DNA from: Salmonella phage vB_SenS-3
Strand: one strand, 5' to 3'
Sequence record: OR896822.1
Length of the DNA stretch: 64,000 nucleotides
The position numbers and the translations under genes are program-made. How positions within the stretch are numbered: position 1 is the first letter of the stretch; the number at the start of each line of letters is the position of its first letter. This document shows positions 1 through 64,000 of this stretch, in pieces. The notes under the pieces were generated by a model. It was not told the DNA's origin. It searched no databases and was given only the letters and a program-made list of their open reading frames with translations.

Positions 1-1317
1 ATGAAAGTCTCTAGAGACTATATTAACACCACAGATGTTATTGACTTTGGTATTGACAAACGATTCTTTCGTCTACCAGTCTCTAGCATCCTAGCACAAG
101 AGGGAATTACACCTAATGCCCCTCAAATTGCAATTATTAATGCGTTGGAAGACCCAAGACACCGTTTCGTGACCGCATGTGTATCACGTCGTGTAGGTAA
201 GTCATTCATCGCATATACACTTGGGTTCCTAAAGCTTCTGGAGCCTAATGTGAAAGTGCTAGTAGTTGCACCTAACTACTCACTGGCTAACATCGGTTGG
301 TCTCAGATTCGTGGTCTTATTAAGAAATATGGGCTACAGACTGAACGTGAGAACGCCAAAGATAAGGAGATTGAACTAGCGAATGGTTCTCTCTTTAAGC
401 TGGCTTCTGCGGCACAGGCTGACTCCGCGGTTGGTCGTTCGTATGACTTCATCATCTTTGACGAAGCAGCTATTTCCGATGTTGGTGGTGCAGCTTTCGA
501 TATTCAGTTACGTCCTACCCTAGATAAACCAAACTCTAAAGCTCTATTTATTTCTACACCTCGTGGTGGTAACTGGTTCAAAGAGTTCTACGAGAAAGGA
601 TTTAATGAAACGTTACCTAACTGGGTATCTATTCATGGTACATATCGTGATAACCCACGTGCTGACCTGAACGATATCGAAGAAGCGCGTCGTACTGTTA
701 GTAAAAACTACTTCCGTCAAGAATATGAGGCTGACTTCTCTGTATTCGAAGGTCAGATCTTTGACACCTTCAATGCTATCGAACATGTTAAAGACCTCAA
801 AGGTATGCGTCACTTCTTTAAAGATGATGAGGCTTTCGAAACATTACTTGGTATCGACGTTGGTTATCGTGACCCTACAGCAGTTCTTACTATCAAGTAT
901 CACTATGATACTGATGTTTATTACGTACTAGAAGAGTATCAGCAGGCTGAAAAGACTACAGCCCAACATGCTGCTTATATCCAACACTGCATAGATCGTT
1001 ATAGTGTTGATCGTATATTTGTAGACTCCGCTGCTGCTCAGTTCCGTCAGGACTTAGCATATGAACATGAAATCGCTTCTGCTCCTGCTAAGAAATCTGT
1101 CCTAGATGGTTTGGCATGCCTGCAAGCACTGTTCCAGCAAGGTAAGATCATCGTAGATGCTTCATGTACCTCACTGATCCACGCCCTAGCGAACTACAAG
1201 TGGGACTTCCAGGAAGGCGAAGAGAAATTATCACGTGAAAAACCACGTCATGATGCGAACTCTCACCTTTGTGACGCACTGCGTTATGGAATTTACTCAA
1301 TTTCCCGTGGGAAATAA
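1..1317 (+). CDS. terminase large subunit
   Basis: 438-aa ORF starting at window base 1; P-loop-like RRVGKSF near N-terminus; sits immediately upstream of portal, protease and capsid genes; size matches T5-type TerL from memory. Confidence 0.85.
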   Translation: MKVSRDYINTTDVIDFGIDKRFFRLPVSSILAQEGITPNAPQIAIINALEDPRHRFVTACVSRRVGKSFIAYTLGFLKLLEPNVKVLVVAPNYSLANIGWSQIRGLIKKYGLQTERENAKDKEIELANGSLFKLASAAQADSAVGRSYDFIIFDEAAISDVGGAAFDIQLRPTLDKPNSKALFISTPRGGNWFKEFYEKGFNETLPNWVSIHGTYRDNPRADLNDIEEARRTVSKNYFRQEYEADFSVFEGQIFDTFNAIEHVKDLKGMRHFFKDDEAFETLLGIDVGYRDPTAVLTIKYHYDTDVYYVLEEYQQAEKTTAQHAAYIQHCIDRYSVDRIFVDSAAAQFRQDLAYEHEIASAPAKKSVLDGLACLQALFQQGKIIVDASCTSLIHALANYKWDFQEGEEKLSREKPRHDANSHLCDALRYGIYSISRGK

Positions 1318-1344
1318 ATAAGTATAGGATGGGATACTACTCAG

Positions 1345-1869
1345 TTGGTATCCCATTCCTGCATTTTAAAATCCCCTTTACAAATTCGACATGATTATGT
1401 ATACTATATTCATACAGTTGAGGAGAATACTGTGGCAGGAAATGTAAAATATAAACGTGATGCTATATCACTAATGCGAGACGGTATAAAAAGTCAATAT
1501 AAAAAAGCCAATCGCTGCGAAATCTGTGGTAATGGTGAAGAATTAGAGCTTCATCATTACCATACAGTGTCTCTACTAGTTAAAAAATTTGCTAAAGAAC
1601 TCCAGTTGGATTTCACTGACGAAGAAACAGTCCTCTCAAATAGGACGGCATTCTATGAAAGATATAGGCATGAGCTAGTAGATGACACTGTTACCCTTTG
1701 TGTCCACCATCACCAACTATTACACAAGGTGTACACTAAAGAACCTCCCCTTTTCTCTGCTAATAAGCAGAAGGTATGGGTTCTTAAACAAAAGGAAAAG
1801 CTACAGAATCCTCAAGAAAAGACACAAGTCAAGACTGAAATTAAATCAGGATTCGCAAGGTTCTTATAA
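1345..1869 (+). CDS. HNH endonuclease (free-standing, between terminase and portal)
   Basis: Motifs CEICG...ELHHYH...N...CVHHHQLLH (C-x2-C, HH, CxHHHx3H). Likely true start is GTG at 1432 preceded by GAGGAG RBS; possible own promoter TTTACA-17-TATACT at about 1385-1415. Confidence 0.65.
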   Translation: MVSHSCILKSPLQIRHDYVYYIHTVEENTVAGNVKYKRDAISLMRDGIKSQYKKANRCEICGNGEELELHHYHTVSLLVKKFAKELQLDFTDEETVLSNRTAFYERYRHELVDDTVTLCVHHHQLLHKVYTKEPPLFSANKQKVWVLKQKEKLQNPQEKTQVKTEIKSGFARFL

Positions 1870-3086
1870 TGGGTTTAAAAAGCTGGATTACTGAAAAGCT
1901 AAATCCGGGTCAACGTATTATAAGAGACATGGAACCCGTTAGTCATCGCACTAACCGTAAGCCATTTACCACTGGACAAGCCTACAGTAAGATTGAGATT
2001 CTCAACCGAACTGCTAACATGGTTATCGATAGTGCGGCGGAGTGTTCTTATACTGTCGGAGATAAATATAATATTGTCACGTACGCTAATGGCGTCAAGG
2101 CAAAGACTCTAGACACTCTCTTAAATGTACGACCTAATCCATTCATGGATATAAGCACATTCCGTAGACTTGTAGTCACTGACCTACTTTTTGAGGGTTG
2201 TGCATACATCTATTGGGATGGCACAGCACTTTACCATGTCCCTGCTGCACTAATGCAAGTAGAGGCAGATGCCAATAAGTTTATCAAAAAATTCATATTT
2301 AATAACCAGATAGACTATCGCGTAGATGAGATTATCTTTATAAAGGATAACAGTTACGTGTGTGGCACAAACTCCCAAATTTCTGGACAATCTCGTGTTG
2401 CTACAGTTATTGACTCTCTTGAGAAGCGTTCTAAAATGCTTAACTTTAAAGAGAAGTTCCTCGATAACGGCACAGTGATTGGTCTTATTCTTGAGACGGA
2501 TGAAATCCTGAACAAGAAATTGCGTGAGCGTAAACAAGAAGAATTACAACTCGATTATAATCCTAGTACTGGTCAGTCTACTGTCCTGATTCTAGATGGT
2601 GGTATGAAAGCAAAACCGTACTCCCAAATATCCTCTTTTAAAGATCTAGACTTCAAGGAAGATATCGAAGGATTTAATAAATCCATCTGTCTTGCCTTTG
2701 GTGTTCCGCAAGTGTTACTTGATGGTGGTAATAATGCTAACATTCGACCAAACATCGAATTGTTCTATTACATGACTATCATTCCTATGCTGAACAAGCT
2801 GACTAGTTCTCTTACTTTCTTCTTTGGCTACAAGGTTACTCCTAATACTAAGGAAGTAGCTGCACTGACGCCAGATAAAGAAGCTGAGGCTAAACATTTA
2901 ACCTCTTTGGTTAATAACGGTATCATGACTGGTAACGAAGCTCGTGAAGAGCTTAACCTTGAACCTTTAGATGATGAGCAGATGAATAAGATTCGTATTC
3001 CTGCTAACGTTGCTGGTTCTGCAACAGGTGTATCTGGTCAAGAAGGTGGTAGACCGCAAGGCACTGCCGATGGGGATAAAGAATGA
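1869..3086 (+). CDS. portal protein
   Basis: 405-aa ORF directly after terminase in the head module; start overlaps upstream stop (TAATG); size matches T5 pb7-type portal. Confidence 0.8.
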   Translation: MGLKSWITEKLNPGQRIIRDMEPVSHRTNRKPFTTGQAYSKIEILNRTANMVIDSAAECSYTVGDKYNIVTYANGVKAKTLDTLLNVRPNPFMDISTFRRLVVTDLLFEGCAYIYWDGTALYHVPAALMQVEADANKFIKKFIFNNQIDYRVDEIIFIKDNSYVCGTNSQISGQSRVATVIDSLEKRSKMLNFKEKFLDNGTVIGLILETDEILNKKLRERKQEELQLDYNPSTGQSTVLILDGGMKAKPYSQISSFKDLDFKEDIEGFNKSICLAFGVPQVLLDGGNNANIRPNIELFYYMTIIPMLNKLTSSLTFFFGYKVTPNTKEVAALTPDKEAEAKHLTSLVNNGIMTGNEAREELNLEPLDDEQMNKIRIPANVAGSATGVSGQEGGRPQGTADGDKE

Positions 3087-3565
3087 TTGATTATAATGGT
3101 CTAAAGGCCATTTTTGGTGAAAAGCTGCCAGAATCTCATATCTTCTTTGCTACGGTTGCAGCACACAAGTTCGTTCCAAACTACGCTACTCTACGTAAAG
3201 AGTTTGGAATGACCACTGCACATACCAACCGCAAGGTTTGGAATAAGTTCAAAGAAGCATACGAAGTTACTGCTCCGGTTGTTCCGGCTCTAGCTTTCAC
3301 GAAGAATCTGGCTAAAACTCTAGCTGTTGATACTAGTGCAGCAATTAATCTGGGCGTAACAGTTACTGGTGGTACTGCACCATATACTTATGCTTGGACT
3401 AAAGACGGTTCTCCACTTAGTGGTGTTACTGGCCCTAATTTCAACAAAGCTACAGCTGCTGCAGAAGATGCTGGTACTTACAAAGTTGTTGTAACGGATA
3501 GTAAATCTACTTCTATTACTTCTAACGAGTGCGTAACAACTATCAACCCTGCGCCGGAGGCTTAA
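3083..3565 (+). CDS. head decoration protein with C-terminal Ig-like domain (pb10-like)
   Basis: 160 aa; C-terminal segment GVTVTGGTAPYTYAWTKDGSPLSGVTGPNF...DAGTYKVVVTD looks like an Ig-like domain; located between portal and protease. Confidence 0.6.
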   Translation: MIDYNGLKAIFGEKLPESHIFFATVAAHKFVPNYATLRKEFGMTTAHTNRKVWNKFKEAYEVTAPVVPALAFTKNLAKTLAVDTSAAINLGVTVTGGTAPYTYAWTKDGSPLSGVTGPNFNKATAAAEDAGTYKVVVTDSKSTSITSNECVTTINPAPEA

Positions 3566-3568
3566 TAA

Positions 3569-4201
3569 ATGACAAATGCTGCTATTGACTATAACAAGTT
3601 AAAATCAGCACCGGTTCATTTAGACGCTTACATTAAGTCTATTGATAGCGAATCCAAAGAGGGTGTTATAAAAATCCGTGGATTCGCTAATACAATTAGT
3701 AAAGATCGTGCTGGTGACGTAATTCCTGCTTCGGCATGGAAAACGTCTAATGCACTTGCTAACTACATGAAAAACCCGATTATTCTTTTCGGCCACGACC
3801 ATCGTCGTCCAATCGGCAAGTGTATTGATCTTAACCCTACTGAAATGGGTCTCGAAATTGAATGCGAGATTTATGAAAGTTCTGATCCAGCTATCTTCTC
3901 ACTAATTAAAAACGGTGTACTGAAAACCTTCAGTATCGGATTCCGCTGCCTAGACGCAGAATGGGATGAAGCTACTGACATATTTATTATTAAAGATTTA
4001 GAACTATACGAAGTTTCGGTAGTTTCTGTACCTTGTAATCAGGACTCAACGTTCAACCTCGCTAAGAGTATGAATGGCCACGATTACACTGAATGGCGCA
4101 AATCTTTTACTGCAACAAGTTCTAAGGCTGTCCCAGCTCAAGAACGTAATCTTTCTGAACTAGAAAAACTTGCGATAGCTTTAGGCTACGTTAAAGAATA
4201 A
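3569..4201 (+). CDS. prohead maturation protease (HK97 family)
   Basis: 210 aa immediately upstream of the major capsid gene; His-containing segment LFGHDHRRPIGK; size and position as in T5 pb11. Confidence 0.75.
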   Translation: MTNAAIDYNKLKSAPVHLDAYIKSIDSESKEGVIKIRGFANTISKDRAGDVIPASAWKTSNALANYMKNPIILFGHDHRRPIGKCIDLNPTEMGLEIECEIYESSDPAIFSLIKNGVLKTFSIGFRCLDAEWDEATDIFIIKDLELYEVSVVSVPCNQDSTFNLAKSMNGHDYTEWRKSFTATSSKAVPAQERNLSELEKLAIALGYVKE

Positions 4202-4218
4202 CGGAGAATTATTTAAAA

Positions 4219-5595
4219 ATGACTATTGATATTAATAAGCTGAAGGAAGAACTTGGTCTGGGTGATCTGGCTAAATCTCTGGAAGGTCTGACTGCTGCTC
4301 AGAAAGCTGCGGAAGCTAAGCGTCTGCGTGAAGAGCAGGAAGAAAAAGAACTGGCTCGTATGAACGACCTAGTATCTAAAGCTGTTGGTGAAGACCGTAA
4401 GCGTCTGGAAGAAGCTCTGGATCTGGTTAAGAACCTGGACGAGAAGTCTAAGAAGAGCGCAGAACTGTTTGCACAGACTGTAGAAAAGCAACAGGAAACC
4501 ATCGTTGGTCTTCAGGACGAAATCAAGTCTCTGTTGGCAGCTCGTGAAGGTCGTTCCTTCGTTGGTGATAGCGTAGCTAAAGCTCTTTATGGCACTCAGG
4601 ATGCTTTCGAAGATGAAGTTGAGAAACTGGTTCTTCTGTCTTATATGATGGAGAAGGACGTATTCGAAACTGAACATGGTAAGGCTCACGTTAAAGCTGT
4701 TAACGGTTCTTCTTCCGTTTCCATGTCTAGCGAAGCATACGAAACTATCTTCTCTACCCGTATTATCCGTGACCTGCAGAAGGAACTGGTAGTTGGTGCA
4801 CTGTTCGATGAACTGCCAATGTCCAGCAAAATCCTTACTATGCTCGTTGAACCAGAAGCTGGTCGTGCTACTTGGGTAGATGCTTCCAAATTCGGTACTG
4901 ACGAAACTGTTGGTGACGAAGTTAAAGGTCAACTGACTGAAATCAGCTTCAAAACTTACAAGCTGGCTGCTAAGTCCTTCATCACTGATGAAACTGAAGA
5001 AGATGCAATCTTCTCCCTGCTGCCTCTGCTGCGTAAGCGTCTGATCGAAGCACACGCTGTTTCTATCGAAGAAGCTTTCATGTCCGGTAATGGTACTGGT
5101 CAGCCTAAGGGTCTGCTGAAACTGGCTGCTGATGATGGTGCTAAGGTTGTTACCGAAGCTAAAGCTGACGGTTCTGTTCTGGTAACTGCTAAAACTATCT
5201 CCAAGCTGCGTCGTAAACTGGGCCGTCACGGTCTGAAACTTAGCAAACTGGTACTGATCGTATCTATGGATGCTTACTACGATCTGCTGGAAGATGAAGA
5301 ATGGCAGGATGTTGCCCAGGTTGGTAACGATGCTGTTAAACTGCAGGGTCAGGTTGGTCGTATTTACGGTCTGCCGGTTGTAGTTTCTGAGTACTTCCCA
5401 GCTAAAGCTGCTTCCGCTGAATTCGCAGTTATTGTTTATAAAGATAACTTCGTAATGCCGCGTCAGCGTGCCGTTACTGTTGAACGTGAGCGCCAAGCTG
5501 GCAAACAGCGTGACGCATACTACGTTACCCAGCGTGTTAACCTGCAACGTTACTTCGAAAACGGCGTTGTATCTGGTGCTTACGCTGCATCTTAA
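4219..5595 (+). CDS. major capsid protein with N-terminal coiled-coil scaffolding (delta) domain
   Basis: 458 aa; N-terminal about 160 aa is charged and coiled-coil-like (EELGLGDLAKSLEGLTAAQKAAEAKRLREEQEEKELARM); strongly optimised codon usage; followed by a strong terminator; size equals T5 pb8. Confidence 0.85.
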   Translation: MTIDINKLKEELGLGDLAKSLEGLTAAQKAAEAKRLREEQEEKELARMNDLVSKAVGEDRKRLEEALDLVKNLDEKSKKSAELFAQTVEKQQETIVGLQDEIKSLLAAREGRSFVGDSVAKALYGTQDAFEDEVEKLVLLSYMMEKDVFETEHGKAHVKAVNGSSSVSMSSEAYETIFSTRIIRDLQKELVVGALFDELPMSSKILTMLVEPEAGRATWVDASKFGTDETVGDEVKGQLTEISFKTYKLAAKSFITDETEEDAIFSLLPLLRKRLIEAHAVSIEEAFMSGNGTGQPKGLLKLAADDGAKVVTEAKADGSVLVTAKTISKLRRKLGRHGLKLSKLVLIVSMDAYYDLLEDEEWQDVAQVGNDAVKLQGQVGRIYGLPVVVSEYFPAKAASAEFAVIVYKDNFVMPRQRAVTVERERQAGKQRDAYYVTQRVNLQRYFENGVVSGAYAAS

Positions 5596-5614
5596 TACAG
5601 GCTTTTCAGCCGAT

Positions 5615-5641
5615 AAGGAGAGCTTCGGCTCTCCTTTTTTA
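5615..5641 (+). terminator. rho-independent terminator after major capsid gene
   Basis: Hairpin GGAGAGC-TTCG-GCTCTCC followed by TTTTTT. Confidence 0.75.
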
Positions 5642-5654
5642 TTGGGAAAAATAA

Positions 5655-6167
5655 ATGCAAATCATCACTGTTGAAGATTATAAACTATATGGGAACTTAA
5701 AACGTCCTGATATGGAAACTCAGGTTGAGATGATGATTAAAGCTGCCAATACGCTGATTACAAGCCTTCTAGGTATGGATGATGCAGACGCGGTAGATCA
5801 ATTAATCACCACAAAACCTAGCCGTAGGAAATATTTTCTGAGTTCCCCCTCAGCCACATCTATTACAAAGATTACTATTAACGAGAAAGAAATAGACCCG
5901 GAACAGTTTAAACTGTATCCTGATGGTGTTATTCTTCTTAAGTTTAATCCTCCTGAAGGGTATATGGATGTAGAGTATACTCAAGGTGGTTTCAATCCAA
6001 TGCCTGAAGATCTTAAACTGGCAGCATGTCTGTTAGTAGACCACTGGCATAAGCAAGATTATCGTCAAGCCAAGACTATTGGTGGTGAGACAGTTACGTT
6101 TAACAATACTAAGTCTGGTATTCCAGAGCATATTCGTACAATCATCGAAGTCTACAGGAGAGTATAA
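5655..6167 (+). CDS. head completion / head-tail adaptor protein (p144-like, by synteny)
   Basis: 170-aa ORF directly after capsid terminator; position matches connector genes of T5-like phages; no motif evidence. Confidence 0.45.
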   Translation: MQIITVEDYKLYGNLKRPDMETQVEMMIKAANTLITSLLGMDDADAVDQLITTKPSRRKYFLSSPSATSITKITINEKEIDPEQFKLYPDGVILLKFNPPEGYMDVEYTQGGFNPMPEDLKLAACLLVDHWHKQDYRQAKTIGGETVTFNNTKSGIPEHIRTIIEVYRRV

Positions 6168-6934
6168 TGGCTCTTTCTGATCTAGCCACACAAATTATTA
6201 AAGAGCAGCTAGATACTGCAGGACGATCTGAGAATAATAAGAATACTGTTGTGTATACAGTTGAGACAGGTTTGAAAGATCCTACAAGAGATGGTACAGT
6301 TGCACAGGCATCTTTCAAATTCTCAAAACCAGTATCTCAAGACTTATTAAACGTTAGGACAGCATCTATACTGAAGGCTGTTTCTTCTAATTTAGATTTT
6401 TCTGGTGATTTAGGCGCTCTAGAGAATTTAATTCAAGCAACAGCAGGTAAACGTTCTGCTGTTGGTAAAAAACGTTCTACCGGTAGAGTTCAGGTAAACT
6501 TTGGAGATCCTAGAGATACTGAAGATGGCTATTCTGGTGTAGTAACAGGTGCTTCCGGTCGTTTCGTATCGAACAGTAACATGCGTGCTATTCTTGAGAT
6601 AGTTGCTAAGGAATATTTAATCAAGGATATGAAAAAAGCAGGGGCACCATTGAAGTTCAGAACTGGTCGCTTTGCTAACTCCTTAAAGATTAAAGACGTT
6701 ATGCTACGTGATGTAGAAACTAGTAAAGGTGCTCCAGAGCTGAATGTGACGTATAACTATATGGTTCGTCCTTACTCTGTGTTCAACCCCGCAGTTTCTA
6801 CATATCGAAGACTTTCTCTACGACCTTACCCTGGCGCTCGAAACCCTCAAAAACTTATTGGGGAGGCAATCGCAAAAGCTGCAAGAGACCTGATTCACTC
6901 TAGATATAAAATCAAGGTTAATCAAGGAACCTAA
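6167..6934 (+). CDS. head-tail connector protein (p143-like, by synteny)
   Basis: 255-aa ORF, start overlaps previous stop (TAATG); synteny only. Confidence 0.4.
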   Translation: MALSDLATQIIKEQLDTAGRSENNKNTVVYTVETGLKDPTRDGTVAQASFKFSKPVSQDLLNVRTASILKAVSSNLDFSGDLGALENLIQATAGKRSAVGKKRSTGRVQVNFGDPRDTEDGYSGVVTGASGRFVSNSNMRAILEIVAKEYLIKDMKKAGAPLKFRTGRFANSLKIKDVMLRDVETSKGAPELNVTYNYMVRPYSVFNPAVSTYRRLSLRPYPGARNPQKLIGEAIAKAARDLIHSRYKIKVNQGT

Positions 6935-6937
6935 TAA

Positions 6938-7423
6938 ATGGATCACAGAACAAGTATTGCACAAGCAGTGGTTGACCGAATCGCCACACAAATGGATGGT
7001 TCACAACCTGACGAGTATTTCAATAACCTTTATGGAAACGTTTCTCGTCAAACTTATAAATTCGAGGAAATCCGAGAATTTCCTTTCGTGGCAGTTCATA
7101 TCGGAACTGAAACTGGGCAGTATCTTCCTTCAGGCCAACAGTGGATGTTTTTAGAACTTCCAATCCTCGTGTATGACAAAGAGAAAACAGATATTCAAGA
7201 GCAACTTGAAAAACTCGTAGCTGACATAAAAACCGTCATTGACACAGGTGGAAATTTAGAATATACTGTTAGTAAACCTAATGGATCGACCTTCCCATGT
7301 GAGGCAACTGATATGAGCATCACCTCAGTAGCTACAGATGAGGGTCTACTGGCCCCATATGGTTTAGCGGAAATAAATGTAACAGTGAGGTATCAGCCAC
7401 CTCGTAGGGCGCTTCGCAGATAA
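6938..7423 (+). CDS. tail terminator / tail completion protein (p142-like, by synteny)
   Basis: 161-aa ORF immediately before tail tube gene; synteny only. Confidence 0.4.
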   Translation: MDHRTSIAQAVVDRIATQMDGSQPDEYFNNLYGNVSRQTYKFEEIREFPFVAVHIGTETGQYLPSGQQWMFLELPILVYDKEKTDIQEQLEKLVADIKTVIDTGGNLEYTVSKPNGSTFPCEATDMSITSVATDEGLLAPYGLAEINVTVRYQPPRRALRR

Positions 7424-7449
7424 GTTACAGATTAGGAGAATATAAATAA

Positions 7450-8859
7450 ATGTCTTTACAACTATTACGTAATACTCGAATCTTCGTGTCTACGGTTAAG
7501 ACTGGTCACGATAAGACCAACACGCAAGAGATTCTAGTTCAAGATGATATTTCTTGGGGTCAGGACAGTAACTCAACCGATATTACTGTTAACGAAGCTG
7601 GTCCGCGTCCAACTCGTGGTTCAAAACGTTTCAACGACTCCCTGAATGCAGCTGAGTGGAGTTTCTCTACTTACATCCTGCCTTACTTAGATAAGACTAC
7701 TAGTAAGCAGATCGTTCCGGACTACATGCTGTGGCATGCTCTTTCTAGTGGTAAGCCTATCAACCTAGATGGTGATACAGGTGCTCACACTAACGAAACT
7801 AACTTCATGGTTAACTTTAAGGATAACGCATACCACGAGCTGGCAATGCTACATATTTACATCCTTACTGATAAAGCATGGAGCTACATCGATTCCTGTC
7901 AGATCAACCAGGCTGAAGTAAACGTTGATATCGAAGATATCGGTCGTGTAACTTGGTCAGGTAATGGTAACCAGCTGATTCCTCTGGATGCTGCTCCATT
8001 TGATCCTGATACTGTAGGTATTGATGATGAAACTTACATGACTATCCAGGGTTCTTACATCAAGAACAAACTGACTATCCTCAAAATTAAGGATATGGAT
8101 ACTGGTAAGGCGTATGACATTCCGATCACTGGTGGTAGCTTTACAATCAACAACAACATCACCTATCTGACTCCGAACGTCATGTCCCGCGTTAACATCC
8201 CAATCGGTTCATTTACTGGTGCATTCGAGTTAACTGGTTCTCTAACTGCTTATCTTAACGATAAAGCTCTAGGTTCTATGGATCTGTACAAAGATCTGAT
8301 TAAGACTCTTAAAGTAGTTAACCGTTTCGAAATCGCCCTAGTACTTGGTGGTGAATATGATGATGAGCGCCCAGCTGCTGTTCTAGTTGCTAAGCAAGCT
8401 CATGTAAACATCCCAACTATTGAGACTGATGATGTACTTGGTACTTCTGTAGAATTCAAAGCAATTCCTACTGATCTGGATACTGGTGACGAAGGTTATC
8501 TTGGTTTCTCTAATAAGTACACCAAAGCTACTATTGCAAATCTGATTGCAACTGGTGACGGTGGTAAAGCAGCTCCGGTTAAGGTAACAGGTATTACTGT
8601 TAAATCTGCGGGCGATGCAACTTCCGTTGAGAATAGCGCAACTCTTCAGATGACTGTAGACGTTTTACCTGCTGAAGCTACTAATAAGGAAGTAACTTGG
8701 TCTATTTCCTCTGGTACTGCTGCTACTATTGATGCAACTTCTGGTTTACTGACCGCTGATGCTTCTAAGACTGGTGCAGTTACTGTGAAAGCTGTAGCTA
8801 AAGATGGTTCTGGTGTAGAAGGTACTAAGAGCATTACAGTTACTGCTTCTGGTGGCTAA
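7450..8859 (+). CDS. tail tube protein with C-terminal Ig-like (Big_2-type) domain
   Basis: 469 aa; AGGAG RBS upstream; C-terminal VKVTGITVKSAGDATSVENSATLQMTVDVLPAEATNKEVTWSISSG...VTVKAVAKDGSG resembles a bacterial Ig-like domain; size close to T5 pb6. Confidence 0.75.
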   Translation: MSLQLLRNTRIFVSTVKTGHDKTNTQEILVQDDISWGQDSNSTDITVNEAGPRPTRGSKRFNDSLNAAEWSFSTYILPYLDKTTSKQIVPDYMLWHALSSGKPINLDGDTGAHTNETNFMVNFKDNAYHELAMLHIYILTDKAWSYIDSCQINQAEVNVDIEDIGRVTWSGNGNQLIPLDAAPFDPDTVGIDDETYMTIQGSYIKNKLTILKIKDMDTGKAYDIPITGGSFTINNNITYLTPNVMSRVNIPIGSFTGAFELTGSLTAYLNDKALGSMDLYKDLIKTLKVVNRFEIALVLGGEYDDERPAAVLVAKQAHVNIPTIETDDVLGTSVEFKAIPTDLDTGDEGYLGFSNKYTKATIANLIATGDGGKAAPVKVTGITVKSAGDATSVENSATLQMTVDVLPAEATNKEVTWSISSGTAATIDATSGLLTADASKTGAVTVKAVAKDGSGVEGTKSITVTASGG

Positions 8860-8863
8860 TTAA

Positions 8864-9763
8864 ATGTACTACTCTCTAATGCGAGAGTCAAAAGTTATAG
8901 TTGAGTACGATGGCAGGGCTTATCATTTTGATGCCCTGTCAAATTACGATATCAATACGTCCTATGAGGAATTTAAAACTCTTCGTAGGACTATCCATCG
9001 TAGAACCAACTATGCTGACTCTATTATTAATGCACAAACTCCATCTTCAATATCGCTGGCTATAAATTTTAGTAATACCCTTACTGAGGCTAACTTCTTT
9101 GAATGGATGGGCTTTGATAGAGAGGGTAACACATTCTTACTACCACTTTATAGTACAAATATTGAGCCAACAATGTTTAATATATACATAGTTAATAAAG
9201 ATAATAACTGTGTGTACTTTGAGAATTGCTATGTATCTACTGTAGACTTTTCTCTAGACAAAAGCGTTCCTATCCTAAACGTAGGAATTGAATCTGGTAA
9301 GTTCTCTGAGGTGTCTACTTTTACTCCTGCTGGTTCTATTGTTCAGGGTGAAGTTATGTCATATAGTCCTCCTAGAGTATCTACCAACAGTAATGTTTTA
9401 CCAGCTCTTTTATCCGCTTCTATGTCATTCCAGCAACAATGTTCTTGGAGAGAAGATAAAAGCGTATTTGACATAAACAAAATATATAATAATAAGAGAG
9501 CTTATGTTAATGAAATGAATGCTTCGGCAACAATTGCATTTTACTACACTAAGCGATTTGCTGGTGATATGTTTTATAATATTGAACCCGAAACTGACAT
9601 ACCATTAACCATCCGAAATGAACATATTTCGATTGACTTTCCTTCAGCACGTATAACAAAACGCCTACAATTCTCGGATATATACAGAGTTGAATGGGAT
9701 GTAATCCCTACTGCAGACTCTGATCCGGTAAGAATCGACTTCTTTGGAGAAATAAAGAAATGA
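8864..9763 (+). CDS. tail-associated protein (possibly collar protein p140-like)
   Basis: 299-aa ORF between tail tube and chaperone genes; assignment by synteny only. Confidence 0.35.
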   Translation: MYYSLMRESKVIVEYDGRAYHFDALSNYDINTSYEEFKTLRRTIHRRTNYADSIINAQTPSSISLAINFSNTLTEANFFEWMGFDREGNTFLLPLYSTNIEPTMFNIYIVNKDNNCVYFENCYVSTVDFSLDKSVPILNVGIESGKFSEVSTFTPAGSIVQGEVMSYSPPRVSTNSNVLPALLSASMSFQQQCSWREDKSVFDINKIYNNKRAYVNEMNASATIAFYYTKRFAGDMFYNIEPETDIPLTIRNEHISIDFPSARITKRLQFSDIYRVEWDVIPTADSDPVRIDFFGEIKK

Positions 9764-10164
9764 TCAATTTAAAAGATATTACCCTTGAAACTCGTACTAT
9801 TGAGCTGGCTTACCCAGGTATGCCTAACTTCAAGCTGCAACTGAACTACATGTCTCGTGCTGCATCTAAGCGTGTTATCTCTTCCGCTAAGCGTGATGAG
9901 TGGGTTAACGGTACTATGATTCAGGTTCAGGACGATGATAAGTTTATTGAAGCTTTCGTTGATACTGCAATTGCTGGCTGGACTGGCTTGACGATTGGAG
10001 ATGTTGAGAAGCTGATGCTTATCGAAACTGAAGCTGATCCTACTACTGAAGTTCCGTTTAGTCGCGATAACGCTATCATGCTTATGCAGAACTCTGCTGC
10101 GTTTGATTCTTGGATCAACCAGACAGTGTTCCACTTAGACACTTTTCGTAGCTCAAAAGCGTAA
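9760..10164 (+). CDS. putative tail assembly chaperone (upstream ORF)
   Basis: 134-aa ORF located just before the tape measure gene, the usual chaperone position. Confidence 0.4.
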   Translation: MINLKDITLETRTIELAYPGMPNFKLQLNYMSRAASKRVISSAKRDEWVNGTMIQVQDDDKFIEAFVDTAIAGWTGLTIGDVEKLMLIETEADPTTEVPFSRDNAIMLMQNSAAFDSWINQTVFHLDTFRSSKA

Positions 10165-10225
10165 GCAGTTACTAGATGCTGTTGCCGATTTTGCAGATAA
10201 ATGCATTAAATCCTCAGCATCTAAA

Positions 10226-10594
10226 ATGACAAAACAACAATATTTAATGCTTTGCGAGTCTCTAGGTATTGAACCTGATCCTAAGGCAATGCCTGTTGAA
10301 CTCGAAGATTTTCCACCTATTGTATCTACTAGTATGAATATTTATAATAGTCTTATTGACTGTTTCATACCAGGTGACTTTCCTATCTTTATAGGAAAAG
10401 ACAAAAGTGCATTAGGTGTTTTATTTGATATCTATGGGATTACTGATCCTATAGAGAAAGAGTTTGTTCTACACATCATCAATATATTTGATTCGAAAGC
10501 TGTAGATGCAGCTCGTAAGAGAGCCGAGAAGCATAGTAAACCTAATGGTCGTACCCCGAACATTAAACCACATGCTAGATCTCGAGCTCAGTAA
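10226..10594 (+). CDS. putative tail assembly chaperone (downstream ORF; frame open from 10139)
   Basis: 122-aa ORF in the +1 frame relative to 9760..10164; its frame is open from 10139 and overlaps the end of the upstream ORF; no clear SD before the ATG at 10226. Confidence 0.35.
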   Translation: MTKQQYLMLCESLGIEPDPKAMPVELEDFPPIVSTSMNIYNSLIDCFIPGDFPIFIGKDKSALGVLFDIYGITDPIEKEFVLHIINIFDSKAVDAARKRAEKHSKPNGRTPNIKPHARSRAQ

Positions 10595-10628
10595 AAGTTT
10601 CCTCCAATGGGCGTTCCACGATGAGGCT

Positions 10629-10662
10629 TGGCTCTGGGTGATTTGCCCAGAGCCTTTTTTAT
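10629..10662 (+). terminator. rho-independent terminator immediately upstream of tape measure gene
   Basis: Hairpin GGCTCTGGG-tgatttg-CCCAGAGCC followed by TTTTTT. Confidence 0.7.
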
Positions 10663-10674
10663 TGGGAAAAATAA

Positions 10675-13600
10675 ATGACTGATAAGCTAATACGAGAACT
10701 ACTTATAGATGTAAAGCAGAAAGGGGCAACCCGTACTGCAAAATCTATTGAGAACGTTTCCGATGCGTTAGAAAATGCTGCTGCCGCTTCCGAACTGACT
10801 AATGAGCAGTTAGGAAAAATGCCCAAAACTCTTTACTCCATTGAGAGGGCAGCGGATAGAGCAGCTAAAAGTCTAACTAAAATGCAGGCTAGCAGAGGTA
10901 TGATAGGTATCACCAAATCTATGGATAGTATTGGTGCTAAGTTAGATGACCTTGCTATTGCTATGATTGAGGTATCCGATAAGCTAGAGTCTGGATTTAC
11001 ACATGTTGGTAAATCTGTTAAGGCGATGGGTAACGATGTAGCTGCTGCAACTGAAAAAGTTCAAGATAGATTATACGATACAAACCGTGTTTTGTCGGGT
11101 ACTACTAGAGGCTTCAATGATACTACCACATCCGCAGGTCGTGCTAGTCGTGCTCTAGGTAATACCTCTGGTTCTGCACGGGGTGCAACTCGTGACTTCG
11201 CAGCAATGGCTAAAGTTGGTGGTTCTCTACCTCTTATGTATGCTGCTATCGCATCTAACGTGTTCGTTCTACAATCTGCATTCGAACAACTTAAGATGGG
11301 TGACCAGTTAAACCGTCTGGAGAAGTTCGGTACTATTGTAGGTACTCAAACAGGTACTCCGGTACAAACTCTAGCTAGATCTCTACAAGAGGCTGCTGGT
11401 TATGCAATCTCCTTCGAAGAAGCAATGAGACAGGCATCCTCTGCTTCTGCATATGGATTCGATGCCGAACAACTTAATAAATTTGGTCTAGTAGCCCGTC
11501 GTGCTGCTGCTGTTCTTGGTGTTGATATGACTGATGCACTTAACCGTGTAATCAAAGGTGTATCTAAACAAGAAATCGAACTTCTGGACGAACTTGGTGT
11601 TACTATTCGTCTTAATGATGCTTACGCTGACTACGTTAAACAGTTAAATGCTGCTAACACAGGTATCACATATAACGTCAATAGTCTTTCCACTTTCCAA
11701 AAGCAACAAGCATATGCTAACGCAGTTATTGCTGAATCTACTAAACGTTTCGGCTACTTGGATGACGTACTCCGTGCAACTCCATGGGAACAGTTTGCTG
11801 CTAACGCTGATGCTGCACTAAGAAAGGTTCAACAGGCTGCTGCTAAGTATTTAGGGCCAGTAATTGATTCTATCAACGCAGTGTTCTATACTTCTCAAGC
11901 ATCTATCTCGGCCTCTGCTGCTAGAGCACAGGAAGAAACTAACCGCCAGATTGACCCAGCTAACATTGGTGCTGTAGCTTTAAGTCTTTCCGCTTCTGAG
12001 GAGGGATATAATAAAGCTCTTGATATGTATAAAGAGTCTCTGGATAAGCGTAATAAACTAAAGACTGAGTTTGATAAACGTATGTCCCAAGCAGATGCTA
12101 GTACTGCTGCCGCTATTAGATTAGTGGGTGAGGGAATGCCTGTTGGATTAGCTGCTGGGGGGTTTGAAGTAGGGGGAGTGCGCATAGGTTCTTCCGAAGC
12201 TAACAAAAAGTTTGTAGAAGAAACCGCAGCTATGGGACTACAGGTAGCAAGGTTAGGTAAAGAAGTTGATGATTCTACTGAAAACCTTAATGCTTGGAAA
12301 TCTGCGTATCAAGCTGCTGGTGCTGCGGCTGCTAAGACTAATCCAGAATTTCAGAAGCAGATTAATCTGCAGAAGGATATGAATGACCCTGATGCGGTTT
12401 ATGACTTTAACTCCGCAACTCTGAAAGGACTGACGGAACAGCAGAAAGCATATGATCAGGCTAAGAAAACTGCTAGTGATTTAGCTAACGATATCCAGAA
12501 CATCGCTCAGAATACTAATACTGCGGCTAAAACTAGTGCATCCCTATCAGATACGATTAAAACTATTGAGTCTCTTTCTGCTGGTACTGGTAAAAATGCT
12601 GATGAGTATGTTAAGAGTCTGAACTTAGGATATAATACTCTTAGTGAGATGAAGACTGCTTCACAAGCTCTTGCTGGTTACGTAAAATTAACTGGTAATG
12701 AGACTAAGAATCAGTTAGAAGTTCAGCAGAAGATTGCAGAAGTATACAACCAGACTAAGGACAAAGAGAAAGCACAGGAAGCTGGTAGACGTCTGGAAAT
12801 CCAACAGTTAGAAGAACAGGAAGCAGCTCTTAAACGTGTCCTAGAAACTAACAAGGGTAATAAAGCAATCGAGAATGAAATAGCTAAGATTCAGTTAGAA
12901 CGTATCAAAGTTACTAACCAGGGTATGGAAGCCCAGAAGAAGGTTAAGGACTATACGGATAAGATTCTTGGTGTTGATCGTGAAATTGCTCTCCTGAATA
13001 ACCGTACTATGACAGATACTCAGTATCGTTTAGCTCAGTTGAACCTTGAACTGACTGTCGAGAAAGAGAAATACACATGGTATACTAAGCAAGCAGATAA
13101 GCAGAAAGAAGCAGAACAGTCAAGACGTGCTCAGGCACAGATTGAACGTGAAATCTGGAAATTCCGTCAAGATCAGCAGATGGAAATGGCTTCTGGACGC
13201 GAAAGAGCTCTTAATATTTCACAGACTAGCAGAAACGTTACTGGGGAATCTCAGAGACTAACTGAACAGCAAGCTCTGTACCAAAGTTTACTGGAAATTA
13301 CAAAAGGAAATGCACAAGCTCAGGAAGAGTATAAGCGTAAAATCCAAGAAACTTCGGCAGCTCTAGCACAGCTTAAGATGCAACGCGATGCTCAGATGCA
13401 GCAGCAAGTCACTTCTTCTGTTGGTGGTGTTTACACTCCAACAACTGGACTGGAAGGAGATGATAAAGCAAATATGGATATGCAGAATAGAATGGCATCC
13501 TATGACCAGGCTATCTCTAAACTATCCGAGCTGAACTCTGAAGCAACTGCAGTGGCACAAAGTATGGGTAACCTAACTAATGCTATGATTCAGTTCTCTC

Positions 13601-14382
13601 AGGGATCTCTGGATACTACATCTTTAGTTGCTGCTGGTATGCAAACTGTGTCTTCAATGATTCAGTATAGTGTTGGTCAACAGGTAAGTGCTATTGATGC
13701 AGCTATTGCAGCAGAACAGAAACGTGATGGTAAATCTGAGCAATCCAAAGCTAAGATCAAGAAGTTAGAGGCTGAAAAGCTCAAGATCCAGCAAGATGCA
13801 GCTAAGAAGCAAATCATTATCCAGACGGCAGTAGCGGTGATGCAAGCAGCAACAGCTGTTCCATACCCATTTTCTATTCCTCTGATGGTTGCGGCTGGTT
13901 TAGCAGGTGCTATGGCTCTTGCTCAAGCATCCTCTGCATCTGGTATGTCTTCTATTGGGGACTCTGGTGCTGAGACAGCTGGTTACTTAACTCTTGGAGA
14001 GCGCCAGAAGAACGTAGACGTTTCTATGTCGGCTAACGCAGGAGAACTTTCTTATATTCGAGGGGACCAAGGGATTGGTAATGCTAACTCTTTCGTACCT
14101 CGTGCAGAAGGTGGTAATATGTATCCTGGAGTTAGTTACCAGATGGGTGAGCATGGTACCGAAGTAATCACTCCTATGGTTCCGATGAAGGCTACTCCTA
14201 CTGATGAACTCAAAGGATCTTCAAAGGGTACATCGGGTAGACCTATTGTGCTGAACATCAGTACGATGGATGCGGCTAGCTTCCGAGACTTTGCTTCGAG
14301 CAACAGTGCTGCTTTCAGGGATGCCGTGGAACAGGCTCTTAATGAGAATGGAACCACCCTGAAATCACTTGGTAATTCTTAA
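10675..14382 (+). CDS. tape measure protein (pb2-like)
   Basis: 1235-aa ORF, Ala/Gln/Lys-rich and coiled-coil-like throughout; hydrophobic segment near C-terminus (IIQTAVAVMQAATAVPYPFSIPLMVAAGLAGAMALAQA); located between chaperones and distal tail protein. Confidence 0.85.
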   Translation: MTDKLIRELLIDVKQKGATRTAKSIENVSDALENAAAASELTNEQLGKMPKTLYSIERAADRAAKSLTKMQASRGMIGITKSMDSIGAKLDDLAIAMIEVSDKLESGFTHVGKSVKAMGNDVAAATEKVQDRLYDTNRVLSGTTRGFNDTTTSAGRASRALGNTSGSARGATRDFAAMAKVGGSLPLMYAAIASNVFVLQSAFEQLKMGDQLNRLEKFGTIVGTQTGTPVQTLARSLQEAAGYAISFEEAMRQASSASAYGFDAEQLNKFGLVARRAAAVLGVDMTDALNRVIKGVSKQEIELLDELGVTIRLNDAYADYVKQLNAANTGITYNVNSLSTFQKQQAYANAVIAESTKRFGYLDDVLRATPWEQFAANADAALRKVQQAAAKYLGPVIDSINAVFYTSQASISASAARAQEETNRQIDPANIGAVALSLSASEEGYNKALDMYKESLDKRNKLKTEFDKRMSQADASTAAAIRLVGEGMPVGLAAGGFEVGGVRIGSSEANKKFVEETAAMGLQVARLGKEVDDSTENLNAWKSAYQAAGAAAAKTNPEFQKQINLQKDMNDPDAVYDFNSATLKGLTEQQKAYDQAKKTASDLANDIQNIAQNTNTAAKTSASLSDTIKTIESLSAGTGKNADEYVKSLNLGYNTLSEMKTASQALAGYVKLTGNETKNQLEVQQKIAEVYNQTKDKEKAQEAGRRLEIQQLEEQEAALKRVLETNKGNKAIENEIAKIQLERIKVTNQGMEAQKKVKDYTDKILGVDREIALLNNRTMTDTQYRLAQLNLELTVEKEKYTWYTKQADKQKEAEQSRRAQAQIEREIWKFRQDQQMEMASGRERALNISQTSRNVTGESQRLTEQQALYQSLLEITKGNAQAQEEYKRKIQETSAALAQLKMQRDAQMQQQVTSSVGGVYTPTTGLEGDDKANMDMQNRMASYDQAISKLSELNSEATAVAQSMGNLTNAMIQFSQGSLDTTSLVAAGMQTVSSMIQYSVGQQVSAIDAAIAAEQKRDGKSEQSKAKIKKLEAEKLKIQQDAAKKQIIIQTAVAVMQAATAVPYPFSIPLMVAAGLAGAMALAQASSASGMSSIGDSGAETAGYLTLGERQKNVDVSMSANAGELSYIRGDQGIGNANSFVPRAEGGNMYPGVSYQMGEHGTEVITPMVPMKATPTDELKGSSKGTSGRPIVLNISTMDAASFRDFASSNSAAFRDAVEQALNENGTTLKSLGNS

Positions 14383-14389
14383 TACTGGA

Positions 14390-14417
14390 GGAGGACTTTA
14401 TGTCCTCCTTTTCTTTA
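14390..14417 (+). terminator. rho-independent terminator after tape measure gene
   Basis: Hairpin GGAGGAC-tttat-GTCCTCC followed by TTTTCTTT. Confidence 0.65.
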
Positions 14418-14435
14418 TGGAAAAATAAAAATTTC

Positions 14436-14464
14436 TTGATAAAATTTTCCAATCCTATTATAAT
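14436..14464 (+). promoter_or_regulatory. sigma70-like promoter upstream of distal tail protein gene
   Basis: TTGATA at 14436-14441, 17-nt spacer, TATAAT at 14459-14464, then AAGAGGAG RBS and ATG at 14491. Confidence 0.5.
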
Positions 14465-14490
14465 ATTGTTATTAAGAGGAGAAATTAACT

Positions 14491-15105
14491 ATGAGACTAC
14501 CAGACCCATACACGAACCCAGAGCTATCAGGGTTAGGTTTTGAAAGCGTTAACTTAGTAGACAATGACCCTATGATTCGTGATGAATTACCTAATGGTAA
14601 AGTTAGGGAGGTTAAGGTGTCTGCTCAATATTGGGGTATTAATATCTCTTATCCAGAATTATTCCCAGATGAATTTGCTAAATTAGACTCATTCATTCTA
14701 GATTATAAAAGAACAGGTAGCTATATTGATGTGTTATTACCACAATATGAAGCTTTCCGAGTTCGTGGTGATACTAGTGCTGTAAATATTCCTGCTGGAC
14801 AAAAAGGTTCAACAGTTATTATGGACACTAAAGGTACACTTCGTGGACTGCCTAAACCAGGCGATTTATTTAAATTGTCCAACCATCCAAAAGTGTATAA
14901 AATCACTTCTATCAACACAGCAGGAAATACTTGGAATATAAGTGTTTATCCTGATCTATTCATTACTACTACGGGTAGTGAGAAACCGGTATTTAATGGT
15001 ATTCTGTTTAGAACTAAATTAATGAACGGAGACAGTTTTGGCTCTACGTTAAATAGTAATGGTACATATACTGGTATTTCACTTTCCTTGAGGGAAAGTC
15101 TATGA
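14491..15105 (+). CDS. distal tail protein (pb9-like)
   Basis: 204-aa ORF immediately after tape measure and before the baseplate hub; size equals T5 pb9. Confidence 0.6.
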   Translation: MRLPDPYTNPELSGLGFESVNLVDNDPMIRDELPNGKVREVKVSAQYWGINISYPELFPDEFAKLDSFILDYKRTGSYIDVLLPQYEAFRVRGDTSAVNIPAGQKGSTVIMDTKGTLRGLPKPGDLFKLSNHPKVYKITSINTAGNTWNISVYPDLFITTTGSEKPVFNGILFRTKLMNGDSFGSTLNSNGTYTGISLSLRESL

Positions 15106-17951
15106 AGAAAATTCTTGACAGTGCAAGAGAGTATTTAAGAACCAATAATAAAATAAAAACTGCATGCCTTATTACTCTTGAATTGCCAAGCTCTACCGGA
15201 TCAAGTTCTGCGTACATTTATCTTACAGACTATTTTAGGGATGTAATTTATAATGGTATTCTTTACACATCTGGTAAAGTTAAGTCTATAACAACACATA
15301 AACAAAATAGAAAACTTTCCATTGGTAGCCTTTCTTTTACTATCACAGGTACTGCTGAAGATGAAGTATTAAAACTAGTCCAAAATGGTGTATCCTTCCT
15401 AGATAGATCCATCTCAATCCATCAAGCGGTTATTGATGAAGAAGGTAACATTCTTACTGTAGATCCAGACACTAATGGTCCTTTACTTTACTTCCGTGGT
15501 AAAATCACTGGTGGTGGTATTAAGGATAACATTGGTACTTCTGGAGTTAGTACATCTGTTATTACATGGAACTGTTCAAACCAATTCTATGACTTTGATA
15601 GAGTAAACGGACGTTTCACAGATGATGCTGACCATAGGGGACTTGAGATTGTTGCTGGCCAATTAGTTCCATCTAATGGTGCTAAACGACCTGAATATCA
15701 AGAGGACTACGGATTCTTCCACGCTAACAAGAGTATTTCTATTCTTGCTAAGTATCAGGTTCAGGAAGAACGTTATAAGTTACAATCTAAGAAAAAGTTA
15801 TTTGGTCTTTCTAGAAGCTATAGCCTAAAGAAATACTATGAGACTGTAACTAAGGAAGTCGATCTTGATTTTAACTTAGCAGCTAAATTCCTTCCAGTAG
15901 TATACGGAGTTCAGAAAATTCCTGGAATCCCAGTATTTGCAGATACTGAACTGCATAACCCTAATATCGTATATGTAGTATACGCTTTCTGTGAGGGTGA
16001 GATTGATGGATTTCTAGATTTCTACTTTAGTGATGTACCAATGATCTGTATTGATCCTAATGATAGTAAGTCTCGTACTTGTTTTGGTACTAAGAAAGTA
16101 GCTGGTGATACCATGCAACGTATTGCTTCTGGTCAACCAAGCTCTGAACCTTCTGTTCATGGACAGGAATATAAGTATAATGATGGTAATGGCGATATCC
16201 GTATCTGGACTTATCATGGTAAGGCTGATCAATCTGCTGCTGATGTTCTAGTTAACATTGCAAAAGAGAAAGGTTTCTATCTACAGAACATGAATGAGAA
16301 TGGACCGGAATACTGGGACTCTCGTTATAAACTGTTAGATACTGCTTATGCTATCGTTCGCTTTACTATTAATGAAAACAGAACAGAAATTCCAGAAGTT
16401 AGTGCTGAAGTTCAAGGTAAGAAGATTAAGATCTATCATTCAGATGGTAGAGTAACTGCTGATAAGACCAGCTTAAATGGTATATGGCAAACTCTGGACT
16501 ACCTAACCTCTGATCGCTACGGTGCTAATATCACTATCGATCAGTTCCCACTCCAGCAACTTATTCAAGAAGCAGCTATTTTGGATATCATTGATGAATC
16601 CTACCAGGTTTCTTGGCAACCCTATTGGAGATACGTTGGATGGACTGATGCTGTAGGAGAGAATAGACAAATAGTTCAAATGAACACTATTCTCGATACC
16701 TCTGAGTCCGTATTTAAAAACGTGCAGGGATTAATAGAGTCTTATGGTGGTGCTATCAACAACTTATCTGGTCAATATAGAATAACTGTTGAGAAGTTCT
16801 CAAACACCCCATTAGAGATTGACTTCTTAGATACCTACGGTGATTTGGAGCTATCAGATACCACAGGTAGAAATAAGTTCAACTCAGTACAAGCCTCCAT
16901 ATTAGATCCTGCATTAAGCTGGAAGACTAACTCCATTACATTCTTTAACTCTATATTTAAGGAACAAGATAAAGGATTAGATAAAAAACTTCAGCTTTCT
17001 TTTGCAAATATCACTAACTACTATACTGCACGTAGCTTTGCAGATAGAGAACTGAAAAAGTCTCGTTACTCACGAACTCTCACATTCTCATTACCATATC
17101 ATTTCATAGGCATTGAGCCTAACGATCCGATTGCTTTTACATATGGTCGTTATGGTTGGAATAAGAAATACTTCCTAGTTGATGAGGTTGAAAACTCTAG
17201 AGAAGGTAAGATTAATATTACACTGCAAGAGTATGGTGAGGATGTATTTATTAACTCCGAGCAGGTTGATAATAGTGGTAACGATATCCCTGATGTTAGT
17301 AATAATGTACTGCCTCCTAGAGACTTTATGTATACACCAACACCGGGTGGACAAGTAGGATCTATTGGTAAGAATGGTGAGTTATCTTGGCTTCCTAGCT
17401 TAACTAATAACGTTGTTTACTACTCCATTGTTCATTCTGGACATGCTGATCCTTACATCGTACAGCAATTAGAAACTAATCCAAATCTACGAATGATCCA
17501 AGAAATTATTGGAGAACCTGCTGGTTTAGCAGTCTTTGAGATTAGAGCTGTAGATATTAATGGTAGACGAAGTTCTCCTGTAACACTATCGGTAGAACTT
17601 AACTCTGCTAAAAACTTAAGCGTCGTTAGTAATTTCAGGGTTACTAATACAGCTTCAGGAGATGCATCGGAGTTTGTAGGACCAGACGTTAAGTTGGCCT
17701 GGGATAGAATTCCAGAAGAAAATATCATTGATGGAATCTTCTACACTCTCGAAATCTACGATAACCTAGATCGTTTATTAAGAAGTGTACGAATTGAAGA
17801 TCAGTATGTCTACGATTATCTACTGATATACAATAAGGCAGACTATGCTCTTCATAACGAGGATGCTCTAGGTATTAATAGGAAGTTACGCTTCCGTATA
17901 AGAGCAGAAGGTGATAATGGCGAGCAATCTGTGGATTGGGCATCTATTTAA
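15102..17951 (+). CDS. baseplate hub / tail tip protein (pb3-like)
   Basis: 949-aa ORF following the distal tail protein; size equals T5 pb3; synteny. Confidence 0.65.
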   Translation: MKKILDSAREYLRTNNKIKTACLITLELPSSTGSSSAYIYLTDYFRDVIYNGILYTSGKVKSITTHKQNRKLSIGSLSFTITGTAEDEVLKLVQNGVSFLDRSISIHQAVIDEEGNILTVDPDTNGPLLYFRGKITGGGIKDNIGTSGVSTSVITWNCSNQFYDFDRVNGRFTDDADHRGLEIVAGQLVPSNGAKRPEYQEDYGFFHANKSISILAKYQVQEERYKLQSKKKLFGLSRSYSLKKYYETVTKEVDLDFNLAAKFLPVVYGVQKIPGIPVFADTELHNPNIVYVVYAFCEGEIDGFLDFYFSDVPMICIDPNDSKSRTCFGTKKVAGDTMQRIASGQPSSEPSVHGQEYKYNDGNGDIRIWTYHGKADQSAADVLVNIAKEKGFYLQNMNENGPEYWDSRYKLLDTAYAIVRFTINENRTEIPEVSAEVQGKKIKIYHSDGRVTADKTSLNGIWQTLDYLTSDRYGANITIDQFPLQQLIQEAAILDIIDESYQVSWQPYWRYVGWTDAVGENRQIVQMNTILDTSESVFKNVQGLIESYGGAINNLSGQYRITVEKFSNTPLEIDFLDTYGDLELSDTTGRNKFNSVQASILDPALSWKTNSITFFNSIFKEQDKGLDKKLQLSFANITNYYTARSFADRELKKSRYSRTLTFSLPYHFIGIEPNDPIAFTYGRYGWNKKYFLVDEVENSREGKINITLQEYGEDVFINSEQVDNSGNDIPDVSNNVLPPRDFMYTPTPGGQVGSIGKNGELSWLPSLTNNVVYYSIVHSGHADPYIVQQLETNPNLRMIQEIIGEPAGLAVFEIRAVDINGRRSSPVTLSVELNSAKNLSVVSNFRVTNTASGDASEFVGPDVKLAWDRIPEENIIDGIFYTLEIYDNLDRLLRSVRIEDQYVYDYLLIYNKADYALHNEDALGINRKLRFRIRAEGDNGEQSVDWASI

Positions 17952-20009
17952 ATGATTTCGAATAATGCACCAGCCAAGATGGTCTTAAATAGTATTATGA
18001 CTGGATATACTATGGCGTATATCCAGCATTCTATCTATACCGACTACGATGTTATCGGTAGATCATTCTGGCTTAAACTTGGCGAAGAAGTGGATAGAAG
18101 AGATTTCACTGGAATCGACACTTTCTTTGTTATGATCAATAACTTAACTCCCTCAACTACCTATCAGGTTCAGGGAGCTTTTTATGACTCAATTATTGAC
18201 TCAGAACTTTTAAATGCAAAAATTGGTATTAACCTCTCTAATGAAACTAACTTTAAAACAAAAGAGAAGCCAATAATTGTTACAGCAAGGTCTGAGTCAG
18301 AACCAGTGGATGTTGGGGTGGGCGCACCGATAGTTGTTGTGGAAACTACTGGTGAAGCAAGTTACTGTACTATTGAGTTAAAAAGTACAGCCACGGAAGA
18401 TAGTCCTTGGACTAAGTATTACATTGGGGCTTTAGGTTCTACTATTAAATTTGGTGGAGTTCCTATCGGAGATTATAAGATCAGAATATCTGGTCAAGTA
18501 ACTATGCCTGATGGTGTTACAGTTGATTCTTCTGGTTACTATGAGTTCCCTAGTATTCTAACTGTAGCTTATAATTTTGTTCCTCCTACTGCACCTATCG
18601 ATATTGTTTTTAAAGCTGCACGAATTGCTGATGGTAAAGAACGATATGATGTTAGAATTGAGTGGGATTGGGAACGCGGTGCTGGTGCTAATGTTCGTGA
18701 GTTCTTGGTTACTTATATAAACTCCGAAGAATACGCTAAGACTGGCTGGGCTAAAGCTCAAAAGATAAACGTGGGGGCTGCTAGAGCTGCAACGATTATA
18801 TCATTCCCCTGGAAAGTTGAACATACCTTTAAGGTTTCATCAATTGCCTGGGGACCAAATAAGCAAGATATAACAGAATCAGCTCCTGTAACATTTATTC
18901 TGAATGAGGATACTCCTCTAGATAACAGTTTTGTCAATGAGACGGGTATTGATGTTAACTATGCCTTTATTAAGGGTAGTATGAAAGATGGGGAAATCTG
19001 GAGACAGACATTCTTAATTGATGCAGCTACTGGTGCTATTAACATTGGTCTGCTCGATGAAGAAGGAAAAGCACCTATTTCTTTCGACCCTATAAATCGT
19101 GTTGTTAACGTTGATGGTAAAGTAATTACTAGAGATATTAATGCTGCGAACTTTATCATGACTAACTTGTCTGGTAAAGATAATCCAGCAATTTACACTC
19201 AAGGTAAATCTTGGGGAGATAATAATTCTGGTATTTGGATGGGTATGGATAATACCTCTGCCAAAGCGAAACTAGACATTGGTAATGCTACACAATGGAT
19301 ACGTTATGATGGTACTACTCTGCGCATCTCTAGTGGTGTAGTAATTGGAACGCCAAATGGTGACGTAGATATTGGAACTGGTTTACAAGGTAAGCAAACA
19401 GTATTTGTTTATAAGTTAGCAACATCTTTACCGGCCAAACCGCTAGAACAAGATTATCCGCCTCCTGGTTGGTCAAAAACTCCACCTAATCGTACAGATA
19501 TGACACAAAATATCTATGCTACTACGGGTACACTTGATCCAGTTACTAACAAACTTCTTGAAGGTACTAGCTGGTCTGATGTGGTTCAGTGGAGTGGTAC
19601 TGAAGGTACTATAGGGCATGATGGACAGCGTGGTCCTGGGATGTACTCCATGGGTATTCCTGGATTAGGTGGTTGGGATGATGGACAGGCTAATGCATTC
19701 TTCCAAAATAACTTTGGAAAACCTCCAGTTAAATACGATGTCTTAACACAATTTAACAGTAATGCTCCACAAACAGCATTTACCCGCCAATGGAACGGGG
19801 GTGGATGGATTAACCCTGCAATGGTTCTTCATGGCAATATGATTGTTAATGGAACTGTTACTGCGGATAAGATTGTGGCAGGAAATGCCTTCTTATCACA
19901 AATCGGTGTTAATATAATCTACGATAGAAATGCTGCGTTATCAGGGAACCCTGAAGCATACTACAAGATGAAGATAGACCTAAATAGTGGGTATATCCAT
20001 ATAAGGTAA
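17952..20009 (+). CDS. tail tip central fibre protein (pb4-like)
   Basis: 685-aa ORF after the hub gene; close to T5 pb4 in size; synteny. Confidence 0.55.
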
Positions 20010-20014
20010 TTATA

Positions 20015-20437
20015 ATGAGTACAGAAAACCGAGTTATTGATATTGTTGTTGATGAGAAAGTACCTTATGGTCTTATCATGCAGTTTATGGATGTTGATGA
20101 CAGTGTATATCTACCAACAGAAGTTCCTGTTAACTTAACCGGATATTCACTCCGAGGAACTATTAAATCTAGTCTAGATGAGAACGCCGAGGTTCTAGCT
20201 AATTTTAAAACTCATATTATTGATGCTACTCAAGGTGCTGCTGCAATTAGTCTTTCCATTGCAGACACTACTAATATTAGTGAAAAAGCATCTAAAGAAC
20301 GTGATAAGTATAACCCAAGACAACGTTTTGCTGGTTATTATGATATCATAATGACTCGTGATGTAATTGGCTCTGAAGTCAATTCTTTCCGTATTATGGA
20401 AGGTAAAGTATACATCAGCGATGGAGTAACTCAATAA
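20015..20437 (+). CDS. tail collar protein (p132-like)
   Basis: 140-aa ORF between pb4-like and fibre genes; same size as T5 p132. Confidence 0.45.
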
Positions 20438-22704
20438 TGGCACTTAAAACTAAAATTATTGTACAGCAGATTATGAACATAGATGACACTACAACTACTG
20501 CTAGTAAATATCCTAAGTACACAGTAGTTTTAGGTACTTCTATTAGTTCTATTACTGCTAGCGAACTAACAGCGGCTGTTGAGGTCTCTGCTGCTTCTGC
20601 TGCGGCAGCAAAAGATTCTGAAATTGCAGCAAAAGAATCTGAAATAAATGCTAAGGACTCTGAGAACCTATCTGCAAATTATGCTAACTCTTCAGAAGCT
20701 TCTGCAACTCAATCTGCTACTTCTGCTACTGAAGCGAAGAGACAAGCTGATTTATCTAAAGATAGTGCTGATGCCTCTGCTATTTCTGCTTCTCAATCTG
20801 CTGCGTCCGCTACTAAAGCTGCAGAATCATCAGCTGCAGCAAAAACTAGTGAGACTAACACTCTAGAATCATCAGCTGCAGCAAAAACTAGTGAGACTAA
20901 TGCAAAAACTAGTGAGACTAATGCAAAAACTAGTGAGACTAATGCAGCAGCATATGCAGCAGCAGCAAAAACTAGCGAGACTAATGCTGCTGATTCCGCT
21001 GCCTCTGCTTCTGACTCCAAAGGATTCAGGGATGAAGCAGAAGCATTCGCTGCACAAGCCTCCACATCAGCATTAGCAGCAAAAAACTCAGAAACTAATA
21101 CAAAGACTAGCGAAATTAACTCAAAAGCTAGTGAAGACGCTGCTAAGCTAGCTCAGCAAGGTGCATCAGATAGCGCGAACACAGCTACGCAAGCGATGAC
21201 CACAATACAGGGTCTTAAGTCCGATGTTGAACAGCTTAAAGCTGACACTCAGACCATTAAAGAAGGTGCGGCGACAGAGATTAGAGCAGCTAAGACGGAG
21301 GCAGTAGGAGCAATTGACACAGCTAAGGTAAACGCAATTGCTGAAATCACCCCGTTAAAACAAGCTGCGGAAGACGCTGCCACCTTAGCTGGACAAAAGG
21401 CAGTAACGGCTACAGAACAGGCTACAGCCGCGGCTGGAAGCGCTACAACCGCAGGAGAACAAGCCGTAGCAGCATCCAGTTCCGCAACTCGAGCTGAGAC
21501 CGCAGCAAACAAAGCTGAACAAACTTTGAGCATATCTTTGTTAAAGGATCAGAACCTTGCAGACTTAAGTGACAAGGTACAGGCTCGTATAAACCTAAGT
21601 GTGGATCGTCTTAAACAGAGCGCTGATAGTTCCCGCATTTATGACCCGACAAACCGCTACAACTTAGTTGTAATGGATACAGGGTCTTGGGGTGTCTATG
21701 ACGATACTAGTAATGTATTTAAACCTTTAGGAGTAGGACAGGGCGGCACGGGAGCTTGGGACGCAGAGGGTGCTCGCAACAACATCGGGGCGCTGTCCAA
21801 AGGTGGTGACACTGCGACCGCCATGATTGCTACTAAACATTCTTATCCTGCTGGCTCAACAGGGCAAATTTTGGGTTGGTCGTGGCGATCAATTGTAGAA
21901 GGCTATGGTATCGGAACGGCGACTGCTGATTTTTACGTAAACCACACAGTAGGAAGCGTCACATATGCCTGCATTAAGCCTACTCGAGTGACCGGTGAAA
22001 GCTGGGAGTATCTTTTTAGCGACTTTGGCGAAATGTCTAATATTAGAAGCCTGATTATTAGTCGTAACACAGGTGCGGCAGGAGAGGCGTCCGGTAACAT
22101 GGAGTTGAGTTATGGGGCGGGGCAGGTGACACAGTACGCCGCTCGTGTAGATTTTTACGATGGAACTGCACGATCTGTTTTAGATACCTACGATGCTACT
22201 CGCTTAACAACTCTCTTACCCTCGGCAGGTGTCATTTGCCGTAGAGGTATTGGTGGTAATTACCAAGCAAATAGCTATTCTTTCTCGTGGGAAAATCCTG
22301 GAGTAGATGTATGGATTGATAGTACTCGTATTGGGCGAGTAACGCTGGATCCTACAAGCGACATTGATTATAAAGAACAGGTTGAGCCATGGGACGGTAA
22401 GAGTGCGTTAAACAATATCAATCAGTTAGAGCTCGTGACGTTTATCTTCAAAGATGATATAAAGCGTCGGGTACGTCGTGGAATCATTGCACAGCAAGCG
22501 GCAACCATAGACCCTGAATACACACACTCAAGCGAGGATAAGGAGGGAAATACAATTCTTTCGCTTGATACTAACGTGCTGTTACTGGATGCGCTTGCTG
22601 CTATCCAGGTGCTAAGCGCCCGTGTCAGTAAATTAGAGTCTTTGTTAGAAGATAAACCAACCACTCTACCTGAAGACCCCGCTCCAAATCAAGACCTTCC
22701 TTAA
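20437..22704 (+). CDS. L-shaped tail fibre protein with C-terminal intramolecular chaperone domain
   Basis: 755 aa; Ala/Ser/Thr-rich shaft with perfect tandem repeats (AKTSETN); C-terminal segment GIIAQQAATIDPEYTHSSEDKEGNTILSLDTNVLLLDALAAIQVLSARVSKLESLL resembles the self-cleaving chaperone domain of T5 pb1 and endosialidases. Confidence 0.7.
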   Translation: MALKTKIIVQQIMNIDDTTTTASKYPKYTVVLGTSISSITASELTAAVEVSAASAAAAKDSEIAAKESEINAKDSENLSANYANSSEASATQSATSATEAKRQADLSKDSADASAISASQSAASATKAAESSAAAKTSETNTLESSAAAKTSETNAKTSETNAKTSETNAAAYAAAAKTSETNAADSAASASDSKGFRDEAEAFAAQASTSALAAKNSETNTKTSEINSKASEDAAKLAQQGASDSANTATQAMTTIQGLKSDVEQLKADTQTIKEGAATEIRAAKTEAVGAIDTAKVNAIAEITPLKQAAEDAATLAGQKAVTATEQATAAAGSATTAGEQAVAASSSATRAETAANKAEQTLSISLLKDQNLADLSDKVQARINLSVDRLKQSADSSRIYDPTNRYNLVVMDTGSWGVYDDTSNVFKPLGVGQGGTGAWDAEGARNNIGALSKGGDTATAMIATKHSYPAGSTGQILGWSWRSIVEGYGIGTATADFYVNHTVGSVTYACIKPTRVTGESWEYLFSDFGEMSNIRSLIISRNTGAAGEASGNMELSYGAGQVTQYAARVDFYDGTARSVLDTYDATRLTTLLPSAGVICRRGIGGNYQANSYSFSWENPGVDVWIDSTRIGRVTLDPTSDIDYKEQVEPWDGKSALNNINQLELVTFIFKDDIKRRVRRGIIAQQAATIDPEYTHSSEDKEGNTILSLDTNVLLLDALAAIQVLSARVSKLESLLEDKPTTLPEDPAPNQDLP
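20824..20990 (+). repeat. perfect tandem DNA repeats inside tail fibre gene
   Basis: 35-nt block gaatcatcagctgcagcaaaaactagtgagactaa occurs twice (20824 and 20866), followed by three exact 21-nt units gcaaaaactagtgagactaat and a degenerate copy. Confidence 0.85.
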
Positions 22705-22712
22705 TCCTAAAA

Positions 22713-22738
22713 TACGCGGCTTCGGCTGCGTATTTTTA
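22713..22738 (+). terminator. rho-independent terminator after tail fibre gene
   Basis: Hairpin TACGCGGC-TTCG-GCTGCGTA (one G-U pair) followed by TTTTT. Confidence 0.75.
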
Positions 22739-22860
22739 TCACTTTTAACTTTACAAAACTTTACATCAGATGCCAGGTAAACTTTTTGTTATGCACTATG
22801 CTTAACTCGTAATATGCGTGTTACATGTGTTTAACAATCAACTCTCAGGAGTGTTTACTA

Positions 22861-23189
22861 TGTCTGACAGGACTCTTTTACCGACCAACATGGGCGGGCT
22901 CGGTGGTGACGGTGTTATGCCTGGTATCGCTGCTTTTAGTGGTGCGCTGATTGATTCCTGGTTAGGTAATGGTGCGGGTGGTCGTGGTGTTGGTGCGGGT
23001 GGTGTGGATGGCGCGGTTTCCGTTGCTAGTACTGCTGCAAACATGCTGACTACTTCACTGGTAAGCGATATCGAATCCATTCAGAGCGGACTGAACAATC
23101 TGGGCCTAACTGTTGTACAGGGTCAGGGTACAACCAATCTGGCAATCGCTAACACAGGCGCAATGAACCTGAACGCTATTACCCAATAG
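22861..23189 (+). CDS. glycine-rich hypothetical protein (moron-like); in-frame TAG at 23187-23189 followed by a 65-codon open extension
   Basis: ATG at 22861 with AGGAG RBS 8 nt upstream; GC-rich Gly/Ala-rich ORF (GGLGGDGV...GNGAGGRGVGAGGVDG); frame stays open after the TAG to TGA at 23385-23387. Confidence 0.45.
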
Positions 23190-23334
23190 AATACTCAAAA
23201 CCTGTTGGCGTCTGTCCAGGGTTTTGTAGAGCTGAACACTGCGATCACCTCCAGCACTAGTACCATCGCTGGCGCGATCTCTGCTCAGTCGTTTGATCAA
23301 CAGCGTACAGCATTCCAGGAGCAACTTGCCACTG

Positions 23335-23358
23335 AAAAAAAAAAAAAAAAAAAAAAAA
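23335..23358 (+). repeat. 24-nt poly(A) homopolymer tract
   Basis: Uninterrupted run of 24 A, in frame within the open extension downstream of the TAG (would encode Lys8). Confidence 0.9.
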
Positions 23359-23554
23359 TATTGCTGCGAAACAAGCCTGAGTCTTGATTATCCTAGCAAC
23401 GCAATGCATGTTCTACTGTATTAACAGTTCGCTGATTCTTAGGCTGTTCTTATGTACAATATGAAAACACAAAATGCAAGAGGTTCGTTTTGCACCCTCT
23501 CAGAAAAAAAATTAATAAAATAAAGGAATTAGTAAAACAACTCCTTACTAAATA

Positions 23555-23592
23555 AGAGAAAACCCCAGTGGATTGTTCACTGGGGTTTTTTA
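23555..23592. terminator. bidirectional rho-independent terminator between convergent late (+) and early (-) units
   Basis: Hairpin CCCCAGTG-gattgtt-CACTGGGG flanked by an A-run upstream and T-run downstream. Confidence 0.75.
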
Positions 23593-23769
23593 TTACTCTT
23601 TACCTCCTGCGATAATACCTAAGTTATACACGGCAAGCATATCACTAATGGTAGGATCTTGAGACTCAGAACACAGTTTAATAAACCCTTCTTCATCCCA
23701 TTGCTCTACATTGCCAAACATATCCACTTTTAGTACTACCTTATCAAGGGTAGGGGGTGCTATAATCAT
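23593..23769 (-). CDS. small hypothetical protein (58 aa)
   Basis: ORF MIIAPPTLDKVV...GIIAGGKE lying between the dUTPase stop and the bidirectional terminator; no convincing SD. Confidence 0.2.
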   Translation of the reverse strand: MIIAPPTLDKVVLKVDMFGNVEQWDEEGFIKLCSESQDPTISDMLAVYNLGIIAGGKE

Positions 23770-23831
23770 ATCATAGAAATTCGGGTGTTGATTAGCATCA
23801 ATCTCTATTTGATTAGGATCAACAAAATTAC

Positions 23832-24278
23832 TTACTTACTTCCTGAGCTTCCAAAGCCGCCTTCTCCACGATCAGTCTCCTCTAGTTCGTCAACGATTTC
23901 AAAATGATTAATTGAGTAGTGTGGTAGTACTACTAGCTGACAAAGTCTCTCGAAATTCTCTAGAGTTTGCATTTCAGAACCGTAGTTAAACAGGTTCATC
24001 TTAATAGTACCACGGTAGTCTGAGTCGATCACTCCTGCGGTATTTGCGATCATTAGTTTACGCTTACCTAAAGAGCTGCGAGGAACTACCAAACCAAACC
24101 AACCTCGCGGAATTTCCACCGCGACACCGGTGTCTATCATAAGGGATTTGCCTGGTGCAATAGCACGTAAATCTGCTGCAAGGTTAGTACCGAAGAATGC
24201 ACGCAGATCCATACCTGCAGCATCATCAGAACCAATCTTTGGCATGCAATCTGGATGGGTTAGTTTAATTTTAATCAT
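23832..24278 (-). CDS. dut: dUTP diphosphatase (dUTPase)
   Basis: 148 aa with dUTPase motifs AGMDL, RSSL, GVIDSDYRG and C-terminal GGFGSSG. Confidence 0.85.
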   Translation of the reverse strand: MIKIKLTHPDCMPKIGSDDAAGMDLRAFFGTNLAADLRAIAPGKSLMIDTGVAVEIPRGWFGLVVPRSSLGKRKLMIANTAGVIDSDYRGTIKMNLFNYGSEMQTLENFERLCQLVVLPHYSINHFEIVDELEETDRGEGGFGSSGSK

Positions 24279-25150
24279 TGTCCTGCGATCTCCAAAATAT
24301 CTTTCGTAAACTTATCTAATACGTCTTGACCTACAGCAGCAATAGCATCTATACAATAGGTCGGTAAATCAACCAGAATCAGATTTCGGAAAAGCAACTC
24401 CTCCGATGCGTTCAGATTCTGTATATATTTCTGTTTCCCAGGCAGAGGGAGTTGATCAATAATATCCAGAACATTACCAAATTCACGGATAATATTATAA
24501 CCACGTTTTGCACCGATGCCTTCAACACCACGGATGTTATCACCAAGATCTCCCATAATTGCTTTCAGAGAGATAAACTGATCTACATCATCAACGTTAT
24601 GATGTTCATACATATCACGAAGATGGTACTCACGACGTGTGGTGAAGGAGAAGCGAGAAACTCGATCAGTTAATAGAGTATCCCAGTCACCATCAGTAGA
24701 GATCAGCCAAACGTGATCATATAAATGACCAATGAGCTTAACAATATAAGCTGCCATATCGTCTGCTTCTACACCACGAATAGTGAAAGTTGGGAATGTG
24801 GTTTCACACAACTCGAAAGCATCACGAAGATACTCAAAGAACTGTTCATCTAGTGCTTTCTCTTCTTCTGTACGTTGTGCATACTTTTCGTCACGGTTCC
24901 CTTTGTAATCAGGAAGATGTTCTAAACGGAATACAGACTTTCCTTTATCGCCTAGAACGATTGTAGTTCTAGCTGAATAGGATTTTGCTAAAGATTGAAT
25001 TGTAGAAACATAACTTGAAGCGAATGGTTTCTTACTATTATTATGTTTGAAGCGGAAGCCTAAGTTAGTTCCATCAACAATCATTAGGTTGCGACGAGAA
25101 GCCAGCTCAGCTTCTTCCTCTTCAATAAATTTTCCCCAGGATTTACTCAT
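24275..25150 (-). CDS. 5'-3' exonuclease / flap endonuclease (T5 D15-like)
   Basis: 291 aa, same length as T5 D15; N-terminal MIVDGTNLGFR and acidic clusters typical of FEN/5'-nuclease family. Confidence 0.85.
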   Translation of the reverse strand: MSKSWGKFIEEEEAELASRRNLMIVDGTNLGFRFKHNNSKKPFASSYVSTIQSLAKSYSARTTIVLGDKGKSVFRLEHLPDYKGNRDEKYAQRTEEEKALDEQFFEYLRDAFELCETTFPTFTIRGVEADDMAAYIVKLIGHLYDHVWLISTDGDWDTLLTDRVSRFSFTTRREYHLRDMYEHHNVDDVDQFISLKAIMGDLGDNIRGVEGIGAKRGYNIIREFGNVLDIIDQLPLPGKQKYIQNLNASEELLFRNLILVDLPTYCIDAIAAVGQDVLDKFTKDILEIAGQ

Positions 25151-25632
25151 TATTTAATTAAGTCCTCAACAGATGCGTGATGTAACCACGGTTCGAATAA
25201 CCCGATTACGATTTCCATGTCTTTCTTATTTAACACCATATGGGTACGACTCATTAAGTTGTCAACCATCGGGTCTGAGCTATCCAAAGCAATTAACCAC
25301 TGTCCTCTGTCTTTCTTGAATATTAAAGCTGGTTTGGAGTTCATCTGTTCACCCTCACGGGAACACTGCTGCCACCATTTCTCTAGAGTGGATTCACCAA
25401 CGTTAAATAAATTACTTGATATGTTATCATCTTTATACCACTTAACTTCGAAGCAGTATTTACTAATGTGTCCGCTTTGTGGTGGAAGGTAGATGTCGCC
25501 CTTCAGTCCATGGCTCTGGCCAAAAGCACCAGAACCTGGAACACGTTCCCACTCAAGACCTGTACGTTCACGTAGTATATCTCTTACCTGATATTCACCA
25601 CGTTTACCTTTCTCTCTACTATCTACGGCCAT
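25150..25632 (-). CDS. hypothetical protein (D14-like; possible nuclease)
   Basis: 160-aa ORF between flap endonuclease and Rad50-like gene; N-terminal EKGKRGEYQVRDIL is reminiscent of Hjc-type resolvases (weak). Confidence 0.4.
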   Translation of the reverse strand: MAVDSREKGKRGEYQVRDILRERTGLEWERVPGSGAFGQSHGLKGDIYLPPQSGHISKYCFEVKWYKDDNISSNLFNVGESTLEKWWQQCSREGEQMNSKPALIFKKDRGQWLIALDSSDPMVDNLMSRTHMVLNKKDMEIVIGLFEPWLHHASVEDLIK

Positions 25633-25635
25633 GTT

Positions 25636-27474
25636 TTATTCTAAGTAGGAAAATCCTTCTGCATCTTTTTTGACAGTAATCTTATGAGCTAATGGATGCG
25701 TATGCCCATGAGAAACAATGATAGAATTCAGACTATCTTCTTCATTTAATAATTCAACGAGAGTATCAAGTCCTTTCGTATCAATAAAGCTAATAACTTC
25801 GTCAAGGAACAGAAGATTAATATTAACTTTACTAATAGATGTTAACAGCATTCGAATAGCTAACAGAGTTGCTAGGTTAATTCTACTCTGCTGACCAGTA
25901 GAGCAGTTCTCCATACTGGTGCGGTTTCCATCATTGAAGATTACTACTTGTAATTTAGTTTCATCAAGTTCAAATCCAAGTGCGAACTTACCACCAGTCA
26001 TAATAGAAAGATATTTATTAATCAATTCCTCAAATACTTTCACACTATGCTCTAGTTTATATCCTACCAGATTTTTCAATGCAGCGATCAGAATATCAAG
26101 ATCAGCAACAGCTTCTGATACTCCATCCAGTTTGGACGTTATCTCAGACATTTCTGCCTCAGCTTTTTCAATCTGTTCTAGTTTCGCTTTATATTTTGCA
26201 TTGGCTAATTCGACATTTGCATTATGCTCTTTGGCAATTGCAACTTTAGAACGGCCATCAGCGATTTCCTGTTCTAATTGTCGGATTTGCACCTGTAGGA
26301 TCTGCACATTGAGTTCTTCAAAAGAAGCATCACTCATTGAATTTTTGAACTCGTCTCTAGCTGCTACTGCCTTATCCAAAGCATCCTTAGCTCTAGTATA
26401 TGCAGTGTACTCGACTTGTTCTTTCTTCAACTGCTCTAGTGTAGCTTCAAGGGATTGTTTCTCTTTAAACAGAGGATCATACTCTGTTCTAGCCATATCC
26501 ATTGCTTTTTGAGCAGCAGTTGTATCAAGGTGAGTACCACAAGTAGGACATTCAGTATTTGAAGCCTCTTGCTTGAACTTCTGATAACGTTTCTTGACTT
26601 CTCCCGCACGTGAGGTAACAATCGTTAGGTCACGCGTAACACTTGAGATCTCTTCAGATTGGTCAGTGGGCGCAGGGAAATTTTTGAAAGGCTCGAAAGA
26701 TTGTTCGGCAACTTGTACAGCTTTGTCCAAATTACGAAGTTTAGTAATATTAGCCTCTTGTGACTTGGCTAATGCCGCCTTAATTTTCGATTCAGTAAGT
26801 TCTTGTGCTAACGGTTCTTCATCAAACTCTGGAATTTCGACTGGCTCCTGTAAACTTCCGAGATTACCTTTTCCATTGAGGATCTTCGTAATTACGGCCA
26901 TCTGGCCTTGCAAATTACTTAACGTACTTGCCACTTCTTTACGATCAGCCTTAATAGTTTCTGACATCTCTTTATACTGTTCCTGATTGAACAGGTTAAC
27001 AAGAAAAGCTTTACGTGTTGCATCAGTTGCTTTGAGGAAGTCTAGATTGGAACCGACAGATTGATAGATCAGCTTAGTGAATGTTTGGAAGTCACCACCC
27101 ATAATCTCTTCAATCATCTTGTACGTTTGAGTTGCTGTGTGTCCACTGATATCTTCTCCATTCTTAATCAGTGTAACCTTAGCAGTTGATTTAACTACTT
27201 TATGTAACTCATACTCATCTTCATCTTTCGAGAAGTAAGCGTGCATATCGTACTCTTTCTTCGGAGAACCCCAAGAGAATAAGGCGTCCTTCTTGATACC
27301 ACGTGAGTTCTTGTTATAAAACAATTCCTCAATAACAGTAGCAATAGTGGACTTCCCTAGACCGTTTCCTCCGATTAACTGAGTAACTGGATTTTTATCG
27401 AAATGAATTACGATATCCTTACCATAAGACATAACGTTGCTGAATTTTAGTGTCTTAATTATAATCTTTGACAT
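25636..27474 (-). CDS. SbcC/Rad50-like recombination ATPase (D13-like)
   Basis: Walker A GGNGLGKST; zinc hook CPTCGT; long coiled-coil middle; D-loop/Walker B LLFLDEV near C-terminus. Start moved to ATG at 27474 (MSKIIIKTLKF), which limits overlap with the upstream gene to 20 nt; ORF track gives 27549. Confidence 0.8.
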   Translation of the reverse strand: MSKIIIKTLKFSNVMSYGKDIVIHFDKNPVTQLIGGNGLGKSTIATVIEELFYNKNSRGIKKDALFSWGSPKKEYDMHAYFSKDEDEYELHKVVKSTAKVTLIKNGEDISGHTATQTYKMIEEIMGGDFQTFTKLIYQSVGSNLDFLKATDATRKAFLVNLFNQEQYKEMSETIKADRKEVASTLSNLQGQMAVITKILNGKGNLGSLQEPVEIPEFDEEPLAQELTESKIKAALAKSQEANITKLRNLDKAVQVAEQSFEPFKNFPAPTDQSEEISSVTRDLTIVTSRAGEVKKRYQKFKQEASNTECPTCGTHLDTTAAQKAMDMARTEYDPLFKEKQSLEATLEQLKKEQVEYTAYTRAKDALDKAVAARDEFKNSMSDASFEELNVQILQVQIRQLEQEIADGRSKVAIAKEHNANVELANAKYKAKLEQIEKAEAEMSEITSKLDGVSEAVADLDILIAALKNLVGYKLEHSVKVFEELINKYLSIMTGGKFALGFELDETKLQVVIFNDGNRTSMENCSTGQQSRINLATLLAIRMLLTSISKVNINLLFLDEVISFIDTKGLDTLVELLNEEDSLNSIIVSHGHTHPLAHKITVKKDAEGFSYLE

Positions 27475-28432
27475 ATTTAGCAGCTCTAGCCAAGATTCTA
27501 TCGATGTCGTCTTGAGACAGCTTTTCAACTTCACGGAAGTAAAGTTCAAGTTCGCCTAACATATCAAGATCAACAAGATTTAACTTAGCATCTTTAGTAA
27601 CTCGATGGTTAATCTTTTTATCTAAGAGATCGGAATCTTTAATAGACTTTAACTGAACAACGTCACCAGTGACTTCATAAATTACACGGTCATAGTCACT
27701 AGGCTCCATTTCCTCACCAACTCCGATTGTTTTACGAATCAGTTGAGGTAAGTCACCAAGTTCAATCCATTCTACTTTTAATGTGTCGGTATCAATGATA
27801 AAACAACCATTTGTACCTTTTGTGCGTTCTCTATGGAACGATGTAGTTAATGGAGATCCTGGATATAGAAGTTTAGTAGAGCCAACAGTTTGACTATTAG
27901 TATAAGAATGTAAATCGCCAGCAATTACAGTGTCATAACAGTTATACCTCGTTAGATCAATCTCTGGTTTTACATGTGGAGGGATTTCACCACGAACATG
28001 CGTGAAACATAATTTTGATTCAGATGGTTTCCACTTTGGTTTGTGGATTTCATCATAGGGGATAATATCAAATTCAGGAGAACGATATGGTTTAGTAATG
28101 ACTTCCCAATTTCCGTTTGTTACTTTATTAATAACTCCTGCATAATGATATAGGCATGAAATAGTTTTAGTTAACATTTCATGGTTCCCTGTGAAGATCT
28201 TGCCTGGATGGTCAAGTCTTGACATGAACTGTTCAAGAAGTTCTATTTCTTCCGACGATGGGTCGGCAACATCAAGAATATCACCACCAGCAATATGCAG
28301 ATCACAGTTATGATTATGGAATATGTCATTTAACCGTTCTCCTAGCATCAGGAAGCGACGCTTCTGCCACTCCTTTGGAACTTTATCTTGTCCTAGTTTG
28401 ATATGATGATCAGCACTAAATAGTATTCTCAT
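27455..28432 (-). CDS. SbcD/Mre11-like nuclease (D12-like)
   Basis: N-terminal MRILFSADHH phosphoesterase motif, GDILD, GNHE motifs of calcineurin-like phosphoesterases; paired with Rad50-like gene. Confidence 0.8.
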   Translation of the reverse strand: MRILFSADHHIKLGQDKVPKEWQKRRFLMLGERLNDIFHNHNCDLHIAGGDILDVADPSSEEIELLEQFMSRLDHPGKIFTGNHEMLTKTISCLYHYAGVINKVTNGNWEVITKPYRSPEFDIIPYDEIHKPKWKPSESKLCFTHVRGEIPPHVKPEIDLTRYNCYDTVIAGDLHSYTNSQTVGSTKLLYPGSPLTTSFHRERTKGTNGCFIIDTDTLKVEWIELGDLPQLIRKTIGVGEEMEPSDYDRVIYEVTGDVVQLKSIKDSDLLDKKINHRVTKDAKLNLVDLDMLGELELYFREVEKLSQDDIDRILARAAKYVKDYN

Positions 28433-28471
28433 AAGTTAAAAAGAAAGGGAGCCGTAGCTCCCCTTGGTTTA

Positions 28472-29245
28472 TTAGTCGTCCAGATCGCTAGCAGCTTCAG
28501 CGTCGATGCCTTTCTGAGAACCAGCATCTCCACCAGACTTAGCGTCACCGCCGTCTTGCTTCTCACGACCTTCCATGAAGGCGAGAATAGCTTCTTTCTG
28601 CTCTTCATAGGACGGAACCGGGTAGGTTTCTTCCAGAGAAGGAACTTTTTCGAACTTGATGAACTCACCAGTATCATCACACATAGCTTCACCGAGGATA
28701 TCAACATCAGCGGCGTGCAGTTTAGACTCAGCACTGGTAGGATCTTTCAGTTTCATCTGGAACTGCATTGCTGCGATCTGCTGTACATCGTACTCAGTAT
28801 CGAAGCCTTTACCTTTCTTCTCGATAGAAATATCGATATCGAATGGATCTGCCAGTTCAAGCTGCTTCATGATAGACTGGATGCCTTTCAGGATAGTAGC
28901 TTTAACTTCCATAACTTTCAGTTTGTTATCGGAACGGTCGATAACGAAGGCGATGTAGTTTTTCTTCGGTTTCAGCGGAACACGATTACCATCTTTGTCC
29001 AGCTCTTTCTCGAAGAAGCCCATTTCGTGAATCGGGTCAGCTTTACCGCGAACGAAGCTCTCTTTAGTACGGTTGAAACGCAGACACTCAAACGGAGCTG
29101 CATTACCATCTTTGTTAGTCAGCCAGTAGACATAACGTGGAAGAACACCAGAAACGATACGAACACGAGTTACACCGTTGTTGAATTTCAGGAAGTCGAT
29201 TTTATCGTTAGAACCGCCAGTAGTTTCGCCCCAAGACTTAGCCAT
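28472..29245 (-). CDS. putative ssDNA-binding protein (D11-like; acidic C-terminal tail)
   Basis: 257 aa; AAAGAGGAAA RBS; C-terminus DAEAASDLDD is acidic as in SSB-type proteins; weak inference. Confidence 0.4.
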   Translation of the reverse strand: MAKSWGETTGGSNDKIDFLKFNNGVTRVRIVSGVLPRYVYWLTNKDGNAAPFECLRFNRTKESFVRGKADPIHEMGFFEKELDKDGNRVPLKPKKNYIAFVIDRSDNKLKVMEVKATILKGIQSIMKQLELADPFDIDISIEKKGKGFDTEYDVQQIAAMQFQMKLKDPTSAESKLHAADVDILGEAMCDDTGEFIKFEKVPSLEETYPVPSYEEQKEAILAFMEGREKQDGGDAKSGGDAGSQKGIDAEAASDLDD

Positions 29246-29600
29246 ATTTTATTTCCTCTTTAAAGATTATCTTCGATTTATTGATTGCAATTAGTGGGTT
29301 AGTGTCGATTACAGAACGTGGTATCCATATGGGAACATATTGCATGTCCAAACTCGGATCGTTTGTAACCTTATATTCGGCATAATTTCGTAGACTTAGA
29401 ATTCCTAGATATTCTGCCAGTTGTCTATTAGACAATTTGTAAGGGTTATCAACAATAGTTGATTCATTCAAGATGAATGAAGAACCGACCAGTAGTTGGT
29501 GAGCATCAGGCTCTGCAAGCATTCTATTAAATAGCTTGACAATCAGGTCGGAGTTTCCTCTAGCTAAGAGGTAAATTCTCTCGTAATCAAAGAATTTCAT
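29238..29600 (-). CDS. hypothetical protein
   Basis: 120-aa ORF downstream of two tandem T5-type promoters on the minus strand. Confidence 0.4.
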   Translation of the reverse strand: MKFFDYERIYLLARGNSDLIVKLFNRMLAEPDAHQLLVGSSFILNESTIVDNPYKLSNRQLAEYLGILSLRNYAEYKVTNDPSLDMQYVPIWIPRSVIDTNPLIAINKSKIIFKEEIKYG

Positions 29601-29627
29601 TTTTGTCTCTCATCAATTTATGTATAT

Positions 29628-29657
29628 ATTATACATTAAATCGGGAGGATTTGACAA
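29628..29657 (-). promoter_or_regulatory. T5 early-type sigma70 promoter (proximal of tandem pair)
   Basis: Minus strand TTGTCA-18-TATAAT followed by ATATACATAAATTGATGAGAG element. Confidence 0.6.
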
Positions 29658-29728
29658 GTACAATTTTTATTTTTCTGCCTCGGACTTTCTTATCAATCCG
29701 AAACTTTCTCTCTCAAATTTATGTATAT

Positions 29729-29757
29729 ATTATACAATAATTATGAGTAGTTGCCAA
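29729..29757 (-). promoter_or_regulatory. T5 early-type sigma70 promoter (distal of tandem pair)
   Basis: Minus strand TTGGCA-17-TATAAT followed by ATATACATAAATTTGAGAGAG; shares an exact 21-nt block with the proximal promoter. Confidence 0.6.
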
Positions 29758-29765
29758 ATGCAATT

Positions 29766-30296
29766 TTACTTATCTAAGTCCTCACGTCGGCAAATATATC
29801 CTTTAAATAGTTCTTGCCTGGAATCCATACCTAGATGCTGTACTCTAAGTTCATTAGCTTTATTTATAGCTAATTCTAATTCCTCATAAGGGAATAATCC
29901 ACCATATATTTTAACACCTATACAGTTAGTTATTTCTACCTTCCATTTAGAAGAATTAGTATCCCAATGTACGCCTAAGTATCCAGAAGTACTTCTAGTG
30001 TTTCTATTTCTGCAGTTTTGCTGATGTGTGGTCTCTCGCAAGTTACTCCACCTATTATCCCACCTTATACGATTAATATGGTCTATCTCTTCTGGAAACC
30101 TGCCTTCCATATATAGGAAGGCAAGCCTATGTGCAGGATAAGATATTTTATCTATTTTTATATAGACATAATCATTAGAGTTACGAGATCCAGCAATACT
30201 TCCCTTTGCAGCTCTACCTTTAGCTACTCTACGAGTAAAATCACCTGTATCTGGATTATACTCGAAAAGTTCTTTGAGCTTATCTTGTGTTATCAT
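29766..30296 (-). CDS. HNH homing endonuclease
   Basis: 176 aa; motif YPAHRLAFLYMEGRFPEEIDHINRIRWDNRWSNL; N-terminus MITQ...FEY shared with the HNH at 42416..42874. Confidence 0.7.
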   Translation of the reverse strand: MITQDKLKELFEYNPDTGDFTRRVAKGRAAKGSIAGSRNSNDYVYIKIDKISYPAHRLAFLYMEGRFPEEIDHINRIRWDNRWSNLRETTHQQNCRNRNTRSTSGYLGVHWDTNSSKWKVEITNCIGVKIYGGLFPYEELELAINKANELRVQHLGMDSRQELFKGYICRREDLDK

Positions 30297-30297
30297 T

Positions 30298-31644
30298 TTA
30301 TACCTTAAATACTTCCTGGGCTAATCTAACTGCTTTCTCCGGAGTCATAGTAATAGTTTTCCATGCGTTATTGCGATATACGGCCATACGTCCAGAAGCC
30401 TGTCTTAAACCAGTACCTCCTTTCATAATTAAATCTACAACAATCGGATCTAGTTTTCCGTCAACAATACGTTGAACGCGACCTGCTAGCTGTTCTATGA
30501 GAGATTCATTATTAATGAGACTTCCCATTATTAAACAAGATAGCTCGTTAAGAGAAATACCTTCTGAGAAGATACTCTGAGCTGATGCAAGTACACAAGG
30601 TCCGCCCTCCGCTACATCTTTCTGGATTCTCAATCGATCATCCAAAGGAGTTGCACCTATAATCTCATAGGTTGTAACACCACGTTGTGCGAGAGCTTCT
30701 AGTATTGTTTGAATTAGTTCTGTTCTATCACTTACAAAGAGAACCTTATGCCCCATAGACACATATAAATGAGCTAGATTTATAATAGTCTCTCGATATT
30801 CAGGATGGTTATACACATCGTTAGCACGTAATGCCCACGGTACGTTCTGGTTTCCTGATAACTCAACAGGCACGGAGTACCTATGGATTGTGGGTGGAAT
30901 AGTGTTATTGACAGGTGGACTAAAGATCTTATATCCAAAGAAATCTTTGAACATAACTTGTAGGCCATCTTTACGTTTTAACGTACCCGATAAACCAATC
31001 TTGTAGCGAGCACATGAGATCTCTAGGAAATTAGTGAAAGTTGTAGCTACACAGTGGTGAACTTCATCAACTATAACAGTACCGAACACCTTAGAAAGAT
31101 TATTCGCATGTTTGTTCACTGTTTGTATATTACTGACCACGATTGGTGGATCAGTGTTATACTTTCCAGAACCTATAATACCAGGCTCAAATCCAAACCA
31201 TTTACGAACTTCTGCAGCCCACATTTCACGAATGGATGTGTTGGTACAGATTACCAGAGTTTTCTGGCCAAACTTATATGCAAGAGCTAGCGCTAAGATA
31301 GTTTTACCAAATCCAGGCTTACCATTAATAATACAAGTATCATCACACTCTTCATATATAGGAAGCTGATCTTCTTCACGTAGCTTGAACTGAGGTTCTG
31401 GTATTTCTACAGGAGCTAACGTGCGTTTATCAACTAATTCGTATTTCACTCCCTTAGCATCTAGTAAATCCAGACGCGTAATGGGGATCCACTTAATCTC
31501 TTTAGCAACAACACCACTATTCTTATACATAATAGGGTATTTACTAGTCATTGTCTCAATGTGATAAGTGGTTTGCTTACTACAATAATCCCAGAGTTCA
31601 TCATCGGGCTTGAAATAGGCTTTATTAGATATAACAACCTTCAT
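30298..31644 (-). CDS. SF2 DNA helicase (D10-like)
   Basis: 448 aa; Walker A GKPGFGKT; DEVH box VIVDEVHH; helicase C-terminal domain motifs. Confidence 0.75.
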   Translation of the reverse strand: MKVVISNKAYFKPDDELWDYCSKQTTYHIETMTSKYPIMYKNSGVVAKEIKWIPITRLDLLDAKGVKYELVDKRTLAPVEIPEPQFKLREEDQLPIYEECDDTCIINGKPGFGKTILALALAYKFGQKTLVICTNTSIREMWAAEVRKWFGFEPGIIGSGKYNTDPPIVVSNIQTVNKHANNLSKVFGTVIVDEVHHCVATTFTNFLEISCARYKIGLSGTLKRKDGLQVMFKDFFGYKIFSPPVNNTIPPTIHRYSVPVELSGNQNVPWALRANDVYNHPEYRETIINLAHLYVSMGHKVLFVSDRTELIQTILEALAQRGVTTYEIIGATPLDDRLRIQKDVAEGGPCVLASAQSIFSEGISLNELSCLIMGSLINNESLIEQLAGRVQRIVDGKLDPIVVDLIMKGGTGLRQASGRMAVYRNNAWKTITMTPEKAVRLAQEVFKV

Positions 31645-32138
31645 AATTTTATTCTAAGTCTAGGAATTTCAGGCTCCTCTTGATGGACTTGATAAATAAC
31701 AGGGCTATTATTTACCAGAATATAGCTTATATAAGCTGGAACGTAGGATAGCACGAATGGGTATGGGACTTTAGCCACATAACATTGATACTTTCCATTA
31801 TAAATTCTTGCAGAATGCAGAACTTTAGACGTGATAACATCGTAGAACGTAGTTTTCTTCCAGTTAATGAGATTTCCATCAGAATCTATGAACTGGCTAC
31901 GCTTTGACCCAACTAATTGGGACAACATTGATATTCTACCACGAATAGGGTAGAGCTTATACGGTAATTCTTTCCGCTTCTCAAATAAGGCTAACCTACG
32001 TTGAGAGAATGTGCCAGGCAACTCCCTGTTATCTAGCACATATTTATTATATCTTGTTGTAATTACGGAATAATCACCTTCCTGCTCAATTGATACAAAC
32101 GCCCGTAAAGCATATACGGGCAATTTGAAATCAAGCAC
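31641..32138 (-). CDS. hypothetical protein
   Basis: 165-aa ORF between DNA polymerase and helicase genes, overlapping both by a few nt. Confidence 0.45.
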   Translation of the reverse strand: MLDFKLPVYALRAFVSIEQEGDYSVITTRYNKYVLDNRELPGTFSQRRLALFEKRKELPYKLYPIRGRISMLSQLVGSKRSQFIDSDGNLINWKKTTFYDVITSKVLHSARIYNGKYQCYVAKVPYPFVLSYVPAYISYILVNNSPVIYQVHQEEPEIPRLRIKL

Positions 32139-34698
32139 CTAAAATCCTTTTCACATTATCCAGATCTTTACATACAGCAATAAACTTATCATCCTTGTAC
32201 TTGCTGTGGTCTGGATGCTCTTTATCCATTGCAGCTAACTTCTTATACTCGAAATCTGCATCGAGTAATACACCCTTAACATAACGAGTATATTCATCAT
32301 CATCAATACAAGCGATTGATGGGTGCTGTTTCTTCATCTTACCACAAGAGTAGTCGCGAGAACCACCTTTCTCAGAATCAGAATCAATACCGATTGGGCA
32401 ACCAGGGATACTAATACCACGATCCTTCTGGATGTTACGAATCAGAATCTCGTTATACTGATCGATCAGATCTTCACGTACAATGGCAACCACGGAGTCG
32501 TGAACCAACATGACGATCTTCATCTCTTTTCCTAGACCCAGTGACAGGATTTCTTCATCAGCATCAATAGCACCTAACAACAGGCTATCAGAAGATGCAG
32601 ACTGAATGATTGCGTTAAATCCAGAACGGATTTCTTCACCTTGAACACCACGATCTTCGGAATGGATGTTGTGCAGACGACGCTTACGACCAAAGTGACT
32701 ATAGATGAATCCAAAGTTCTTGATCTGATCGTGGCACTTATCAATCCAACGCTTAAGCTGAGGGAACTGACCGAAGTAAGTTTCGATATAGTCCTTAGCA
32801 TCTGCAACGGTACATTCAACAAACGGTTCGCCTGTCTTAGCAGCCTGTTCCAGAAGAGCTTCGTTAACAGAATGAGCTACTTTCGCTGGGCCAGAACCAT
32901 ACAGAATACCGAAGGTAATTGCCTTAGCAGCCTGACGCAGAGCTGGGAACAGCTTTTTAACATCACGTGGTTCACAGGTCAGTTTAAATACCATGTGTGC
33001 GATGTTTGAGTGGAAGTCAGGGTATTTATCCGGCTCATTCTTCATGTTGATAAATACTTGTTGCATGTTTCTGTCACCAGACAGTACAGCAGCGTAATAA
33101 ACTTCCGCAGTTGTTAAGTCCCATGCGATTACACGATATCCAGGGGGAGCTACTACACAACCCTTGATAATAGATTCATCACGTGGTAACTGTTGCAGGT
33201 TTAGCTTACCAGAAGAACTCAGACGACCAGAAGTAGTCATGTGTTCGTGGAAACCGGTACGAATGCAACCATCTGCATCGATGCTCAGAAGAATCTTCTC
33301 AACATAAGTAGAGATCAGCTTAGTCAGCTTACGAATCTCTAGCAGAGTTTTAGCAATCGGGTGCTGAGTAGCCAGTTCATTCAGAGCTTCTGCATTTGTA
33401 GAATCTGCACCTGTATCCGTCAGTTTACCAGTTGGAGTCAAACCAACATAATCAAACAGAAGAACACGGAGTTGCTTAACAGAGTTCGGGTTAAACGCCT
33501 CGTTCTGATTCTTCTCCAGCTGAACGACTTCTGGATAAGTATACAGCTTCTCACGAGCCATATTTAATCGATGTGTCAACTGATACTGAGCTTCTTTCAA
33601 GCGATCAACGGAAATCGGTACACCACGATCTTCAACACGTTGCAGGAATACACAACCAGGCATCAGAACTTCGTAGTATAGACTGCAAAGCTTTTCGTTC
33701 TTCTCAATTTTTGGTAAGAAGAAGTTATGCAGACGCAGAGTAGCATCGGTATCTTTTGCAGCATATGGCCACATAATATCAAAAGGAATCAGATCATAGC
33801 TGAAATCCTCTTTTTTGATCTTATGTGCCTTGCAATAATCATCCTTGAACTTATCCAGTTCAAAGTCATAATCGCCCATGTCAGTATACTTCATAGCCAG
33901 AGATTTCAAGCCGTGAGTACCACGACGTTCATCAAGAACATAGTGTTGCAACATGGTATCATGAAGTCTACGCTCTTTATGTGCTTTCTCGAAGGAAAGT
34001 CTTAGATGATAGGAGTAAAAGTGCATATCGAACTTCAAGTTATGAAAAACGATCTGATGATTCTTGCTATCCAGAATTTTCTGGAGATAATGTACAGCTA
34101 CTTCGGTAATGCTGTCAGAGTCAATATAGACACCCTGATACTCTTGGTGAGACATAGAAACACCAAGAAGATAACCATCACGAGCATACAGAGCTGAGGT
34201 TTCGGAGTCGAATGCGATAGGTCCGATAACCATGTTATACACCATCTTGATGTATTCTTCAGCTTCGTCTGGATCAGTAATAGGACGATAATCACCAGCT
34301 TTTGCAATCTTCTCACGACCATTAATAATGTCGTGAATACTTTCAACAGTAGCATCGAAAACTGGTTTCATTTCAGGTTTAAAGTGTAGCTGAGCTGGAC
34401 TAATACTTGCAATCCAGTTGGCATAGCCACCATGCTCTACACGTTTACCAGTATAATCACCGATACCTTTCTTACCTGCGAAGTACAGGAAAGGTTCAGC
34501 ACCGACTAGCACAACAAAATCGTAATCGTTCGGATCGAACGGGTTATCTGGAGTTCCGATTGTAATATGCTTTTTCAGCAAACGACCAGATAACTTCTCG
34601 TTACACATATGGAATACATCAACTTCCTCACCATAAAGCTGGAAGTGTTTATCATAACGAGTGTTATTTAGAGCTTTATCAACTACTGCAATTTTCAA
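32131..34698 (-). CDS. DNA polymerase (family A, with 3'-5' exonuclease domain)
   Basis: 855 aa; exo motif IAFDSETSAL; motif B-like KAITFGILYGSG; motif C-like LVHDSV; apparent TTG start with AAAGGAGA RBS; same length as T5 polymerase. Confidence 0.9.
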   Translation of the reverse strand: MKIAVVDKALNNTRYDKHFQLYGEEVDVFHMCNEKLSGRLLKKHITIGTPDNPFDPNDYDFVVLVGAEPFLYFAGKKGIGDYTGKRVEHGGYANWIASISPAQLHFKPEMKPVFDATVESIHDIINGREKIAKAGDYRPITDPDEAEEYIKMVYNMVIGPIAFDSETSALYARDGYLLGVSMSHQEYQGVYIDSDSITEVAVHYLQKILDSKNHQIVFHNLKFDMHFYSYHLRLSFEKAHKERRLHDTMLQHYVLDERRGTHGLKSLAMKYTDMGDYDFELDKFKDDYCKAHKIKKEDFSYDLIPFDIMWPYAAKDTDATLRLHNFFLPKIEKNEKLCSLYYEVLMPGCVFLQRVEDRGVPISVDRLKEAQYQLTHRLNMAREKLYTYPEVVQLEKNQNEAFNPNSVKQLRVLLFDYVGLTPTGKLTDTGADSTNAEALNELATQHPIAKTLLEIRKLTKLISTYVEKILLSIDADGCIRTGFHEHMTTSGRLSSSGKLNLQQLPRDESIIKGCVVAPPGYRVIAWDLTTAEVYYAAVLSGDRNMQQVFINMKNEPDKYPDFHSNIAHMVFKLTCEPRDVKKLFPALRQAAKAITFGILYGSGPAKVAHSVNEALLEQAAKTGEPFVECTVADAKDYIETYFGQFPQLKRWIDKCHDQIKNFGFIYSHFGRKRRLHNIHSEDRGVQGEEIRSGFNAIIQSASSDSLLLGAIDADEEILSLGLGKEMKIVMLVHDSVVAIVREDLIDQYNEILIRNIQKDRGISIPGCPIGIDSDSEKGGSRDYSCGKMKKQHPSIACIDDDEYTRYVKGVLLDADFEYKKLAAMDKEHPDHSKYKDDKFIAVCKDLDNVKRILGA

Positions 34699-34760
34699 AT
34701 TTAGTCTCCTTTTGGTAAGTAAGTATAACTTCAGTGTTTCTTCTCTAACTTACCAATATA

Positions 34761-35651
34761 TTATACCAAATCTTTGAGCGATTCGGCAACTAAAATTTCA
34801 ATACGTTGAGCCAACATATCGATCTCTTCTTTATTTAAATCACCTGGGTCTTTGCCTTCTGGAAGAAGGAAGTTACCAACTATAGGTGTTAAACGTGTTT
34901 TTGTACGAATTAGCTTCGCTAGTGCTTGGGCAGCTTTATTACCAGAGGCATCATTATCTAGCAAGATAACAACTACTCTTACTCCAGCAATAATGTAAGG
35001 ACTAAACTTATCCGCAATGTTATCAGATGTAAACTGATGTGTACCAAAGCAGCAAGAAGCATAATCTACACCATTGTCTTCTAGATTTAACATATCAAAG
35101 ATACCTTCAACTAGAACAAGAACTGGTGTATTATATCGTACAGGGAAAATCGGTGGTGAAACTTGTTTTGGTTTTACTAAGTATTTAGGAGGGGCAGAAC
35201 TGTTTATAGAACGTCCCAGGAATAGGATATTGCGTCCAACAGCATCTGTTATTGGGAATACAATTCTGCCTTCCCAGTCTGCTTGATGTTGGAAAGCAAA
35301 ATATTTCTTCAAGGTCTTAGAACTGATACCTCGGAAATCACCTTCGAAAAGGTAAGCAGATTCAGGAATTGCAAGATTCGTAGATCCATTCCTAATCTCT
35401 GAAATCTTTTTACGTACTTGTGACAATCTTGGGGACTGTCTGTACTGAGTCTCATTAAAATAATGGTAAATGCTCGGTATTCCTCTACCGAAGCCACAGC
35501 TCAAGCAATGCATAATACCTGATTCAGGATCAATACGCAAGCTTGGGTGTTTATCATCATGATCTGGATTGAGACAACAGATGAGGATGTCCCCACCTGT
35601 GTCTTTGTATTCAATGCCTTTCAGATCAAGTAGTTCTGTTATTCTACTCAT
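34761..35651 (-). CDS. DNA primase (DnaG-like, zinc finger + TOPRIM)
   Basis: 296 aa; zinc ribbon CLNPDHDDKHPS...CLSCGFG; TOPRIM-like LVEGIFDMLNL and acidic DNDASG. Confidence 0.75.
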   Translation of the reverse strand: MSRITELLDLKGIEYKDTGGDILICCLNPDHDDKHPSLRIDPESGIMHCLSCGFGRGIPSIYHYFNETQYRQSPRLSQVRKKISEIRNGSTNLAIPESAYLFEGDFRGISSKTLKKYFAFQHQADWEGRIVFPITDAVGRNILFLGRSINSSAPPKYLVKPKQVSPPIFPVRYNTPVLVLVEGIFDMLNLEDNGVDYASCCFGTHQFTSDNIADKFSPYIIAGVRVVVILLDNDASGNKAAQALAKLIRTKTRLTPIVGNFLLPEGKDPGDLNKEEIDMLAQRIEILVAESLKDLV

Positions 35652-37120
35652 ATATCGCTGGCCTGTTCACCTGTTGAATTTTCAGCTTTGTCTTTCTTAG
35701 CACGTTTAGGTTGAGCTGGTTTATCCTTTTCAATAGGAATAACGAACTCAGCTTCCATTTGCGCAATATCTTCCATTGCTAGGTTGGTAGTGTTATCCAT
35801 TCGCAGAGTTTCCCAGTTCATCTTAGGCATAAACTTCACACTATCAGAGGAACGAGTCTTAACGAAGTCAAACATAATAGCACCTTGACCATTATCAGCT
35901 TTTGCAGCATTAAGATTAGCAGCCATATCTGCGGAATCAAGAATCCCTTTAGACATACGCGTTCTACCATCTTGGTCAATCTGATAAGGAGCAACACCAG
36001 CCACGTTATGTTTCTGGCAGATAGATTTGAAAGACGAACTAACAACCATCTGTTCTTTCCAGTCATACATGTCAATGGTCTTTGAATCTGGAAGTCTTGT
36101 TTGGTTAATATAGTCTAGAAGAGCTACAGTAACCTTATCACCATACTTAGCAACTAGTTTATTTAATTCTACGTCAACCGTCGTAATAGACAGTTCAGGA
36201 TCGTAAACGATGATCATAGGAGTGTGAAGTTCATAGCTTTCAAGGAGTTTACTTTCCATATCATAGAAGTCACTCATTTTAGCCATAGTGTACTGCTTAA
36301 CGAAACTATCGAAAAGCTCTTCACCACCATTAAACATTCTAGCCCTAGTTCTGGCTAATCTCAACAGAGCAGCACCTTCAAGAGTGTTATTACGCATTGC
36401 TAATGCAGATACTCCAGCTAACATAGCCAGATTACGTCTAAACACTTCGTGCTCTTTCATCTCAATTGAGAAATATGGAGCAATGTCTCCATTCAAATAT
36501 TGCTGAACCTGTATGTTTGAACAGATAATGGATTTACCAGTACCACGCCAACCACCAAGCAGTAACGTTTCTGTGCGAGCTAAACCAATTTGAGCGTCGA
36601 ACTCATTACAAATACCAAGAGCGATCAAGTTCAGTTTGGTATCTTCTTCTCTCTGGAAAATACGCATTGTGTCCGCGTTGAATACCTTTCCAGTATTCGT
36701 TACTTTCTCTTCTAATTTTAAGTGAAGGGAGGCAACTCGATTGAGAATTTCTCCCTGATCCAGCATTGTTAAATCTTGAAGCACGTCTGTTTCTAGAAGT
36801 TTCAGGAATAGATCCTGTGTATATTCAGCTTCTAGGACTTCAAGTGCCTGTTCCATGCTCACTTCTGGAATTTGAGTGTTAGCTAAGACGACAAGAGCTT
36901 GAGAAAGGCGGGCGTTCCTATTGGCCTCAAGCATCAGTGCGTCAATGGACGGCATTGCGTTATATTTCTTATAATAATTCTGGACGGCTTGGTAAATTGA
37001 GGAGAAAGCGTCATTAAAATGATCTTTATGCAGTTTTGAGAATGTTTCCAATGCTATTTGCTTCTGTTCAGAAGCGAGAAGCATCTTCAACACTACAGCT
37101 TGCACGTTAAACAAGGTCAT
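35648..37120 (-). CDS. replicative DNA helicase (DnaB-like)
   Basis: Walker A GGWRGTGKS; RecA-like core. Start moved to ATG at 37120 with AAAGGAGA RBS; ORF track gives 37171. Confidence 0.75.
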   Translation of the reverse strand: MTLFNVQAVVLKMLLASEQKQIALETFSKLHKDHFNDAFSSIYQAVQNYYKKYNAMPSIDALMLEANRNARLSQALVVLANTQIPEVSMEQALEVLEAEYTQDLFLKLLETDVLQDLTMLDQGEILNRVASLHLKLEEKVTNTGKVFNADTMRIFQREEDTKLNLIALGICNEFDAQIGLARTETLLLGGWRGTGKSIICSNIQVQQYLNGDIAPYFSIEMKEHEVFRRNLAMLAGVSALAMRNNTLEGAALLRLARTRARMFNGGEELFDSFVKQYTMAKMSDFYDMESKLLESYELHTPMIIVYDPELSITTVDVELNKLVAKYGDKVTVALLDYINQTRLPDSKTIDMYDWKEQMVVSSSFKSICQKHNVAGVAPYQIDQDGRTRMSKGILDSADMAANLNAAKADNGQGAIMFDFVKTRSSDSVKFMPKMNWETLRMDNTTNLAMEDIAQMEAEFVIPIEKDKPAQPKRAKKDKAENSTGEQASDI

Positions 37121-37202
37121 TCTCCTTTGCACGCTTTCGTGCCTTCTAAATGCAAAAAGGGGAAGGAGCATAGCCCCCTCCCCTTAGGTTTAATTTACCA
37201 GA

Positions 37203-37970
37203 TTATTCAGCAGCCGCAGCTTTTGCATCCAGTTTAGCACGCTTAGCGGCACCATCATAGTCCTTAGCAACCAGACCACGACGAGACAGCATAGATTTAA
37301 CACCGCGCTCAGACTTACCAGTTTTCTCAGCGATCTCAGCAACAGTCATGTTAGCCAGATCCAGACCTTCTAACAGATCTTCACGAGTTTTAGCACTTGA
37401 AGTTTCCTGTACCGGCATAGCAGCGATACGACCTTCACGAAGCAGGCTCAGAGCTTTACCACGGATCTGCTTAATATTGCGACCGAAGTGAGCAGCGATA
37501 GCTTCAATAGTAGCACCAGCAACAACCTGATTAACGAAATCAGTTTCTTCGTCAGGAGTGAAGGAACGAACAGCAGCAGTTTTTTCAGTTGGCTTAACAG
37601 AAGCAGTCATTTCCAGACTCAGGATCTTACCCTGTACCTGCTTAGCACCGAACTGACCACCAGCTACAGCAGCAGCGATTTCAGCGTAAGTATACTGACC
37701 AGCATGAGCGTTCAGGAAATCAACCAGTTCAGCTTCCTGTTCAGGAGTCCACGGGGATTTCTGTACTTCGTTAGCTTTCTGTACTTCGAAACCTTCTTTA
37801 CGCAGCTTAGAGCCAACAGAGCGAGCGGTAACGTCTTTACCAGTCTCGGTAGCCAGTTCAGCAGCGATAGCAGCTACTTGTTCTTGAGAGATTACAGCAA
37901 CACCCAGAGCAGTGGCTTTTGCTTTCAGAGACTCGGTTACACCTTCTACGTTCCAGTTCAGTTTAGACAT
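37203..37970 (-). CDS. DNA-binding protein with four HTH-like repeats (possibly D5-like)
   Basis: 255 aa; repeated units AEIAAAVAGGQFGAKQVQGKILSL / IEAIAAHFGRNIKQIRGKALSL / VAEIAEKTGKSERGVKSMLSRRGL; optimised codon usage; GGAG RBS. Confidence 0.5.
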   Translation of the reverse strand: MSKLNWNVEGVTESLKAKATALGVAVISQEQVAAIAAELATETGKDVTARSVGSKLRKEGFEVQKANEVQKSPWTPEQEAELVDFLNAHAGQYTYAEIAAAVAGGQFGAKQVQGKILSLEMTASVKPTEKTAAVRSFTPDEETDFVNQVVAGATIEAIAAHFGRNIKQIRGKALSLLREGRIAAMPVQETSSAKTREDLLEGLDLANMTVAEIAEKTGKSERGVKSMLSRRGLVAKDYDGAAKRAKLDAKAAAAE

Positions 37971-38745
37971 TATTATTTTTCTCCAATAGTTCTTTAATCG
38001 ACAGGATTTCTATCCCATTCGTTTCGGCTTTCTTATAAGATGAGGAAGAACGTTTTGATTCATCCTCACAGATTAGGTATTTGACGTCTTTGGTAACGGA
38101 CTTCTTGACCGTATATCCTAGACTTTCTAAATAGTTTGTTGCATCCGTTCGATTTGCAAAATCTTGCAAAGATCCGGTAATACAGATCGTGATTCCATTT
38201 GGCTGGGCAACTAAATCATCCGTAATGATGATATCAGCTTTAGTACCTCGAATACCAGTTGAGAATTTCCATGGTAATTCAATAACATCCTTGCCTTGTG
38301 GGGAATTTAGCCAGGTTTTGTAATTTTCTCCAGCCTTGCCGTCAGCCTTCACATCGTGGAAGCTAGTGCAATTTTGGGACAGTTTCTTTGCTGCAACCTC
38401 TCCAATAAGAGGAATTCCTAAAGAACCGAGAACCGAACCAAAGTCAATGTCTCCGCGAACCTTAGTATTTAACTCGCTAATCAACTTAGCGGCAACCTTG
38501 CTACCAACAGCTCCGACCAAATCTTCTTCGGTCAGGTAAAACAGTTCTGAGATCTTAGTCAGTTCCAGCTTCTCAATAGTTTTCGGGCCAAAGCCCTTTA
38601 ACTTCATTTTTGTGCAGAAGTTCTCGATTAACTTACTTGATTGCGCTGGACAGTTGGACTTATTCCTACAGAATAATTGCCCGTTGACAAGATCTAGCTT
38701 AGAACCACAAGAGGGACATTGTGTTGGAATTTCGATTTTCATCAA
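37963..38745 (-). CDS. NAD-dependent DNA ligase, C-terminal part (zinc finger, HhH, BRCT; subunit B)
   Basis: 260 aa beginning with zinc finger CPSCGSKLDLVNGQLFCRNKSNCPAQ, then HhH-like GFGPKTIEKL; own promoter upstream. Confidence 0.75.
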   Translation of the reverse strand: MMKIEIPTQCPSCGSKLDLVNGQLFCRNKSNCPAQSSKLIENFCTKMKLKGFGPKTIEKLELTKISELFYLTEEDLVGAVGSKVAAKLISELNTKVRGDIDFGSVLGSLGIPLIGEVAAKKLSQNCTSFHDVKADGKAGENYKTWLNSPQGKDVIELPWKFSTGIRGTKADIIITDDLVAQPNGITICITGSLQDFANRTDATNYLESLGYTVKKSVTKDVKYLICEDESKRSSSSYKKAETNGIEILSIKELLEKNNNV

Positions 38746-38772
38746 ATTTCTTCCTTATCAATTTATATAAAT

Positions 38773-38801
38773 ATTATAGCAAGTATTTAAGCATTTAGCA
38801 A
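38773..38801 (-). promoter_or_regulatory. T5 early-type promoter for ligase B part
   Basis: Minus strand TTGCTA-17-TATAAT followed by ATTTATATAAATTGATAAGGAAG and ATG. Confidence 0.6.
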
Positions 38802-38865
38802 CTACAATTTTAACTAACTTTGCTTACCCTCGCCATAACTTTCTATCCCTCAACTGAATGATAAT

Positions 38866-38894
38866 AGTATATACCTAAGCGGCGAAAATGTCAA
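38866..38894 (-). promoter_or_regulatory. second sigma70 promoter between ligase parts
   Basis: Minus strand TTGACA-17-TATACT. Confidence 0.45.
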
Positions 38895-38944
38895 TAACCA
38901 CTTTATAATTCCGACATGGTAAACGGGTAGCAAAGGGTTACGAA

Positions 38945-39919
38945 TTAGTCGTATACTCGCTCTACTATACAAGGGATTACACCACCAGCACGAATCACTC
39001 GAATCTGGCAACCGATCTCTAAATCGAGAGCGTTAATATAATCAACGTTATTAAGAGTTGCTTTAACGATTGTGGCATCATCAATAATCACCGGCTCGAA
39101 ATAACCAACTGGAGTTACTTTACCAGAAGCCCCTACTTGCCATTCAACTTTAACAAGTGTGGTAATTTCGCCTTCTTCATCCTCTTTAATAGCAAATGCA
39201 CCGCGAGGAAATTTATTAGTCCAACCTTCACGGAAGAATTTGTTGTTATCATTAATACGAACAACTTTACCATCCGTCGGAATCCACTTAAAGAAGGAAC
39301 GAACATTAACAACTGTCAAGAAGTTCTCATTCTCTAGCCAAAGCATATCTTTTAAATAGGCTTCTGTAATACCGACTGTTTCCGCTGAACACTGGATACC
39401 ATATGCAACGAAGATTAAACCACCTTCACCAATACGTTGCATGAAATCATCACTATCTTTCAGGTTAATAGCACCAGAAGCATAGTTACGTTTGTTCTCT
39501 ACTTCTTTAGTAATGAGAACTTCACCAGTGATTTGAGTTGGTACTTTTTGGGAAATAGTTTTGGGGATGTTCAGCATTTTAACATTATGCGTTACATCAT
39601 TCCCTAGAATACCGTTACCACGAGTTAACGCTTGAACAAACTCACCATTAATATATAATAGAGAAATCGCACAACCATCTAACTTATCAGTTTCAACCTG
39701 ACCAAGTGGGTTGAATGGAGCTTTATCACCACGATCGTAATAGACTTTCTGCAAAGAATACATACGATACAAATGAGGGATATCACCTTTCGGTCCGATT
39801 TCTTCCTCTAGTGGGAATCTTTTAATCAGACGATCATATTCTTCATCGGAAATAAGACTCATTCCCTGGTAGTACGCTTCTTGACAACGTTTAATAAAGT
39901 CTTTTACATTATTCATCAT
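38945..39919 (-). CDS. NAD-dependent DNA ligase, N-terminal part (adenylation + OB domains; subunit A)
   Basis: 324 aa; adenylation active-site motif KLDG (DKLDGCAISLLYING); ends exactly after the OB-fold region, where the zinc finger would follow. Confidence 0.8.
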   Translation of the reverse strand: MMNNVKDFIKRCQEAYYQGMSLISDEEYDRLIKRFPLEEEIGPKGDIPHLYRMYSLQKVYYDRGDKAPFNPLGQVETDKLDGCAISLLYINGEFVQALTRGNGILGNDVTHNVKMLNIPKTISQKVPTQITGEVLITKEVENKRNYASGAINLKDSDDFMQRIGEGGLIFVAYGIQCSAETVGITEAYLKDMLWLENENFLTVVNVRSFFKWIPTDGKVVRINDNNKFFREGWTNKFPRGAFAIKEDEEGEITTLVKVEWQVGASGKVTPVGYFEPVIIDDATIVKATLNNVDYINALDLEIGCQIRVIRAGGVIPCIVERVYD

Positions 39920-40109
39920 CTGCGATTTCCATTTTGAGTTCTTTATTATACTGAGCAGCCATACCAGCTAAATCAGCAGCTTCTTTTAACCACGCATCTT
40001 TGTACGCTTTCTGGTTTGGAGTGCCAGTATTGTCCTGATAATTGATCTTTGCTATGGAAAGCAAATTAAGTTTTGCTTGAATCTTTGGAAGTGTTATTGT
40101 CATTGCCAT
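39909..40109 (-). CDS. small hypothetical protein
   Basis: Start placed at ATG 40109 (MAMTITLPK) with GAGAGGA RBS directly after a T5-type promoter; ORF track start is 40127. Confidence 0.35.
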   Translation of the reverse strand: MAMTITLPKIQAKLNLLSIAKINYQDNTGTPNQKAYKDAWLKEAADLAGMAAQYNKELKMEIADDE

Positions 40110-40138
40110 AATTGATCCTCTCATCAATTTATATAAAT

Positions 40139-40167
40139 ATTATATATGAAAACTGAGTCGAAAGCAA
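40139..40167 (-). promoter_or_regulatory. T5 early-type promoter
   Basis: Minus strand TTGCTT-17-TATAAT followed by ATTTATATAAATTGATGAGAGG. Confidence 0.6.
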
Positions 40168-40194
40168 GTACATTTATAAAGAAAAAGCCAAGAA

Positions 40195-40503
40195 CTAGGC
40201 ATTCTTGGCTTTGAGTTCTTCAGCTCGTTTCTGTACTTCATGCAAGACCTCGGATTCACTGAGGATTTGCGTAAAAGCGTAGAATAGCTGTGACGTAGTT
40301 TCTAGGGTATAAGGAAAAGAGAAGCCGGATTTCGTTGGAAACCACTCTCCAGTAATATCTTGGAGCCAGTAACGAATTCCCATGTATAGATTCCCACGAA
40401 ATTCAGATACGGTTAGTCTTACTTGTTCTCCCTCCTTCTCCCAAAGCATGATGGACTGGTCGTCAACGTGTCCTTCATAGTTTTGATTTACCTGATCGCT
40501 CAT
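40195..40503 (-). CDS. small protein, possibly PC4-like ssDNA-binding fold
   Basis: 102 aa; segment VRLTVSEFRGNLYMGIRYW resembles the PC4/YdbC-type motif (vs...EFkGk.yidiReyw); from memory, unverified. Confidence 0.4.
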   Translation of the reverse strand: MSDQVNQNYEGHVDDQSIMLWEKEGEQVRLTVSEFRGNLYMGIRYWLQDITGEWFPTKSGFSFPYTLETTSQLFYAFTQILSESEVLHEVQKRAEELKAKNA

Positions 40504-40553
40504 TTACATATCCCAAATACACAAAAAGCCCCATATAGGGGCTAATTGGTTTC

Positions 40554-40850
40554 TTATCGGCCTACTGGAGAAGCACGATCTAACTCTGACTGGAGGCTCG
40601 TCACACGGCGAACTTTCGCAACAGGAATGAAACGGAAGCTATCATTAGTACGAGAGAAAACGAGGATTTCATCTTCTTTCGGCTTACGGATGCGCTCACG
40701 TTTAATACGCTCAGCCAGGTATTTATCCTGAGCTGGATCAAATTCCATCGTACCCTGAAGGTACGTGGTTCCTTTCTGACGAAGTTTTTCGTAATGAAGA
40801 TAAAACTCACCAAATTTTTCGCATTGAGCAATAATTTCAGCTTTATTCAT
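40554..40850 (-). CDS. hypothetical protein
   Basis: 98-aa ORF in early minus-strand operon. Confidence 0.4.
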   Translation of the reverse strand: MNKAEIIAQCEKFGEFYLHYEKLRQKGTTYLQGTMEFDPAQDKYLAERIKRERIRKPKEDEILVFSRTNDSFRFIPVAKVRRVTSLQSELDRASPVGR

Positions 40851-40886
40851 AACTGTATTCCTTGTGTTGGTGGATTTATCTAAGAA

Positions 40887-41297
40887 TTACTTAGTGATAG
40901 CTCGGATAGCTTCTGCCAGATGAGCAGCTGCTTTACCGGTCAGCTTGTCGATGATTGCGTAGTCCAGGAAGTCCGGGGCTAAGCCAGCATCAGAGAATGC
41001 AGAGCGAAGATCGGAGTGAGCCTGAGCTTTGGAAGTACGAGAACCACCAGAAGCTTTTTCTCCAGTAGATGCGCTTGATTTAGAAGTAGAGCCAGCAGCT
41101 TTCTTGATATACAGACCTGCTTTGGTCAGCTTCATACGAAAACCGTTCGGAGTTACACCATTTTCCTGAGCAATTTCGCTAACAATTTCCATGCTAACGC
41201 CCGGACGCTCATCCTCTGGGAATTGCTCCATACGAGCAACGTAGTCGGAAGACATTTTTTCGAACAGTTCATCAGTCCACTGAGTTGGAGTAGTCAT
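40887..41297 (-). CDS. hypothetical protein
   Basis: 136-aa ORF with a low-complexity Ser/Thr/Ala linker in the middle. Confidence 0.4.
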   Translation of the reverse strand: MTTPTQWTDELFEKMSSDYVARMEQFPEDERPGVSMEIVSEIAQENGVTPNGFRMKLTKAGLYIKKAAGSTSKSSASTGEKASGGSRTSKAQAHSDLRSAFSDAGLAPDFLDYAIIDKLTGKAAAHLAEAIRAITK

Positions 41298-41404
41298 ATT
41301 TTTCGATTTCCTTAATTAAGAATTAAACAGAATAGTTCTTTCAAACTATGAGAATATTATATCAATAATTACAGGATTAAGCAACTGAAATTTTTCAGTA
41401 ACTG

Positions 41405-41650
41405 CTACACATCTAGTTCAACGATCTCCCAATCGTCAGCCAGGGCTTCGTCTAGGGAGAGTTCTACCTCTTGCTTATACGCTCGCTTTACATCCTCAGC
41501 CGTATCGTTAGGTAATGGCACAAACCTTTTAACAGTATCGGCATCAACGTTAAACTCGAAAAGCATAGTAAATGTTTTACTATTTTCCCAGCAATCTCGC
41601 TGGAGATATTTTACGTCTCCAGCTTTTAACAGATCAGTTAGTTTACTCAC
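41405..41650 (-). CDS. hypothetical protein
   Basis: 81-aa acidic ORF overlapping upstream gene stop by 8 nt. Confidence 0.35.
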   Translation of the reverse strand: MSKLTDLLKAGDVKYLQRDCWENSKTFTMLFEFNVDADTVKRFVPLPNDTAEDVKRAYKQEVELSLDEALADDWEIVELDV

Positions 41651-42347
41651 GGCGTTTTCCTTTCTCTTTATCGAGTTTTAGGGCAGCTTTAACAGCTTCA
41701 TTAACCAACGTGATAACTTCTTCACGACTCCATTTAAAGCCCAGAGCCTTAACATCAACTCCCAGCTTTTCCAGATGTTTAACAGAGGCTAATTCGTAGT
41801 GCATATAGTGAACGTTCTGTTGTTTACCTTCTGATAACAACCAAACACGATAGCAACCAACTGGATTAGTCATTGCTTTCTTGATTTCACCAATACACTG
41901 ATAGCCAGGAACCCAAACAAGTTCACCAACTTCAAATTCTTCTGCCATCGCATCATCAGGAATCAGCGGTGGATTCAATGGATCAACAATATCGTTTAAA
42001 CGAAGCAAAGCACCATAACGTTCCAGAACAGATTTAATCATCGCTACAGAACGATAATTACGATCTGCGATTTCTTCAAAAGAATCACCAGAAAGATACT
42101 GTTCAATTACGTTTGCAAGCTCAACACCTTCAATCAGTGTTCCACGCTTCTTCTTTTTCATTTCCGCAACCTGAACCTGACGATCTCTCCATTCTTCAAT
42201 CATTCGTTCCATAGTTGGGTTAGAAGAAACACCGAGCATTTCACATGCTGCTTTCTTAGTACCACCATTCTCTAGATGTTCAATAACCTTTTTAAAGGTT
42301 TCATCAGGGATTTCATGGATAAGTTTCTTTCTACGAGAACCAGCCAT
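41643..42347 (-). CDS. putative HTH DNA-binding protein
   Basis: 234 aa; HTH-like segment GTKKAACEMLGVSSNPTMERMIEEW; driven by a promoter near-identical to the classical T5 PN25 promoter; GAGGAG RBS. Confidence 0.45.
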   Translation of the reverse strand: MAGSRRKKLIHEIPDETFKKVIEHLENGGTKKAACEMLGVSSNPTMERMIEEWRDRQVQVAEMKKKKRGTLIEGVELANVIEQYLSGDSFEEIADRNYRSVAMIKSVLERYGALLRLNDIVDPLNPPLIPDDAMAEEFEVGELVWVPGYQCIGEIKKAMTNPVGCYRVWLLSEGKQQNVHYMHYELASVKHLEKLGVDVKALGFKWSREEVITLVNEAVKAALKLDKEKGKRRE

Positions 42348-42378
42348 ATTTAAACTCCTCTCTCAAATTTATGAATCT

Positions 42379-42407
42379 ATTATACAGAAAAATTTTCCTG
42401 AAAGCAA
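42379..42407 (-). promoter_or_regulatory. T5 PN25-like strong early promoter
   Basis: Minus strand TTGCTTTCAGGAAAATTTTTCTGTATAATAGATTCATAAATTTGAGAG, matching the PN25 promoter as I recall it. Confidence 0.7.
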
Positions 42408-42415
42408 ATAAATTT

Positions 42416-42874
42416 TTAAGCTGGATATAGCTCGGCTTTGAAAGCAGCTCTAACTTCTATGGCCTCTTCTAACGAATTGCATTGTTGGTACTTACGAGTA
42501 TTTCCTTTTTGCATAAGTACACAGTATTTTTCACCGCGCATATAGATATTAGATTCTCCTAACTTATTGTCCTTTCTCACATCTATATTATGCATTTGAT
42601 CAGATCTATTGGAATCTTCTAGATTCTCTATGAAATTACAATCCTTAATTCTGTTATTATGGTCTATCTCTTCAGGAATATATCCTTTATGATACAGAAA
42701 GACTAACTGATGTTCTCCCCATTTCTTGCCTTTGAAACCAATCCTGATATACCCTTTGTGCTTCCCACCCGCAAACTGCCCTATTAACCTCTTTTGGTTA
42801 GTTTTCCTCCATTTGAGGTGGCCAGTTTCTGAATCATATTCAAAGGCTTCTCTAACCTCTTCTTGAGTTATCAT
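42416..42874 (-). CDS. HNH homing endonuclease (paralog of 29766..30296)
   Basis: 152 aa; N-terminus MITQEEVREAFEYDSETGHLKW and HQLVFLYHKGYIPEEIDHNNRIKDCN align with the other HNH. Confidence 0.7.
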   Translation of the reverse strand: MITQEEVREAFEYDSETGHLKWRKTNQKRLIGQFAGGKHKGYIRIGFKGKKWGEHQLVFLYHKGYIPEEIDHNNRIKDCNFIENLEDSNRSDQMHNIDVRKDNKLGESNIYMRGEKYCVLMQKGNTRKYQQCNSLEEAIEVRAAFKAELYPA

Positions 42875-43103
42875 CTTCTTTAATTAATTCTCCTAATTCC
42901 TTATAAACACGTTCTAACTCAAAAGGGATACGTAAGGATATTCGTACCTTACGTTGTTTTAACAGCCATATAGATACGTTCGGAATACCAGCCAATCTGG
43001 GAGGGACCACTCGGCATAGTTTCTCCGCAGTATCGTAAACAGAAGTTTTCCGTTCTTTTACTGAAAACTTCCTTGTTTCCCACTTTTTATTCTTCGCTGT
43101 CAT
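42852..43103 (-). CDS. small hypothetical protein
   Basis: ATG at 43103 (MTAKNKKWETRKF...) overlapping the 3' end of the upstream gene; weak RBS. Confidence 0.2.
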   Translation of the reverse strand: MTAKNKKWETRKFSVKERKTSVYDTAEKLCRVVPPRLAGIPNVSIWLLKQRKVRISLRIPFELERVYKELGELIKEDDNSRRG

Positions 43104-45876
43104 TTCTAGCCCCCAATTCAGCAAGAGCTTCCTCATGCATCTGACGTTCTTCATCTGTCATAAACTTAACTGGAATCGGCATACATTCGATCTTACAGTA
43201 AGTTCTGTACCAGTCCACAATCTTTTCCGTATCCAGATCTTTACCGATACCCATCATGCCAAGATACATACGAGCATATTTTGGGTTAGCGCTCTGACCT
43301 GTCTTAAGGAAGAAATCCTTCTTCTTATTCTTAAGAGCTTCGATAAACGGTTTGATTGTTACGTTTGAACACTTTTTAATATCTTCCCAGAACATGTCGT
43401 GCATCTTATGGAAGAATGCAGCTCTATCGTTTGGTTTATCCTTGATATACTGTTCAACGTGTTCCACTGTTACATCTTTAATAGAATCCAGATGATAATA
43501 GCGAACCAGAAGTAACTTGGCTTCATAGGCATCTGCATGACGTGGTGCACAATATTCAGGAGTTGAGTGCAAAATAGCTTTGATTCGCTCTTCTGTATAC
43601 TCTTTGCCTGCACCTTCGATAGTCCCCCAGCTTTCACTGAAGATATCAATAGTTGCACCTTGATCGAGAAGATAATAACGCAAAGTACTGGTATAGTTTC
43701 TAGATTCCAGCTCACGACGGCGTGCGTACAGTTGCTGAGCTAACTCAATCCAACCCTCGTCAATATTATATTGCTCGGAACCAGCAGAGAATCCACTCGT
43801 AGATTTATCAATAAAATAATAAATGTTCTGAGCACCACGGTCGCGCCTGATTGCTTGAAAACGCATGTTTGGCGCTTGGTTTGAGGTTCTAGTGATTACG
43901 AATACGTTATCAAAATAGTTAAAGTCAACACCACTCGTTACAGATGGACTACATAACAAACAATCAATCTGTTGATCAATTAGCTCATTAGTTGTATAAT
44001 CCAGAATACGTCGGATATCTACATCAGACGTAGAGTTTGAGTGAATTTCTTTAACTAACGCACCAGTATTACGACGTAATGCCATTCCCTTCTCATTCAG
44101 TTCATCCGGGCCACAGTCAGATACTAGGATTGATTTCTCCCCCATCTCTAAAGATGTTTGAAGTGCAACCCAAATACTGGATTCATCAGGGAACTCATAT
44201 GCATGAGCTTTTGCCAGCATTTTACGGTGATGATTATAGAACGCGACCGGTTTATCAAAATCAATCAAAGAACCATAGGCTTCAATCGTTTCTGCACTGA
44301 TATCACCATCAGATAAGATAACCGTTTTTGCAGTAATAAGAATATCGCGAAGAACCTGAATACATTCACGACGGTTTTTAACAACCGGGGCGAATAACAG
44401 ATCATTCATTACTGCGTCACATTCATCAATAAAGATCGTATCAATCTGACCCACAAAGCTCTTGAACTTATGGATAGAGTGAATAGTTGAAGACATACGA
44501 TCAATAGCACCACGTTTGAAGTTCAGCATATCAACTGACTTATCATACTGACCAGCACCGAATTTCTTCGCGTTTGAAGATACAAGTGCCCTAGTATTTG
44601 TGATTGCAATAAAGTTTCCTGGAAGAACACCTGCATCTAGCCACTTAGTTACTGCTGTGGTTTTACCTGTACCAAGACTTGCCTTAACAAATGTTAAATG
44701 TCCTTTTGGGGGTACAATGTTAATCTTCAAGTATGGAACTTCTGGCGGTGAATCTGTGTCCAGACGCTTTAGTGGTACACCTTTTAAGTTGGGTGGAATC
44801 TCACGTTTGGAGTTATTCACAAAGGCTTTTAGAGCCTGCTTACGACCGTTATTAAAGTAATCTTGAATATTACGACTATTATCTTTAGTTGCAATATATT
44901 CAGATAAAGCTGGTTTAATCTCACGTTCTAACCACGTAAAGTCAACACCATCTTCTAACGCTCTGTGATAAAGTTTTGGGATAATACGCAGGTACACCCC
45001 ATCCTCAGCTTCTTCTAGTTCGCTGATGGTTTCTTCCACTTTATCAGATGCAGCTTTCTTGCCTTTAATTTGGTCAAGTAAGGAGTAGAATTCTTCTTTA
45101 AACTCACCTCTAGTTGTTTCAAAGTCAACTAGGTTATTGGGTAGATTCACTTTCGAACCCTTAACATACACAAGACGTGGTTTATTCTCCGCTTTAAACG
45201 GATCGACTATACCATCATCAAACAAGGGATCTGCGAAATAGTGAAGCTGAACAGAAGAATAATAAGCTAAGTCAGCAATATCAAAGCCATACTTTTGCTT
45301 ACTACTGTCATTGATAGATGTAAATAAGAACTTTAACTGTCCCTGCGTTACCTTGACATTAGATTCTAGCATTAAGTGCATTCGGATACCTGGTTTTAAT
45401 CCAGCCGAAGACGATGCATGGGCAATAAACCCTGCATCAAGAGGAAACATATCCTCACTAATACTATTCAACATCTTAATAATATGACGTGCCATGCCAA
45501 CAAGATTAAACTTGTCATAGCCACCAGTATCTACAATACCATCCACGTCCATAGCGATAATATGACTAGGATTGGATACGTTAAAGTTTCCTCTGGTACG
45601 ACGCACATTATCTTTTGGAGCTAGACATTTACCACGAATAGCTACAATATGCGGGTCTTTGGTAAGACGACGCATGATAGATAACATTTCAGCAAGGTTT
45701 TGCGGGTCAAGTTCTTCAAGTACATCAAATTTGAAGGGCATGGAAGCTGGTTTACCTTCTGGATGCTCTTTAGAGAATCGCTTTGCAAAGGTATAATCTT
45801 CCACTTTGATCTCTTTCCAGATGCCAGTGGCTTTATCTCTGGAAAATCCTGCGTGACCTTGTAGGATTGAGAACAC
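43087..45876 (-). CDS. putative primase-polymerase (AEP-like) / P-loop helicase fusion protein
   Basis: Start moved to GTG at 45876 with AGGAG RBS 7 nt upstream (ORF track ATG at 45999 has no RBS); N-terminal D-x-D motif HIIAMDVDG resembles AEP primase motif I; central Walker A SLGTGKTT and DExD-like IFIDECD. Confidence 0.6.
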   Translation of the reverse strand: MFSILQGHAGFSRDKATGIWKEIKVEDYTFAKRFSKEHPEGKPASMPFKFDVLEELDPQNLAEMLSIMRRLTKDPHIVAIRGKCLAPKDNVRRTRGNFNVSNPSHIIAMDVDGIVDTGGYDKFNLVGMARHIIKMLNSISEDMFPLDAGFIAHASSSAGLKPGIRMHLMLESNVKVTQGQLKFLFTSINDSSKQKYGFDIADLAYYSSVQLHYFADPLFDDGIVDPFKAENKPRLVYVKGSKVNLPNNLVDFETTRGEFKEEFYSLLDQIKGKKAASDKVEETISELEEAEDGVYLRIIPKLYHRALEDGVDFTWLEREIKPALSEYIATKDNSRNIQDYFNNGRKQALKAFVNNSKREIPPNLKGVPLKRLDTDSPPEVPYLKINIVPPKGHLTFVKASLGTGKTTAVTKWLDAGVLPGNFIAITNTRALVSSNAKKFGAGQYDKSVDMLNFKRGAIDRMSSTIHSIHKFKSFVGQIDTIFIDECDAVMNDLLFAPVVKNRRECIQVLRDILITAKTVILSDGDISAETIEAYGSLIDFDKPVAFYNHHRKMLAKAHAYEFPDESSIWVALQTSLEMGEKSILVSDCGPDELNEKGMALRRNTGALVKEIHSNSTSDVDIRRILDYTTNELIDQQIDCLLCSPSVTSGVDFNYFDNVFVITRTSNQAPNMRFQAIRRDRGAQNIYYFIDKSTSGFSAGSEQYNIDEGWIELAQQLYARRRELESRNYTSTLRYYLLDQGATIDIFSESWGTIEGAGKEYTEERIKAILHSTPEYCAPRHADAYEAKLLLVRYYHLDSIKDVTVEHVEQYIKDKPNDRAAFFHKMHDMFWEDIKKCSNVTIKPFIEALKNKKKDFFLKTGQSANPKYARMYLGMMGIGKDLDTEKIVDWYRTYCKIECMPIPVKFMTDEERQMHEEALAELGARNDSEE

Positions 45877-46372
45877 AACAATACTCCTATGTTGGTTATT
45901 CGAATATCTTTCTTTAGGACTATTCAAAAGAATAGAACAACTATTACTACCATTTACACAAACATTAATCATCATCAAGCAGTATGAATAAGTTATCATA
46001 CCTCAGTGCTGCGCTCTCTTAACTCTTATCCAGATCAGAACCTAGGTCATTGGCCGCTAAGCCGATTCTGATTGCCCTCACTATCCTATTGGTAGGTGGC
46101 TACTGGACGTGTCACCATTCGCTGCTCTTTTCGTTCGCACCCCCATATAAAGCTCTGCCTATATAACGAGCTAAATATGCACGGTTTGGATTTACCTTTC
46201 CGAATTCAGGGTACGCAGATCACTTAATTGATAATTAACTAATGCAGTATAAACACTAGTAATAGTTAAAACAACCCTTAATGGGGCAGCCTAACTGTTC
46301 CGTATTGCGGACTGTAAACAAGAAAAATTAGCAAAATCAATTTTTACTAATGTCTCTCAATTCAATATAAAT

Positions 46373-46401
46373 ATTATATCAAGATTTTGAGCATCCTGCA
46401 A
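46373..46401 (-). promoter_or_regulatory. T5 early-type promoter about 480 nt upstream of primase-helicase start
   Basis: Minus strand TTGCAG-17-TATAAT followed by ATTTATATTGAATTGAGAGACA. Confidence 0.55.
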
Positions 46402-46440
46402 GTAAAATTTTTCCGAAGGTGCTATCAGTGTCCTTGAGCA

Positions 46441-46468
46441 CAGAGAAAACCGAGTCAAAATGACTCGG
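46441..46468 (-). terminator. rho-independent terminator (minus strand)
   Basis: Minus strand hairpin CCGAGTC-atttt-GACTCGG followed by TTTTCTCTG. Confidence 0.6.
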
Positions 46469-46492
46469 TAATCAGGATTGAGCTAATGAAAA

Positions 46493-46816
46493 TCAATCAT
46501 CATTTAGGCCTGGGACATAGATTCCAATGCGATTTAATTGACCTTTAGCTTCTTCGAGAATATCTTCGGTGTACTCCCAAATATCATCTTCTACTTGCAA
46601 AAGATAAGGGGATTCACCAGTTTCGGGCTCACGTGTAATGGCTAAGCCACGTGGATGGAATATAGAGAAGTTGAGGGCAACAATCAAGCCCATGCTGGAC
46701 AATTCATTCCAGTCAGCTTCCCAGCCATCATCTTCATCTTCGTCCACAAATACACCTACACTAGGGTCTGTTACAGAAGTAAACGGAAATGTTACACTAA
46801 CCTTGTCAACCCCCAA
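46493..46816 (-). CDS. hypothetical protein, paralog of 46898..47326; N-terminus interrupted by in-frame TAG (possible pseudogene)
   Basis: C-terminal 70 aa align with the neighbour (DWNELSSMGLIVALN...GIYVPGL vs DWKELDEMGLVFALN...GYMIPGL); an in-frame ATG at 46888 with TAAGGAGG RBS gives MEQVFWRQIDPSLV, then TAG at 46844-46846. Confidence 0.4.
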   Translation of the reverse strand: MGVDKVSVTFPFTSVTDPSVGVFVDEDEDDGWEADWNELSSMGLIVALNFSIFHPRGLAITREPETGESPYLLQVEDDIWEYTEDILEEAKGQLNRIGIYVPGLNDD

Positions 46817-46897
46817 CCAACGTGCAAGGAGCCCCTCAGCACGCTATACCAAACTAGGATCTATCTGACGCCAAAATACTTGTTCCATTCTGCCTCC

Positions 46898-47326
46898 TTA
46901 AGCAGTTAAACCTGGGATCATATACCCGAAACGACGAAGTTTCTGAATCCCCTCATTTACTTCCTCGGGCGAATATGACCAGCCCTCACGTTCATTTACC
47001 TGGAAAGCAGGAGCTTCACCAGTGCGATAGTTTACAATAAGACGGTGATTTGCAGGCATAAACAGCTTATGGTTCAAGGCAAAAACCAGACCCATTTCAT
47101 CGAGTTCTTTCCAGTCTACAATTTCTTCTACTCCCCCACCTAAATCCACGCTAACTCCAATACACGGAGCTTCCTCTAGTGGGCCTTTAAAAGACAGGAA
47201 GATATCGTTATTCTCACACCAAATCTTAAGCAGATTGATGGTTTCATTGTACATACCATTAGGGAGAGAACGCCAGAAGTTGAGGAGCATAGGATTTACC
47301 TCTTTCATGAAAATATTATTGAACAT
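46898..47326 (-). CDS. hypothetical protein (paralog pair member A)
   Basis: 142-aa ORF; start 2 nt after upstream stop; homologous to the downstream ORF. Confidence 0.5.
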   Translation of the reverse strand: MFNNIFMKEVNPMLLNFWRSLPNGMYNETINLLKIWCENNDIFLSFKGPLEEAPCIGVSVDLGGGVEEIVDWKELDEMGLVFALNHKLFMPANHRLIVNYRTGEAPAFQVNEREGWSYSPEEVNEGIQKLRRFGYMIPGLTA

Positions 47327-47328
47327 GC

Positions 47329-47868
47329 TTATACCTTAAGTTTCTGAAGAGCCTTACACATTTCAAGATCTGGACTAAATTCCAGCATATAGCTTATAGC
47401 ATTTAAATCTTGAAGGTTTATTCCAGTCCTGCCATTTACAATAACAGTAGGAAATTGGTACATCATAGCACCAGCATCATCTAGGACGCACCAATGCTTG
47501 AGCTTATGTTTTTCTACGAAACGTAAGACAGAATTACCTCGAGATAAACCACCTCCAGTAAAATCTGTTGTACCAAGAAAACGATCGATCAAACCGAGTC
47601 CGGTCATAATCTGAACGTTCTCCATTTCATTTCGTACAGAAAACCATGAAGATACCCCAACAATCATTATTGGGGATGGCTTAAGAAAGTTCTGAAAAGC
47701 CTGGAGTAATGGCTTGTAAACCCAATCACCACCAAAGAATAGCTTTTCACTATCTGGAGCATGATGGTGAGAGATGCTCGAATTGAGCACCCCATCAATA
47801 TCCGGGAAAATCACAGGAGTATTACTTATTTCCACCAGTAGCATCCCACGTCCAGACTTTAACTTCAT
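47329..47868 (-). CDS. HAD-superfamily phosphatase, 5'(3')-deoxyribonucleotidase-like
   Basis: Motif I FPDIDGVLN (DxDGxL) near N-terminus as in NT5C-type nucleotidases; true start may be the internal Met (MLLVEIS). Confidence 0.5.
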   Translation of the reverse strand: MKLKSGRGMLLVEISNTPVIFPDIDGVLNSSISHHHAPDSEKLFFGGDWVYKPLLQAFQNFLKPSPIMIVGVSSWFSVRNEMENVQIMTGLGLIDRFLGTTDFTGGGLSRGNSVLRFVEKHKLKHWCVLDDAGAMMYQFPTVIVNGRTGINLQDLNAISYMLEFSPDLEMCKALQKLKV

Positions 47869-48007
47869 CAGTAAAAGGAACTGGAACCTTCAATTCACCT
47901 TTACCCCACATAACAGATAGGAACAGAGAATAAATGGTAATCATACCGATTAGGTTGACAAACCATACTAGACCTTTCCAGATACCCTTAAAAATCTTCT
48001 TCACCAT
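47822..48007 (-). CDS. small membrane protein (61 aa)
   Basis: ATG at 48007 with AAGGAGG RBS; single hydrophobic helix GLVWFVNLIGMITIYSLFLSVMW. Confidence 0.35.
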   Translation of the reverse strand: MVKKIFKGIWKGLVWFVNLIGMITIYSLFLSVMWGKGELKVPVPFTDEVKVWTWDATGGNK

Positions 48008-48170
48008 ATTCTCCCTCCTTAATAAGGAACTCTTTCCATTCTGCTGTATCCTCATAGATAACGCAGAAATCATCACTCTTCCATGAGAAGTCATCAGTAG
48101 CAAATTCGAAACGGTAGCACCAACTACCGTCTGGCCATACTAAAAGATCACACATGCTTTTCTGGGACAT
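47988..48170 (-). CDS. small acidic protein (60 aa)
   Basis: ATG at 48170 with GGAGGG RBS; acidic C-terminus EGEYGEEDF. Confidence 0.3.
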   Translation of the reverse strand: MSQKSMCDLLVWPDGSWCYRFEFATDDFSWKSDDFCVIYEDTAEWKEFLIKEGEYGEEDF

Positions 48171-48999
48171 AAATATTTCCCTCCATAAAAGCTTCAACTT
48201 GATCAATAAAGTGTTTATTACCAAAAACTTCGGCAGCTCCAGCACGCCATACAGTAACACCACGTTTCTCATATTCAAGCTGTTCATCATAGCGAACTTG
48301 AGGGTTAACAACCATCATCTTAGTTCCACGACATACAGCAGGGAATAGTTCCCAGTTGAAGTCAATCACTTGGTTGCTACAACCTACTACAATAACCATA
48401 TCATTGCTAGTAAGTGTATCAAACAGGTTAATCTGACCCATATACCACGGAGCCGTCTCACCAAAGAATGTTACGTTTGGTTTTACCCATTCGTAATCTT
48501 CAGGAACAATTGCAGTGTATCCAACATCTTCGATGATTTGATTGCGACCCCGACGATAGATCACCTCTTTCAAGTACCCGTGAGCGTGAATGATTTCATC
48601 ACGAGGGATACCAGCACGTTCCAGAAGGTCATCAACGTTAGTAGTGAAGTTCTTCACGCTATCCGCACCATAACGCTGGAACCATTCTGCAATTCGCAGA
48701 TGGGCAATGTTAGGCTCAACAGTCTGTAATTCCTGACGACGCATGTTGTAGAACTCATGAGTCTTGAGATACAGATCGTTACCCTCTTCATCAATGCCAG
48801 GGAAACGAGCACTGAAGTAGTTAGGATCATCTTCACCACAGAAGCGACGGAAGCCAGCTTCAAAGTTAGGCAAGCTACATACTTCCTCTAGATCGTACTC
48901 ATCCCACAAAGATTTTCCACTAGCAGTATCAGTACGGAAAGCACGAACACCACTATCAACACTTAAACCAGCACCACTAACAATGATTAGTCTACGCAT
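48148..48999 (-). CDS. Sir2-family (sirtuin-like) NAD-dependent protein
   Basis: 283 aa; N-terminal Rossmann motif IIVSGAGLSVDSGVRAFR (cf. GAGIS..SGIP.FR); His-containing IIHAHGYL; C-terminal VVNPQ; no obvious zinc ribbon. Confidence 0.65.
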   Translation of the reverse strand: MRRLIIVSGAGLSVDSGVRAFRTDTASGKSLWDEYDLEEVCSLPNFEAGFRRFCGEDDPNYFSARFPGIDEEGNDLYLKTHEFYNMRRQELQTVEPNIAHLRIAEWFQRYGADSVKNFTTNVDDLLERAGIPRDEIIHAHGYLKEVIYRRGRNQIIEDVGYTAIVPEDYEWVKPNVTFFGETAPWYMGQINLFDTLTSNDMVIVVGCSNQVIDFNWELFPAVCRGTKMMVVNPQVRYDEQLEYEKRGVTVWRAGAAEVFGNKHFIDQVEAFMEGNIYVPEKHV

Positions 49000-49193
49000 T
49001 ATACGATTCCTTGCTTGAATCCTTCGATGATATTTTGGAGCAGAATTGCTTCTTCTGGGCGAACCTTCTCTTGCTTAATAAGCATATCCAAACCAGCAAT
49101 ACAGGTAGCTACTCCAGCATTATACCCAGCATTCCACTGCTCCATAAGCATATTTTCTAAATTACTTTTTAGATTCTGATTCAAGAAGTCCAT
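48999..49193 (-). CDS. small hypothetical protein
   Basis: ATG at 49193 (MDFLNQ...) with GGAGGA RBS; ORF track start 49277 lacks RBS. Confidence 0.35.
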   Translation of the reverse strand: MDFLNQNLKSNLENMLMEQWNAGYNAGVATCIAGLDMLIKQEKVRPEEAILLQNIIEGFKQGIV

Positions 49194-49365
49194 AAAGTTT
49201 TTCCTCCAATTCCATAATACGATTTTCGTAAGAAGCACGCAGCTTCTCGATGGACAAAGCACGAACTGTAACTTCATCTGAATTGATCGCTAGCTGAGCT
49301 AGATCTTCTGTTTCCATACGTCCGTTGTAAATTAAGCGATATTTAAGATGTTTTACGTTTTTCAT
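49162..49365 (-). CDS. small hypothetical protein
   Basis: 67 aa, ATG with TAAGGAAC RBS; overlaps next gene start by 32 nt. Confidence 0.35.
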   Translation of the reverse strand: MKNVKHLKYRLIYNGRMETEDLAQLAINSDEVTVRALSIEKLRASYENRIMELEEKLYGLLESESKK

Positions 49366-49374
49366 TCTTGTTCC

Positions 49375-49656
49375 TTAGTTCTGTACTGTAAATTCATTCT
49401 TATCACAGTGAGCATAATAATACCCATACATACGATAAATTTTCACAGCCTTAGTAGACCCCTTCGATTCTTCATAATCAATCCAGAGCCACTTGTCTTT
49501 ACCTACATAATGTACCCGAAACTTCTTAACTTTCTTATCATTCCATGTTGCAACAACACGACGATAATCAAATCCGCCCAACCAATCTAGAGCCTTACGT
49601 TCTTCACTAGGCTCTCCAAGATGGGAAACATCTACTTTCGGAAGCAATTCGCTCAT
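49375..49656 (-). CDS. hypothetical protein
   Basis: 93 aa; first gene downstream of a T5-type promoter; GAGGAG RBS. Confidence 0.45.
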   Translation of the reverse strand: MSELLPKVDVSHLGEPSEERKALDWLGGFDYRRVVATWNDKKVKKFRVHYVGKDKWLWIDYEESKGSTKAVKIYRMYGYYYAHCDKNEFTVQN

Positions 49657-49684
49657 AGCTTTCTCCTCTCAAATTTATAAATCA

Positions 49685-49713
49685 ATTATACATAAGTTTT
49701 AGCTCGAAAGCAA
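49685..49713 (-). promoter_or_regulatory. T5 early-type promoter
   Basis: Minus strand TTGCTT-17-TATAAT followed by TGATTTATAAATTTGAGAGGAG. Confidence 0.6.
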
Positions 49714-49747
49714 ATAAAATAAAAGCCAGGTCGACTAGCAACCTGGC
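49712..49747 (-). terminator. rho-independent terminator after nrdD (minus strand)
   Basis: Minus strand hairpin GCCAGGT-tgctagtcg-ACCTGGC followed by TTTTATTTTATTT. Confidence 0.65.
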
Positions 49748-49754
49748 TGATTCA

Positions 49755-51629
49755 TTATTTAGCGCGAATGTCTTGATGTTTCACTCGACCCATAACCTCA
49801 TGTTGTTTACCTGGGTTAAACGGACGAGCACCTGGATTTCCAAGATATCCACAAACTCGACGAGTTACCTCAAGAGTCTCAGGATCATGATTGCCACAAA
49901 TTGGGCATTTGAAACCATCCTCAGAAGCTATAGTTTCACCCAAGAACCCACATTCCCCACAAGAGTCTACTGGAGTATTAATACCGAAGTAATGAACTTT
50001 ACTTGCAGCATAGTTAATAACCCATTCCAGTGCATCAGGGAATCGTTTCATATCAGGCAATTCCACATAGGAAATGCACCCACCAGAAGCAATTGGGGTA
50101 AAGTTAGACTCATAATCGAACTTCACGTTCGGAGCAACCTTACGCTCCACATCAAGGTGATGAGAGTTAGTGTAATATCCTTTAACCAGAATATCTTCAT
50201 GCTCTGGGAAATACTCACGATCTAGACGACAGAAGCGATCACATAGAGATTCAGATGGTGTAGCATACAGACTATACCCTAATTGAGTCTCTTCCTTCTT
50301 CTGATCAGCACGATCACGCATGTATTGTAGCACACGTTGAACGAACTTGATACAGGATTCAGACATTGTATCTACATCTTTACCAAACATGAACTGTAAC
50401 ATTTCGTGGCAGCCAATATATCCTAGAGATACAGAAGCACGCTTGTAGAAATGATCAAATACATATTCATCTGGCCCCAGACGTAATCCAAAGGCTCCTG
50501 ACATATAGAGGATGGGCGCAGCTTTAGCTTGAATGTACTTTAAGCGATCAACCCTCCACTCCAATGCTTTTAACGCGGTATCCACACGCAGCTCAAGCAG
50601 ATCGAAGAATAGATCAATATTACCTTCCGCTTCGATAGCAATTCGAGGTAGGTTTACAGAAACAACGCCTAAGTTGTTACGACCAGAAGTTTCACCATCT
50701 TCCGCAGCAGCCAGGAATGAACGACAGCCCATAGAGACTTTGTAGTCTCCCGTAACTTCTACAACCTTATCATAACTGATGTAGTCAGGATACATACGTT
50801 CAGCAGTACATTTCATAGCTAACTTCTTGATATCATAGTTAACATCACCAGGTTTCATGTTTACGCCATCACGCAAAACAAATACCAGTTTAGGGAAGAT
50901 AGCTGTACGTTTATTGATACCCAAACCATCCATACGCACTTCTAGGATTGCTTTCTGTACAAGACGTGCTTCCCAAGAAGTTCCTAGACCAAACCCAAAG
51001 GTAATAAACGGACTTTGACCATTAGAGTTGAACATCGTATTGATTTCATACTCCAGGCCCTGACAGGCATCGTAAACTTCTTTCTCAGTCATTTCCGTAG
51101 CCATTACAGATGCTTTAGCTTCATCCTTAGTCCAACGCTTTGCAAACGCATGATTCTTATCATAAGACTTACGAACATAAGGAGCCAATACTTCATCTAA
51201 TCGGTCTACAGAAGTACCCCCATATTGATGTGAACTAACCTGAGTGATAATCTGAGCTGTGATAGCAGCCGCAGTAGTAATAGAGTTTGGTGTACTGATT
51301 TCAGCATTACCAACCTTCATACCATTCTTCAACATATCTTCCAAAGCAACCAGGCAACAGTTAGTCATACCTAACGCAGCGTAATCAGCATCATGGAAGT
51401 GAATATCACCAATCATGTGAGCATTTCGAATCTGGATTGGCATTTCTTCCAGAATCAGATGTTTACTCAATTCCCCTGCAAGCATGTCCCTTTGTGTAGG
51501 GAAACGTTCGCTTGGTTTGTTCGCATTATTAAAGAGTAGCTCTTCATCTGCTGATCCTTCGATAATTTCTTTGCAGTTTCGAATTAAGGACTGCACTCCT
51601 TTATACTTTAGTTCTTCATTGCGATTCAT
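49755..51629 (-). CDS. nrdD: anaerobic ribonucleoside-triphosphate reductase (class III)
   Basis: 624 aa; C-terminal glycyl-radical motif RVCGYLG; zinc ribbon CGECGF...CPICGN; GAAGGAGGG RBS. Confidence 0.85.
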   Translation of the reverse strand: MNRNEELKYKGVQSLIRNCKEIIEGSADEELLFNNANKPSERFPTQRDMLAGELSKHLILEEMPIQIRNAHMIGDIHFHDADYAALGMTNCCLVALEDMLKNGMKVGNAEISTPNSITTAAAITAQIITQVSSHQYGGTSVDRLDEVLAPYVRKSYDKNHAFAKRWTKDEAKASVMATEMTEKEVYDACQGLEYEINTMFNSNGQSPFITFGFGLGTSWEARLVQKAILEVRMDGLGINKRTAIFPKLVFVLRDGVNMKPGDVNYDIKKLAMKCTAERMYPDYISYDKVVEVTGDYKVSMGCRSFLAAAEDGETSGRNNLGVVSVNLPRIAIEAEGNIDLFFDLLELRVDTALKALEWRVDRLKYIQAKAAPILYMSGAFGLRLGPDEYVFDHFYKRASVSLGYIGCHEMLQFMFGKDVDTMSESCIKFVQRVLQYMRDRADQKKEETQLGYSLYATPSESLCDRFCRLDREYFPEHEDILVKGYYTNSHHLDVERKVAPNVKFDYESNFTPIASGGCISYVELPDMKRFPDALEWVINYAASKVHYFGINTPVDSCGECGFLGETIASEDGFKCPICGNHDPETLEVTRRVCGYLGNPGARPFNPGKQHEVMGRVKHQDIRAK

Positions 51630-51658
51630 TACACCCTCCTTCTCTAATTAAGACTACT

Positions 51659-51687
51659 ATTATAACTCATTCGAAGGCGGATGTCAA
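51659..51687 (-). promoter_or_regulatory. consensus sigma70 promoter for nrdD
   Basis: Minus strand TTGACA-17-TATAAT (perfect consensus hexamers). Confidence 0.7.
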
Positions 51688-51737
51688 CAATATTTTACCA
51701 TAAAGTTCTGTAACATGATCTGAGTCAAAAAATTTTA

Positions 51738-51766
51738 TTTGCCAACCTCTATTAAAAATAGTATAA
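51738..51766 (+). promoter_or_regulatory. sigma70 promoter (plus strand, divergent from nrdD promoter)
   Basis: TTGCCA-17-TATAAT. Confidence 0.5.
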
Positions 51767-51879
51767 TCACACGCCCGTGTACGCGATATAAAATGATTAT
51801 CTAGTACCATACATCTCCCAATAAAAGCAAGTAAATTTTTTATTTAAAAGCAATATCATGGGTTTATTTAAAATTATAC

Positions 51880-51908
51880 TTGCTTTTTGCTGTAAACCTT
51901 GTTATAAT
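51880..51908 (+). promoter_or_regulatory. T5 early-type promoter upstream of phoH
   Basis: TTGCTT-17-TATAAT followed by ATATTTGTAAGTTGAT. Confidence 0.6.
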
Positions 51909-51984
51909 ATATTTGTAAGTTGATAAACAAGATCTCTTTGTTGATCCTCTGTTAGAAGCGAAGTACACTATAGGAGTGTTATTT

Positions 51985-52737
51985 ATGGGAAAAGCACGTC
52001 AAAAAAGAGAGAACCGCAATGGTTCAAGAAAGCGTGGCAACAAGTATGATAGTAACGTAATTCAAGCAGATTTCTCTGGTGATTACGCCAATCCAGTTGC
52101 TAAATCCCTAGTTGGTAAAAACCGTGAGCAAAAATCATATATCAATATGATCAAGAACAACACAGTGACTGTTGGTATTGGTGAACCAGGTACTGGTAAA
52201 ACCTTTATTCCGTCCGTTCTTGCAGCTCAGGAACTCGTAGACATTCACTCAGATATTGAGCAAGTGATCCTCGTGCGTCCGAACGAACCTCTAGGTAAAT
52301 CTCTTGGTATGCTCCCAGGTGATCTGGCAGAAAAGCTAGAGCCTTGGTTGGAACCAATAGCCGATGGCATGAAATGGGCAATCGGTGATCACGCCTACAA
52401 AGGATATGTCGAACGTCAGAAAATTAAATTCCTGGCTATCGAACATGCCCGTGGCCGAACTTTCAACAACTCCTATGTAATTGTCGATGAAGCTCAGAAT
52501 ATCTCCGTTGAAGCAATGATCTGTCTCCTGACTCGTGTAGGACAAGATTGTCGTTTAATTATCTGTGGGGATATAGCGCAGAAAGACATCAAGGGTGATT
52601 CAGGTCTAGCACTTCTTATGGAAGTCTATGAGAAGTATGAAAACTCTCCTTTCTCTATGATCGAACTGATCGACAACGTTCGCTCACCAGAGTCTAAAGC
52701 ATTCTACGATATCTTTAAGGATATGGGGAAGGTGTAA
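51985..52737 (+). CDS. phoH: PhoH-like ATPase
   Basis: Walker A GEPGTGKT; Walker B YVIVDEAQN; ATG at 51985 with TAGGAG RBS (ORF track GTG 51976 sits within the RBS). Confidence 0.8.
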   Translation: MGKARQKRENRNGSRKRGNKYDSNVIQADFSGDYANPVAKSLVGKNREQKSYINMIKNNTVTVGIGEPGTGKTFIPSVLAAQELVDIHSDIEQVILVRPNEPLGKSLGMLPGDLAEKLEPWLEPIADGMKWAIGDHAYKGYVERQKIKFLAIEHARGRTFNNSYVIVDEAQNISVEAMICLLTRVGQDCRLIICGDIAQKDIKGDSGLALLMEVYEKYENSPFSMIELIDNVRSPESKAFYDIFKDMGKV

Positions 52738-52738
52738 T

Positions 52739-52981
52739 ATGGGAAACGTCGTACATCTGCACCGCAAAACTAAGATTCACCGTACTTCACTGAGTGCTGC
52801 TAATATGATTACACGTAAGGAAGGGGAAGAAAGTCCTAAGACTACCCTAGCGTGGAAAATTGTAGCCTCTAATCCAAATCGGCCTTTTAATTATAACGAA
52901 TTGAGTACTTCTATAGACATTCTTATGGCTAAGGAAATACGACAGAAACTAACTGATATGACCGATAAACTTAAATGGTAA
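52739..52981 (+). CDS. hypothetical protein
   Basis: 80-aa ORF between phoH and a terminator. Confidence 0.4.
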   Translation: MGNVVHLHRKTKIHRTSLSAANMITRKEGEESPKTTLAWKIVASNPNRPFNYNELSTSIDILMAKEIRQKLTDMTDKLKW

Positions 52982-52989
52982 GACAGACG

Positions 52990-53023
52990 AGCCTGGGTAT
53001 GAAAATATCCGGGCTCTTTTTAT
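52990..53023 (+). terminator. rho-independent terminator
   Basis: Hairpin GAGCCTGG-12 nt-CCGGGCTC followed by TTTTTAT. Confidence 0.6.
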
Positions 53024-53037
53024 CTGTAAAATTGTAC

Positions 53038-53066
53038 TTGCAAAATGACCCAAAACAAAGTAGAAT
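53038..53066 (+). promoter_or_regulatory. sigma70 promoter for nrdA
   Basis: TTGCAA-17-TAGAAT; overlaps the ORF-track N-terminal extension, supporting the later start. Confidence 0.55.
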
Positions 53067-53104
53067 ATTTCCTAAATCCTGATAACTACAAAAAGGAAAG
53101 CCAA

Positions 53105-55435
53105 ATGAGCCATCGCATCGAAAAAGTAATTAAACGTGACGGTACTGTTCAGGACTTTGCTCCTGAAAAACTCAATGATTGGGCTGCATGGGCATGTAAA
53201 GATACTGACGTAAGTTGGTCTGCCGTAGTTATGGCTGCCCTGAAAAATCTACCCAAAGGTGTTGTAGACTCCGATACACTCCAAGATGTGTTAATTAAAG
53301 CCGCTGAAGGTCTTATCAAAGACAACCCAGCATATGATACTGTAGCAAAGGAATTACGTCTTGCGCAGATGCGTAAACGCCTATATGATTCCTTTGAACC
53401 TCCTTCTCTGCGTTTCTTCCACGATCATATGATTCGTGTTGGCGCCTGGGAAGACATGAGTGCATGGATTAGCGATGATCAGTTTGATGCTCTGAATCAA
53501 GTTATTGATCATGATCGCGATCGTTTATTCACCAGTGGTGGACTGAAACAGTTCTTCGACAAGTATTCCCGTCGTAATATTGCAACTGGTGAAATTTATG
53601 AAACCCCGCAGTTTGCCTACATGGGTATGGCAATGGCGATGTTATCTCAACCTAACTGGACAATTCTCGATGCAATCGACCTCTACAACGCAATGTCACT
53701 CCATAAAATCAACGTGCCGACTCCACCTCTCGTGGGTCTTAGGAGCAGCGACCGCGGTTTTGCTTCTTGTTGTCTTGTTGATAGTACTGATACCCTCGAT
53801 TCAATCGACACAGCCGAGCACATCGTCTTCAAAATGGTCGCAGCCAGAGCGGGAATCGGGTATCATCTTGAAAGCCGATCAATTGCTGATCCGGTGCGAA
53901 ATGGGGCATTCCCGCATTCCGGAAAACTGCCATATTATCGACACATTGACCGATCAGTAAAAGCTAACACTCAGCAAACCCGTGGTGGTTCTGCTACTGT
54001 GTCTTACCCATACTTCGATCCTGAAATCATTCAGTTGATGCAGGTTAAGCAGCAACGTGCTACAGACGAGAATAAAATCGATAAGATGGATTACTCTCTG
54101 AGCTTTAACAACCTTCTGTTAAAACGTTACCTGAAAAATGAAGATATTACGCTAATGTCCTACTTCTACGCACCAGAAGTTCATGAAGCGTTTTATGGCG
54201 AAGATGAGGCTAAGTTTGAAGAAATCTACGTGGCAGCGGAGAAACGTGTGGCATCTCTTACAAAGATCGACCACGAAGGAAAAACAATTCCAGCAGCTCC
54301 TAGAATCTCTGCAAAAGAAATCCTAGATACTTGGTTACGTATCCGTATGGAAACAGGGCGTATGTATGCTCATCACATTGGTGAATCTAACCGTCATGGT
54401 AACTTCCTTGACCCGATTCGTATGACCAACCTTTGTGTTGAAATTACTCAGCCAACCCGTCCATTCCATCACATTACGGAGCTGTATAAGACCCAAGATC
54501 AGTTAGACGATATGCGTCCAGAAGATATTGGTGAAGTATCTCTGTGTAACTTAGGTGGTGTTGTACTAGGTCGTATGGAATCTCTGGCTGAATGGGAGAA
54601 AACTTGCTACATTCTTCTGAAATTCGTTGATACAATCATCGAGATTCAGGATTACCCATTCCCAACTATGGAGTACACGGCTAAGAAACGTCGTAACGTT
54701 GGTATTGGTCTGATGAACGCAGCAGGTGCAATGGCAGCAGAAGGTTTGGCTTACGAAGGTGTTGAAGCCCGTAACTGGATTCACCGTGAAGCTGAAAAGC
54801 TGTCCTACTTCCTACATAAAGCCTCTGTACGTCTGGCTAAAGAACAAGGTGCATGTGACTGGTTTAATCGTACTAAGCCTTCGCAAGGAACTCTGGTAAT
54901 CGACACGTACAAGAAAACTGTTGATGAACTGGTAACTGTAGGTCTAGAAATGGATTGGGAATCTCTGCGTGCAGATATTCTGAAATATGGTATGCGCAAC
55001 TCTGTTCTGACTGCTCAGATGCCAGGTGAAAGTTCCTCTGTACTGCTAGGTGTTACTAACTCTATCGAACCGCCCCGTAAGATCGTATCTATCAAGGGTA
55101 GTGCAGTGAATAAAGTAATTGCAATTGCTCCAGGTGCAACTGATTGGGATACATTAATGAGCTATAAACTGGCTTATGATGTAGATCGTATCGAGTGGAT
55201 CAAATGGGTAGCAACCATGCAGAAATTATTCAGCCAGTCTATCAGTACGAATATGTACTATGACTACACCAAGTTCGAGAATGAAATCATTCCCGGCCCA
55301 GTAGTAGTTCGTGACTTTATGACTGCTGTTAAGTACGGTTGGAAAACTTGGTACTACGCTAACTTCAACACTGAAAATGGTGGTGGAGCTGGTGAAGAAG
55401 CAGCAGGTTGTGCATCAGGTGGTTGTAACCTATAA
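53105..55435 (+). CDS. nrdA: ribonucleoside-diphosphate reductase alpha subunit (class Ia)
   Basis: ATP-cone start MSHRIEKVIKRDG; uninterrupted 776-aa frame; AAGGAAAG RBS; C-terminal Cys/Gly-rich tail. Confidence 0.85.
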   Translation: MSHRIEKVIKRDGTVQDFAPEKLNDWAAWACKDTDVSWSAVVMAALKNLPKGVVDSDTLQDVLIKAAEGLIKDNPAYDTVAKELRLAQMRKRLYDSFEPPSLRFFHDHMIRVGAWEDMSAWISDDQFDALNQVIDHDRDRLFTSGGLKQFFDKYSRRNIATGEIYETPQFAYMGMAMAMLSQPNWTILDAIDLYNAMSLHKINVPTPPLVGLRSSDRGFASCCLVDSTDTLDSIDTAEHIVFKMVAARAGIGYHLESRSIADPVRNGAFPHSGKLPYYRHIDRSVKANTQQTRGGSATVSYPYFDPEIIQLMQVKQQRATDENKIDKMDYSLSFNNLLLKRYLKNEDITLMSYFYAPEVHEAFYGEDEAKFEEIYVAAEKRVASLTKIDHEGKTIPAAPRISAKEILDTWLRIRMETGRMYAHHIGESNRHGNFLDPIRMTNLCVEITQPTRPFHHITELYKTQDQLDDMRPEDIGEVSLCNLGGVVLGRMESLAEWEKTCYILLKFVDTIIEIQDYPFPTMEYTAKKRRNVGIGLMNAAGAMAAEGLAYEGVEARNWIHREAEKLSYFLHKASVRLAKEQGACDWFNRTKPSQGTLVIDTYKKTVDELVTVGLEMDWESLRADILKYGMRNSVLTAQMPGESSSVLLGVTNSIEPPRKIVSIKGSAVNKVIAIAPGATDWDTLMSYKLAYDVDRIEWIKWVATMQKLFSQSISTNMYYDYTKFENEIIPGPVVVRDFMTAVKYGWKTWYYANFNTENGGGAGEEAAGCASGGCNL

Positions 55436-55444
55436 TAAAAACAA

Positions 55445-55470
55445 GGAGATCTTCGGGTCTCCTTTTTTCT
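55445..55470 (+). terminator. rho-independent terminator after nrdA
   Basis: Hairpin AGGAGATC-TTCG-GGTCTCCT followed by TTTTTT. Confidence 0.7.
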
Positions 55471-55482
55471 TTGAAATTTTAC

Positions 55483-55511
55483 TTGCTAATCTCTACCAGA
55501 TTTGCTATAAT
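55483..55511 (+). promoter_or_regulatory. T5 early-type promoter for nrdB
   Basis: TTGCTA-17-TATAAT with TG extension (TGCTATAAT). Confidence 0.65.
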
Positions 55512-55542
55512 ATTCCTGAAATAGTGAGAAAGAGGAAAATCA

Positions 55543-56688
55543 ATGACTACTTTACTAAACCTGAATTGGGATCATACTAACGCTGACCTTTTCCTGGGCG
55601 ATTCTCTTGGTATCGCAGATTACGTTCGTGTAGCACATCCTGAACTTGAGCGTCTAGCACTTCTGCAACGTTCTCAATTTTGGACTGAAACTGAAATCAG
55701 TCTGGAAGCTGATAAGAAACAATGGCCAAACCTCCCGCGTGATATCCAGGAAATTACTCTCCTGAACTTAGCATGGCAAACTCAAACAGATTCTTTCATT
55801 AGTCGTGCTCCTGAGGCAGCTATTATGCCACTTGTAAGCCGTCCTGAATTGGAAGGTATGCTCAAGCAGTGGAGCTACTTCGAAGATCTACATAGCCGTG
55901 CGTATAGTAACATTATTCGTAACGTTCTGACTGACCCAGCAGAATTTATTGATTCTGTAACTAAAAACCAAGAAGCATTTGCACGTATCGCAGATTCTGT
56001 TGAACTGTTTGATGAATTGTATCTGTTAGGTCAGTATTTCCTTGCAGTACGTGATCATCGTGGTGATAATACTTATCCAGAAACTGAGTTCCCTGAAGTT
56101 AAACGTGAAACTCAGGCTAAACTGTTAGACGCTTACTTTGCAATCTACGGTCTGGAAGCAATGCAGTTCTACGCATCCTTTGCATGTACCTTTGCTCTAG
56201 CAGAGAACGATATTCTGCAAGGTATTGCTAAGAACCTGCAATTAATCGCTAAAGATGAAGCTCTACATACTCAAATGTCTAAAGCTATCATCCAGATTAT
56301 GTTCCAGCAGTTTGATAAAGATCTGGTAGATGAAGCATTAGCTAAAGCACCAGCACAACTCCTAAAAACTCTGAAAACTGAGATTGAATGGGGCCACTTT
56401 ATCTTTAAAGGCCGCAGTCTGATTGGTTTGAACGCAGAATTGCTTGAAGAATACCTTTACTTTGTAGGACGTAACGCATTTATGCACATTGGTGTAGAAT
56501 GGCCAAGCCACTTACCTGTAATTACTAAGAACCCTATTCCGTGGATTATGAACTGGTTGGATACTACATCTTTACAACCTGCTCCACAAGAGATTCAGAT
56601 TGGTGCAGCGTACCGTGTAGGTCAAGTAACTGAAACCTCTGCTGATACTCTGAAAGATCTTGGCAACGAATTTGAGGATATGTTCTAA
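55543..56688 (+). CDS. nrdB: ribonucleoside-diphosphate reductase beta subunit
   Basis: 381 aa; di-iron ligand motifs (E..H pairs, e.g. DEALH) and size typical of NrdB; AGAGGAAA RBS. Confidence 0.85.
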   Translation: MTTLLNLNWDHTNADLFLGDSLGIADYVRVAHPELERLALLQRSQFWTETEISLEADKKQWPNLPRDIQEITLLNLAWQTQTDSFISRAPEAAIMPLVSRPELEGMLKQWSYFEDLHSRAYSNIIRNVLTDPAEFIDSVTKNQEAFARIADSVELFDELYLLGQYFLAVRDHRGDNTYPETEFPEVKRETQAKLLDAYFAIYGLEAMQFYASFACTFALAENDILQGIAKNLQLIAKDEALHTQMSKAIIQIMFQQFDKDLVDEALAKAPAQLLKTLKTEIEWGHFIFKGRSLIGLNAELLEEYLYFVGRNAFMHIGVEWPSHLPVITKNPIPWIMNWLDTTSLQPAPQEIQIGAAYRVGQVTETSADTLKDLGNEFEDMF

Positions 56689-57218
56689 TGATAGCAGCAA
56701 TCTATGCAACTGGGCCGAATGGGGAGTTCGGCCTCAATGGTAAGCTCCCCTGGGGTTCTTTCAAAGAAGAACTAGATATCTTCTATGCTACATTGGATTC
56801 TCTGGCACCTGACAATATTATTGTAGGAGCAGGAACTTGGTTAGCATTCCCTGAGACTCTGCAAAAAAGAATACTAGGAGATTCTGACCTATTTATTTAT
56901 GCAAATAGACCACTACCGAACTCTATAAGATCAGCTACACGCATAAGCAACATTGGATACCGTCTGCCTGATTTTCTCAAGGAAGAGGTAACTGTAGTAT
57001 TAGGGGGAGCAACTCTGCTTCTTGAAATGTATGTCAAAAATCATCTAGATATGGCGTATATCTCTACTGTTACTTCAGCCACACCATTATCTGCTGATGT
57101 ACATCTGCATCATCATATTACTTTAACTAATTCAATGGCAACTAGAATGGACTATGTGGCAGGACAGAATGCAGATAAAACGCTTTCATTCTTACAAGAA
57201 TTGGTGATATTTAAATGA
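56688..57218 (+). CDS. dihydrofolate reductase
   Basis: 176 aa; N-terminal [22 protein letters not shown] resembles DHFR N-terminus (MISLIAA...IGMENAMPW); start overlaps nrdB stop (TAATG); precedes thymidylate synthase. Confidence 0.7.
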
Positions 57219-58069
57219 AGCAATATATTGAAACTGGAAAACGTATTCTTGAAGAGGGTGTATGGGTAACGAATCCTAGAACAGGGGTTCGTTGCCTAAC
57301 CATTATTGATGCAGACTTTACCTTTAACGTAGGAGCAGGAGAACTGCCGCTAGTAACTACTCGTAAAGCATTTGCTAAACAAGCAATAATGGAAATGATC
57401 GGATATCTACGTGGGTACGACTCAGCAGCACAATTCCGCGCTATTGGTGTTAATACATGGAATGCTAATGCAAATGAAAATATTGCCTGGCTAGGTAATC
57501 CATTCCGTAAAGGCGAGGATGATATGGGACGAGTCTATGGTGTTCAAGGACGTCATTGGACTAATTCTGATGGTATGGTATTTGATCAGTTAGCCAAAGT
57601 CTACCATAATTTGAAAAGAGGGATTGACGATCGTGGAGAAATTTTAACTTTTTGGAACCCTGGGGAATTTCGTAAAGGATGCCTACGTCCGTGTATGCAT
57701 ACCCATCAATTCTCTATTTTAGGTGATACACTATACCTAAACTCTTTCCAGAGGTCTAATGATTTCTTGCTGGGCCAAGTATTTAATATGGTGCAATGCT
57801 ATGCACTTCTAGCTATTATGGCACAGATTACAGGTCTTAAGCCAGGTATTGCTCGTCAAAAGATTATTAATCTTCATATCTATGAAGATCAGTATAATGT
57901 TCTGATGGAGCACAAGCAATTCGATCGTGAACCTTTTGCACCTCCTACTTTAGAAATCAATCCAAATATTAGAACTTTGGATGATGTATTAACGTGGGTA
58001 AGTAAGGATGATTTTACTGTTCGTGGCTATGAACACCATCCTGCTATTGCATATCCATTTACGGTGTAA
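57215..58069 (+). CDS. thyA: thymidylate synthase
   Basis: Motifs RPCMHTHQF (catalytic Cys) and [21 protein letters not shown] (RSxD...LG.PFN..SYALL). Confidence 0.8.
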
Positions 58070-58072
58070 CAT

Positions 58073-58426
58073 ATGTTAATTATACTATTATTTGTCATAT
58101 TCTTTCTAAAACATTTTATGGCCGATTATCCACTCCAAACACCATATATGCTAAGAAAGACGCATAAAATAGGGTGGAAACTTCCATTATTAACCCATTC
58201 GCTAGTACATGCTGGATTAACATTTGCAATTCTAATCCTATTCACATCACCAGGAATGTCTATAGCTTTAGCTATTATGGAATTAATTCTACACTTTATT
58301 ATAGATTATTGGAAAGCACAACGCTGTAAATACGCTATAAGCGATGCTAAGTTTTGGATAGCTTTAGGATTTGATCAGTTACTGCATTATCTGACATACG
58401 CCCTAATAATCTTGATTATAATCTAA
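58073..58426 (+). CDS. hydrophobic membrane protein
   Basis: 117 aa with at least three hydrophobic helices. Confidence 0.45.
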   Translation: MLIILLFVIFFLKHFMADYPLQTPYMLRKTHKIGWKLPLLTHSLVHAGLTFAILILFTSPGMSIALAIMELILHFIIDYWKAQRCKYAISDAKFWIALGFDQLLHYLTYALIILIII

Positions 58427-58431
58427 TTCAA

Positions 58432-58456
58432 ATAGCCCTTCGGGGCTATTATATTT
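58432..58456 (+). terminator. rho-independent terminator
   Basis: Hairpin ATAGCCC-TTCG-GGGCTAT followed by TATATTT. Confidence 0.6.
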
Positions 58457-58465
58457 AAATTTCAT

Positions 58466-58494
58466 TTGCTTACTGAGTGAAATTCAAATATAAT
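58466..58494 (+). promoter_or_regulatory. T5 early-type promoter
   Basis: TTGCTT-17-TATAAT. Confidence 0.6.
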
Positions 58495-58524
58495 ATACTT
58501 CTAATTTGACAGAAGGATTTAATA

Positions 58525-59103
58525 ATGACAGCCATAGTAGCATTTAAATATAAAGATAAAGTATACTTAGCTGGTGATCGTATGGGTTCTAATGGCTATA
58601 CGAAACTGCTGGTTAAAAATCCGAAAGTATTCAAAATCTCTGATGATTTGTACTTCGGATACACTAGTTCCTTCTACATGGGACAATTACTAGAGCATAG
58701 CTTTACTGTACCACCACGTTTAGCAGATATTTCCGATGATAAATATTTATATACGGAAATAGTACCTAAATTACGTGATATGTTTAACCAGAAAGATTTT
58801 GGCGAAAAGAAAAATGAAAAATATGCTGAACCTAATCTGGGACAATTTATTATGCTCTACAAAGGAAGAATCTTTATTTTCCAATCTAATGCTTCTATTC
58901 TAGAAGTTGAATATGCCGGTGTAGGCTGTGGAGGAGAAGATGTACTTTCCAGTATTCGTACAGGTTTAGCTATTGCGGATTGTCGAGCCACAGATTTAGA
59001 TGTAGATGATATATTTGAAATCATTGATCTGGCTTTTACGCATTGTGCAGATTATATGTGTGGTGTATCTTCCCAACATGATGTTTTAGTAATTGGAGAA
59101 TAA
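58525..59103 (+). CDS. HslV/proteasome-beta-like Ntn-hydrolase family protein
   Basis: 192 aa; N-terminus MTAIVAFKYKDKVYLAGD (Thr at position 2, cf. HslV MTTIVSV...AGD); GVGCGGEDV resembles HslV GSGG motif; from memory. Confidence 0.5.
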   Translation: MTAIVAFKYKDKVYLAGDRMGSNGYTKLLVKNPKVFKISDDLYFGYTSSFYMGQLLEHSFTVPPRLADISDDKYLYTEIVPKLRDMFNQKDFGEKKNEKYAEPNLGQFIMLYKGRIFIFQSNASILEVEYAGVGCGGEDVLSSIRTGLAIADCRATDLDVDDIFEIIDLAFTHCADYMCGVSSQHDVLVIGE

Positions 59104-59105
59104 AT

Positions 59106-59375
59106 ATGTCTATTCTTTTATCTGCTTTAGAAGCAAAACAAAATACTATTGCTAGCATTAAAAAGGAAGTAATTGACCTAGAATCACTTATTGCCGTAGA
59201 GATTGACAAAGCTATTAAAGATAAAGAATTTAACTGTCACATCCAGGGATTAACTGAATACTCAGAAAACGCTAGAAATAGCGTCATGCAAAAACTTAGC
59301 AAACTAGGTTATGTTGTAGAAGCTAAGTATGAACAGCGTGAAGGTTTTTGGCTTGAAATTGATTGGAGCAAATAA
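59106..59375 (+). CDS. hypothetical protein
   Basis: 89-aa ORF, stop overlaps RNase H start (TAATG). Confidence 0.4.
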   Translation: MSILLSALEAKQNTIASIKKEVIDLESLIAVEIDKAIKDKEFNCHIQGLTEYSENARNSVMQKLSKLGYVVEAKYEQREGFWLEIDWSK

Positions 59376-59851
59376 TGTCGGTTTTCCACATATATACAGA
59401 TGGTGCATGTAAGGGCAATCCTGGTTTAGGTGCGTGGGGATTCGTTGTCTATAATGATAATGATGATCGTATTGGCTCTAAATCTGGCTTCAGCCATAAA
59501 ACTACTAATAACGAAATGGAACTTACTGCAATTGTTGAAGTTCTTCGTTGGTCTACTAAGAAAGATAATCGTCCAGTAATTATCTACACTGATTCTGCTT
59601 ACTGCAAAAATGGTATGGAAAGCTGGATGTGGTCTTGGCAGAAGAAAGGATGGAAGAAAGGAGATGGTGAAACTCCTCTTAATCTAGAACTCTGGCAAGA
59701 AGCGTTTAAACTAACTCAACAGTATATTAATTTCCATGATACTAACCCAACCTTTGTTAAGGTTAAAGGTCACTCAGGTATTCGTGGTAATGAAGAAGTT
59801 GATGCTCTATGCAATACTGTAATTACTGAGCAAGAACTTGCTGAGATGTAA
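59375..59851 (+). CDS. rnhA: ribonuclease H (RNase HI)
   Basis: N-terminal IYTDGACKGNPG; TDS, and GHSG..GNEEVD motifs of RNase HI; ATG at 59375 with GGAG RBS (ORF track TTG 59363). Confidence 0.8.
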   Translation: MSVFHIYTDGACKGNPGLGAWGFVVYNDNDDRIGSKSGFSHKTTNNEMELTAIVEVLRWSTKKDNRPVIIYTDSAYCKNGMESWMWSWQKKGWKKGDGETPLNLELWQEAFKLTQQYINFHDTNPTFVKVKGHSGIRGNEEVDALCNTVITEQELAEM

Positions 59852-59871
59852 TAAATAAATTAAAAATTCAC

Positions 59872-59900
59872 TTGCTTAAAGCCCTCGAATTTATTATAAT
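59872..59900 (+). promoter_or_regulatory. T5 early-type promoter
   Basis: TTGCTT-17-TATAAT; a 9-bp inverted repeat (AAAGCCCTC at 59878-59886 / GAGGGCTTT at 59917-59925) spans the promoter and the downstream RBS. Confidence 0.6.
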
Positions 59901-59927
59901 ATTCGTATTGAAAGTGAGGAGGGCTTT

Positions 59928-60206
59928 ATGCGAATTTACAACTCAAATTCATTAGGATTTAAACCTTTGAGAAAACGCGCACAATCTCCGCGTCAGATCA
60001 GAAAGGCAAATATTGGTGAGCCAGAAACTAGGCTTCCACCACCTCCGGAGCAACGTCTAGTTTACTTAGACGAAGAATTAGCCGAAAGGGAACGTAAAGC
60101 TCAAGAAGAAATTGAGCGTAAGAAACTGTGTACTGCTCCTGCATATAATAAGGGTGGTTATCAGTACGTTTCCAGTGAGGAACAAGCTAAGATGATCGGC
60201 AGATAA
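59928..60206 (+). CDS. hypothetical protein
   Basis: 92-aa ORF with GAGGAG RBS. Confidence 0.4.
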   Translation: MRIYNSNSLGFKPLRKRAQSPRQIRKANIGEPETRLPPPPEQRLVYLDEELAERERKAQEEIERKKLCTAPAYNKGGYQYVSSEEQAKMIGR

Positions 60207-60222
60207 TTTTTAAAAAATTCAT

Positions 60223-60251
60223 TTGCTAAACGCTTCAAAATTTCGTATAAT
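60223..60251 (+). promoter_or_regulatory. T5 early-type promoter
   Basis: TTGCTA-17-TATAAT followed by ATATCTCATAAATTGATCAAC. Confidence 0.65.
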
Positions 60252-60289
60252 ATATCTCATAAATTGATCAACAAAAAGGAAAACAAATA

Positions 60290-60805
60290 ATGGCTAAGCA
60301 GAAAAACGCAAAAACTCAGGCAGCTCCGGCAGTTAAAACTTTCGCTCAGACCGAAGCCAATCGTAAGGCTCGTCTGGAACGTCATCTGCGTAAGCATCCT
60401 ACTGATGCTCAGGCTCAGACTGCCCTGAAGTCTGCGGCTCCGGTTCGCCAGAAGCCGAAGGCCAAGAACTCTACTCGCGCAACTGCTAAGCAGGTTGTGT
60501 TCATCAAGGGTGAAGGTCATAAGTCTGTACCGGTAACTCTGAGCTTTAACGGTGGTGCTGAGATGTTCGCCCGCAACGGTATGGCTCTGAAAGACTACGA
60601 AAAAGCAGTCAATCAGAAGCGTAAGCCAATGGCTGACGTAATGCGTGAATCGCGTGGACAGTTTGGCTCCGTTAAACCGAATATCTTCGGTGTAGAGTAC
60701 AGCCGTGACAACGTTCGCGCTCTGTGCTACGGTATCGGTATTAAGTTTACTGGTGCTTCTGATCGTAAATCCGCTAAACCTACTCGTAAGCGTAAAGCGA
60801 AGTAA
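60290..60805 (+). CDS. basic Lys/Arg/Ala-rich protein, possibly abundant nucleic-acid-binding protein
   Basis: 171 aa; strongly optimised codon usage; own promoter and downstream hairpin; function inferred only from composition. Confidence 0.5.
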   Translation: MAKQKNAKTQAAPAVKTFAQTEANRKARLERHLRKHPTDAQAQTALKSAAPVRQKPKAKNSTRATAKQVVFIKGEGHKSVPVTLSFNGGAEMFARNGMALKDYEKAVNQKRKPMADVMRESRGQFGSVKPNIFGVEYSRDNVRALCYGIGIKFTGASDRKSAKPTRKRKAK

Positions 60806-60813
60806 TGATTGAT

Positions 60814-60827
60814 GGGGCGAAAGCCCC
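60814..60827 (+). terminator. GNRA-tetraloop hairpin (GGGGC-GAAA-GCCCC), weak terminator or RNA-stability element
   Basis: Perfect 5-bp GC stem with GAAA loop; downstream U-tract is poor. Confidence 0.4.
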
Positions 60828-60866
60828 ATATACTAACTCTTTCTCTGACTAATCAAGGATATTTTT

Positions 60867-61082
60867 ATGTTCTCTAAGAAACCACGTTCCGTTACTGAAA
60901 TCGTTGCTTCCTTTACCACTATTACTGATGAACTTCAAGCTCGTATTGAAGCTGACCAGAAAACTGCTGCTGATATTCAGAAACAGCAGGAAGAACTCGC
61001 TCTGAAACTGGCTGAAACCAATAAGAGTGAAAAATCTGCTCAAACTATTAAGGAAAATATCCTTAAACTGCTGGGCAAGTAA
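60867..61082 (+). CDS. hypothetical protein
   Basis: 71-aa ORF, coiled-coil-like. Confidence 0.4.
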   Translation: MFSKKPRSVTEIVASFTTITDELQARIEADQKTAADIQKQQEELALKLAETNKSEKSAQTIKENILKLLGK

Positions 61083-61091
61083 TTTAAATCA

Positions 61092-61112
61092 GGGGGCGAA
61101 AGCCCCTCTTAT
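61092..61112 (+). terminator. hairpin GGGGGC-GAAA-GCCCCT plus U-rich tail
   Basis: Same GGGGCGAAAGCCCC core as at 60814; followed by CTTATTT. Confidence 0.45.
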
Positions 61113-61123
61113 TTGGAGAAACT

Positions 61124-61336
61124 ATGCGTAACTTCGTTGCAAAGAATGATTTTAACCGTGCTAGCACTCACAAGTCTGCTAGAGACTACACTCGTCTTTC
61201 TAAACATGAGCTTCTAGAAGAAATCATGGAAGAAAACTGGGATGTTAGTGAAAATGGAACAGACCTGTTTGAAGAAGAGGAACTTCCTCTGAAAGACCCC
61301 AAACAGTGGGAGTCTATTAAAGAGACAGCTCTTTAA
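61124..61336 (+). CDS. hypothetical protein
   Basis: 70-aa ORF. Confidence 0.4.
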   Translation: MRNFVAKNDFNRASTHKSARDYTRLSKHELLEEIMEENWDVSENGTDLFEEEELPLKDPKQWESIKETAL

Positions 61337-61366
61337 TAGTTTTCTACAACAATAAAGGACATAATT

Positions 61367-62068
61367 ATGAAATTCAAGCCCTTTGGTATGCTGGACATTG
61401 AATCTCTAGGTACTCCAGGAAATTGCGGTACTACTCATATTGCAATGCCTTCTTTCGCTTTTGTAGCGATGCACGGAATTGATAAAGATCCTGATCTGGT
61501 ATTCGTTACTCTAGACGTTCAAGATCAGCTTAATGCGGGTGCTAAGGTAACTGCCTCTACTATTGCATTCTGGATGGATCAAGCTAAAAACAGTCCATCT
61601 GCGCTCCATATTATGGAGGCTCTAAATGGTCGTAATCCTAAACTGATTGCCTTCCGTGATGGTAAGCATCACTGCACTAATGACGTAGGCTCTAATTATG
61701 CTGCCTTCTCTATGGCTCAGAACATTATGGAATTGTCTCTAGGAGATAATGCTCTGTATTATGGCAATGGCCCAGAGTTTGATATGACAATCTACTCTGC
61801 AAATACGTTCCATGCCGGAACCCATGAAGAAATAGTTCCGTGGAAATTCTGGAACTTAGGTAACGTTCGATCTTTCCGTAATCAGTGGATGCAAGCTGGT
61901 TATAGCTATAAAGATCTAGAAGCCGAAGGTGCTAGCTGGGCAAAAGCTAAAATGGAAAAGATGGACACCATTCGTTATGGAATCTATCCTGTGAAGCATG
62001 ATCCAGCATTCGATGCTTTAGTTGAAAGTTATTGTGTAGCCGTCATGATCGAAAAAATCAAAATTTGA
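61367..62068 (+). CDS. putative DEDDh-type 3'-5' exonuclease-like protein
   Basis: N-terminal MLDIESLGT (Exo I DxE motif) and C-terminal KHDPAFDALVESY (Exo III H-x4-D motif); middle motif less clear. Confidence 0.45.
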   Translation: MKFKPFGMLDIESLGTPGNCGTTHIAMPSFAFVAMHGIDKDPDLVFVTLDVQDQLNAGAKVTASTIAFWMDQAKNSPSALHIMEALNGRNPKLIAFRDGKHHCTNDVGSNYAAFSMAQNIMELSLGDNALYYGNGPEFDMTIYSANTFHAGTHEEIVPWKFWNLGNVRSFRNQWMQAGYSYKDLEAEGASWAKAKMEKMDTIRYGIYPVKHDPAFDALVESYCVAVMIEKIKI

Positions 62069-62069
62069 T

Positions 62070-62098
62070 TTGCTTTCAGCTCCAAAATTCTGTATAAT
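62070..62098 (+). promoter_or_regulatory. T5 PN25-like early promoter
   Basis: TTGCTTTCAGCTCCAAAATTCTGTATAAT followed by ATATTCATAAATTTGAGAGAAC. Confidence 0.65.
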
Positions 62099-62138
62099 AT
62101 ATTCATAAATTTGAGAGAACAACAAAAGGAAAATAATT

Positions 62139-62321
62139 ATGCCAGTATCTAAAAACGTCCGTAAAAATGGTAAAGTAGCAAAACGTAACCTGGGTCTGCG
62201 TCGTATGGCTGAGCGTCAGTCCGGCATCCAGAAAATCTTTAATGTGCTGAATCGCGCCAACCCGAATATTGATAACAGTTCTGATACTGTTCTGCGCACT
62301 CTGCTGGCAATCGGTCTGTAA
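62139..62321 (+). CDS. hypothetical protein
   Basis: 60-aa basic ORF with optimised codons, first gene after promoter. Confidence 0.35.
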   Translation: MPVSKNVRKNGKVAKRNLGLRRMAERQSGIQKIFNVLNRANPNIDNSSDTVLRTLLAIGL

Positions 62322-62374
62322 TAGACCATTTTTAAAACAAATTCAAATCTCAAACTTCATATAAGGAAGAAATA

Positions 62375-63013
62375 ATGACTACTCGTATCTCTAAAACTCG
62401 TGCTCTGGCAACTATCAAGTCTCTAGAAGCTAAAATCCGTAAAGCTACTGAACAACAGCTTTTGATTGCTGTTGGTGAAGGTAAGGATAAGAACCAAGTT
62501 GTAGTTGGCGCTGCAATCGAAGTAGATGCTCTGTCTACTCGTATTAAGACTGATTTCCAGTCTCTGTTGGATATGATGTCCCAGCGTGATCATCTGAAAG
62601 CAGCGCTGATCAAGAGCAATGCTGAAACTGTTGTAGAGATCGGTTCCCGATCTATGACTGTTGCGGAAGCAATCGAAGCTAAGCGTTCTATGGAACTCAA
62701 AGCTCAGTTGCTGGCTAACATGCGTAAGCAGTTCCATGCTGCTACTGTTAAGTTTAACACTCAGAAGGCTCAGTTTGATAACAAGTATGAGCGTTTGCAG
62801 GATACCATGGCTACCCGCGACAAGAAGACTTCTGAGGATGAAGTTAAGATGCAGCTTAACCTGCTGGAACTCAAGAACACTCCGTTCCTGATCGATCCGC
62901 TGGAGCTGGAAAAGCTGATCAAGCAACACGACGAAGAATACCAGGATTTTGCAACCAACGTTGACTTTGTTATGTCTGAGTCCAACGCCTCTACTTTTAT
63001 CGAAGTAGAGTAA
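62375..63013 (+). CDS. hypothetical protein
   Basis: 212-aa ORF, optimised codon usage, AAGGAAGA RBS. Confidence 0.45.
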   Translation: MTTRISKTRALATIKSLEAKIRKATEQQLLIAVGEGKDKNQVVVGAAIEVDALSTRIKTDFQSLLDMMSQRDHLKAALIKSNAETVVEIGSRSMTVAEAIEAKRSMELKAQLLANMRKQFHAATVKFNTQKAQFDNKYERLQDTMATRDKKTSEDEVKMQLNLLELKNTPFLIDPLELEKLIKQHDEEYQDFATNVDFVMSESNASTFIEVE

Positions 63014-63403
63014 TGATTTAAAAGACTAGTAAATCGGTAGACGAAAGCCCAAGCATCTTACCTCGCAGCAGCGGTTGAAATACGAGGTTAAATAAGACCG
63101 CTGACCATACTATAAAGTATAATCTATTGGAGATTATCTTAATTTATTTTTCGGCAGATGTTGCATCTGTCAAAATAAAACAAGACGTCGTTGGTAGTAC
63201 CAACACAACTTCAAAGATCAACGCTCAAGTATGAAAGCTGAAAAGTTAAAAGCACTCAAACTTCTAACCTTCTAAAGCTAAAAGATGCAAAGTATTCGTT
63301 GATGATTCAAACCCTAGATCAAAGGTACATGGCTCATAAGATATGGCCTGTGGCGCCTCTAGGCTATTTATCGGTTTACTAGTTTCACAATTTAAAAATG
63401 TAT

Positions 63404-63432
63404 TTGCTAATTAGTTTAGTTTTCTGTATAAT
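63404..63432 (+). promoter_or_regulatory. T5 early-type promoter
   Basis: TTGCTA-17-TATAAT followed by ATATTTTTAAATTGATGAGACGAGG. Confidence 0.65.
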
Positions 63433-63462
63433 ATATTTTTAAATTGATGAGACGAGGCTATT

Positions 63463-63780
63463 ATGATTTTTCATATTCTTATTGATGATGTGCGTAACCT
63501 TCATGGAATGGACATTATAATTCGAACCCCCGAAGCCGCTGTTGAGTTTCTGAATAAAACCGATACCACAGGTCATTTCGTTTATATGGATAACGATCTG
63601 GCTGTAGATGATATGGAAGGTTATCAAATTCTTCGTTTACTCCTAGAATTTGGTCAGAGACCCAAGAAAGTGGTACTAGTAACCTCGAACCCAGTAGCTA
63701 AAGAGACCATGCGTAATGATCTCTTAGACGAAGGGTATCAAGAAAGCCCTAATCGTATTGAGTACGATTGGCCGGAGTAA
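63463..63780 (+). CDS. hypothetical protein
   Basis: 105-aa ORF with GAGG RBS; spacing of acidic and Ser/Thr residues is faintly receiver-domain-like, not supported. Confidence 0.4.
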   Translation: MIFHILIDDVRNLHGMDIIIRTPEAAVEFLNKTDTTGHFVYMDNDLAVDDMEGYQILRLLLEFGQRPKKVVLVTSNPVAKETMRNDLLDEGYQESPNRIEYDWPE

Positions 63781-63785
63781 ATAAA

Positions 63786-64000
63786 ATGAAGGCAGCTTTG
63801 CTTTTAATAGCTGCCCTAACCTATAGCTTCAATAGTCATGCTACCTACGACGCTAAACAGATTGATTGCATTGCAAAAAATGTCTATTTTGAGAGCCGAG
63901 GTGAGGGCACGAAGGGAATGGTTGCAGTTGCACAGGTCACCAAAAACCGTGTTAACTCTGGTACATTCCCGGATTCTTACTGTAAAGTAGTATATCAGTC
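63786..64000 (+). CDS. secreted cell-wall hydrolase, SleB/CwlJ-like (3' partial at window edge)
   Basis: ATG at 63786; signal-peptide-like MKAALLLIAALTYSFNSHA; motif AKNVYFESRGE...GMVAVAQVTKNRV...FPDSYCKVVYQ resembles the Hydrolase_2 (SleB) family; truncated by window end. Confidence 0.5.
   Translation, partial: MKAALLLIAALTYSFNSHATYDAKQIDCIAKNVYFESRGEGTKGMVAVAQVTKNRVNSGTFPDSYCKVVYQ

What the first reader, a model, noticed from the sequence alone, without database searches (positions are those of the whole stretch)
5633..10677. Exact 25-nt terminator-to-start-codon module repeated before two late genes
CCTTTTTTATTGGGAAAAATAAATG occurs identically at 5633-5657 (after the capsid terminator, before the head completion gene) and at 10653-10677 (after the chaperone-region terminator, before the tape measure gene). 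A related sequence follows the tape measure terminator (14409-14425, TTTTCTTTATGGAAAAATAAA). The module fuses a terminator U-tract to a fixed spacer and an SD-poor start codon, suggesting a conserved device for setting stoichiometry (attenuation plus weak re-initiation) between abundant and low-copy virion proteins.
Basis: seen in the sequence. Interest (0 to 1): 0.4.

Follow-up and report, generated by a model that had tools for sequence, protein, structure and literature searches.

The report
Terminator tail fused to ribosome-binding site
The repeated 25 bases are the end of a transcription terminator joined directly to the ribosome-binding site and start codon of the next gene, a conserved but ordinary way for T5-like phages to make less of two low-copy virion proteins than of the abundant ones encoded just upstream.

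Summary
CCTTTTTTATTGGGAAAAATAAATG occurs exactly at 5633-5657 and 10653-10677, with 0 matches expected by chance. The window is a T5-like Salmonella phage (Epseptimavirus, 100% identical to vB_SenS-3).

The 25-mer breaks down as follows:
- the last two C of an intrinsic-terminator stem;
- the U-tract (T6ATT);
- a weak Shine-Dalgarno core (GGGA, -4.2 kcal/mol, spaced 6-7 nt from the start);
- an A-rich spacer and the ATG.

The genes that follow are the head-tail adaptor (12 copies per virion, after the 775-copy capsid gene) and the tape measure protein.

The T5 reference record already annotates terminators at all three sites. The third, "related" sequence is the upstream part of the known late promoter P-G25, not a start-codon module.

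Both intergenic blocks are strongly conserved across Demerecviridae. In distant genera GGGA is replaced by GGAG, GAGG or AGGAGG, which shows it is the SD.

Full 25-nt identity is specific to this clade: most relatives have 3 more bases before the tape-measure ATG. T5 itself has an ORF inserted inside the site-2 tail.

The same 23-mer recurs in unrelated phage and bacterial contigs, so it is a recurrent low-complexity solution. The attenuation-for-stoichiometry reading is plausible but inferred. "SD-poor" and "re-initiation" are inaccurate. This is ordinary and of low interest.

The parts
5600..5611 (+). Small hairpin GGCT-TTTC-AGCC just after the capsid gene stop codon (5593-5595)
   Evidence: It is part of the MFE fold. 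Genera keep the hairpin with changed bases: PR1 has GGCA..TGCC and My1 has GGCT..AGCC.
5615..5636 (+). Terminator 1 hairpin (AAGGAGAGC-TTCG-GCTCTCCTT) after the major capsid gene
   Evidence: Found by the terminator scan, with an energy of -14.5 kcal/mol. Its orthologue is annotated as a rho-independent terminator in T5 AY543070 and in phage Shiner. The sequence is invariant in T5-likes and in the genera PR1, Shiner and RP7.
5633..5657 (+). 25-mer copy 1. It comprises the stem end CC (5633-5634), the U-tract T6ATT (5635-5643), the SD core GGGA (5644-5647), the spacer AAAATAA (5648-5654) and the ATG of the head-tail adaptor gene (5655-5657; gene 5655-6167)
   Evidence: The adaptor is identified by phrog_442. 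In the enterobacterial genera this block is 82-100% identical to the window, against 58-79% for the coding flanks; in Vibrio phage VPT02 it is 61% (flanks 56-71%).
10598..10626 (+). Deeply conserved noncoding element TTTCCTCCAATGGGCGTTCCACGATGAGG between the chaperone stop codon and terminator 2
   Evidence: It lies in the fourth most conserved 60-nt window of the aligned 10.9-kb late-gene region (pi 0.005) and is conserved across six genera with 1-nt indels, so it is not coding. In the viral collection it occurs with a T-run only at this site of Demerecviridae. Its function is unknown, and pairing with the U-tract and SD is inconclusive.
10630..10654 (+). Terminator 2 hairpin (GGCTCTGGG-TGATTTG-CCCAGAGCC) between the tail assembly chaperone genes and the tape measure gene
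   Evidence: Found by the terminator scan, with an energy of -19.1 kcal/mol. Five stem pairs show compensatory changes across genera. It is annotated as a terminator in the T5, PR1 and Shiner records.
10653..10677 (+). 25-mer copy 2. It comprises the stem end CC, the U-tract (10655-10663), the SD core GGGA (10664-10667), the spacer (10668-10674) and the ATG of the tape measure gene (10675-14382)
   Evidence: Most relatives read ...GGGAAAAATAAAACATG or ...AAAATATG, which is 3 nt longer.
14387..14411 (+). Terminator 3 hairpin after the tape measure gene
   Evidence: Found by the terminator scan, with an energy of -15.7 kcal/mol. It is annotated as a terminator in T5.
14409..14429 (+). Related sequence TTTTCTTTATGGAAAAATAAA: the U-tract of terminator 3 followed by the A/T-rich stretch immediately upstream of the -35 hexamer of late promoter P-G25
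   Evidence: The 75-nt feature 'promoter P-G 25' in T5 AY543070 starts at the last base of the terminator feature.
14436..14464 (+). Orthologue of late promoter P-G25 (TTGATA-17-TATAAT, 11 of 12), followed by a strong RBS (AAGAGGAG) and the distal tail protein gene at 14491
   Evidence: P-G25 was validated as a late promoter by primer extension (PMC7472727).
7239..7267 (+). Orthologue of late promoter P-J5 (TTGACA-17-TATACT) inside the tail terminator protein gene. It re-boosts transcription before the tail tube gene
   Evidence: T5 annotates P-J5 inside T5.146. This stretch has pi 0.005. P-J5 is a validated late promoter.

Best explanation
The repeated 25-mer is a junction of two ordinary signals. 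The first is the 3' end of a rho-independent terminator (stem end plus U-tract). The second is the translation initiation region of the next gene (weak SD GGGA, 7-nt A-rich spacer, ATG).

Terminator 1 follows the capsid gene, and terminator 2 follows the tail tube and chaperone genes. Because the next start codons lie 18-20 nt after the stems, the adaptor and tape-measure genes can only be transcribed by RNA polymerase that reads through these terminators. The terminators therefore act as leaky internal attenuators of the long late operon. Promoters P-J5 and P-G25 restore transcription further down.

On read-through RNA, the unstructured U-rich and A-rich tail next to a stable hairpin offers a modest ribosome landing site. 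Expression of the downstream low-copy proteins is thus lowered at both the transcription and the translation level.

The near-identity of the two tails reflects one family-wide template kept by purifying selection. The full 25-nt identity in this genome comes from a clade-specific 3-nt indel at site 2.

What is shown: the anatomy, the conservation, the SD assignment, and the absence of a promoter or known structured RNA. What is inferred: partial termination, its effect on protein ratios, and the strength of translation.
For: - The 25-mer is exact at both sites and each copy follows a strong hairpin.
- T5 AY543070 annotates terminators at all three sites and promoters P-G25 and P-J5 in the same region. 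The Shiner record annotates terminators at all three sites; the PR1 record annotates them only before and after the tape-measure gene (sites 2 and 3).
- The stem of terminator 2 has 5 compensatory pairs.
- In seven other genera the layout hairpin / T-run / purine block / A-rich spacer / ATG is kept at both sites. GGGA is replaced by GGAG, GAGG, AGGTG or AGGAGG.
- SD pairing energy is -4.2 kcal/mol at a spacing of 6-7 nt. The capsid gene has -6.6, the tube gene -7.3 and the distal tail protein gene -9.1.
- Other late starts share the ATAAATG context.
- A further terminator-to-start junction on the - strand (about 40543) has the same GGGA-N7-ATG geometry.
- The intergenic blocks have pi 0.012-0.025 against 0.26 at third codon positions. 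Against distant genera, T1+tail is 82-100% identical in the four enterobacterial genera (61% in Vibrio phage VPT02) and the site-2 intergenic block 75-89%, versus 52-79% for the coding flanks.
- Constraint stops at the ATG at site 1 (pi3 0.27 downstream), so no hidden promoter lies there.
- No Rfam family matches.
- Virion copy numbers are 775 capsid, 12 adaptor, 6 tail terminator protein and 120 tube (PMC11313276).
- P-G25 and P-J5 are validated late sigma-70 promoters (PMC7472727).
- The exact 23-mer also serves as a start region in unrelated phage and bacterial contigs.
Against: - No transcript or protein measurement was available, so read-through frequency and translation strength are unknown.
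- The hairpin sequence of terminator 1 is invariant across enterobacterial genera, with no compensatory changes. The tail is identical in Providencia phage PR1 although its flanks are only 58-67% identical. That is more sequence constraint than a generic terminator plus weak RBS would seem to need.
- A deeply conserved extra element sits upstream of terminator 2 (10598-10626) and is unexplained.
Confidence: 0.8

Rival explanations
1. The tail (ATTGGGAAAAATAAA) is a specific operator. A phage- or host-encoded RNA-binding factor would recognise it on both mRNAs and co-regulate translation of the adaptor and the tape measure protein, in the manner of T4 RegA-type translational repressors.
For: - The primary sequence of the tail is identical across Tequintavirus, Epseptimavirus and Priunavirus although their coding flanks have diverged.
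- The two sites share a 23-nt core in nearly all close relatives.
- Some within-genome resemblance of the two tails persists in My1 and in the Vibrio phages.
Against: - T5 itself has lost the site-2 tail to an ORF insertion.
- L059 replaces the site-1 tail with AGAGGTATATAATG.
- Distant genera substitute ordinary SD sequences and vary the spacing.
- Within-genome similarity (5.4 edits) is about the same as orthologous distances between genera (6.0-6.3).
- The same 23-mer occurs as a start region in Clostridia and Nostoc contigs and in a marine-type siphovirus, none of which share T5 proteins.
Confidence: 0.06
2. The sequence just downstream of the U-tract is a terminator-distal element. It would tune how efficiently RNA polymerase terminates, and that is why all three late terminators, including the one with no start codon after it, carry T-run / AT / GG / AAAAATAAA.
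For: - All three exact copies of GGAAAAATAAA in 64 kb lie directly after the three late-operon terminators.
- Site 3 has the motif without a start codon.
- From my own knowledge, not checked here: established in vitro work on T3 and T7 early terminators shows that terminator-distal sequence affects efficiency (Telesnitsky and Chamberlin 1989).
Against: - At site 3 the motif is already explained as the A/T-rich upstream region of P-G25.
- At sites 1 and 2 the GG(G)A block behaves as an SD in orthologues.
- Other terminators in the window are followed by unrelated sequences.
- This rival is compatible with the main explanation rather than exclusive of it.
Confidence: 0.08
3. The identity is an evolutionary by-product. 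The conserved intergenic blocks would be module-boundary linkers that are homogenised by recombination or gene conversion between sites and between co-infecting phages, with no function of the shared sequence itself.
For: - The blocks sit at the borders between head, connector-tail, tape-measure and tail-tip gene groups.
- Mobile ORFs of one family insert exactly at these junctions.
- Loci show mosaic combinations of site-2 and site-3 variants.
- PR1 has a site-1 block 100% identical to T5 inside diverged flanks.
Against: - The two hairpins differ completely, so any conversion tract would be only about 23 nt.
- Both sites are conserved orthologously across genera.
- There is no clear excess of within-genome similarity.
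- The pieces map cleanly onto U-tract, SD, spacer and ATG.
Confidence: 0.05

Closest known systems
Putative rho-independent terminators and late promoters P-G25 and P-J5 annotated in Escherichia phage T5 (AY543070)
   Same: These are orthologous positions and nearly identical sequences. They comprise a terminator after the capsid gene, a terminator before the tape measure region, a terminator after the tape measure gene followed at once by P-G25, and P-J5 before the tube gene. P-G25 and P-J5 are experimentally validated late promoters.
   Different: The T5 record does not describe the shared tail/RBS as a unit. T5 carries an extra ORF (T5.141) inside the site-2 tail, so only site 1 has the 23-mer there.
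Internal leaky terminators that set protein ratios within an operon. Examples from my own knowledge: T7 T-phi after capsid gene 10, the f1/M13 terminator after coat gene VIII, and the E. coli rplL-rpoB attenuator
   Same: A strong hairpin plus U-tract is placed right after a very abundant product. Downstream essential genes have no promoter of their own and therefore depend on read-through.
   Different: Read-through has been measured in those systems, whereas here it is only inferred. In this phage the next start codon follows the U-tract within 12 nt, and the same start region is used twice.
Shine-Dalgarno translation initiation regions with an A/U-rich standby or enhancer context
   Same: There is a purine core complementary to the 16S rRNA 3' end at a spacing of 6-7 nt. 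The flanks are unstructured and rich in A and U. The ATAAATG context is shared with other late genes.
   Different: The SD core (GGGA) is weaker than those of the abundant virion proteins. The U-rich part doubles as the terminator U-tract.

Membership tests
Rho-independent (intrinsic) terminator | G+C-rich hairpin followed immediately by a U-tract, on the coding strand downstream of an ORF | tested here: met
   Hairpins lie at 5615-5636, 10630-10654 and 14387-14411, with energies of -14.5, -19.1 and -15.7 kcal/mol. They are followed by T6ATT, T6ATT and T4CTTT.
Rho-independent (intrinsic) terminator | The stem is maintained in evolution by compensatory changes | tested here: met
   In terminator 2, 5 of 10 pairs change on both sides and 96.7% of cells are paired. 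The stem of terminator 1 is invariant in the enterobacterial genera and is replaced by other G+C-rich hairpins in Vibrio phages. For terminator 1 the test is therefore uninformative rather than negative.
Rho-independent (intrinsic) terminator | RNA 3' ends or a drop in transcription at the U-tract in vivo or in vitro | not testable with these tools
   No transcript data were found for T5-like late regions. The T5 record calls these terminators 'putative'.
Shine-Dalgarno translation initiation region | Purine-rich core complementary to the anti-SD, 5-9 nt upstream of a start codon that opens a conserved gene | tested here: met
   GGGA pairs at -4.2 kcal/mol with a spacing of 6-7 nt. The ATGs open the adaptor and tape-measure genes. 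Orthologues have GGAG, GAGG or AGGAGG at the same place.
Sigma-70 promoter P-G25 (applies to site 3 only) | -35 and -10 hexamers with a 17-nt spacer, orthologous to the mapped T5 promoter | tested here: met
   TTGATA-17-TATAAT lies at 14436-14464. It is nearly identical in T5, where the record annotates 'promoter P-G 25'. It is a validated late promoter.
Sigma-70 promoter hidden behind sites 1 and 2 | Promoter hexamers, or unusual synonymous-site conservation, downstream of the module | tested here: not met
   No + strand promoter-like site lies within 5637-5700 or 10657-10740. Third-position diversity is normal after site 1 (0.27). After site 2 it is only moderately reduced (0.094), as it is at the 5' ends of other genes.
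Attenuator or riboswitch with alternative antiterminator pairing | A conserved alternative helix that competes with the terminator or masks the SD, supported by covariation | tested here: inconclusive
   The single-sequence MFE fold pairs GUUCC..GAUGAGG with the U-tract and GGGAA. On nine lineages 84.5% of cells are paired, against 78.6% when the register is slid by one, and covariation is not clearly above the shuffles. The consensus fold omits this helix.
Known structured RNA families (Rfam 15) | Covariance-model match | tested here: not met
   In 4000-16000 there were only two chance-level hits (E 0.16-0.2, far below the gathering scores).

The most novel reading that the evidence does not exclude
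The tail ATTGGGAAAAATAAA(TG) could be a portable cis-element rather than a generic RBS. Under this reading a specific factor reads it, or it sets read-through efficiency, and it co-ordinates the adaptor and tape-measure proteins. It would work together with the unexplained, deeply conserved element upstream of terminator 2 (10598-10626). Its reappearance behind an unrelated hairpin before the tape measure gene of a marine-type siphovirus (L004/L025) would then be transfer or convergence on the same device.
Probability: 0.08. Interest if true: 0.5.

Novelty: already known. Interest (0 to 1): 0.15.

Why it matters
The finding gives a clean, family-wide picture of how the T5 late operon is wired: long transcripts with two leaky internal terminators, and two internal promoters that lower and raise expression to match virion copy numbers. 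That picture is useful for annotation. For example, the 36-aa CDS called across terminator 2 in the source record is probably spurious. It is also useful for engineering T5-like phages, and it points to sites worth checking in a Term-seq experiment. It does not reveal a new mechanism.

Tried and rejected
1. Hidden promoter after the module. Rejected: there are no hexamers, and synonymous diversity after site 1 is normal.
2. Concerted evolution or gene conversion of the two tails. Within-genome distance is 5.4 edits against 6.0-6.3 between orthologues. The permutation fraction of 0.02 is confounded by phylogeny, so this is not convincing (one search timed out).
3. SD-masking outer helix at site 2. 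Inconclusive.
4. Known RNA family. None found.
5. Consensus fold of site 1 across genera. The alignment was poor and gave nothing useful.
6. Horizontal transfer as the source of the L004/L025 copy. That phage has no close relative in the phage collection (at most 32% tape-measure identity), so the question could not be resolved. The 23-mer also turns up in Clostridia and Nostoc contigs, and the 19-mer core gives chance hits in AT-rich contigs. This favours convergence on a low-complexity sequence.
7. A loose pattern for the site-2 upstream element. It returned mostly chance hits outside Demerecviridae.
8. Literature searches for transcript maps of the T5 late region. These found none. The supplement of PMC7472727 held no promoter sequences as text.
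9. T5 nick sites and RNase III sites. I considered these from my own knowledge and dismissed them: there is no GCGC motif and the stems are only 9-10 bp.


Full report
**Observation.** The 25-mer CCTTTTTTATTGGGAAAAATAAATG is present exactly at 5633-5657 and 10653-10677 on the + strand. There are no further copies even with 3 mismatches, and none in 100 shuffles. A repeat search independently groups these two sites with 14407-14431 (76% identity). The other noncoding repeat families in the window are T5-type early promoter/leader cassettes, so reuse of regulatory cassettes is common in this genome. The quoted third sequence actually spans 14409-14429.

**Where the window comes from.** The window is 100% identical to Salmonella phage vB_SenS-3 (Demerecviridae, Epseptimavirus), and 547 phage records match the region. 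The gene order is portal, protease, major capsid (4219-5595), site 1, head-tail adaptor (5655-6167, phrog_442), tail completion, tail terminator protein, tube (7450-8859), minor tail protein, and two chaperone ORFs. Site 2 follows, then the tape measure gene (10675-14382), site 3, and the distal tail protein gene (14491).

**Anatomy.** Each site begins in the 3' arm of a strong hairpin followed by a T-run. The hairpins are at 5615-5636 (UUCG loop, -14.5 kcal/mol), 10630-10654 (-19.1) and 14387-14411 (-15.7). The 25-mer breaks down as CC (stem end), T6ATT (U-tract), GGGA, AAAATAA and ATG.

GGGA pairs with the 16S 3' end at -4.2 kcal/mol, 6-7 nt before the ATG. This is weaker than the capsid (-6.6), tube (-7.3) and distal tail protein (-9.1) sites. 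It is in the range of several other late genes (-3.6 to -4.9). Five of 16 late starts share the ATAAATG context. Folding leaves the tail essentially unstructured (a 6-bp A-U hairpin at best, z-score about 0.2).

**The third site.** The T5 reference record annotates putative rho-independent terminators at all three orthologous positions. It annotates 'promoter P-G 25' starting at the last base of the third terminator, and 'promoter P-J 5' inside the tail terminator protein gene. In the window these correspond to TTGATA-17-TATAAT at 14436-14464 and TTGACA-17-TATACT at 7239-7267. P-G25 and P-J5 were shown by primer extension to be late promoters used by sigma-70 holoenzyme (PMC7472727). The 'related' third sequence is therefore the U-tract of terminator 3 plus the A/T-rich region just upstream of the -35 hexamer of P-G25. 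It is not a start-codon module.

**Close relatives.** The exact 23-mer occurs in 30 IMG/VR stretches, and 28 of them are from contigs of T5-like size. In 27 aligned T5-like loci the 65-nt site-1 intergenic region is almost invariant.

At site 2 the core CCTTTTTTATTGGGAAAAATAAA is also nearly invariant. Most genomes continue with ACATG or ATATG, and only the window's clade reads AAATG. The 25-nt identity is therefore a 23-nt family-wide similarity extended by a clade-specific 3-nt indel. Outgroups have the shorter spacing, so the polarity of the indel is uncertain.

T5 itself has a 250-aa ORF (T5.141) inserted right after TTTTTTATT at site 2, and the tape measure gene then follows ...GGAAAACATTAGATG. 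L059 has AGAGGTATATAATG at site 1. The tail is thus replaceable.

**Strength of constraint.** Among the 27 loci, mean pairwise diversity is 0.025 for intergenic region 1, 0.012 for region 2 and 0.040 for region 3. Codon positions 1, 2 and 3 have 0.081, 0.048 and 0.26. The two 25-mers are in the most conserved 7% of 25-nt windows, but P-J5 and the 5' ends of the capsid and tube genes are even more conserved. Third-position diversity right after the adaptor ATG is normal (0.27), so the constrained element ends at the start codon.

**Distant genera.** In Sugarlandvirus, Priunavirus, Myunavirus, Novosibvirus and three Vibrio-phage lineages, both sites keep the layout hairpin / T-run / purine block / A-rich spacer / ATG. 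The purine block becomes GGAG, GAGG, AGGTG or AGGAGG, which identifies GGGA as the SD. Terminator 1 plus its tail is 82-100% identical to the window in the enterobacterial genera, while the coding flanks are 58-79% identical. Intergenic region 2 is 75-89% identical against flanks of 52-67%. The stem of terminator 2 shows five compensatory pairs. The two tails are not clearly more alike within a genome (5.4 edits) than orthologous tails are between genera (6.0-6.3). This favours a shared template over gene conversion.

**Outside the family.** A 42.6-kb marine-type siphovirus contig (L004, also L025) has an unrelated hairpin (AAAAGCCGC-TTTTAA-GCGGC), then the same 23-mer, then a tape measure gene of another family (phrog_9483). 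It has no close relative in the phage collection. In bacterial genomes the 23-mer occurs in Clostridia MAGs behind an AT-rich hairpin. It also occurs in a Nostoc MAG and another Clostridia MAG, where its ATG opens ORFs of 247 and 203 aa. The 19-nt core also gives chance hits in AT-rich coding DNA. The sequence is a recurrent low-complexity solution, not a T5 signature.

**Mechanism.** The shown facts are two canonical intrinsic terminators, each followed within 18-20 nt by the start of an essential virion gene, with no promoter-like site and no room for one. It follows that adaptor and tape-measure mRNA must arise by read-through, so the terminators are leaky attenuators. P-J5 and P-G25 raise transcription again before the tube gene and the tail-tip genes.

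This matches virion copy numbers: 775 capsid subunits against 12 adaptor and 6 tail terminator protein subunits, and 120 tube subunits upstream of site 2 (PMC11313276). From my own knowledge, the tape measure protein is present in about 3 copies. The weaker SD adds a translational step-down. None of this has been measured, and no transcript data were found.

**Rivals.**
- A specific operator is made unlikely by the T5 insertion, the L059 replacement, the SD substitutions and the occurrences in unrelated organisms.
- A terminator-distal tuning element is compatible with the main explanation but untested.
- Recombination linkers are possible contributors to the extreme conservation.
- An SD-masking helix formed by the conserved element upstream of terminator 2 is inconclusive.
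- No Rfam family matches.

**Verdict.** It is partly wrong on the points 'SD-poor', 're-initiation', 'fixed spacer', and the nature of the third site. The elements are orthologues of features already annotated in T5, and the kind of element is textbook. What remains unexplained is the unusually strict sequence conservation of terminator 1 and of the element at 10598-10626.

Noticed in passing
window 10598-10626: The noncoding element TTTCCTCCAATGGGCGTTCCACGATGAGG lies between the chaperone stop codon and terminator 2. It is in one of the most conserved 60-nt windows of the aligned late-gene region and is kept across six Demerecviridae genera with 1-nt indels, so it is not coding. It contains a CCUCC (anti-SD-like) motif. 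Its function is unknown.
   Followed up: partly
L035, L046 and L058 (between the capsid stop codon and terminator 1); L037/L060 = T5 (T5.141, inside the site-2 tail): ORFs of one family (189-250 aa, with shared motifs GSRCPKC, LKYGIT and LPDGYxETC) are inserted exactly at these conserved junctions in some T5-like phages. Each comes with its own upstream hairpin and RBS. They behave like mobile, homing-type genes that target conserved intergenic DNA.
   Followed up: partly
window 9760-10164 and 10226-10594: The second chaperone ORF has no SD (+1.2 kcal/mol). Its reading frame is open back to 10139, overlapping the end of the first ORF, and one PHROG profile (phrog_313, 258 positions) covers both ORFs. 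This suggests a +1 or -2 frameshift fusion around ...TCAAAAGCGTAA (10139-10164), analogous to the G/GT tail chaperones.
   Followed up: partly
window 10572-10682 (MT004791 vBSenS3_187): The source record annotates a 36-aa 'hypothetical protein' that runs across terminator 2 and the module. It is probably a spurious gene call.
   Followed up: no
window 5615-5636 and 55443-55464: The hairpin of terminator 1 (AAGGAGAGC-TTCG-GCTCTCCTT) is sequence-invariant across the enterobacterial Demerecviridae genera, with no compensatory changes. A near-copy (AAGGAGATC-TTCG-GGTCTCCTT) precedes a promoter-like site at 55483-55511. This is more constraint than hairpin formation alone requires.
   Followed up: partly
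window - strand, about 40543-40500 and about 28465-28430: Two further terminator-like hairpins are followed directly by start codons: TTTTGTGTATTTGGGATATGTAAATG (102-aa ORF, same GGGA-N7-ATG geometry) and CTTTTTAACTTATG (325-aa ORF). Most other terminators in the window are followed by promoters.
   Followed up: partly
window 14470-14496: The leader and RBS after P-G25 (ATTAAGAGGAGAAATTAACTATGAGA; T5 has ATTAAAGAGGAGAAATTAACTATGAGA) looks the same as the 'RBSII' ribosome-binding site of pQE-type expression vectors. This rests on my memory and was not checked against a vector sequence.
   Followed up: no
L004 9509-9531 (- strand) and L025 3124-3146: A 42.6-kb marine-type siphovirus contig carries the identical 23-mer behind an unrelated hairpin and directly before its tape measure gene. 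A small reverse-oriented gene lies just upstream.
   Followed up: partly
window 20797-20987: There is a tandem 42-nt repeat (4 copies, 72-100% identity) that encodes alanine- and serine-rich repeats in a late-region ORF.
   Followed up: no

What the first reader, a model, noticed from the sequence alone, without database searches (positions are those of the whole stretch)
10139..10226. Possible translational coupling or +1 recoding between the two putative tail assembly chaperone ORFs
The second ORF (ATG at 10226) has no recognisable SD, and its reading frame is open from 10139, overlapping the last 8 codons of the first ORF in the +1 frame. Tail chaperone pairs upstream of tape measure genes are classically joined by programmed frameshifting (usually -1). 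Here the geometry would require +1 (or -2), and no canonical slippery heptamer is visible, so this is only a candidate.
Basis: inference. Interest (0 to 1): 0.35.

Follow-up and report, generated by a model that had tools for sequence, protein, structure and literature searches.

The report
Hidden +1 frameshift in T5 tail chaperones
The two "separate" tail assembly chaperone genes of this T5-like phage are almost certainly joined into one fusion protein by a conserved +1 ribosomal frameshift on the sequence UUU_CGU, the motif influenza virus uses for PA-X, which would explain why no frameshift signal was found in T5.

Summary
ORF1 is 9760-10164. ORF2 is annotated from ATG 10226, lies in the +1 frame, has no Shine-Dalgarno sequence, and its frame is open from 10139.

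The window is a T5-like Salmonella phage, identical to S147. T5 itself has the same layout (T5.143/T5.142).

Comparison supports +1 recoding and not translational coupling:
- The 61 nt annotated as intergenic (10165-10225) evolve as coding sequence in the ORF2 frame.
- They are conserved as protein down to about 30% identity.
- ATG 10226 is not conserved.

I examined 80 distinct related loci. In 45 the second domain is in the +1 frame. Each of those has exactly one in-frame TTT_CGT or TTT_CGA inside the short two-frame overlap, here at 10144-10149. The other 35 form one clan with the domain in the -1 frame and carry canonical heptamers. In 21 of them it is A_AAT_TTT on the same Phe codon.

The most likely mechanism is that peptidyl-tRNA-Phe slips from UUU to UUC and translation continues at GUA 10148. 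This would give a 277-aa G-T-like fusion beside the 134-aa ORF1 product.

No experiment supports this yet, and I found no paper describing it. Confidence is about 0.85. I class it as a new variant of the known tail-chaperone frameshift.

The parts
9760..10164 (+). ORF1, the G-like tail assembly chaperone (134 aa; homolog of T5.143). It is the zero-frame product. Its ATG overlaps the stop of the upstream p140-like baseplate tube gene (ATGA at 9760-9763).
   Evidence: PHROG phrog_313 'Tail assembly chaperone', E 4e-35, profile positions 12-141 of 258. The T5 record annotates the homolog T5.143 as a tail assembly chaperone.
10144..10149 (+). Proposed +1 shift site, UUU_CGU. The P-site codon TTT (10144-10146) re-pairs to TTC (10145-10147). 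C10147 is effectively skipped and decoding resumes at GTA 10148-10150.
   Evidence: This is the only in-frame TTT-pyrimidine in the overlap. TTT_CGT (42) or TTT_CGA (3) is present at the homologous column in 45 of 45 distinct +1-class loci, in T5, and in Vibrio JSF12, Vibrio Bennett and Aeromonas phages. Control Phe columns have 11-40% TTC, against 0 of 45 at the site. Arg codons in the same genes are 55% AGA, against 0 of 45 at the site.
10139..10164 (+). The 26-nt stretch in which both the ORF1 frame and the +1 frame are open. The shift has to occur here.
   Evidence: Downstream of the site, a polymorphism at 10153 is synonymous in the +1 frame (GCT/GCC) but changes Ser to Pro in the ORF1 frame in 11 of 20 T5-like sequences.
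10148..10225 (+). Linker-coding segment in frame 2 with no start codon (26 codons: VAQKRKQLLDAVADFADKCIKSSASK). Public records annotate 10165-10225 as intergenic.
   Evidence: Across 20 distinct T5-like sequences there are 21 variable sites in the 61-nt 'intergenic' part. Fifteen are at codon position 3 of the ORF2 frame, five at position 1 (including synonymous Leu TTA/CTN and Ser AGC/TCN changes) and one at position 2. Only three codons change amino acid. tblastn alignments to Sugarlandvirus and Vibrio phages start at residues 1-6 of this extension. The fused proteins align without a break across the junction.
10226..10594 (+). The annotated ORF2 (122 aa; homolog of T5.142), a T-like domain. 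Here it is interpreted as the C-terminal part of a 277-aa fusion encoded by 9760-10146 joined to 10148-10594.
   Evidence: PHROG phrog_3914 (E 2e-57) and phrog_313, profile positions 170-255. ORF1 matches the first half of that same phrog_313 profile. The SD is very weak. The Met column is I, L or F in other genera.
10173..10223 (+). Predicted RNA hairpin inside the linker-coding segment. It has a 9-bp outer stem, TAGATGCTG (10173-10181) with CAGCATCTA (10215-10223), and ends 2 nt before ATG 10226. It may be part of the system; its role is unknown.
   Evidence: Fold z-score -3.5. In 14 distinct T5-like sequences it is 100% paired, with one compensatory U:A to C:G change and one U:A to U:G change, but 35 of 500 shuffles do as well. 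It is not found in other genera.
10630..10661 (+). Terminator-like hairpin with a T-run, between the chaperone pair and the tape measure gene (context only).
   Evidence: The T5 record annotates a rho-independent terminator at the equivalent place.
10675..14382 (+). Tape measure protein gene (pb2 homolog), the client of the chaperones (context only).
   Evidence: Pfam TMP_N and TMP_C.

Best explanation
The two annotated tail assembly chaperone ORFs form one recoded gene, like lambda G/GT. Most ribosomes translate ORF1 (9760-10164) and terminate, giving a 134-aa G-like chaperone.

A minority shift +1 while peptidyl-tRNA-Phe (anticodon GAA) sits on UUU 10144-10146 with CGU in the A site. The tRNA re-pairs with UUC 10145-10147, which is a better match. 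Decoding then continues with GUA 10148 through the supposedly intergenic linker and the T5.142-like domain to 10594. The result is a 277-aa fusion, ...HLDTF|VAQKRK....

By analogy with lambda gpGT, the G part would bind the tape measure protein pb2 and the T part would recruit the tail tube protein.

Shown here: the geometry, the coding status of the linker, conservation of the UUU_CGN site, and the existence of a homologous clan that uses -1 heptamers at the same codon.

Inferred: that the shift happens on the ribosome, its direction (+1 rather than -2), that its efficiency is low, and the function of the fusion.
For: 1. Coding signature. The 61 nt between the ORF1 stop and ATG 10226 evolve as coding sequence in the ORF2 frame. 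Of 21 variable sites, 15 are at codon position 3, and there are synonymous Leu and Ser switches.

2. Protein conservation of the extension. tblastn with the extended ORF2 aligns from residues 1-6 in Klebsiella and Vibrio phages. Fused proteins from both classes align continuously across the junction, and the junction Phe is invariant.

3. Site conservation. All 45 distinct +1-class loci (8 clusters below 60% amino-acid identity) have exactly one in-frame TTT-pyrimidine in the overlap, and it is always TTT_CGT/A. So do T5, Vibrio JSF12, Vibrio Bennett and four Aeromonas phages. Elsewhere in the same genes, TTC makes up 28% of Phe codons and AGA 55% of Arg codons. The residue after the shift is Val or Glu, which are chemically unlike but both keep the G. 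This points to selection on the nucleotides.

4. Sister clan. All 35 distinct -1-class relatives carry canonical heptamers. In 21 it is A_AAT_TTT on the same Phe column, and in 14 it is A_AAA_AAC. They form one clan in the tree.

5. The start codon is dispensable. ATG 10226 has no SD and is ATA in Sugarlandvirus, CTA in Vibrio PG07 and TTC/TTT in JSF12 and Bennett.

6. One PHROG profile (phrog_313, 258 positions) covers ORF1 and ORF2 as its two halves.

7. In the window, TTT followed by a pyrimidine is avoided. Only 49 of 339 TTT codons are followed by one, against 208 of 407 TTC codons. TTC_CGN occurs 22 times and TTT_CGN 4 times.

8. Precedent. UUU_CGU is the mass-spectrometry-proven +1 site of influenza PA-X (PMC3498833), and UUU_CGN is the amalgavirus +1 motif (PMC5052127).

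9. Among 165 clusters related to the T domain, none of the 150 best is a credible natural in-frame G-T fusion.
Against: - There is no experimental evidence: no fusion protein, junction peptide or reporter assay.
- No stimulatory element was found. There is no SD-like sequence 3 nt upstream as in prfB, and no slow A-site codon. CGT is the commonest Arg codon in the window, 454 of 849. Efficiency may therefore be very low.
- In T5-like phages the Met at 10226 is invariant (20 of 20), and T5.142 expressed alone is a stable, active protein (PMC13056530). A free T protein made by internal initiation cannot be excluded.
- The Phe-Arg residues could be conserved partly for protein reasons.
- The lineages are not fully independent, so the codon statistics are only rough.
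- A published note citing Zivanovic et al. 2014 says T5 has no predicted frameshift signal (PMC6256483).
Confidence: 0.85

Rival explanations
1. Two independent genes, as annotated. ORF2 is translated on its own from ATG 10226 by SD-independent initiation (A-rich leader), and the upstream open frame is incidental.
For: The ATG is invariant in 20 of 20 T5-like sequences. Met occupies this column in several other lineages, and gene callers often start there. T5.142 expressed alone from a plasmid is stable and triggers a Schlafen defence (PMC13056530). All public records seen annotate two CDSs.
Against: The 61 nt upstream of the ATG show a clear coding signature in this frame and are conserved as protein across genera. 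The ATG is absent in Sugarlandvirus, Vibrio PG07, JSF12, Bennett and Aeromonas phages. The SD score is in the weakest 3%, and a conserved hairpin abuts the ATG. In the -1 clan, where a frameshift is evident, the same column is M, I or F, so it is a hydrophobic structural position. This mechanism may still operate alongside the frameshift in T5-like phages.
Confidence: 0.08
2. A -2 ribosomal frameshift, as in phage Mu, rather than +1. It would give the same frame but an extra residue at the junction (...DTFFVAQK).
For: The geometry allows it equally. -2 is documented for Mu gpGT (cited in PMC3498833).
Against: After a -2 move, tRNA-Phe would have to pair with CUU in T5-likes, ACU in most other lineages, or GAU. 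The only conserved re-pairing option is UUU to UUC. The conserved C after UUU would have no role in a -2 shift.
Confidence: 0.03
3. Termination-reinitiation (translational coupling), or transcriptional slippage on the T run, delivers ribosomes into frame 2.
For: The T5-likes have a run of four T (CTTTTC).
Against: The stop and the ATG are 61 nt apart and there is no SD. The coding signature begins upstream of the ORF1 stop. Most lineages have only three T (ACTTTCG), far too short for polymerase slippage. Several lineages have no restart codon.
Confidence: 0.02
4. There is no functional link. The conserved TTT_CGN only reflects a conserved Phe-Arg at the C-terminus of ORF1, and the frame relationship is historical accident.
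For: Phe is invariant, and Arg follows it in all +1-class proteins.
Against: Arg is absent in the -1 clan (ENFT...), so it goes with the +1 geometry and not with the protein fold. Synonymous alternatives (TTC, AGA, AGG) never occur at the site, although they are common elsewhere. The frame offset correlates perfectly with the type of signal in 80 of 80 loci.
Confidence: 0.02

Closest known systems
Lambda gpG/gpGT and the conserved tail assembly chaperone frameshift of long-tailed phages (Xu, Hendrix & Duda 2004; reviewed in PMC5009743)
   Same: There are two overlapping ORFs between the tail tube/baseplate genes and the tape measure gene. [quoted passage not shown] The second domain has no start of its own in many members. 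PHROG families name both as tail assembly chaperones.
   Different: The direction is +1, not -1. There is no X_XXY_YYZ heptamer. The signal is the dicodon UUU_CGN. There is no detectable sequence similarity to lambda G/T and no solved relative.
Influenza A virus PA-X +1 frameshift at UCC_UUU_CGU (Firth et al. 2012, PMC3498833)
   Same: The core motif UUU_CGU and the direction are identical. The proposed mechanism is also the same: P-site tRNA-Phe moves from UUU to UUC, which pairs better. No obvious stimulatory structure exists, and low efficiency is expected.
   Different: PA-X is made on eukaryotic ribosomes, and CGU is rare in its hosts. Here the ribosome is bacterial, and CGU is the commonest Arg codon of the phage. 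The E-site codon is AAC, AAU or ACU rather than UCC. The PA-X site is proven by mass spectrometry. This one is not.
Amalgavirus UUU_CGN +1 PRF motif (Nibert et al. 2016, PMC5052127)
   Same: UUU_CGN is conserved across a diverged virus family at an ORF1/ORF2 overlap, and was inferred comparatively.
   Different: Those are plant and fungal dsRNA viruses making a CP-RdRp fusion. All eight papers in the library that use the motif name concern eukaryotic viruses.
-1-frameshifting relatives of the same chaperone family (environmental, mostly marine, phage contigs such as L019, L030, L039)
   Same: The G-like and T-like domains are homologous (27-30% identity to the window's fused protein) and the linker helix is the same. 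In 21 of 35 loci the shift site lies on the very same Phe codon.
   Different: They use canonical A_AAT_TTT or A_AAA_AAC heptamers, and the T domain is in the -1 frame. The base after TTT is A, never a pyrimidine.
Other non -1 structural-gene frameshifts in phages: Mu gpGT (-2); Listeria phage Tsh and SPP1 tail protein (+1); haloarchaeal HSTV-2 chaperone (probably +1); forward shifts annotated in actinobacteriophages
   Same: They show that tail genes can use +1 or -2 recoding (PMC3498833; PMC5009743; PRFect, PMC10274946, counts 350 forward cases in its training set).
   Different: Their motifs differ: shifts at stop or rare codons, or runs of identical bases. The PRFect authors state that no general forward motif has been identified. 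None of these cases concerns T5-like phages.
E. coli prfB (RF2) +1 frameshift, and the shift-prone UUU-pyrimidine sites of E. coli (Schwartz & Curran 1997; title seen in reference lists, content recalled from memory)
   Same: Both involve a bacterial ribosome and a P-site tRNA slipping +1 onto a better or equal pairing. UUU followed by a pyrimidine is reported to be +1-prone in E. coli and avoided in highly expressed genes, which matches the avoidance seen in this window.
   Different: [quoted passage not shown] Neither is present here.

Membership tests
G/GT-type tail assembly chaperone pair expressed by programmed frameshift | The gene pair lies immediately upstream of the tape measure gene, downstream of tail tube or baseplate genes | tested here: met
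   p140-like gene 8864-9763, ORF1, ORF2, then the TMP gene 10675-14382 (Pfam). T5 has the same order.
G/GT-type tail assembly chaperone pair expressed by programmed frameshift | The second ORF is in an alternative frame, overlaps the 3' end of the first, and lacks its own conserved start | tested here: met
   The overlap is 10139-10164. The ATG is not conserved across genera, and the SD is in the weakest 3%. Among the 150 best of 165 related clusters there is no credible in-frame fusion.
G/GT-type tail assembly chaperone pair expressed by programmed frameshift | A conserved shift-prone sequence lies inside the overlap | tested here: met
   TTT_CGT/A in 45 of 45 +1-class loci and heptamers in 35 of 35 -1-class loci.
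G/GT-type tail assembly chaperone pair expressed by programmed frameshift | Canonical -1 X_XXY_YYZ heptamer | tested here: not met
   There is no heptamer in 10139-10164, and the -1 frame is closed. This phage is a +1 variant.
G/GT-type tail assembly chaperone pair expressed by programmed frameshift | Both the G and GT proteins are made in a fixed ratio and both are needed for tail assembly | not testable with these tools
   This needs proteomics and genetics.
G/GT-type tail assembly chaperone pair expressed by programmed frameshift | Sequence or structure homology to known chaperones | tested here: inconclusive
   PHROG 313 and 3914, both named 'tail assembly chaperone', match strongly. There is no Pfam, NCBIfam or PDB sequence match. 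The AF2 single-sequence model is unusable, with pLDDT 37.
UUU_CGN +1 PRF (PA-X / amalgavirus type) | In-frame UUU_CGN at the 5' end of the +1 overlap | tested here: met
   10144-10149. The +1 frame opens 5 nt upstream.
UUU_CGN +1 PRF (PA-X / amalgavirus type) | The motif is conserved at synonymous positions across the family | tested here: met
   0 of 45 TTC and 0 of 45 AGR at the site, against 28% and 64% (AGA plus AGG) elsewhere in the same genes.
UUU_CGN +1 PRF (PA-X / amalgavirus type) | The A-site CGN is a rare, slowly decoded codon in the host | tested here: not met
   CGT is the most frequent Arg codon in the window, 454 of 849. It is also frequent in E. coli (Table 1 of PMC3498833).
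UUU_CGN +1 PRF (PA-X / amalgavirus type) | A junction peptide shows a +1 shift | not testable with these tools
   Mass spectrometry is required.
prfB-type +1 PRF | [quoted passage not shown] | tested here: not met
   The upstream sequence is TTAGACAC(T), with no GGAGG-like element. The A-site codon is CGT.
Translational coupling / termination-reinitiation | Stop and restart codons overlap or lie within a few nucleotides, usually with an SD in the upstream ORF | tested here: not met
   The gap is 61 nt and there is no SD. By contrast, the p140/ORF1 junction is a classic ATGA overlap.

The most novel reading that the evidence does not exclude
The whole T5 family (Demerecviridae) and related marine phages express their GT-like tail chaperone by a previously unrecognised programmed +1 frameshift on the minimal signal UUU_CGN.

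This would be the first bacterial-virus use of the motif known from influenza PA-X and amalgaviruses. It implies that the dicodon is a sufficient +1 signal on ribosomes of both bacteria and eukaryotes.

The site arose by a switch of direction at the very Phe codon that sister phages use for -1 slippage. Some loci carry A_AAU_UUU_CGU, a possible intermediate able to shift both ways.

As a consequence, the physiological form of T5.142, the trigger of a bacterial Schlafen defence, would be a 277-aa fusion.
Probability: 0.55. Interest if true: 0.75.

Novelty: new variant of a known kind. Interest (0 to 1): 0.68.

Why it matters
T5 is a classical model phage. According to the Sugarland genome note, which cites Zivanovic et al. 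2014, its chaperone genes lack a predicted frameshift signal. That made T5 an apparent exception to the otherwise near-universal G/GT rule. This finding would remove the exception.

It would also correct the annotation of many phage genomes. 908 records in the phage collection hold the T domain, and every record I inspected annotates two CDSs and leaves 26 codons uncalled.

It offers a simple motif, UUU_CGN, for forward-frameshift predictors. The PRFect authors say no general +1 motif is known.

It shows the same dicodon acting as a +1 signal in bacteria and eukaryotes. It also provides a natural pair of homologous systems that shift in opposite directions on the same codon, which is useful for mechanistic work.

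Finally, it bears on anti-phage immunity. T5.142, studied as a stand-alone trigger of a Schlafen nuclease, is probably made as a fusion during infection.

Tried and rejected
- The search for homologous proteins with the fused protein returned no hit at all, although relatives plainly exist. I took this as a limitation of the tool and did not repeat it.
It gave pLDDT 37, too poor for a fold search.
- A profile search of PDB sequences found nothing. Pfam and NCBIfam have no model for either ORF.
- The genome-contig scan found no prophage copies.
- Rfam found nothing relevant in 9700-10700.
- I looked for frameshift stimulators. There is no SD-like element upstream. Downstream RNA structure is not conserved across genera. 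Only the T5-like group has a hairpin, and it starts about 24 nt after the A-site codon, too far to act as a classical stimulator, with weak covariation support.
- Zivanovic et al. 2014 and Schwartz & Curran 1997 could not be read. What I say about their content comes from a citing paper or from memory.
- Loci that seemed to break the rule (L053, L082, L026, L066, L109 and protein P0046) turned out to be assemblies with indels.
- The Aeromonas loci seemed to break the rule until TAG was recognised as a probable sense codon.
- I considered transcriptional slippage, -2 shifting and reinitiation and rejected them (see the rival explanations).
Full report
**What the window is.** Bases 9700-10700 are 100% identical to Salmonella phage S147 and 85-99% identical to more than 400 T5-like phages (Demerecviridae). 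The gene order is a p140-like baseplate tube gene (8864-9763, Pfam PF23779), ORF1 (9760-10164), ORF2 (10226-10594), then the tape measure gene (10675-14382, Pfam TMP_N/TMP_C). T5 itself has the same pair, T5.143 (405 nt) and T5.142 (369 nt), 61 nt apart and annotated as two separate 'tail assembly chaperone' CDSs. Its junction sequence is nearly identical: GAT ACT TTT CGT AGC TCA AAA GCG TAA.

**Checking the observation.**
- ORF2 is in the +1 frame relative to ORF1.
- That frame is closed by TAG at 10136-10138 and open from 10139, so it overlaps the last eight sense codons of ORF1.
- The -1 frame is closed.
- ATG 10226 has the leader TTAAATCCTCAGCATCTAAA. Its best pairing with the anti-SD is +1.2 kcal/mol, which puts it in the weakest 3% of the 64 long ORFs of the window. 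ORF1 scores -6.4.

**The 'intergenic' region is coding.** I collected 20 distinct T5-like versions of the junction.
- The 61 nt between the ORF1 stop and the ORF2 ATG have 21 variable sites.
- Fifteen fall on the third codon position of the ORF2 frame, five on the first and one on the second.
- The first-position changes include synonymous Leu TTA/CTN and Ser AGC/TCN switches.
- Only three codons ever change amino acid (E/Q, D/K, I/V).
- Inside the overlap, a polymorphism at 10153 is synonymous in the +1 frame (GCT/GCC) but changes Ser to Pro in the ORF1 frame.

No ATG, GTG or TTG exists in frame 2 between 10139 and 10225. This coding sequence can therefore only be reached from ORF1.

**Distant relatives.** tblastn with the ORF2 frame read from 10139 finds 908 phage records. 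Alignments to Klebsiella Sugarlandvirus (57% identity) and Vibrio phages (30-42%) start at residues 1-6 of the extension, upstream of the Met.
- In five genera ORF2 is always +1 relative to ORF1.
- The ATG is ATA in Sugarlandvirus and CTA in Vibrio PG07, whose first in-frame ATG lies inside the conserved domain. It is TTC or TTT in Vibrio JSF12 and Bennett.
- One PHROG profile (phrog_313, 258 positions, 'Tail assembly chaperone') matches ORF1 at positions 12-141 and ORF2 at 170-255. The two ORFs are thus the halves of one family model.

**The site.** Scans of viral and metagenome contigs gave 110 more loci. After removing duplicates and assemblies with obvious indels, 80 distinct complete loci remained.
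- In 45 of them the T-like domain is +1. They form 8 clusters below 60% amino-acid identity. Each has exactly one in-frame TTT followed by a pyrimidine within the stretch where both frames are open.
- That site is always TTT_CGT (42 loci) or TTT_CGA (3 loci), and always at the same alignment column.
- The +1 frame usually opens only 2-5 codons upstream. The ORF1 tail after the site varies from 0 to 19 codons and is not conserved.
- In the same genes, other conserved Phe columns use TTC in 11-40% of sequences (28% overall). Arg is encoded by AGA in 55% of cases and by CGN in 36%. At the site the counts are 45 of 45 TTT and 45 of 45 CGN.
- The first +1-frame codon is GTA, GTG, GTT, GAG or GAA. 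Val and Glu are chemically unlike but share the G, which suggests selection on the nucleotides.
- The E-site codon is AAC, AAT or ACT in 43 of 45 loci.
- Three further genera checked by hand fit: JSF12 (GGG TTT CGT), Bennett (AAC TTT CGA) and Aeromonas Shenzhenvirus (CGA TTT CGA).

**A sister clan shifts the other way.** In the remaining 35 distinct loci the T-like domain is in the -1 frame, and all have a canonical heptamer in the overlap.
- Twenty-one have A_AAT_TTT (GAA AAT TTT ACN), positioned on the same Phe column as the +1 site.
- Fourteen have A_AAA_AAC just before the stop.
- Fused proteins of both classes align continuously across the junction: DLDNF|VQQ... against DLENF|YWEQ....
- In a neighbour-joining tree the -1 loci form a single clan and the +1 loci are the complement, which is consistent with a single switch of direction.
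- Several +1 loci read GAA AAT TTT CGT. They carry both signals and could represent an intermediate.

Because the -1 relatives are textbook G/GT frameshifters, the homologous +1 arrangement is best read as the same expression strategy with the direction reversed.

**Mechanism.** The only re-pairing common to all +1 loci is tRNA-Phe (anticodon GAA) moving from UUU to UUC, which replaces a G:U wobble with a G:C pair.
- This is the mechanism established by mass spectrometry for influenza PA-X at UCC_UUU_CGU (PMC3498833).
- It has also been inferred for amalgaviruses at UUU_CGN (PMC5052127).
- A -2 shift would require pairing with CUU, ACU or GAU and gives the conserved C no role.
- Polymerase slippage is implausible on three T residues.

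In the window's own genes, TTT is followed by a pyrimidine only 49 times out of 339, against 208 of 407 for TTC. Phe-Arg is written TTC_CGN 22 times and TTT_CGN 4 times. The phage therefore generally avoids this dicodon. That fits the reported +1-proneness of UUU-pyrimidine in E. coli (Schwartz & Curran 1997, recalled from memory; the paper could not be opened).

I found no stimulator.
- There is no SD-like element upstream.
- CGT is the commonest Arg codon.
- No downstream structure is conserved across genera.

I therefore expect low efficiency, as for PA-X and for lambda G/GT, where the G:GT molar ratio is 30:1 (PMC5009743). That would suit a chaperone needed in small amounts.

The predicted products are ORF1 (134 aa) and a fusion of 129 + 148 = 277 aa.

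**What remains open.**
- Nothing has been shown experimentally.
- In T5-like phages the Met codon at 10226 is invariant, and T5.142 alone is a stable protein that triggers a Schlafen nuclease (PMC13056530). A free T protein may exist in addition to the fusion.
- The column holding that Met is M, I, L or F across the family, including in the -1 clan. I read it as a hydrophobic structural position.

**Is it known?** Searches of the paper library found no description of a frameshift in T5-like chaperones.
[quoted passage not shown] 2014.
- All eight papers that use the motif name UUU_CGN concern eukaryotic viruses.
- Forward frameshifts in tail chaperone genes are annotated in other phages, with 350 forward cases in the PRFect training set, and a probable one in the haloarchaeal virus HSTV-2. 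The kind is therefore known.
- New here are the family, the motif and the switch of direction on a single codon. I cannot exclude a report in a journal that the library does not hold.

**Verdict.** The +1 recoding interpretation is strongly supported by comparative evidence (confidence about 0.85), and translational coupling is not supported. I class it as a new variant of the known tail-chaperone frameshift, of real interest to people who work on recoding and on phage assembly.

**Side observations.**
- The T5-like group has a hairpin at 10173-10223 that ends 2 nt before the ATG. It shows one compensatory change, but statistical support is weak.
- A terminator-like hairpin lies between ORF2 and the tape measure gene.
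- Aeromonas T5-like phages (Shenzhenvirus) carry in-frame TAG codons throughout conserved genes and encode a tRNA with anticodon CUA. This indicates amber-codon reassignment and would explain their badly fragmented public annotation.

Noticed in passing
L145 (AhSzq-1), L148 (AhP_Mru1), L149 (TS3), L150 (AhSzw-1); tRNA at L152 12795-12869: Aeromonas T5-like phages (genus Shenzhenvirus) have in-frame TAG codons at many positions in the chaperone ORFs and the N-terminus of the tape measure protein. This holds in four independent genome records, while TAA and TGA still end the ORFs. The deposited annotations are fragmented or on the wrong strand. AhSzq-1 encodes a tRNA with anticodon CUA within its tRNA cluster. 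This points to amber-codon reassignment. One TAG aligns with CAG (Gln) in a relative, but other TAGs align with T, K, G or A, so the amino acid is undetermined.
   Followed up: partly
window 10173-10223: A predicted hairpin with a 9-bp outer stem (TAGATGCTG/CAGCATCTA) ends 2 nt before ATG 10226 (fold z-score -3.5). In 14 distinct T5-like sequences it is always paired, with one compensatory U:A to C:G change and one U:G change, but 35 of 500 shuffles do as well. It is absent in other genera. It might mask the internal ATG or modulate ribosome traffic.
   Followed up: partly
window 10630-10661: A strong terminator-like hairpin (11 bp, followed by TTTTTT) lies between the chaperone pair and the tape measure gene. 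The T5 record annotates a rho-independent terminator at the same place. T5 additionally has an HNH endonuclease gene (T5.141) inserted there, which this window lacks.
   Followed up: no
whole window (55 ORFs of at least 120 aa): There is a strong codon-context bias. TTT is followed by a pyrimidine in 49 of 339 cases, against 208 of 407 for TTC. Phe-Arg is written TTC_CGN 22 times and TTT_CGN 4 times. The other three TTT_CGT sites are at 67, 57668 and 41141 (minus strand).
   Followed up: partly
L072, L073, L074, L078, L079, L084, L087 (marine metagenome contigs): These +1-class loci read GAA AAT TTT CGT. They carry the -1 heptamer A_AAT_TTT and the +1 motif TTT_CGT on the same codons. This could be an evolutionary intermediate or a site that shifts both ways.
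   Followed up: no
window 9760-9763: The stop codon of the p140-like baseplate tube gene overlaps the ORF1 start (ATGA), a classic translational coupling junction. It contrasts with the 61-nt gap before ORF2.
   Followed up: no
window 10506-10682: A 58-aa ORF overlaps the end of ORF2 and the terminator hairpin. A shorter CDS (36 aa) in the same frame and ending at the same stop is annotated as a hypothetical protein in phage GEC_vB_N7. The 58-aa ORF has no PHROG match and is probably not a gene.
   Followed up: partly
protein P0046; loci L053, L082, L026, L066, L109: Apparent in-frame G-T fusions, or loci that break the frame rule, are assemblies with homopolymer or other indels. They are not natural variants.
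   Followed up: yes

What the first reader, a model, noticed from the sequence alone, without database searches (positions are those of the whole stretch)
20824..20990. Perfect tandem DNA repeats in the tail-fibre shaft, and a short (755 aa) fibre with C-terminal chaperone domain
A 35-nt block is duplicated and three exact 21-nt units follow, encoding (AKTSETN)n within an Ala/Ser/Thr-rich shaft. Perfect identity implies very recent expansion or contraction by slippage or recombination, so fibre length may be variable in the population. The fibre is roughly half the length I recall for T5 pb1 (about 1400 aa) yet retains the C-terminal intramolecular chaperone-like segment, suggesting modular shaft shortening.
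Basis: partly seen in the sequence, partly recalled or inferred. Interest (0 to 1): 0.5.

Follow-up and report, generated by a model that had tools for sequence, protein, structure and literature searches.

The report
Heptad repeats in phage tail fibre
The perfect 21-base repeats are real and encode whole seven-residue turns of the helical rod of a Salmonella T5-like phage's side tail fibre, so copies can be gained or lost without breaking the rod; the gene, its repeats and such length changes are already on record, so the finding is correct but ordinary.

Summary
Observation confirmed. Three identical 21-nt units lie at 20881-20943. A 36-nt block is duplicated at 20823-20858 and 20865-20900. 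Both sit inside ORF 20437-22704, the 755-aa L-shaped tail fibre of an Epseptimavirus; the protein is identical to that of Salmonella phage vB_SenS-3.

The units encode AKTSETN, exactly one heptad of a Ser/Ala-core helical shaft (aa ~41-367). Period-7 signal over aa 54-214 has z = 16.6.

Relatives at 96-98% identity carry the same five heptads, but their units differ by synonymous changes. So the perfection reflects recent homogenisation in the S147 sublineage, not a new array.

Copy number is nearly fixed: all 40 listed GenBank matches span 2266-2268 nt. It is still mutable:
- a near-identical 734-aa variant lacks exactly 21 aa;
- other Epseptimavirus fibres carry 14-, 21- or 35-aa arrays;
- published evolution of phage Φ37, which has the same allele by residue numbering, gave a recurrent 28-aa insertion at position 164 and a 42-aa deletion.

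The offsets between the four 20-nt cores (21/42/63/84 nt) include the natural 21-aa deletion and the size of the Φ37 28-aa insertion.

The C-terminal S74 chaperone is confirmed (Thr640-Ser641...Lys646). The short length comes mostly from a compact, horizontally shared distal/receptor-binding module (273 vs 416 aa) plus a 112-aa in-phase coil deletion, not from repeat loss. Already known; low interest.

The parts
20015..20437 (+). LtfC / p132 collar protein gene (140 aa), to which the fibre N-terminus attaches
   Evidence: Pfam PF23926 LtfC, E 4.8e-15. PHROG 'collar tail protein for L-shaped tail fibre attachment'. Synteny pb3 15102-17951, pb4 17952-20009.
20437..22704 (+). ltf gene: 755-aa L-shaped (lateral) tail fibre protein, S147/H8 allele type
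   Evidence: ORF. 99.9% identical to the annotated 'L-shaped tail fiber' of Salmonella phage vB_SenS-3 and to the same gene in S147 and others. Protein exactly equals WWD11098.1. aa 1-230 match DT57C LtfA, 8hqz_d, domain E 4.8e-42.
20437..20553 (+). N-terminal collar-insertion segment (aa 1-39)
   Evidence: Near-identical to DT57C LtfA residues 1-39, which form beta-strands woven into the LtfC ring (PMC10713586).
20554..21540 (+). Ala/Ser/Thr-rich alpha-helical shaft (aa 40-368), inferred to be a trimeric coiled coil
   Evidence: In DT57C LtfA the helix starts at T40 and forms a three-helix coiled coil. AF2 helices 41-191, 198-285 and 293-367, at low-to-moderate pLDDT. Period-7 residue/phase statistic z = 16.6 for aa 54-214, with Ser in 19 of 23 heptads at phase 1 and Ala/Ser/Thr in 22 of 23 at phase 5.
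20823..20900 (+). Duplicated 36-nt block (20823-20858 and 20865-20900, offset 42 nt = 2 heptads), encoding ESSAAAKTSETN twice
   Evidence: Exact match search with extension. TRF period-42 row.
20881..20943 (+). Three identical 21-nt units GCAAAAACTAGTGAGACTAAT, encoding (AKTSETN)3 at aa 149-169
   Evidence: Annotated as repeat_region in phage vaffelhjerte.
20839..20985 (+). Whole heptad array, seven heptads aa 135-183: AKTSETN-TLESSAA-(AKTSETN)3-AAAYAAA-AKTSETN. Four exact 20-nt cores at 20839, 20881, 20902 and 20923, and a one-mismatch unit at 20965.
   Evidence: Core offsets of 21/42/63/84 nt include the natural 21-aa deletion (P0133) and the size of the published 28-aa insertion at position 164 in Φ37.
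21541..22356 (+). Distal part and compact receptor-binding module (aa 369-640). It includes the residues mutated in Φ37 host-range evolution (468, 469, 491, 556).
   Evidence: Entirely different from the 983-aa Epseptimavirus type. From about aa 450 it is shared with non-T5 fibres P0002 and P0033. H468, S469 and G491 match the Φ37 numbering. No solved homologue by sequence. AF2 confidence below 50.
22357..22701 (+). Peptidase S74 intramolecular chaperone domain (aa 641-755). Predicted autocleavage at Thr640|Ser641, with Lys646 as the general base.
   Evidence: PF13884, E 6.6e-10. Aligns to the DT57C LtfA C-terminus, E 1.9e-12. TSDIDYK matches T5 Thr1263-Ser1264...Lys1269 (PMC4690869). D642 and K646 are invariant and S641 is at least 90% conserved in alignment A2.
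22709..22736 (+). Intrinsic-terminator-like hairpin (12 bp stem, TTCG loop, T-run) five bases after the ltf stop codon
   Evidence: sequence. This is a consensus match only.

Best explanation
The repeats are in-frame coding repeats in the helical shaft of the lateral (L-shaped) tail fibre of a T5-like Salmonella phage (Epseptimavirus, S147/vB_SenS-3 type).

Each 21-nt unit encodes one heptad (AKTSETN) of a Ser/Ala-core alpha-helix. By homology with DT57C LtfA, that helix forms a trimeric coiled coil starting at Thr40.

Because the DNA repeat length equals the structural repeat length, misalignment between the four exact 20-nt cores adds or removes whole heptads (7, 14, 21 or 28 aa). The misalignment could be replication slippage or unequal recombination. 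Such changes alter rod length by roughly 1 nm per heptad without breaking the helical register, so the variants remain functional.

The same logic extends to the whole shaft. Ser-Ala codon pairs (TCTGCT) recur at a fixed heptad phase and provide in-phase microhomology for larger deletions.

The present perfect identity comes from recent homogenisation (gene conversion, or contraction followed by re-expansion) in the S147 sublineage, at unchanged copy number.

The fibre is short mainly because it carries a compact receptor-binding module followed by a self-cleaving S74 chaperone, plus one 112-aa (16-heptad) coil deletion.

Shown: the repeats, reading frame, gene identity, heptad periodicity, variation among relatives and the chaperone motif.
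Inferred: trimeric coiled-coil structure of the array, the slippage/conversion mechanism, and tolerance of length changes.
For: - Repeats and frame.
- Gene identity and synteny.
- Helix and coiled coil: the DT57C LtfA helix from T40 is a three-helix coiled coil (PMC10713586), and window aa 1-230 align to that chain. AF2 puts aa 135-183 inside a continuous helix 41-191. Period-7 z = 16.6 and no signal at periods 5, 6, 8-11.
- Homogenisation: H8, beppo, bastian, SE19 and ende have the same 35-aa array, but units 2 and 3 carry synonymous AAC and AGC. The window and vaffelhjerte are perfect. Window versus beppo differs at 20850, 20853, 20860, 20922 and 20934.
- Heptad-quantised variation: the array is 14 aa in Shivani, 21 aa in phagemcphageface, and 35 aa in BD13 and SE7. 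Length variants of the 983-aa type are 990, 976 and 955 aa.
- Anchor spacing: the distance from SISSITA to KGFRDEAE takes nine different values (160 to 279), all equal to 6 mod 7.
- Large in-phase deletions: the 112-aa deletion equals 16x7, with TCTGCT at both junctions. A second, different 112-aa deletion is in P0043.
- Near-identical natural variant: P0133 lacks exactly AKTSETNTLESSAAAKTSETN.
- Core offsets: 21/42/63/84 nt.
- Experimental: Φ37 Ltf has the same residues at 56, 97, 468, 469 and 491. It acquired ΔA56-A97 (42 aa) and a recurrent 28-aa insertion at position 164 (PMC12541327). The ΔA56-A97 junctions in the window are 14/15-identical direct repeats 126 nt apart.
Against: - The coiled-coil state of the array is not directly observed. 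The cryo-EM model of LtfA covers only the start of the helix. The AF2 model is a monomer with pLDDT about 55-68 in this region.
- The core residues are small and polar (Ser/Ala), not canonical hydrophobics, and a simple hydrophobic Fourier analysis was weak.
- Not every indel is heptad-quantised. Phage polluks has a 94-aa deletion (3 mod 7), and P0034 has an extra 3-aa duplication late in the coil.
- The anchor-distance agreement is inflated by shared ancestry and by the repeat unit itself being 7 aa.
- The sequence of the Φ37 28-aa insertion was not available (no supplements held). Its origin from the 84-nt offset is arithmetic inference.
- Copy number is nearly invariant in sequenced isolates, so the mutation rate or the tolerance may be lower than implied.
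Confidence: 0.85

Rival explanations
1. Adaptive length tuning. The array is a selected 'ruler' hot-spot whose copy number is adjusted to match fibre reach to O-antigen length or surface geometry. It would then be more than a neutral, tolerated slippage site.
For: - Three differently composed arrays (window, BD13, SE7) all total 35 aa, and copy number is held constant across the 755-aa clade despite homogenisation. Both fit stabilising selection on length.
- In Φ37 the 28-aa insertion arose in different biological replicates in viscous medium. The variant carrying it, which also has H468Y, showed altered infectivity on gtrABC-ON and opvAB-ON cells (PMC12541327).
Against: - Gene conversion alone preserves length without any selection.
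- The Φ37 insertion co-occurred with H468Y, and its separate effect is not reported in the text available.
- Natural fibres with 14- to 35-aa arrays, and a 94-aa deletion removing the whole array (polluks), are all from viable isolates.
Confidence: 0.25
2. Assembly or sequencing artefact. The perfect copies would result from mis-assembly of a short repeat, so the copy number in the window would be unreliable.
For: Short perfect repeats can be collapsed or expanded by assemblers. One related record (MET_P1-88) spans 2266 rather than 2268 nt and is annotated as fragments.
Against: - The array is only 63 nt of perfect repeat, shorter than ordinary reads.
- The identical structure and gene length recur in at least 25 independently sequenced genomes at 99% identity or more.
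- More divergent relatives keep the same unit count with distinguishing synonymous changes.
Confidence: 0.02
3. The AKTSETN units are not coiled coil. They would instead be a repeated ligand-binding or beta-structured motif, for example a glycan-contacting repeat, whose number sets avidity.
For: - The core positions are polar or small (Ser/Ala), which is atypical for classical coiled coils.
- The AF2 confidence is modest.
- Similar Ser/Ala/Thr-rich stretches occur in many unrelated phage fibres (PHROG hits).
Against: - The array lies in an uninterrupted 23-heptad frame that begins in the segment homologous to the experimentally observed LtfA three-helix bundle.
- AF2 predicts a continuous helix through it.
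- Host-range mutations in the same allele map to aa 468-556, not to the array.
Confidence: 0.05
4. On/off contingency locus. Repeat slippage would switch fibre expression by frameshifting.
For: Tandem repeats in surface-protein genes often act this way in bacteria (general knowledge).
Against: - The unit length is 21 nt, a multiple of three, so slippage cannot frameshift.
- All observed variants are in frame.
- The overlapping alternative-frame ORFs are low-complexity mirror images.
Confidence: 0.01

Closest known systems
Ltf of Salmonella T5-like phage Φ37 (PMC12541327) and annotated L-shaped tail fibres of Epseptimavirus S147, S113, SE24, H8 and vB_SenS-3
   Same: - Same allele type: 755 aa, with an exact protein match to vB_SenS-3 and 96.5-99.9% nucleotide identity to the others.
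- The Φ37 residue numbers A56, A97, H468, S469 and G491 coincide with the window protein.
- Φ37 uses BtuB, with the fibre binding O-antigen.
- Indels of 42 and 28 aa in the shaft were seen experimentally.
   Different: Nothing structural. The published work does not describe the heptad or tandem-repeat basis of the indels in the text available. The Φ37 sequence itself was not available to me.
Bacteriophage T5 pb1 (L-shaped tail fibre, 1396 aa; PDB 4UW7/4UW8)
   Same: - Same genomic position and a homologous N-terminal attachment region (phrog_24369, aa 3-110).
- C-terminal S74 chaperone with a Thr-Ser...Lys autocleavage site.
   Different: - 755 versus 1396 aa.
- No sequence similarity detected in the middle and receptor-binding parts. 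The PDB sequence search (which would include the T5 pb1 chains 4UW7/4UW8) returned only DT57C LtfA and a weak T7 gp17 hit.
- T5 binds polymannose O-antigen; the ligand here is a Salmonella O-antigen by inference from Φ37.
DT57C LtfA (PDB 8HQZ chain d; PMC10713586, PMC4728585)
   Same: - The first ~100 residues are nearly identical, with the helix starting at T40 as a three-helix coiled coil.
- The S74 C-terminus aligns.
- LtfA also contains a tandem amino-acid repeat (a 19-aa motif) whose copy number changed in a laboratory mutant.
   Different: - LtfA is 1076 aa and carries a second fibre, LtfB, as a branch. Here there is a single fibre gene.
- The DT57C repeat is a 19-aa motif in the distal part, not a heptad in the coil.
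983-aa Epseptimavirus fibre type (EPS7, BD13, SE7, Shivani)
   Same: Shares aa 1-115, the array and its flanks (the 321-nt query spanning them is about 90-96% identical at nucleotide level), and the same AKTSETN units.
   Different: - It has an extra 112-aa coil segment.
- It lacks the TTIQGLKSDVEQLK... coil module.
- It has a different, larger distal/receptor-binding module (416 vs 273 aa).
Endosialidase-type intramolecular chaperone (Peptidase S74; K1F endoNF)
   Same: Pfam PF13884 match above threshold, and a Ser-x4-Lys motif.
   Different: It is attached here to a small, unrelated receptor-binding domain rather than to an endosialidase. Cleavage is not demonstrated.

Membership tests
T5-type L-shaped/lateral tail fibre (pb1 / LtfA) | N-terminal segment homologous to pb1/LtfA that inserts into the LtfC (p132) collar | tested here: met
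   aa 1-230 match 8hqz_d LtfA, domain E 4.8e-42, with residues 1-100 nearly identical. phrog_5481 and phrog_24369 tail fibre hits at the N-terminus.
T5-type L-shaped/lateral tail fibre (pb1 / LtfA) | Gene order pb3 - pb4 - ltfC(p132) - ltf in a T5-like genome | tested here: met
   ORFs of 949, 685, 140 and 755 aa, with Pfam PB4 domains and LtfC. The same order is annotated in S114, BD13 and Shivani.
T5-type L-shaped/lateral tail fibre (pb1 / LtfA) | Long helix from about residue 40 forming a homotrimeric coiled coil | tested here: inconclusive
   Helix predicted for 41-367 (AF2 monomer, pLDDT about 50-75) and strong heptad periodicity. Trimer formation rests on homology to DT57C and was not modelled.
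T5-type L-shaped/lateral tail fibre (pb1 / LtfA) | Reversible binding to O-antigen that accelerates adsorption | not testable with these tools
   Inferred from Φ37, which has the same allele by numbering.
Peptidase S74 intramolecular chaperone | Profile match to PF13884 above the gathering threshold | tested here: met
   39.6 bits against a cut-off of 22, E 6.6e-10, aa 641-695.
Peptidase S74 intramolecular chaperone | Catalytic Ser with Lys five residues downstream, preceded by Thr (T5: Thr1263-Ser1264...Lys1269) | tested here: met
   Thr640-Ser641-Asp-Ile-Asp-Tyr-Lys646. D642 and K646 are invariant and S641 is at least 90% conserved across 28 fibres. The T5 residues are from PMC4690869.
Peptidase S74 intramolecular chaperone | Autoproteolytic release of the C-terminal domain after trimer folding | not testable with these tools
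   Needs protein chemistry, for example SDS-PAGE of virions or an S641A mutant.
Alpha-helical coiled coil with heptad repeats | Seven-residue periodicity with conserved core (a/d) positions spaced 3 and 4 residues apart | tested here: met
   Over aa 54-214, period 7 gives z = 16.6 while periods 5, 6 and 8-11 give z below 0. Phase 1 is Ser in 19 of 23 heptads and phase 5 is Ala/Ser/Thr in 22 of 23. The core is small and polar rather than hydrophobic.
Phase-variable contingency locus (on/off switching by repeat slippage) | Repeat unit length not divisible by three, so slippage shifts the reading frame | tested here: not met
   The unit is 21 nt, and all natural variants are in frame.

The most novel reading that the evidence does not exclude
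The heptad array, together with the in-phase TCTGCT Ser-Ala codon periodicity of the whole shaft, may be an evolved 'length-tuning' device. It would let T5-like phages change fibre reach in steps of about 1 nm to track changes in O-antigen chain length or modification, such as OpvAB or Wzz variation, as a second axis of host adaptation alongside receptor-binding-domain substitutions.
Probability: 0.2. Interest if true: 0.45.

Novelty: already known. Interest (0 to 1): 0.2.

Why it matters
Lateral tail fibres set the host range of T5-like Salmonella phages that are candidates for biocontrol and therapy.

Three points are practically useful:
- The shaft tolerates, and naturally generates, whole-heptad insertions and deletions. 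This helps when engineering fibres, for example in choosing junctions that keep the heptad phase.
- It also helps when interpreting indels seen in experimental evolution.
- It is a warning not to over-read length differences between isolates.

None of this opens a new biological question. The gene is annotated, the repeats are flagged in GenBank records, and in-frame shaft indels in this allele have been published.

Tried and rejected
- Population copy-number survey: metagenome scans for two tandem units, exact and degenerate, returned nothing. IMG/VR gave one exact locus and only 17 protein-related loci. So the survey rests on GenBank phages and protein clusters.
- Fold search: the accepted AF2 job gave mean pLDDT 52.7, and below 50 across the receptor-binding region. 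I did not run a fold search because the matches would be meaningless.
- PDB sequence search of the distal region: only chance-level hits.
- Fourier analysis of hydrophobic or charged residues: uninformative, because the core is Ser/Ala. I replaced it with a residue-by-phase statistic.
- Supplements of PMC12541327: not held, so the inserted 28-aa sequence could not be checked.
- Alternative-frame ORFs over the repeat: rejected as low-complexity shadows.
- A DNA-level regulatory role: dropped, because promoter-like matches in the region were at the shuffle expectation and none lies in the array.
- One literature search failed on a term that was too short, and one returned nothing.
Full report
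**1. The observation**

- TRF reports a period-21 array at 20881-20946 with 3.1 copies, 100% identity and score 132. It also reports a looser period-42 array at 20812-20987.
- Exact string search puts GCAAAAACTAGTGAGACTAAT at 20881, 20902 and 20923.
- The 35-nt block lies at 20824-20858 and 20866-20900, and extends to 36 nt.
- The 20-nt core GCAAAAACTAGTGAGACTAA occurs four times, at 20839, 20881, 20902 and 20923. A one-mismatch unit follows at 20965.
- All lie in frame in ORF 20437-22704 (755 aa). They give AKTSETN at residues 135, 149, 156, 163 and 177.
- The shaft (aa 40-368) is 56% Ala+Ser+Thr.

This is far beyond chance. It recurs in independently sequenced genomes, so it is real.

**2. 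What the gene is**

The window is a T5-like Salmonella phage of the genus Epseptimavirus.
- The ORF is 99.9% identical to the annotated L-shaped tail fibre gene of vB_SenS-3, and to the same gene in vaffelhjerte, gmork and S147. It is 96.5-98.6% identical to ende, SE19, bastian, beppo and H8.
- The protein is an exact match to WWD11098.1 of vB_SenS-3.
- Upstream are pb3, pb4 (four Pfam PB4 domains) and the LtfC/p132 collar protein.
- Residues 1-230 match DT57C LtfA in the cryo-EM entry 8HQZ (domain E 4.8e-42). The C-terminus (aa 630-737) matches the LtfA C-terminus.
- Pfam Peptidase_S74 hits aa 641-695.
- The motif Thr640-Ser641-x4-Lys646 reproduces T5 Thr1263-Ser1264...Lys1269, the autocleavage site described for pb1 (PMC4690869). 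D642 and K646 are invariant, and S641 nearly so, among 28 diverse fibres.
- A terminator-like hairpin follows the stop codon at 22709-22736.

**3. Structure of the repeat region**

- In DT57C, the LtfA helix starts at T40 and three copies form a coiled coil projecting from the collar (PMC10713586). The window protein has the same residues there.
- An AF2 monomer model has low overall confidence (mean pLDDT 52.7), as expected for an obligate trimer. It predicts helices 41-191, 198-285 and 293-367, which puts the array (aa 135-183) inside one continuous helix.
- Written in sevens from residue 54, 23 consecutive heptads have Ser at phase 1 (19 of 23) and Ala/Ser/Thr at phase 5 (22 of 23).
- A residue-by-phase statistic gives z = 16.6 at period 7 and nothing at periods 5, 6 and 8-11. 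The first eleven heptads, which precede the array, already show the pattern, so the signal does not come from the repeats alone.
- Each 21-nt unit is therefore exactly one structural heptad, and the 42-nt offset is two.

**4. How old is the perfection?**

Within the 755-aa clade, H8, beppo, bastian, SE19 and ende carry the same five-heptad block (AKTSETN, xLESSAA, AKTSETN x3). Their units differ by synonymous changes: GAA versus GAG in the first unit, AAC in the second of the tandem three, and AGC in the third. The window and vaffelhjerte are perfect (positions).

The amino-acid sequence and the copy number are therefore older than the clade. Only the nucleotide identity is recent. Intragenic gene conversion, or a contraction followed by re-expansion, in the S147 sublineage explains this best (inference).

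**5. Is length variable?**

Mostly not in this allele.
- All 40 listed GenBank matches span 2266-2268 nt.
- 13 of the 15 listed members of the 90% cluster are 755 aa.

But the array is mutable.
- P0133 comes from a 111-kb contig in a Citrobacter portucalensis assembly. It shares the window-specific residues M13, V50 and K101 and lacks exactly AKTSETNTLESSAAAKTSETN (734 aa). That equals the 63-nt offset between the cores at 20839 and 20902.
- In the 983-aa fibre type the same array is 14 aa (Shivani), 21 aa (phagemcphageface) or 35 aa (BD13; SE7 with five AKTSETN). Length variants of 990, 976 and 955 aa exist.
- Across fibre types, the distance from the helix-start anchor SISSITA to the KGFRDEAE motif takes nine values between 160 and 279, all equal to 6 mod 7. 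A second group shares 3 mod 7. These comparisons are not phylogenetically independent.

**6. Published experimental evidence**

In the T5-like phage Φ37 evolving on S. Typhimurium, ltf acquired three kinds of change (PMC12541327):
- substitutions between residues 468 and 556 (H468Y, S469Y/F, G491A);
- a deletion ΔA56-A97;
- a 28-aa insertion at position 164, found in isolates from different replicates.

The window protein has A56, A97, H468, S469 and G491 at exactly those numbers, whereas other fibre types do not. K164 lies in the third AKTSETN unit. Φ37 therefore carries this allele type.

Forty-two and 28 aa are six and four heptads. Eighty-four nt is the offset between the outermost perfect cores. 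The ΔA56-A97 junctions in the window are TCTGCTGCTTCTGCT and TCTGCTACTTCTGCT (14 of 15 identical), 126 nt apart. I could not see the inserted sequence itself, so the link to the array is inferred from position and size.

**7. Why the fibre is short**

T5 pb1 has 1396 aa. T5-like fibres in the protein search range from 596 to 1316 aa. The table compares the window with the nearest longer type, the 983-aa type.

| Part | Window (aa) | 983-aa type (aa) |
|---|---|---|
| Coil | 333 | 398 |
| Distal / receptor-binding part | 273 | 416 |
| Chaperone | 115 | 135 |

- The coil difference is a 112-aa (16-heptad) deletion after DSADASA, with TCTGCT on both junctions. It is partly offset by a different TTIQGLKSDVEQLK... 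module that is shared with other fibre types.
- DT57C LtfA retains the deleted segment, so the window state is derived.
- The C-terminal region from about aa 450, including the chaperone, is shared with fibres that have unrelated N-termini: P0002 (854 aa, next to a T7-type terminase) and P0033 (748 aa). It is therefore a horizontally exchanged module.
- Repeat contraction is not the cause of the short length.

**8. Exceptions**

- Phage polluks lacks 94 aa, which is 3 mod 7, and so loses the whole array. Its junctions are Ser-Ala codon pairs from different heptad phases. This would create a 4-4-3 (hendecad-like) spacing, a discontinuity that coiled coils generally tolerate (general knowledge; inference).
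- P0034 has a 3-aa duplication late in the coil.

**9. Verdict**

However:
- the gene is a well-populated annotated allele;
- the repeats are already flagged as repeat_region in GenBank;
- tandem-repeat copy changes are known in T5-like fibres (PMC4728585);
- in-frame shaft indels in this very allele are published.

What this analysis adds is the match between the DNA unit and the structural heptad, and the core-offset arithmetic. It is ordinary biology, modestly useful for fibre engineering.

Noticed in passing
window 22860-23387 (+), including 23187-23189 and 23335-23358: The ORF downstream of ltf (109 aa, Gly-rich N-terminus) matches only the first 101 of 234 positions of PHROG 9288, of unknown function (E 3.5e-17). 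Its TAG stop is in the same frame as the next ORF (23205-23387), which runs through a perfect A24 homopolymer encoding Lys8. It is either a decaying gene or a read-through/slippage site. The 330-nt CDS is annotated alike in vaffelhjerte, beppo, ende and PMBT36.
   Followed up: partly
window 21790-22701 (aa ~452-755); L030 6001-8565: The receptor-binding module plus S74 chaperone is shared (44-46% full-length identity in alignment A2, concentrated in this C-terminal part) with fibres that have unrelated N-termini. P0002 (854 aa) sits just after a T7-type terminase on a 23-kb Logan contig, and P0033 is 748 aa. This indicates exchange of the module between siphophage and podophage-like genomes.
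   Followed up: partly
P0043 (Escherichia coli phage Wa28, 871 aa) versus the 983-aa type: A second, independent deletion of exactly 112 aa (16 heptads) lies at a different place in the coil (AVEASAAS|ATESTNQ). It is the same size as the deletion that distinguishes the window allele.
   Followed up: no
P0130 (Salmonella phage polluks, 661 aa); corresponds to window aa 93-186: A near-identical relative has lost 94 aa, including the whole AKTSETN array. The loss is not a multiple of seven, and the junctions are Ser-Ala codon pairs (TCTGCT / TCCGCT) from different heptad phases.
   Followed up: partly
L023 (Salmonella phage SE7) array, and window 20839-20943 for comparison: SE7 has five AKTSETN units whose codon variants alternate (GAA..AAT, GAG..AAC, GAA..AAT, GAG..AAC, GAG..AAT). 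This suggests a 42-nt two-unit duplication or conversion that replaced the xLESSAA heptad while keeping the total at 35 aa.
   Followed up: no
GenBank MW411578.1 / NC_103484.1 (SP_Thor) and PV804860.1 (MET_P1-88), matches to window 20437-22704: In SP_Thor the features annotated under the ltf match are 'DNA N6-adenine methyltransferase' and 'rIIB protein', apparently a shifted or wrong annotation. In MET_P1-88 the match spans 2266 nt and is annotated as several hypothetical proteins, suggesting a frameshift or sequencing error.
   Followed up: no
window aa 170-266 (nt 20944-21234): There is weak similarity (E 0.008) to T7 tail fibre gp17 residues 182-278, centred on the shared KGFRDEA motif. 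The motif recurs one to three times in T5-like fibres, at fixed heptad phase.
   Followed up: no
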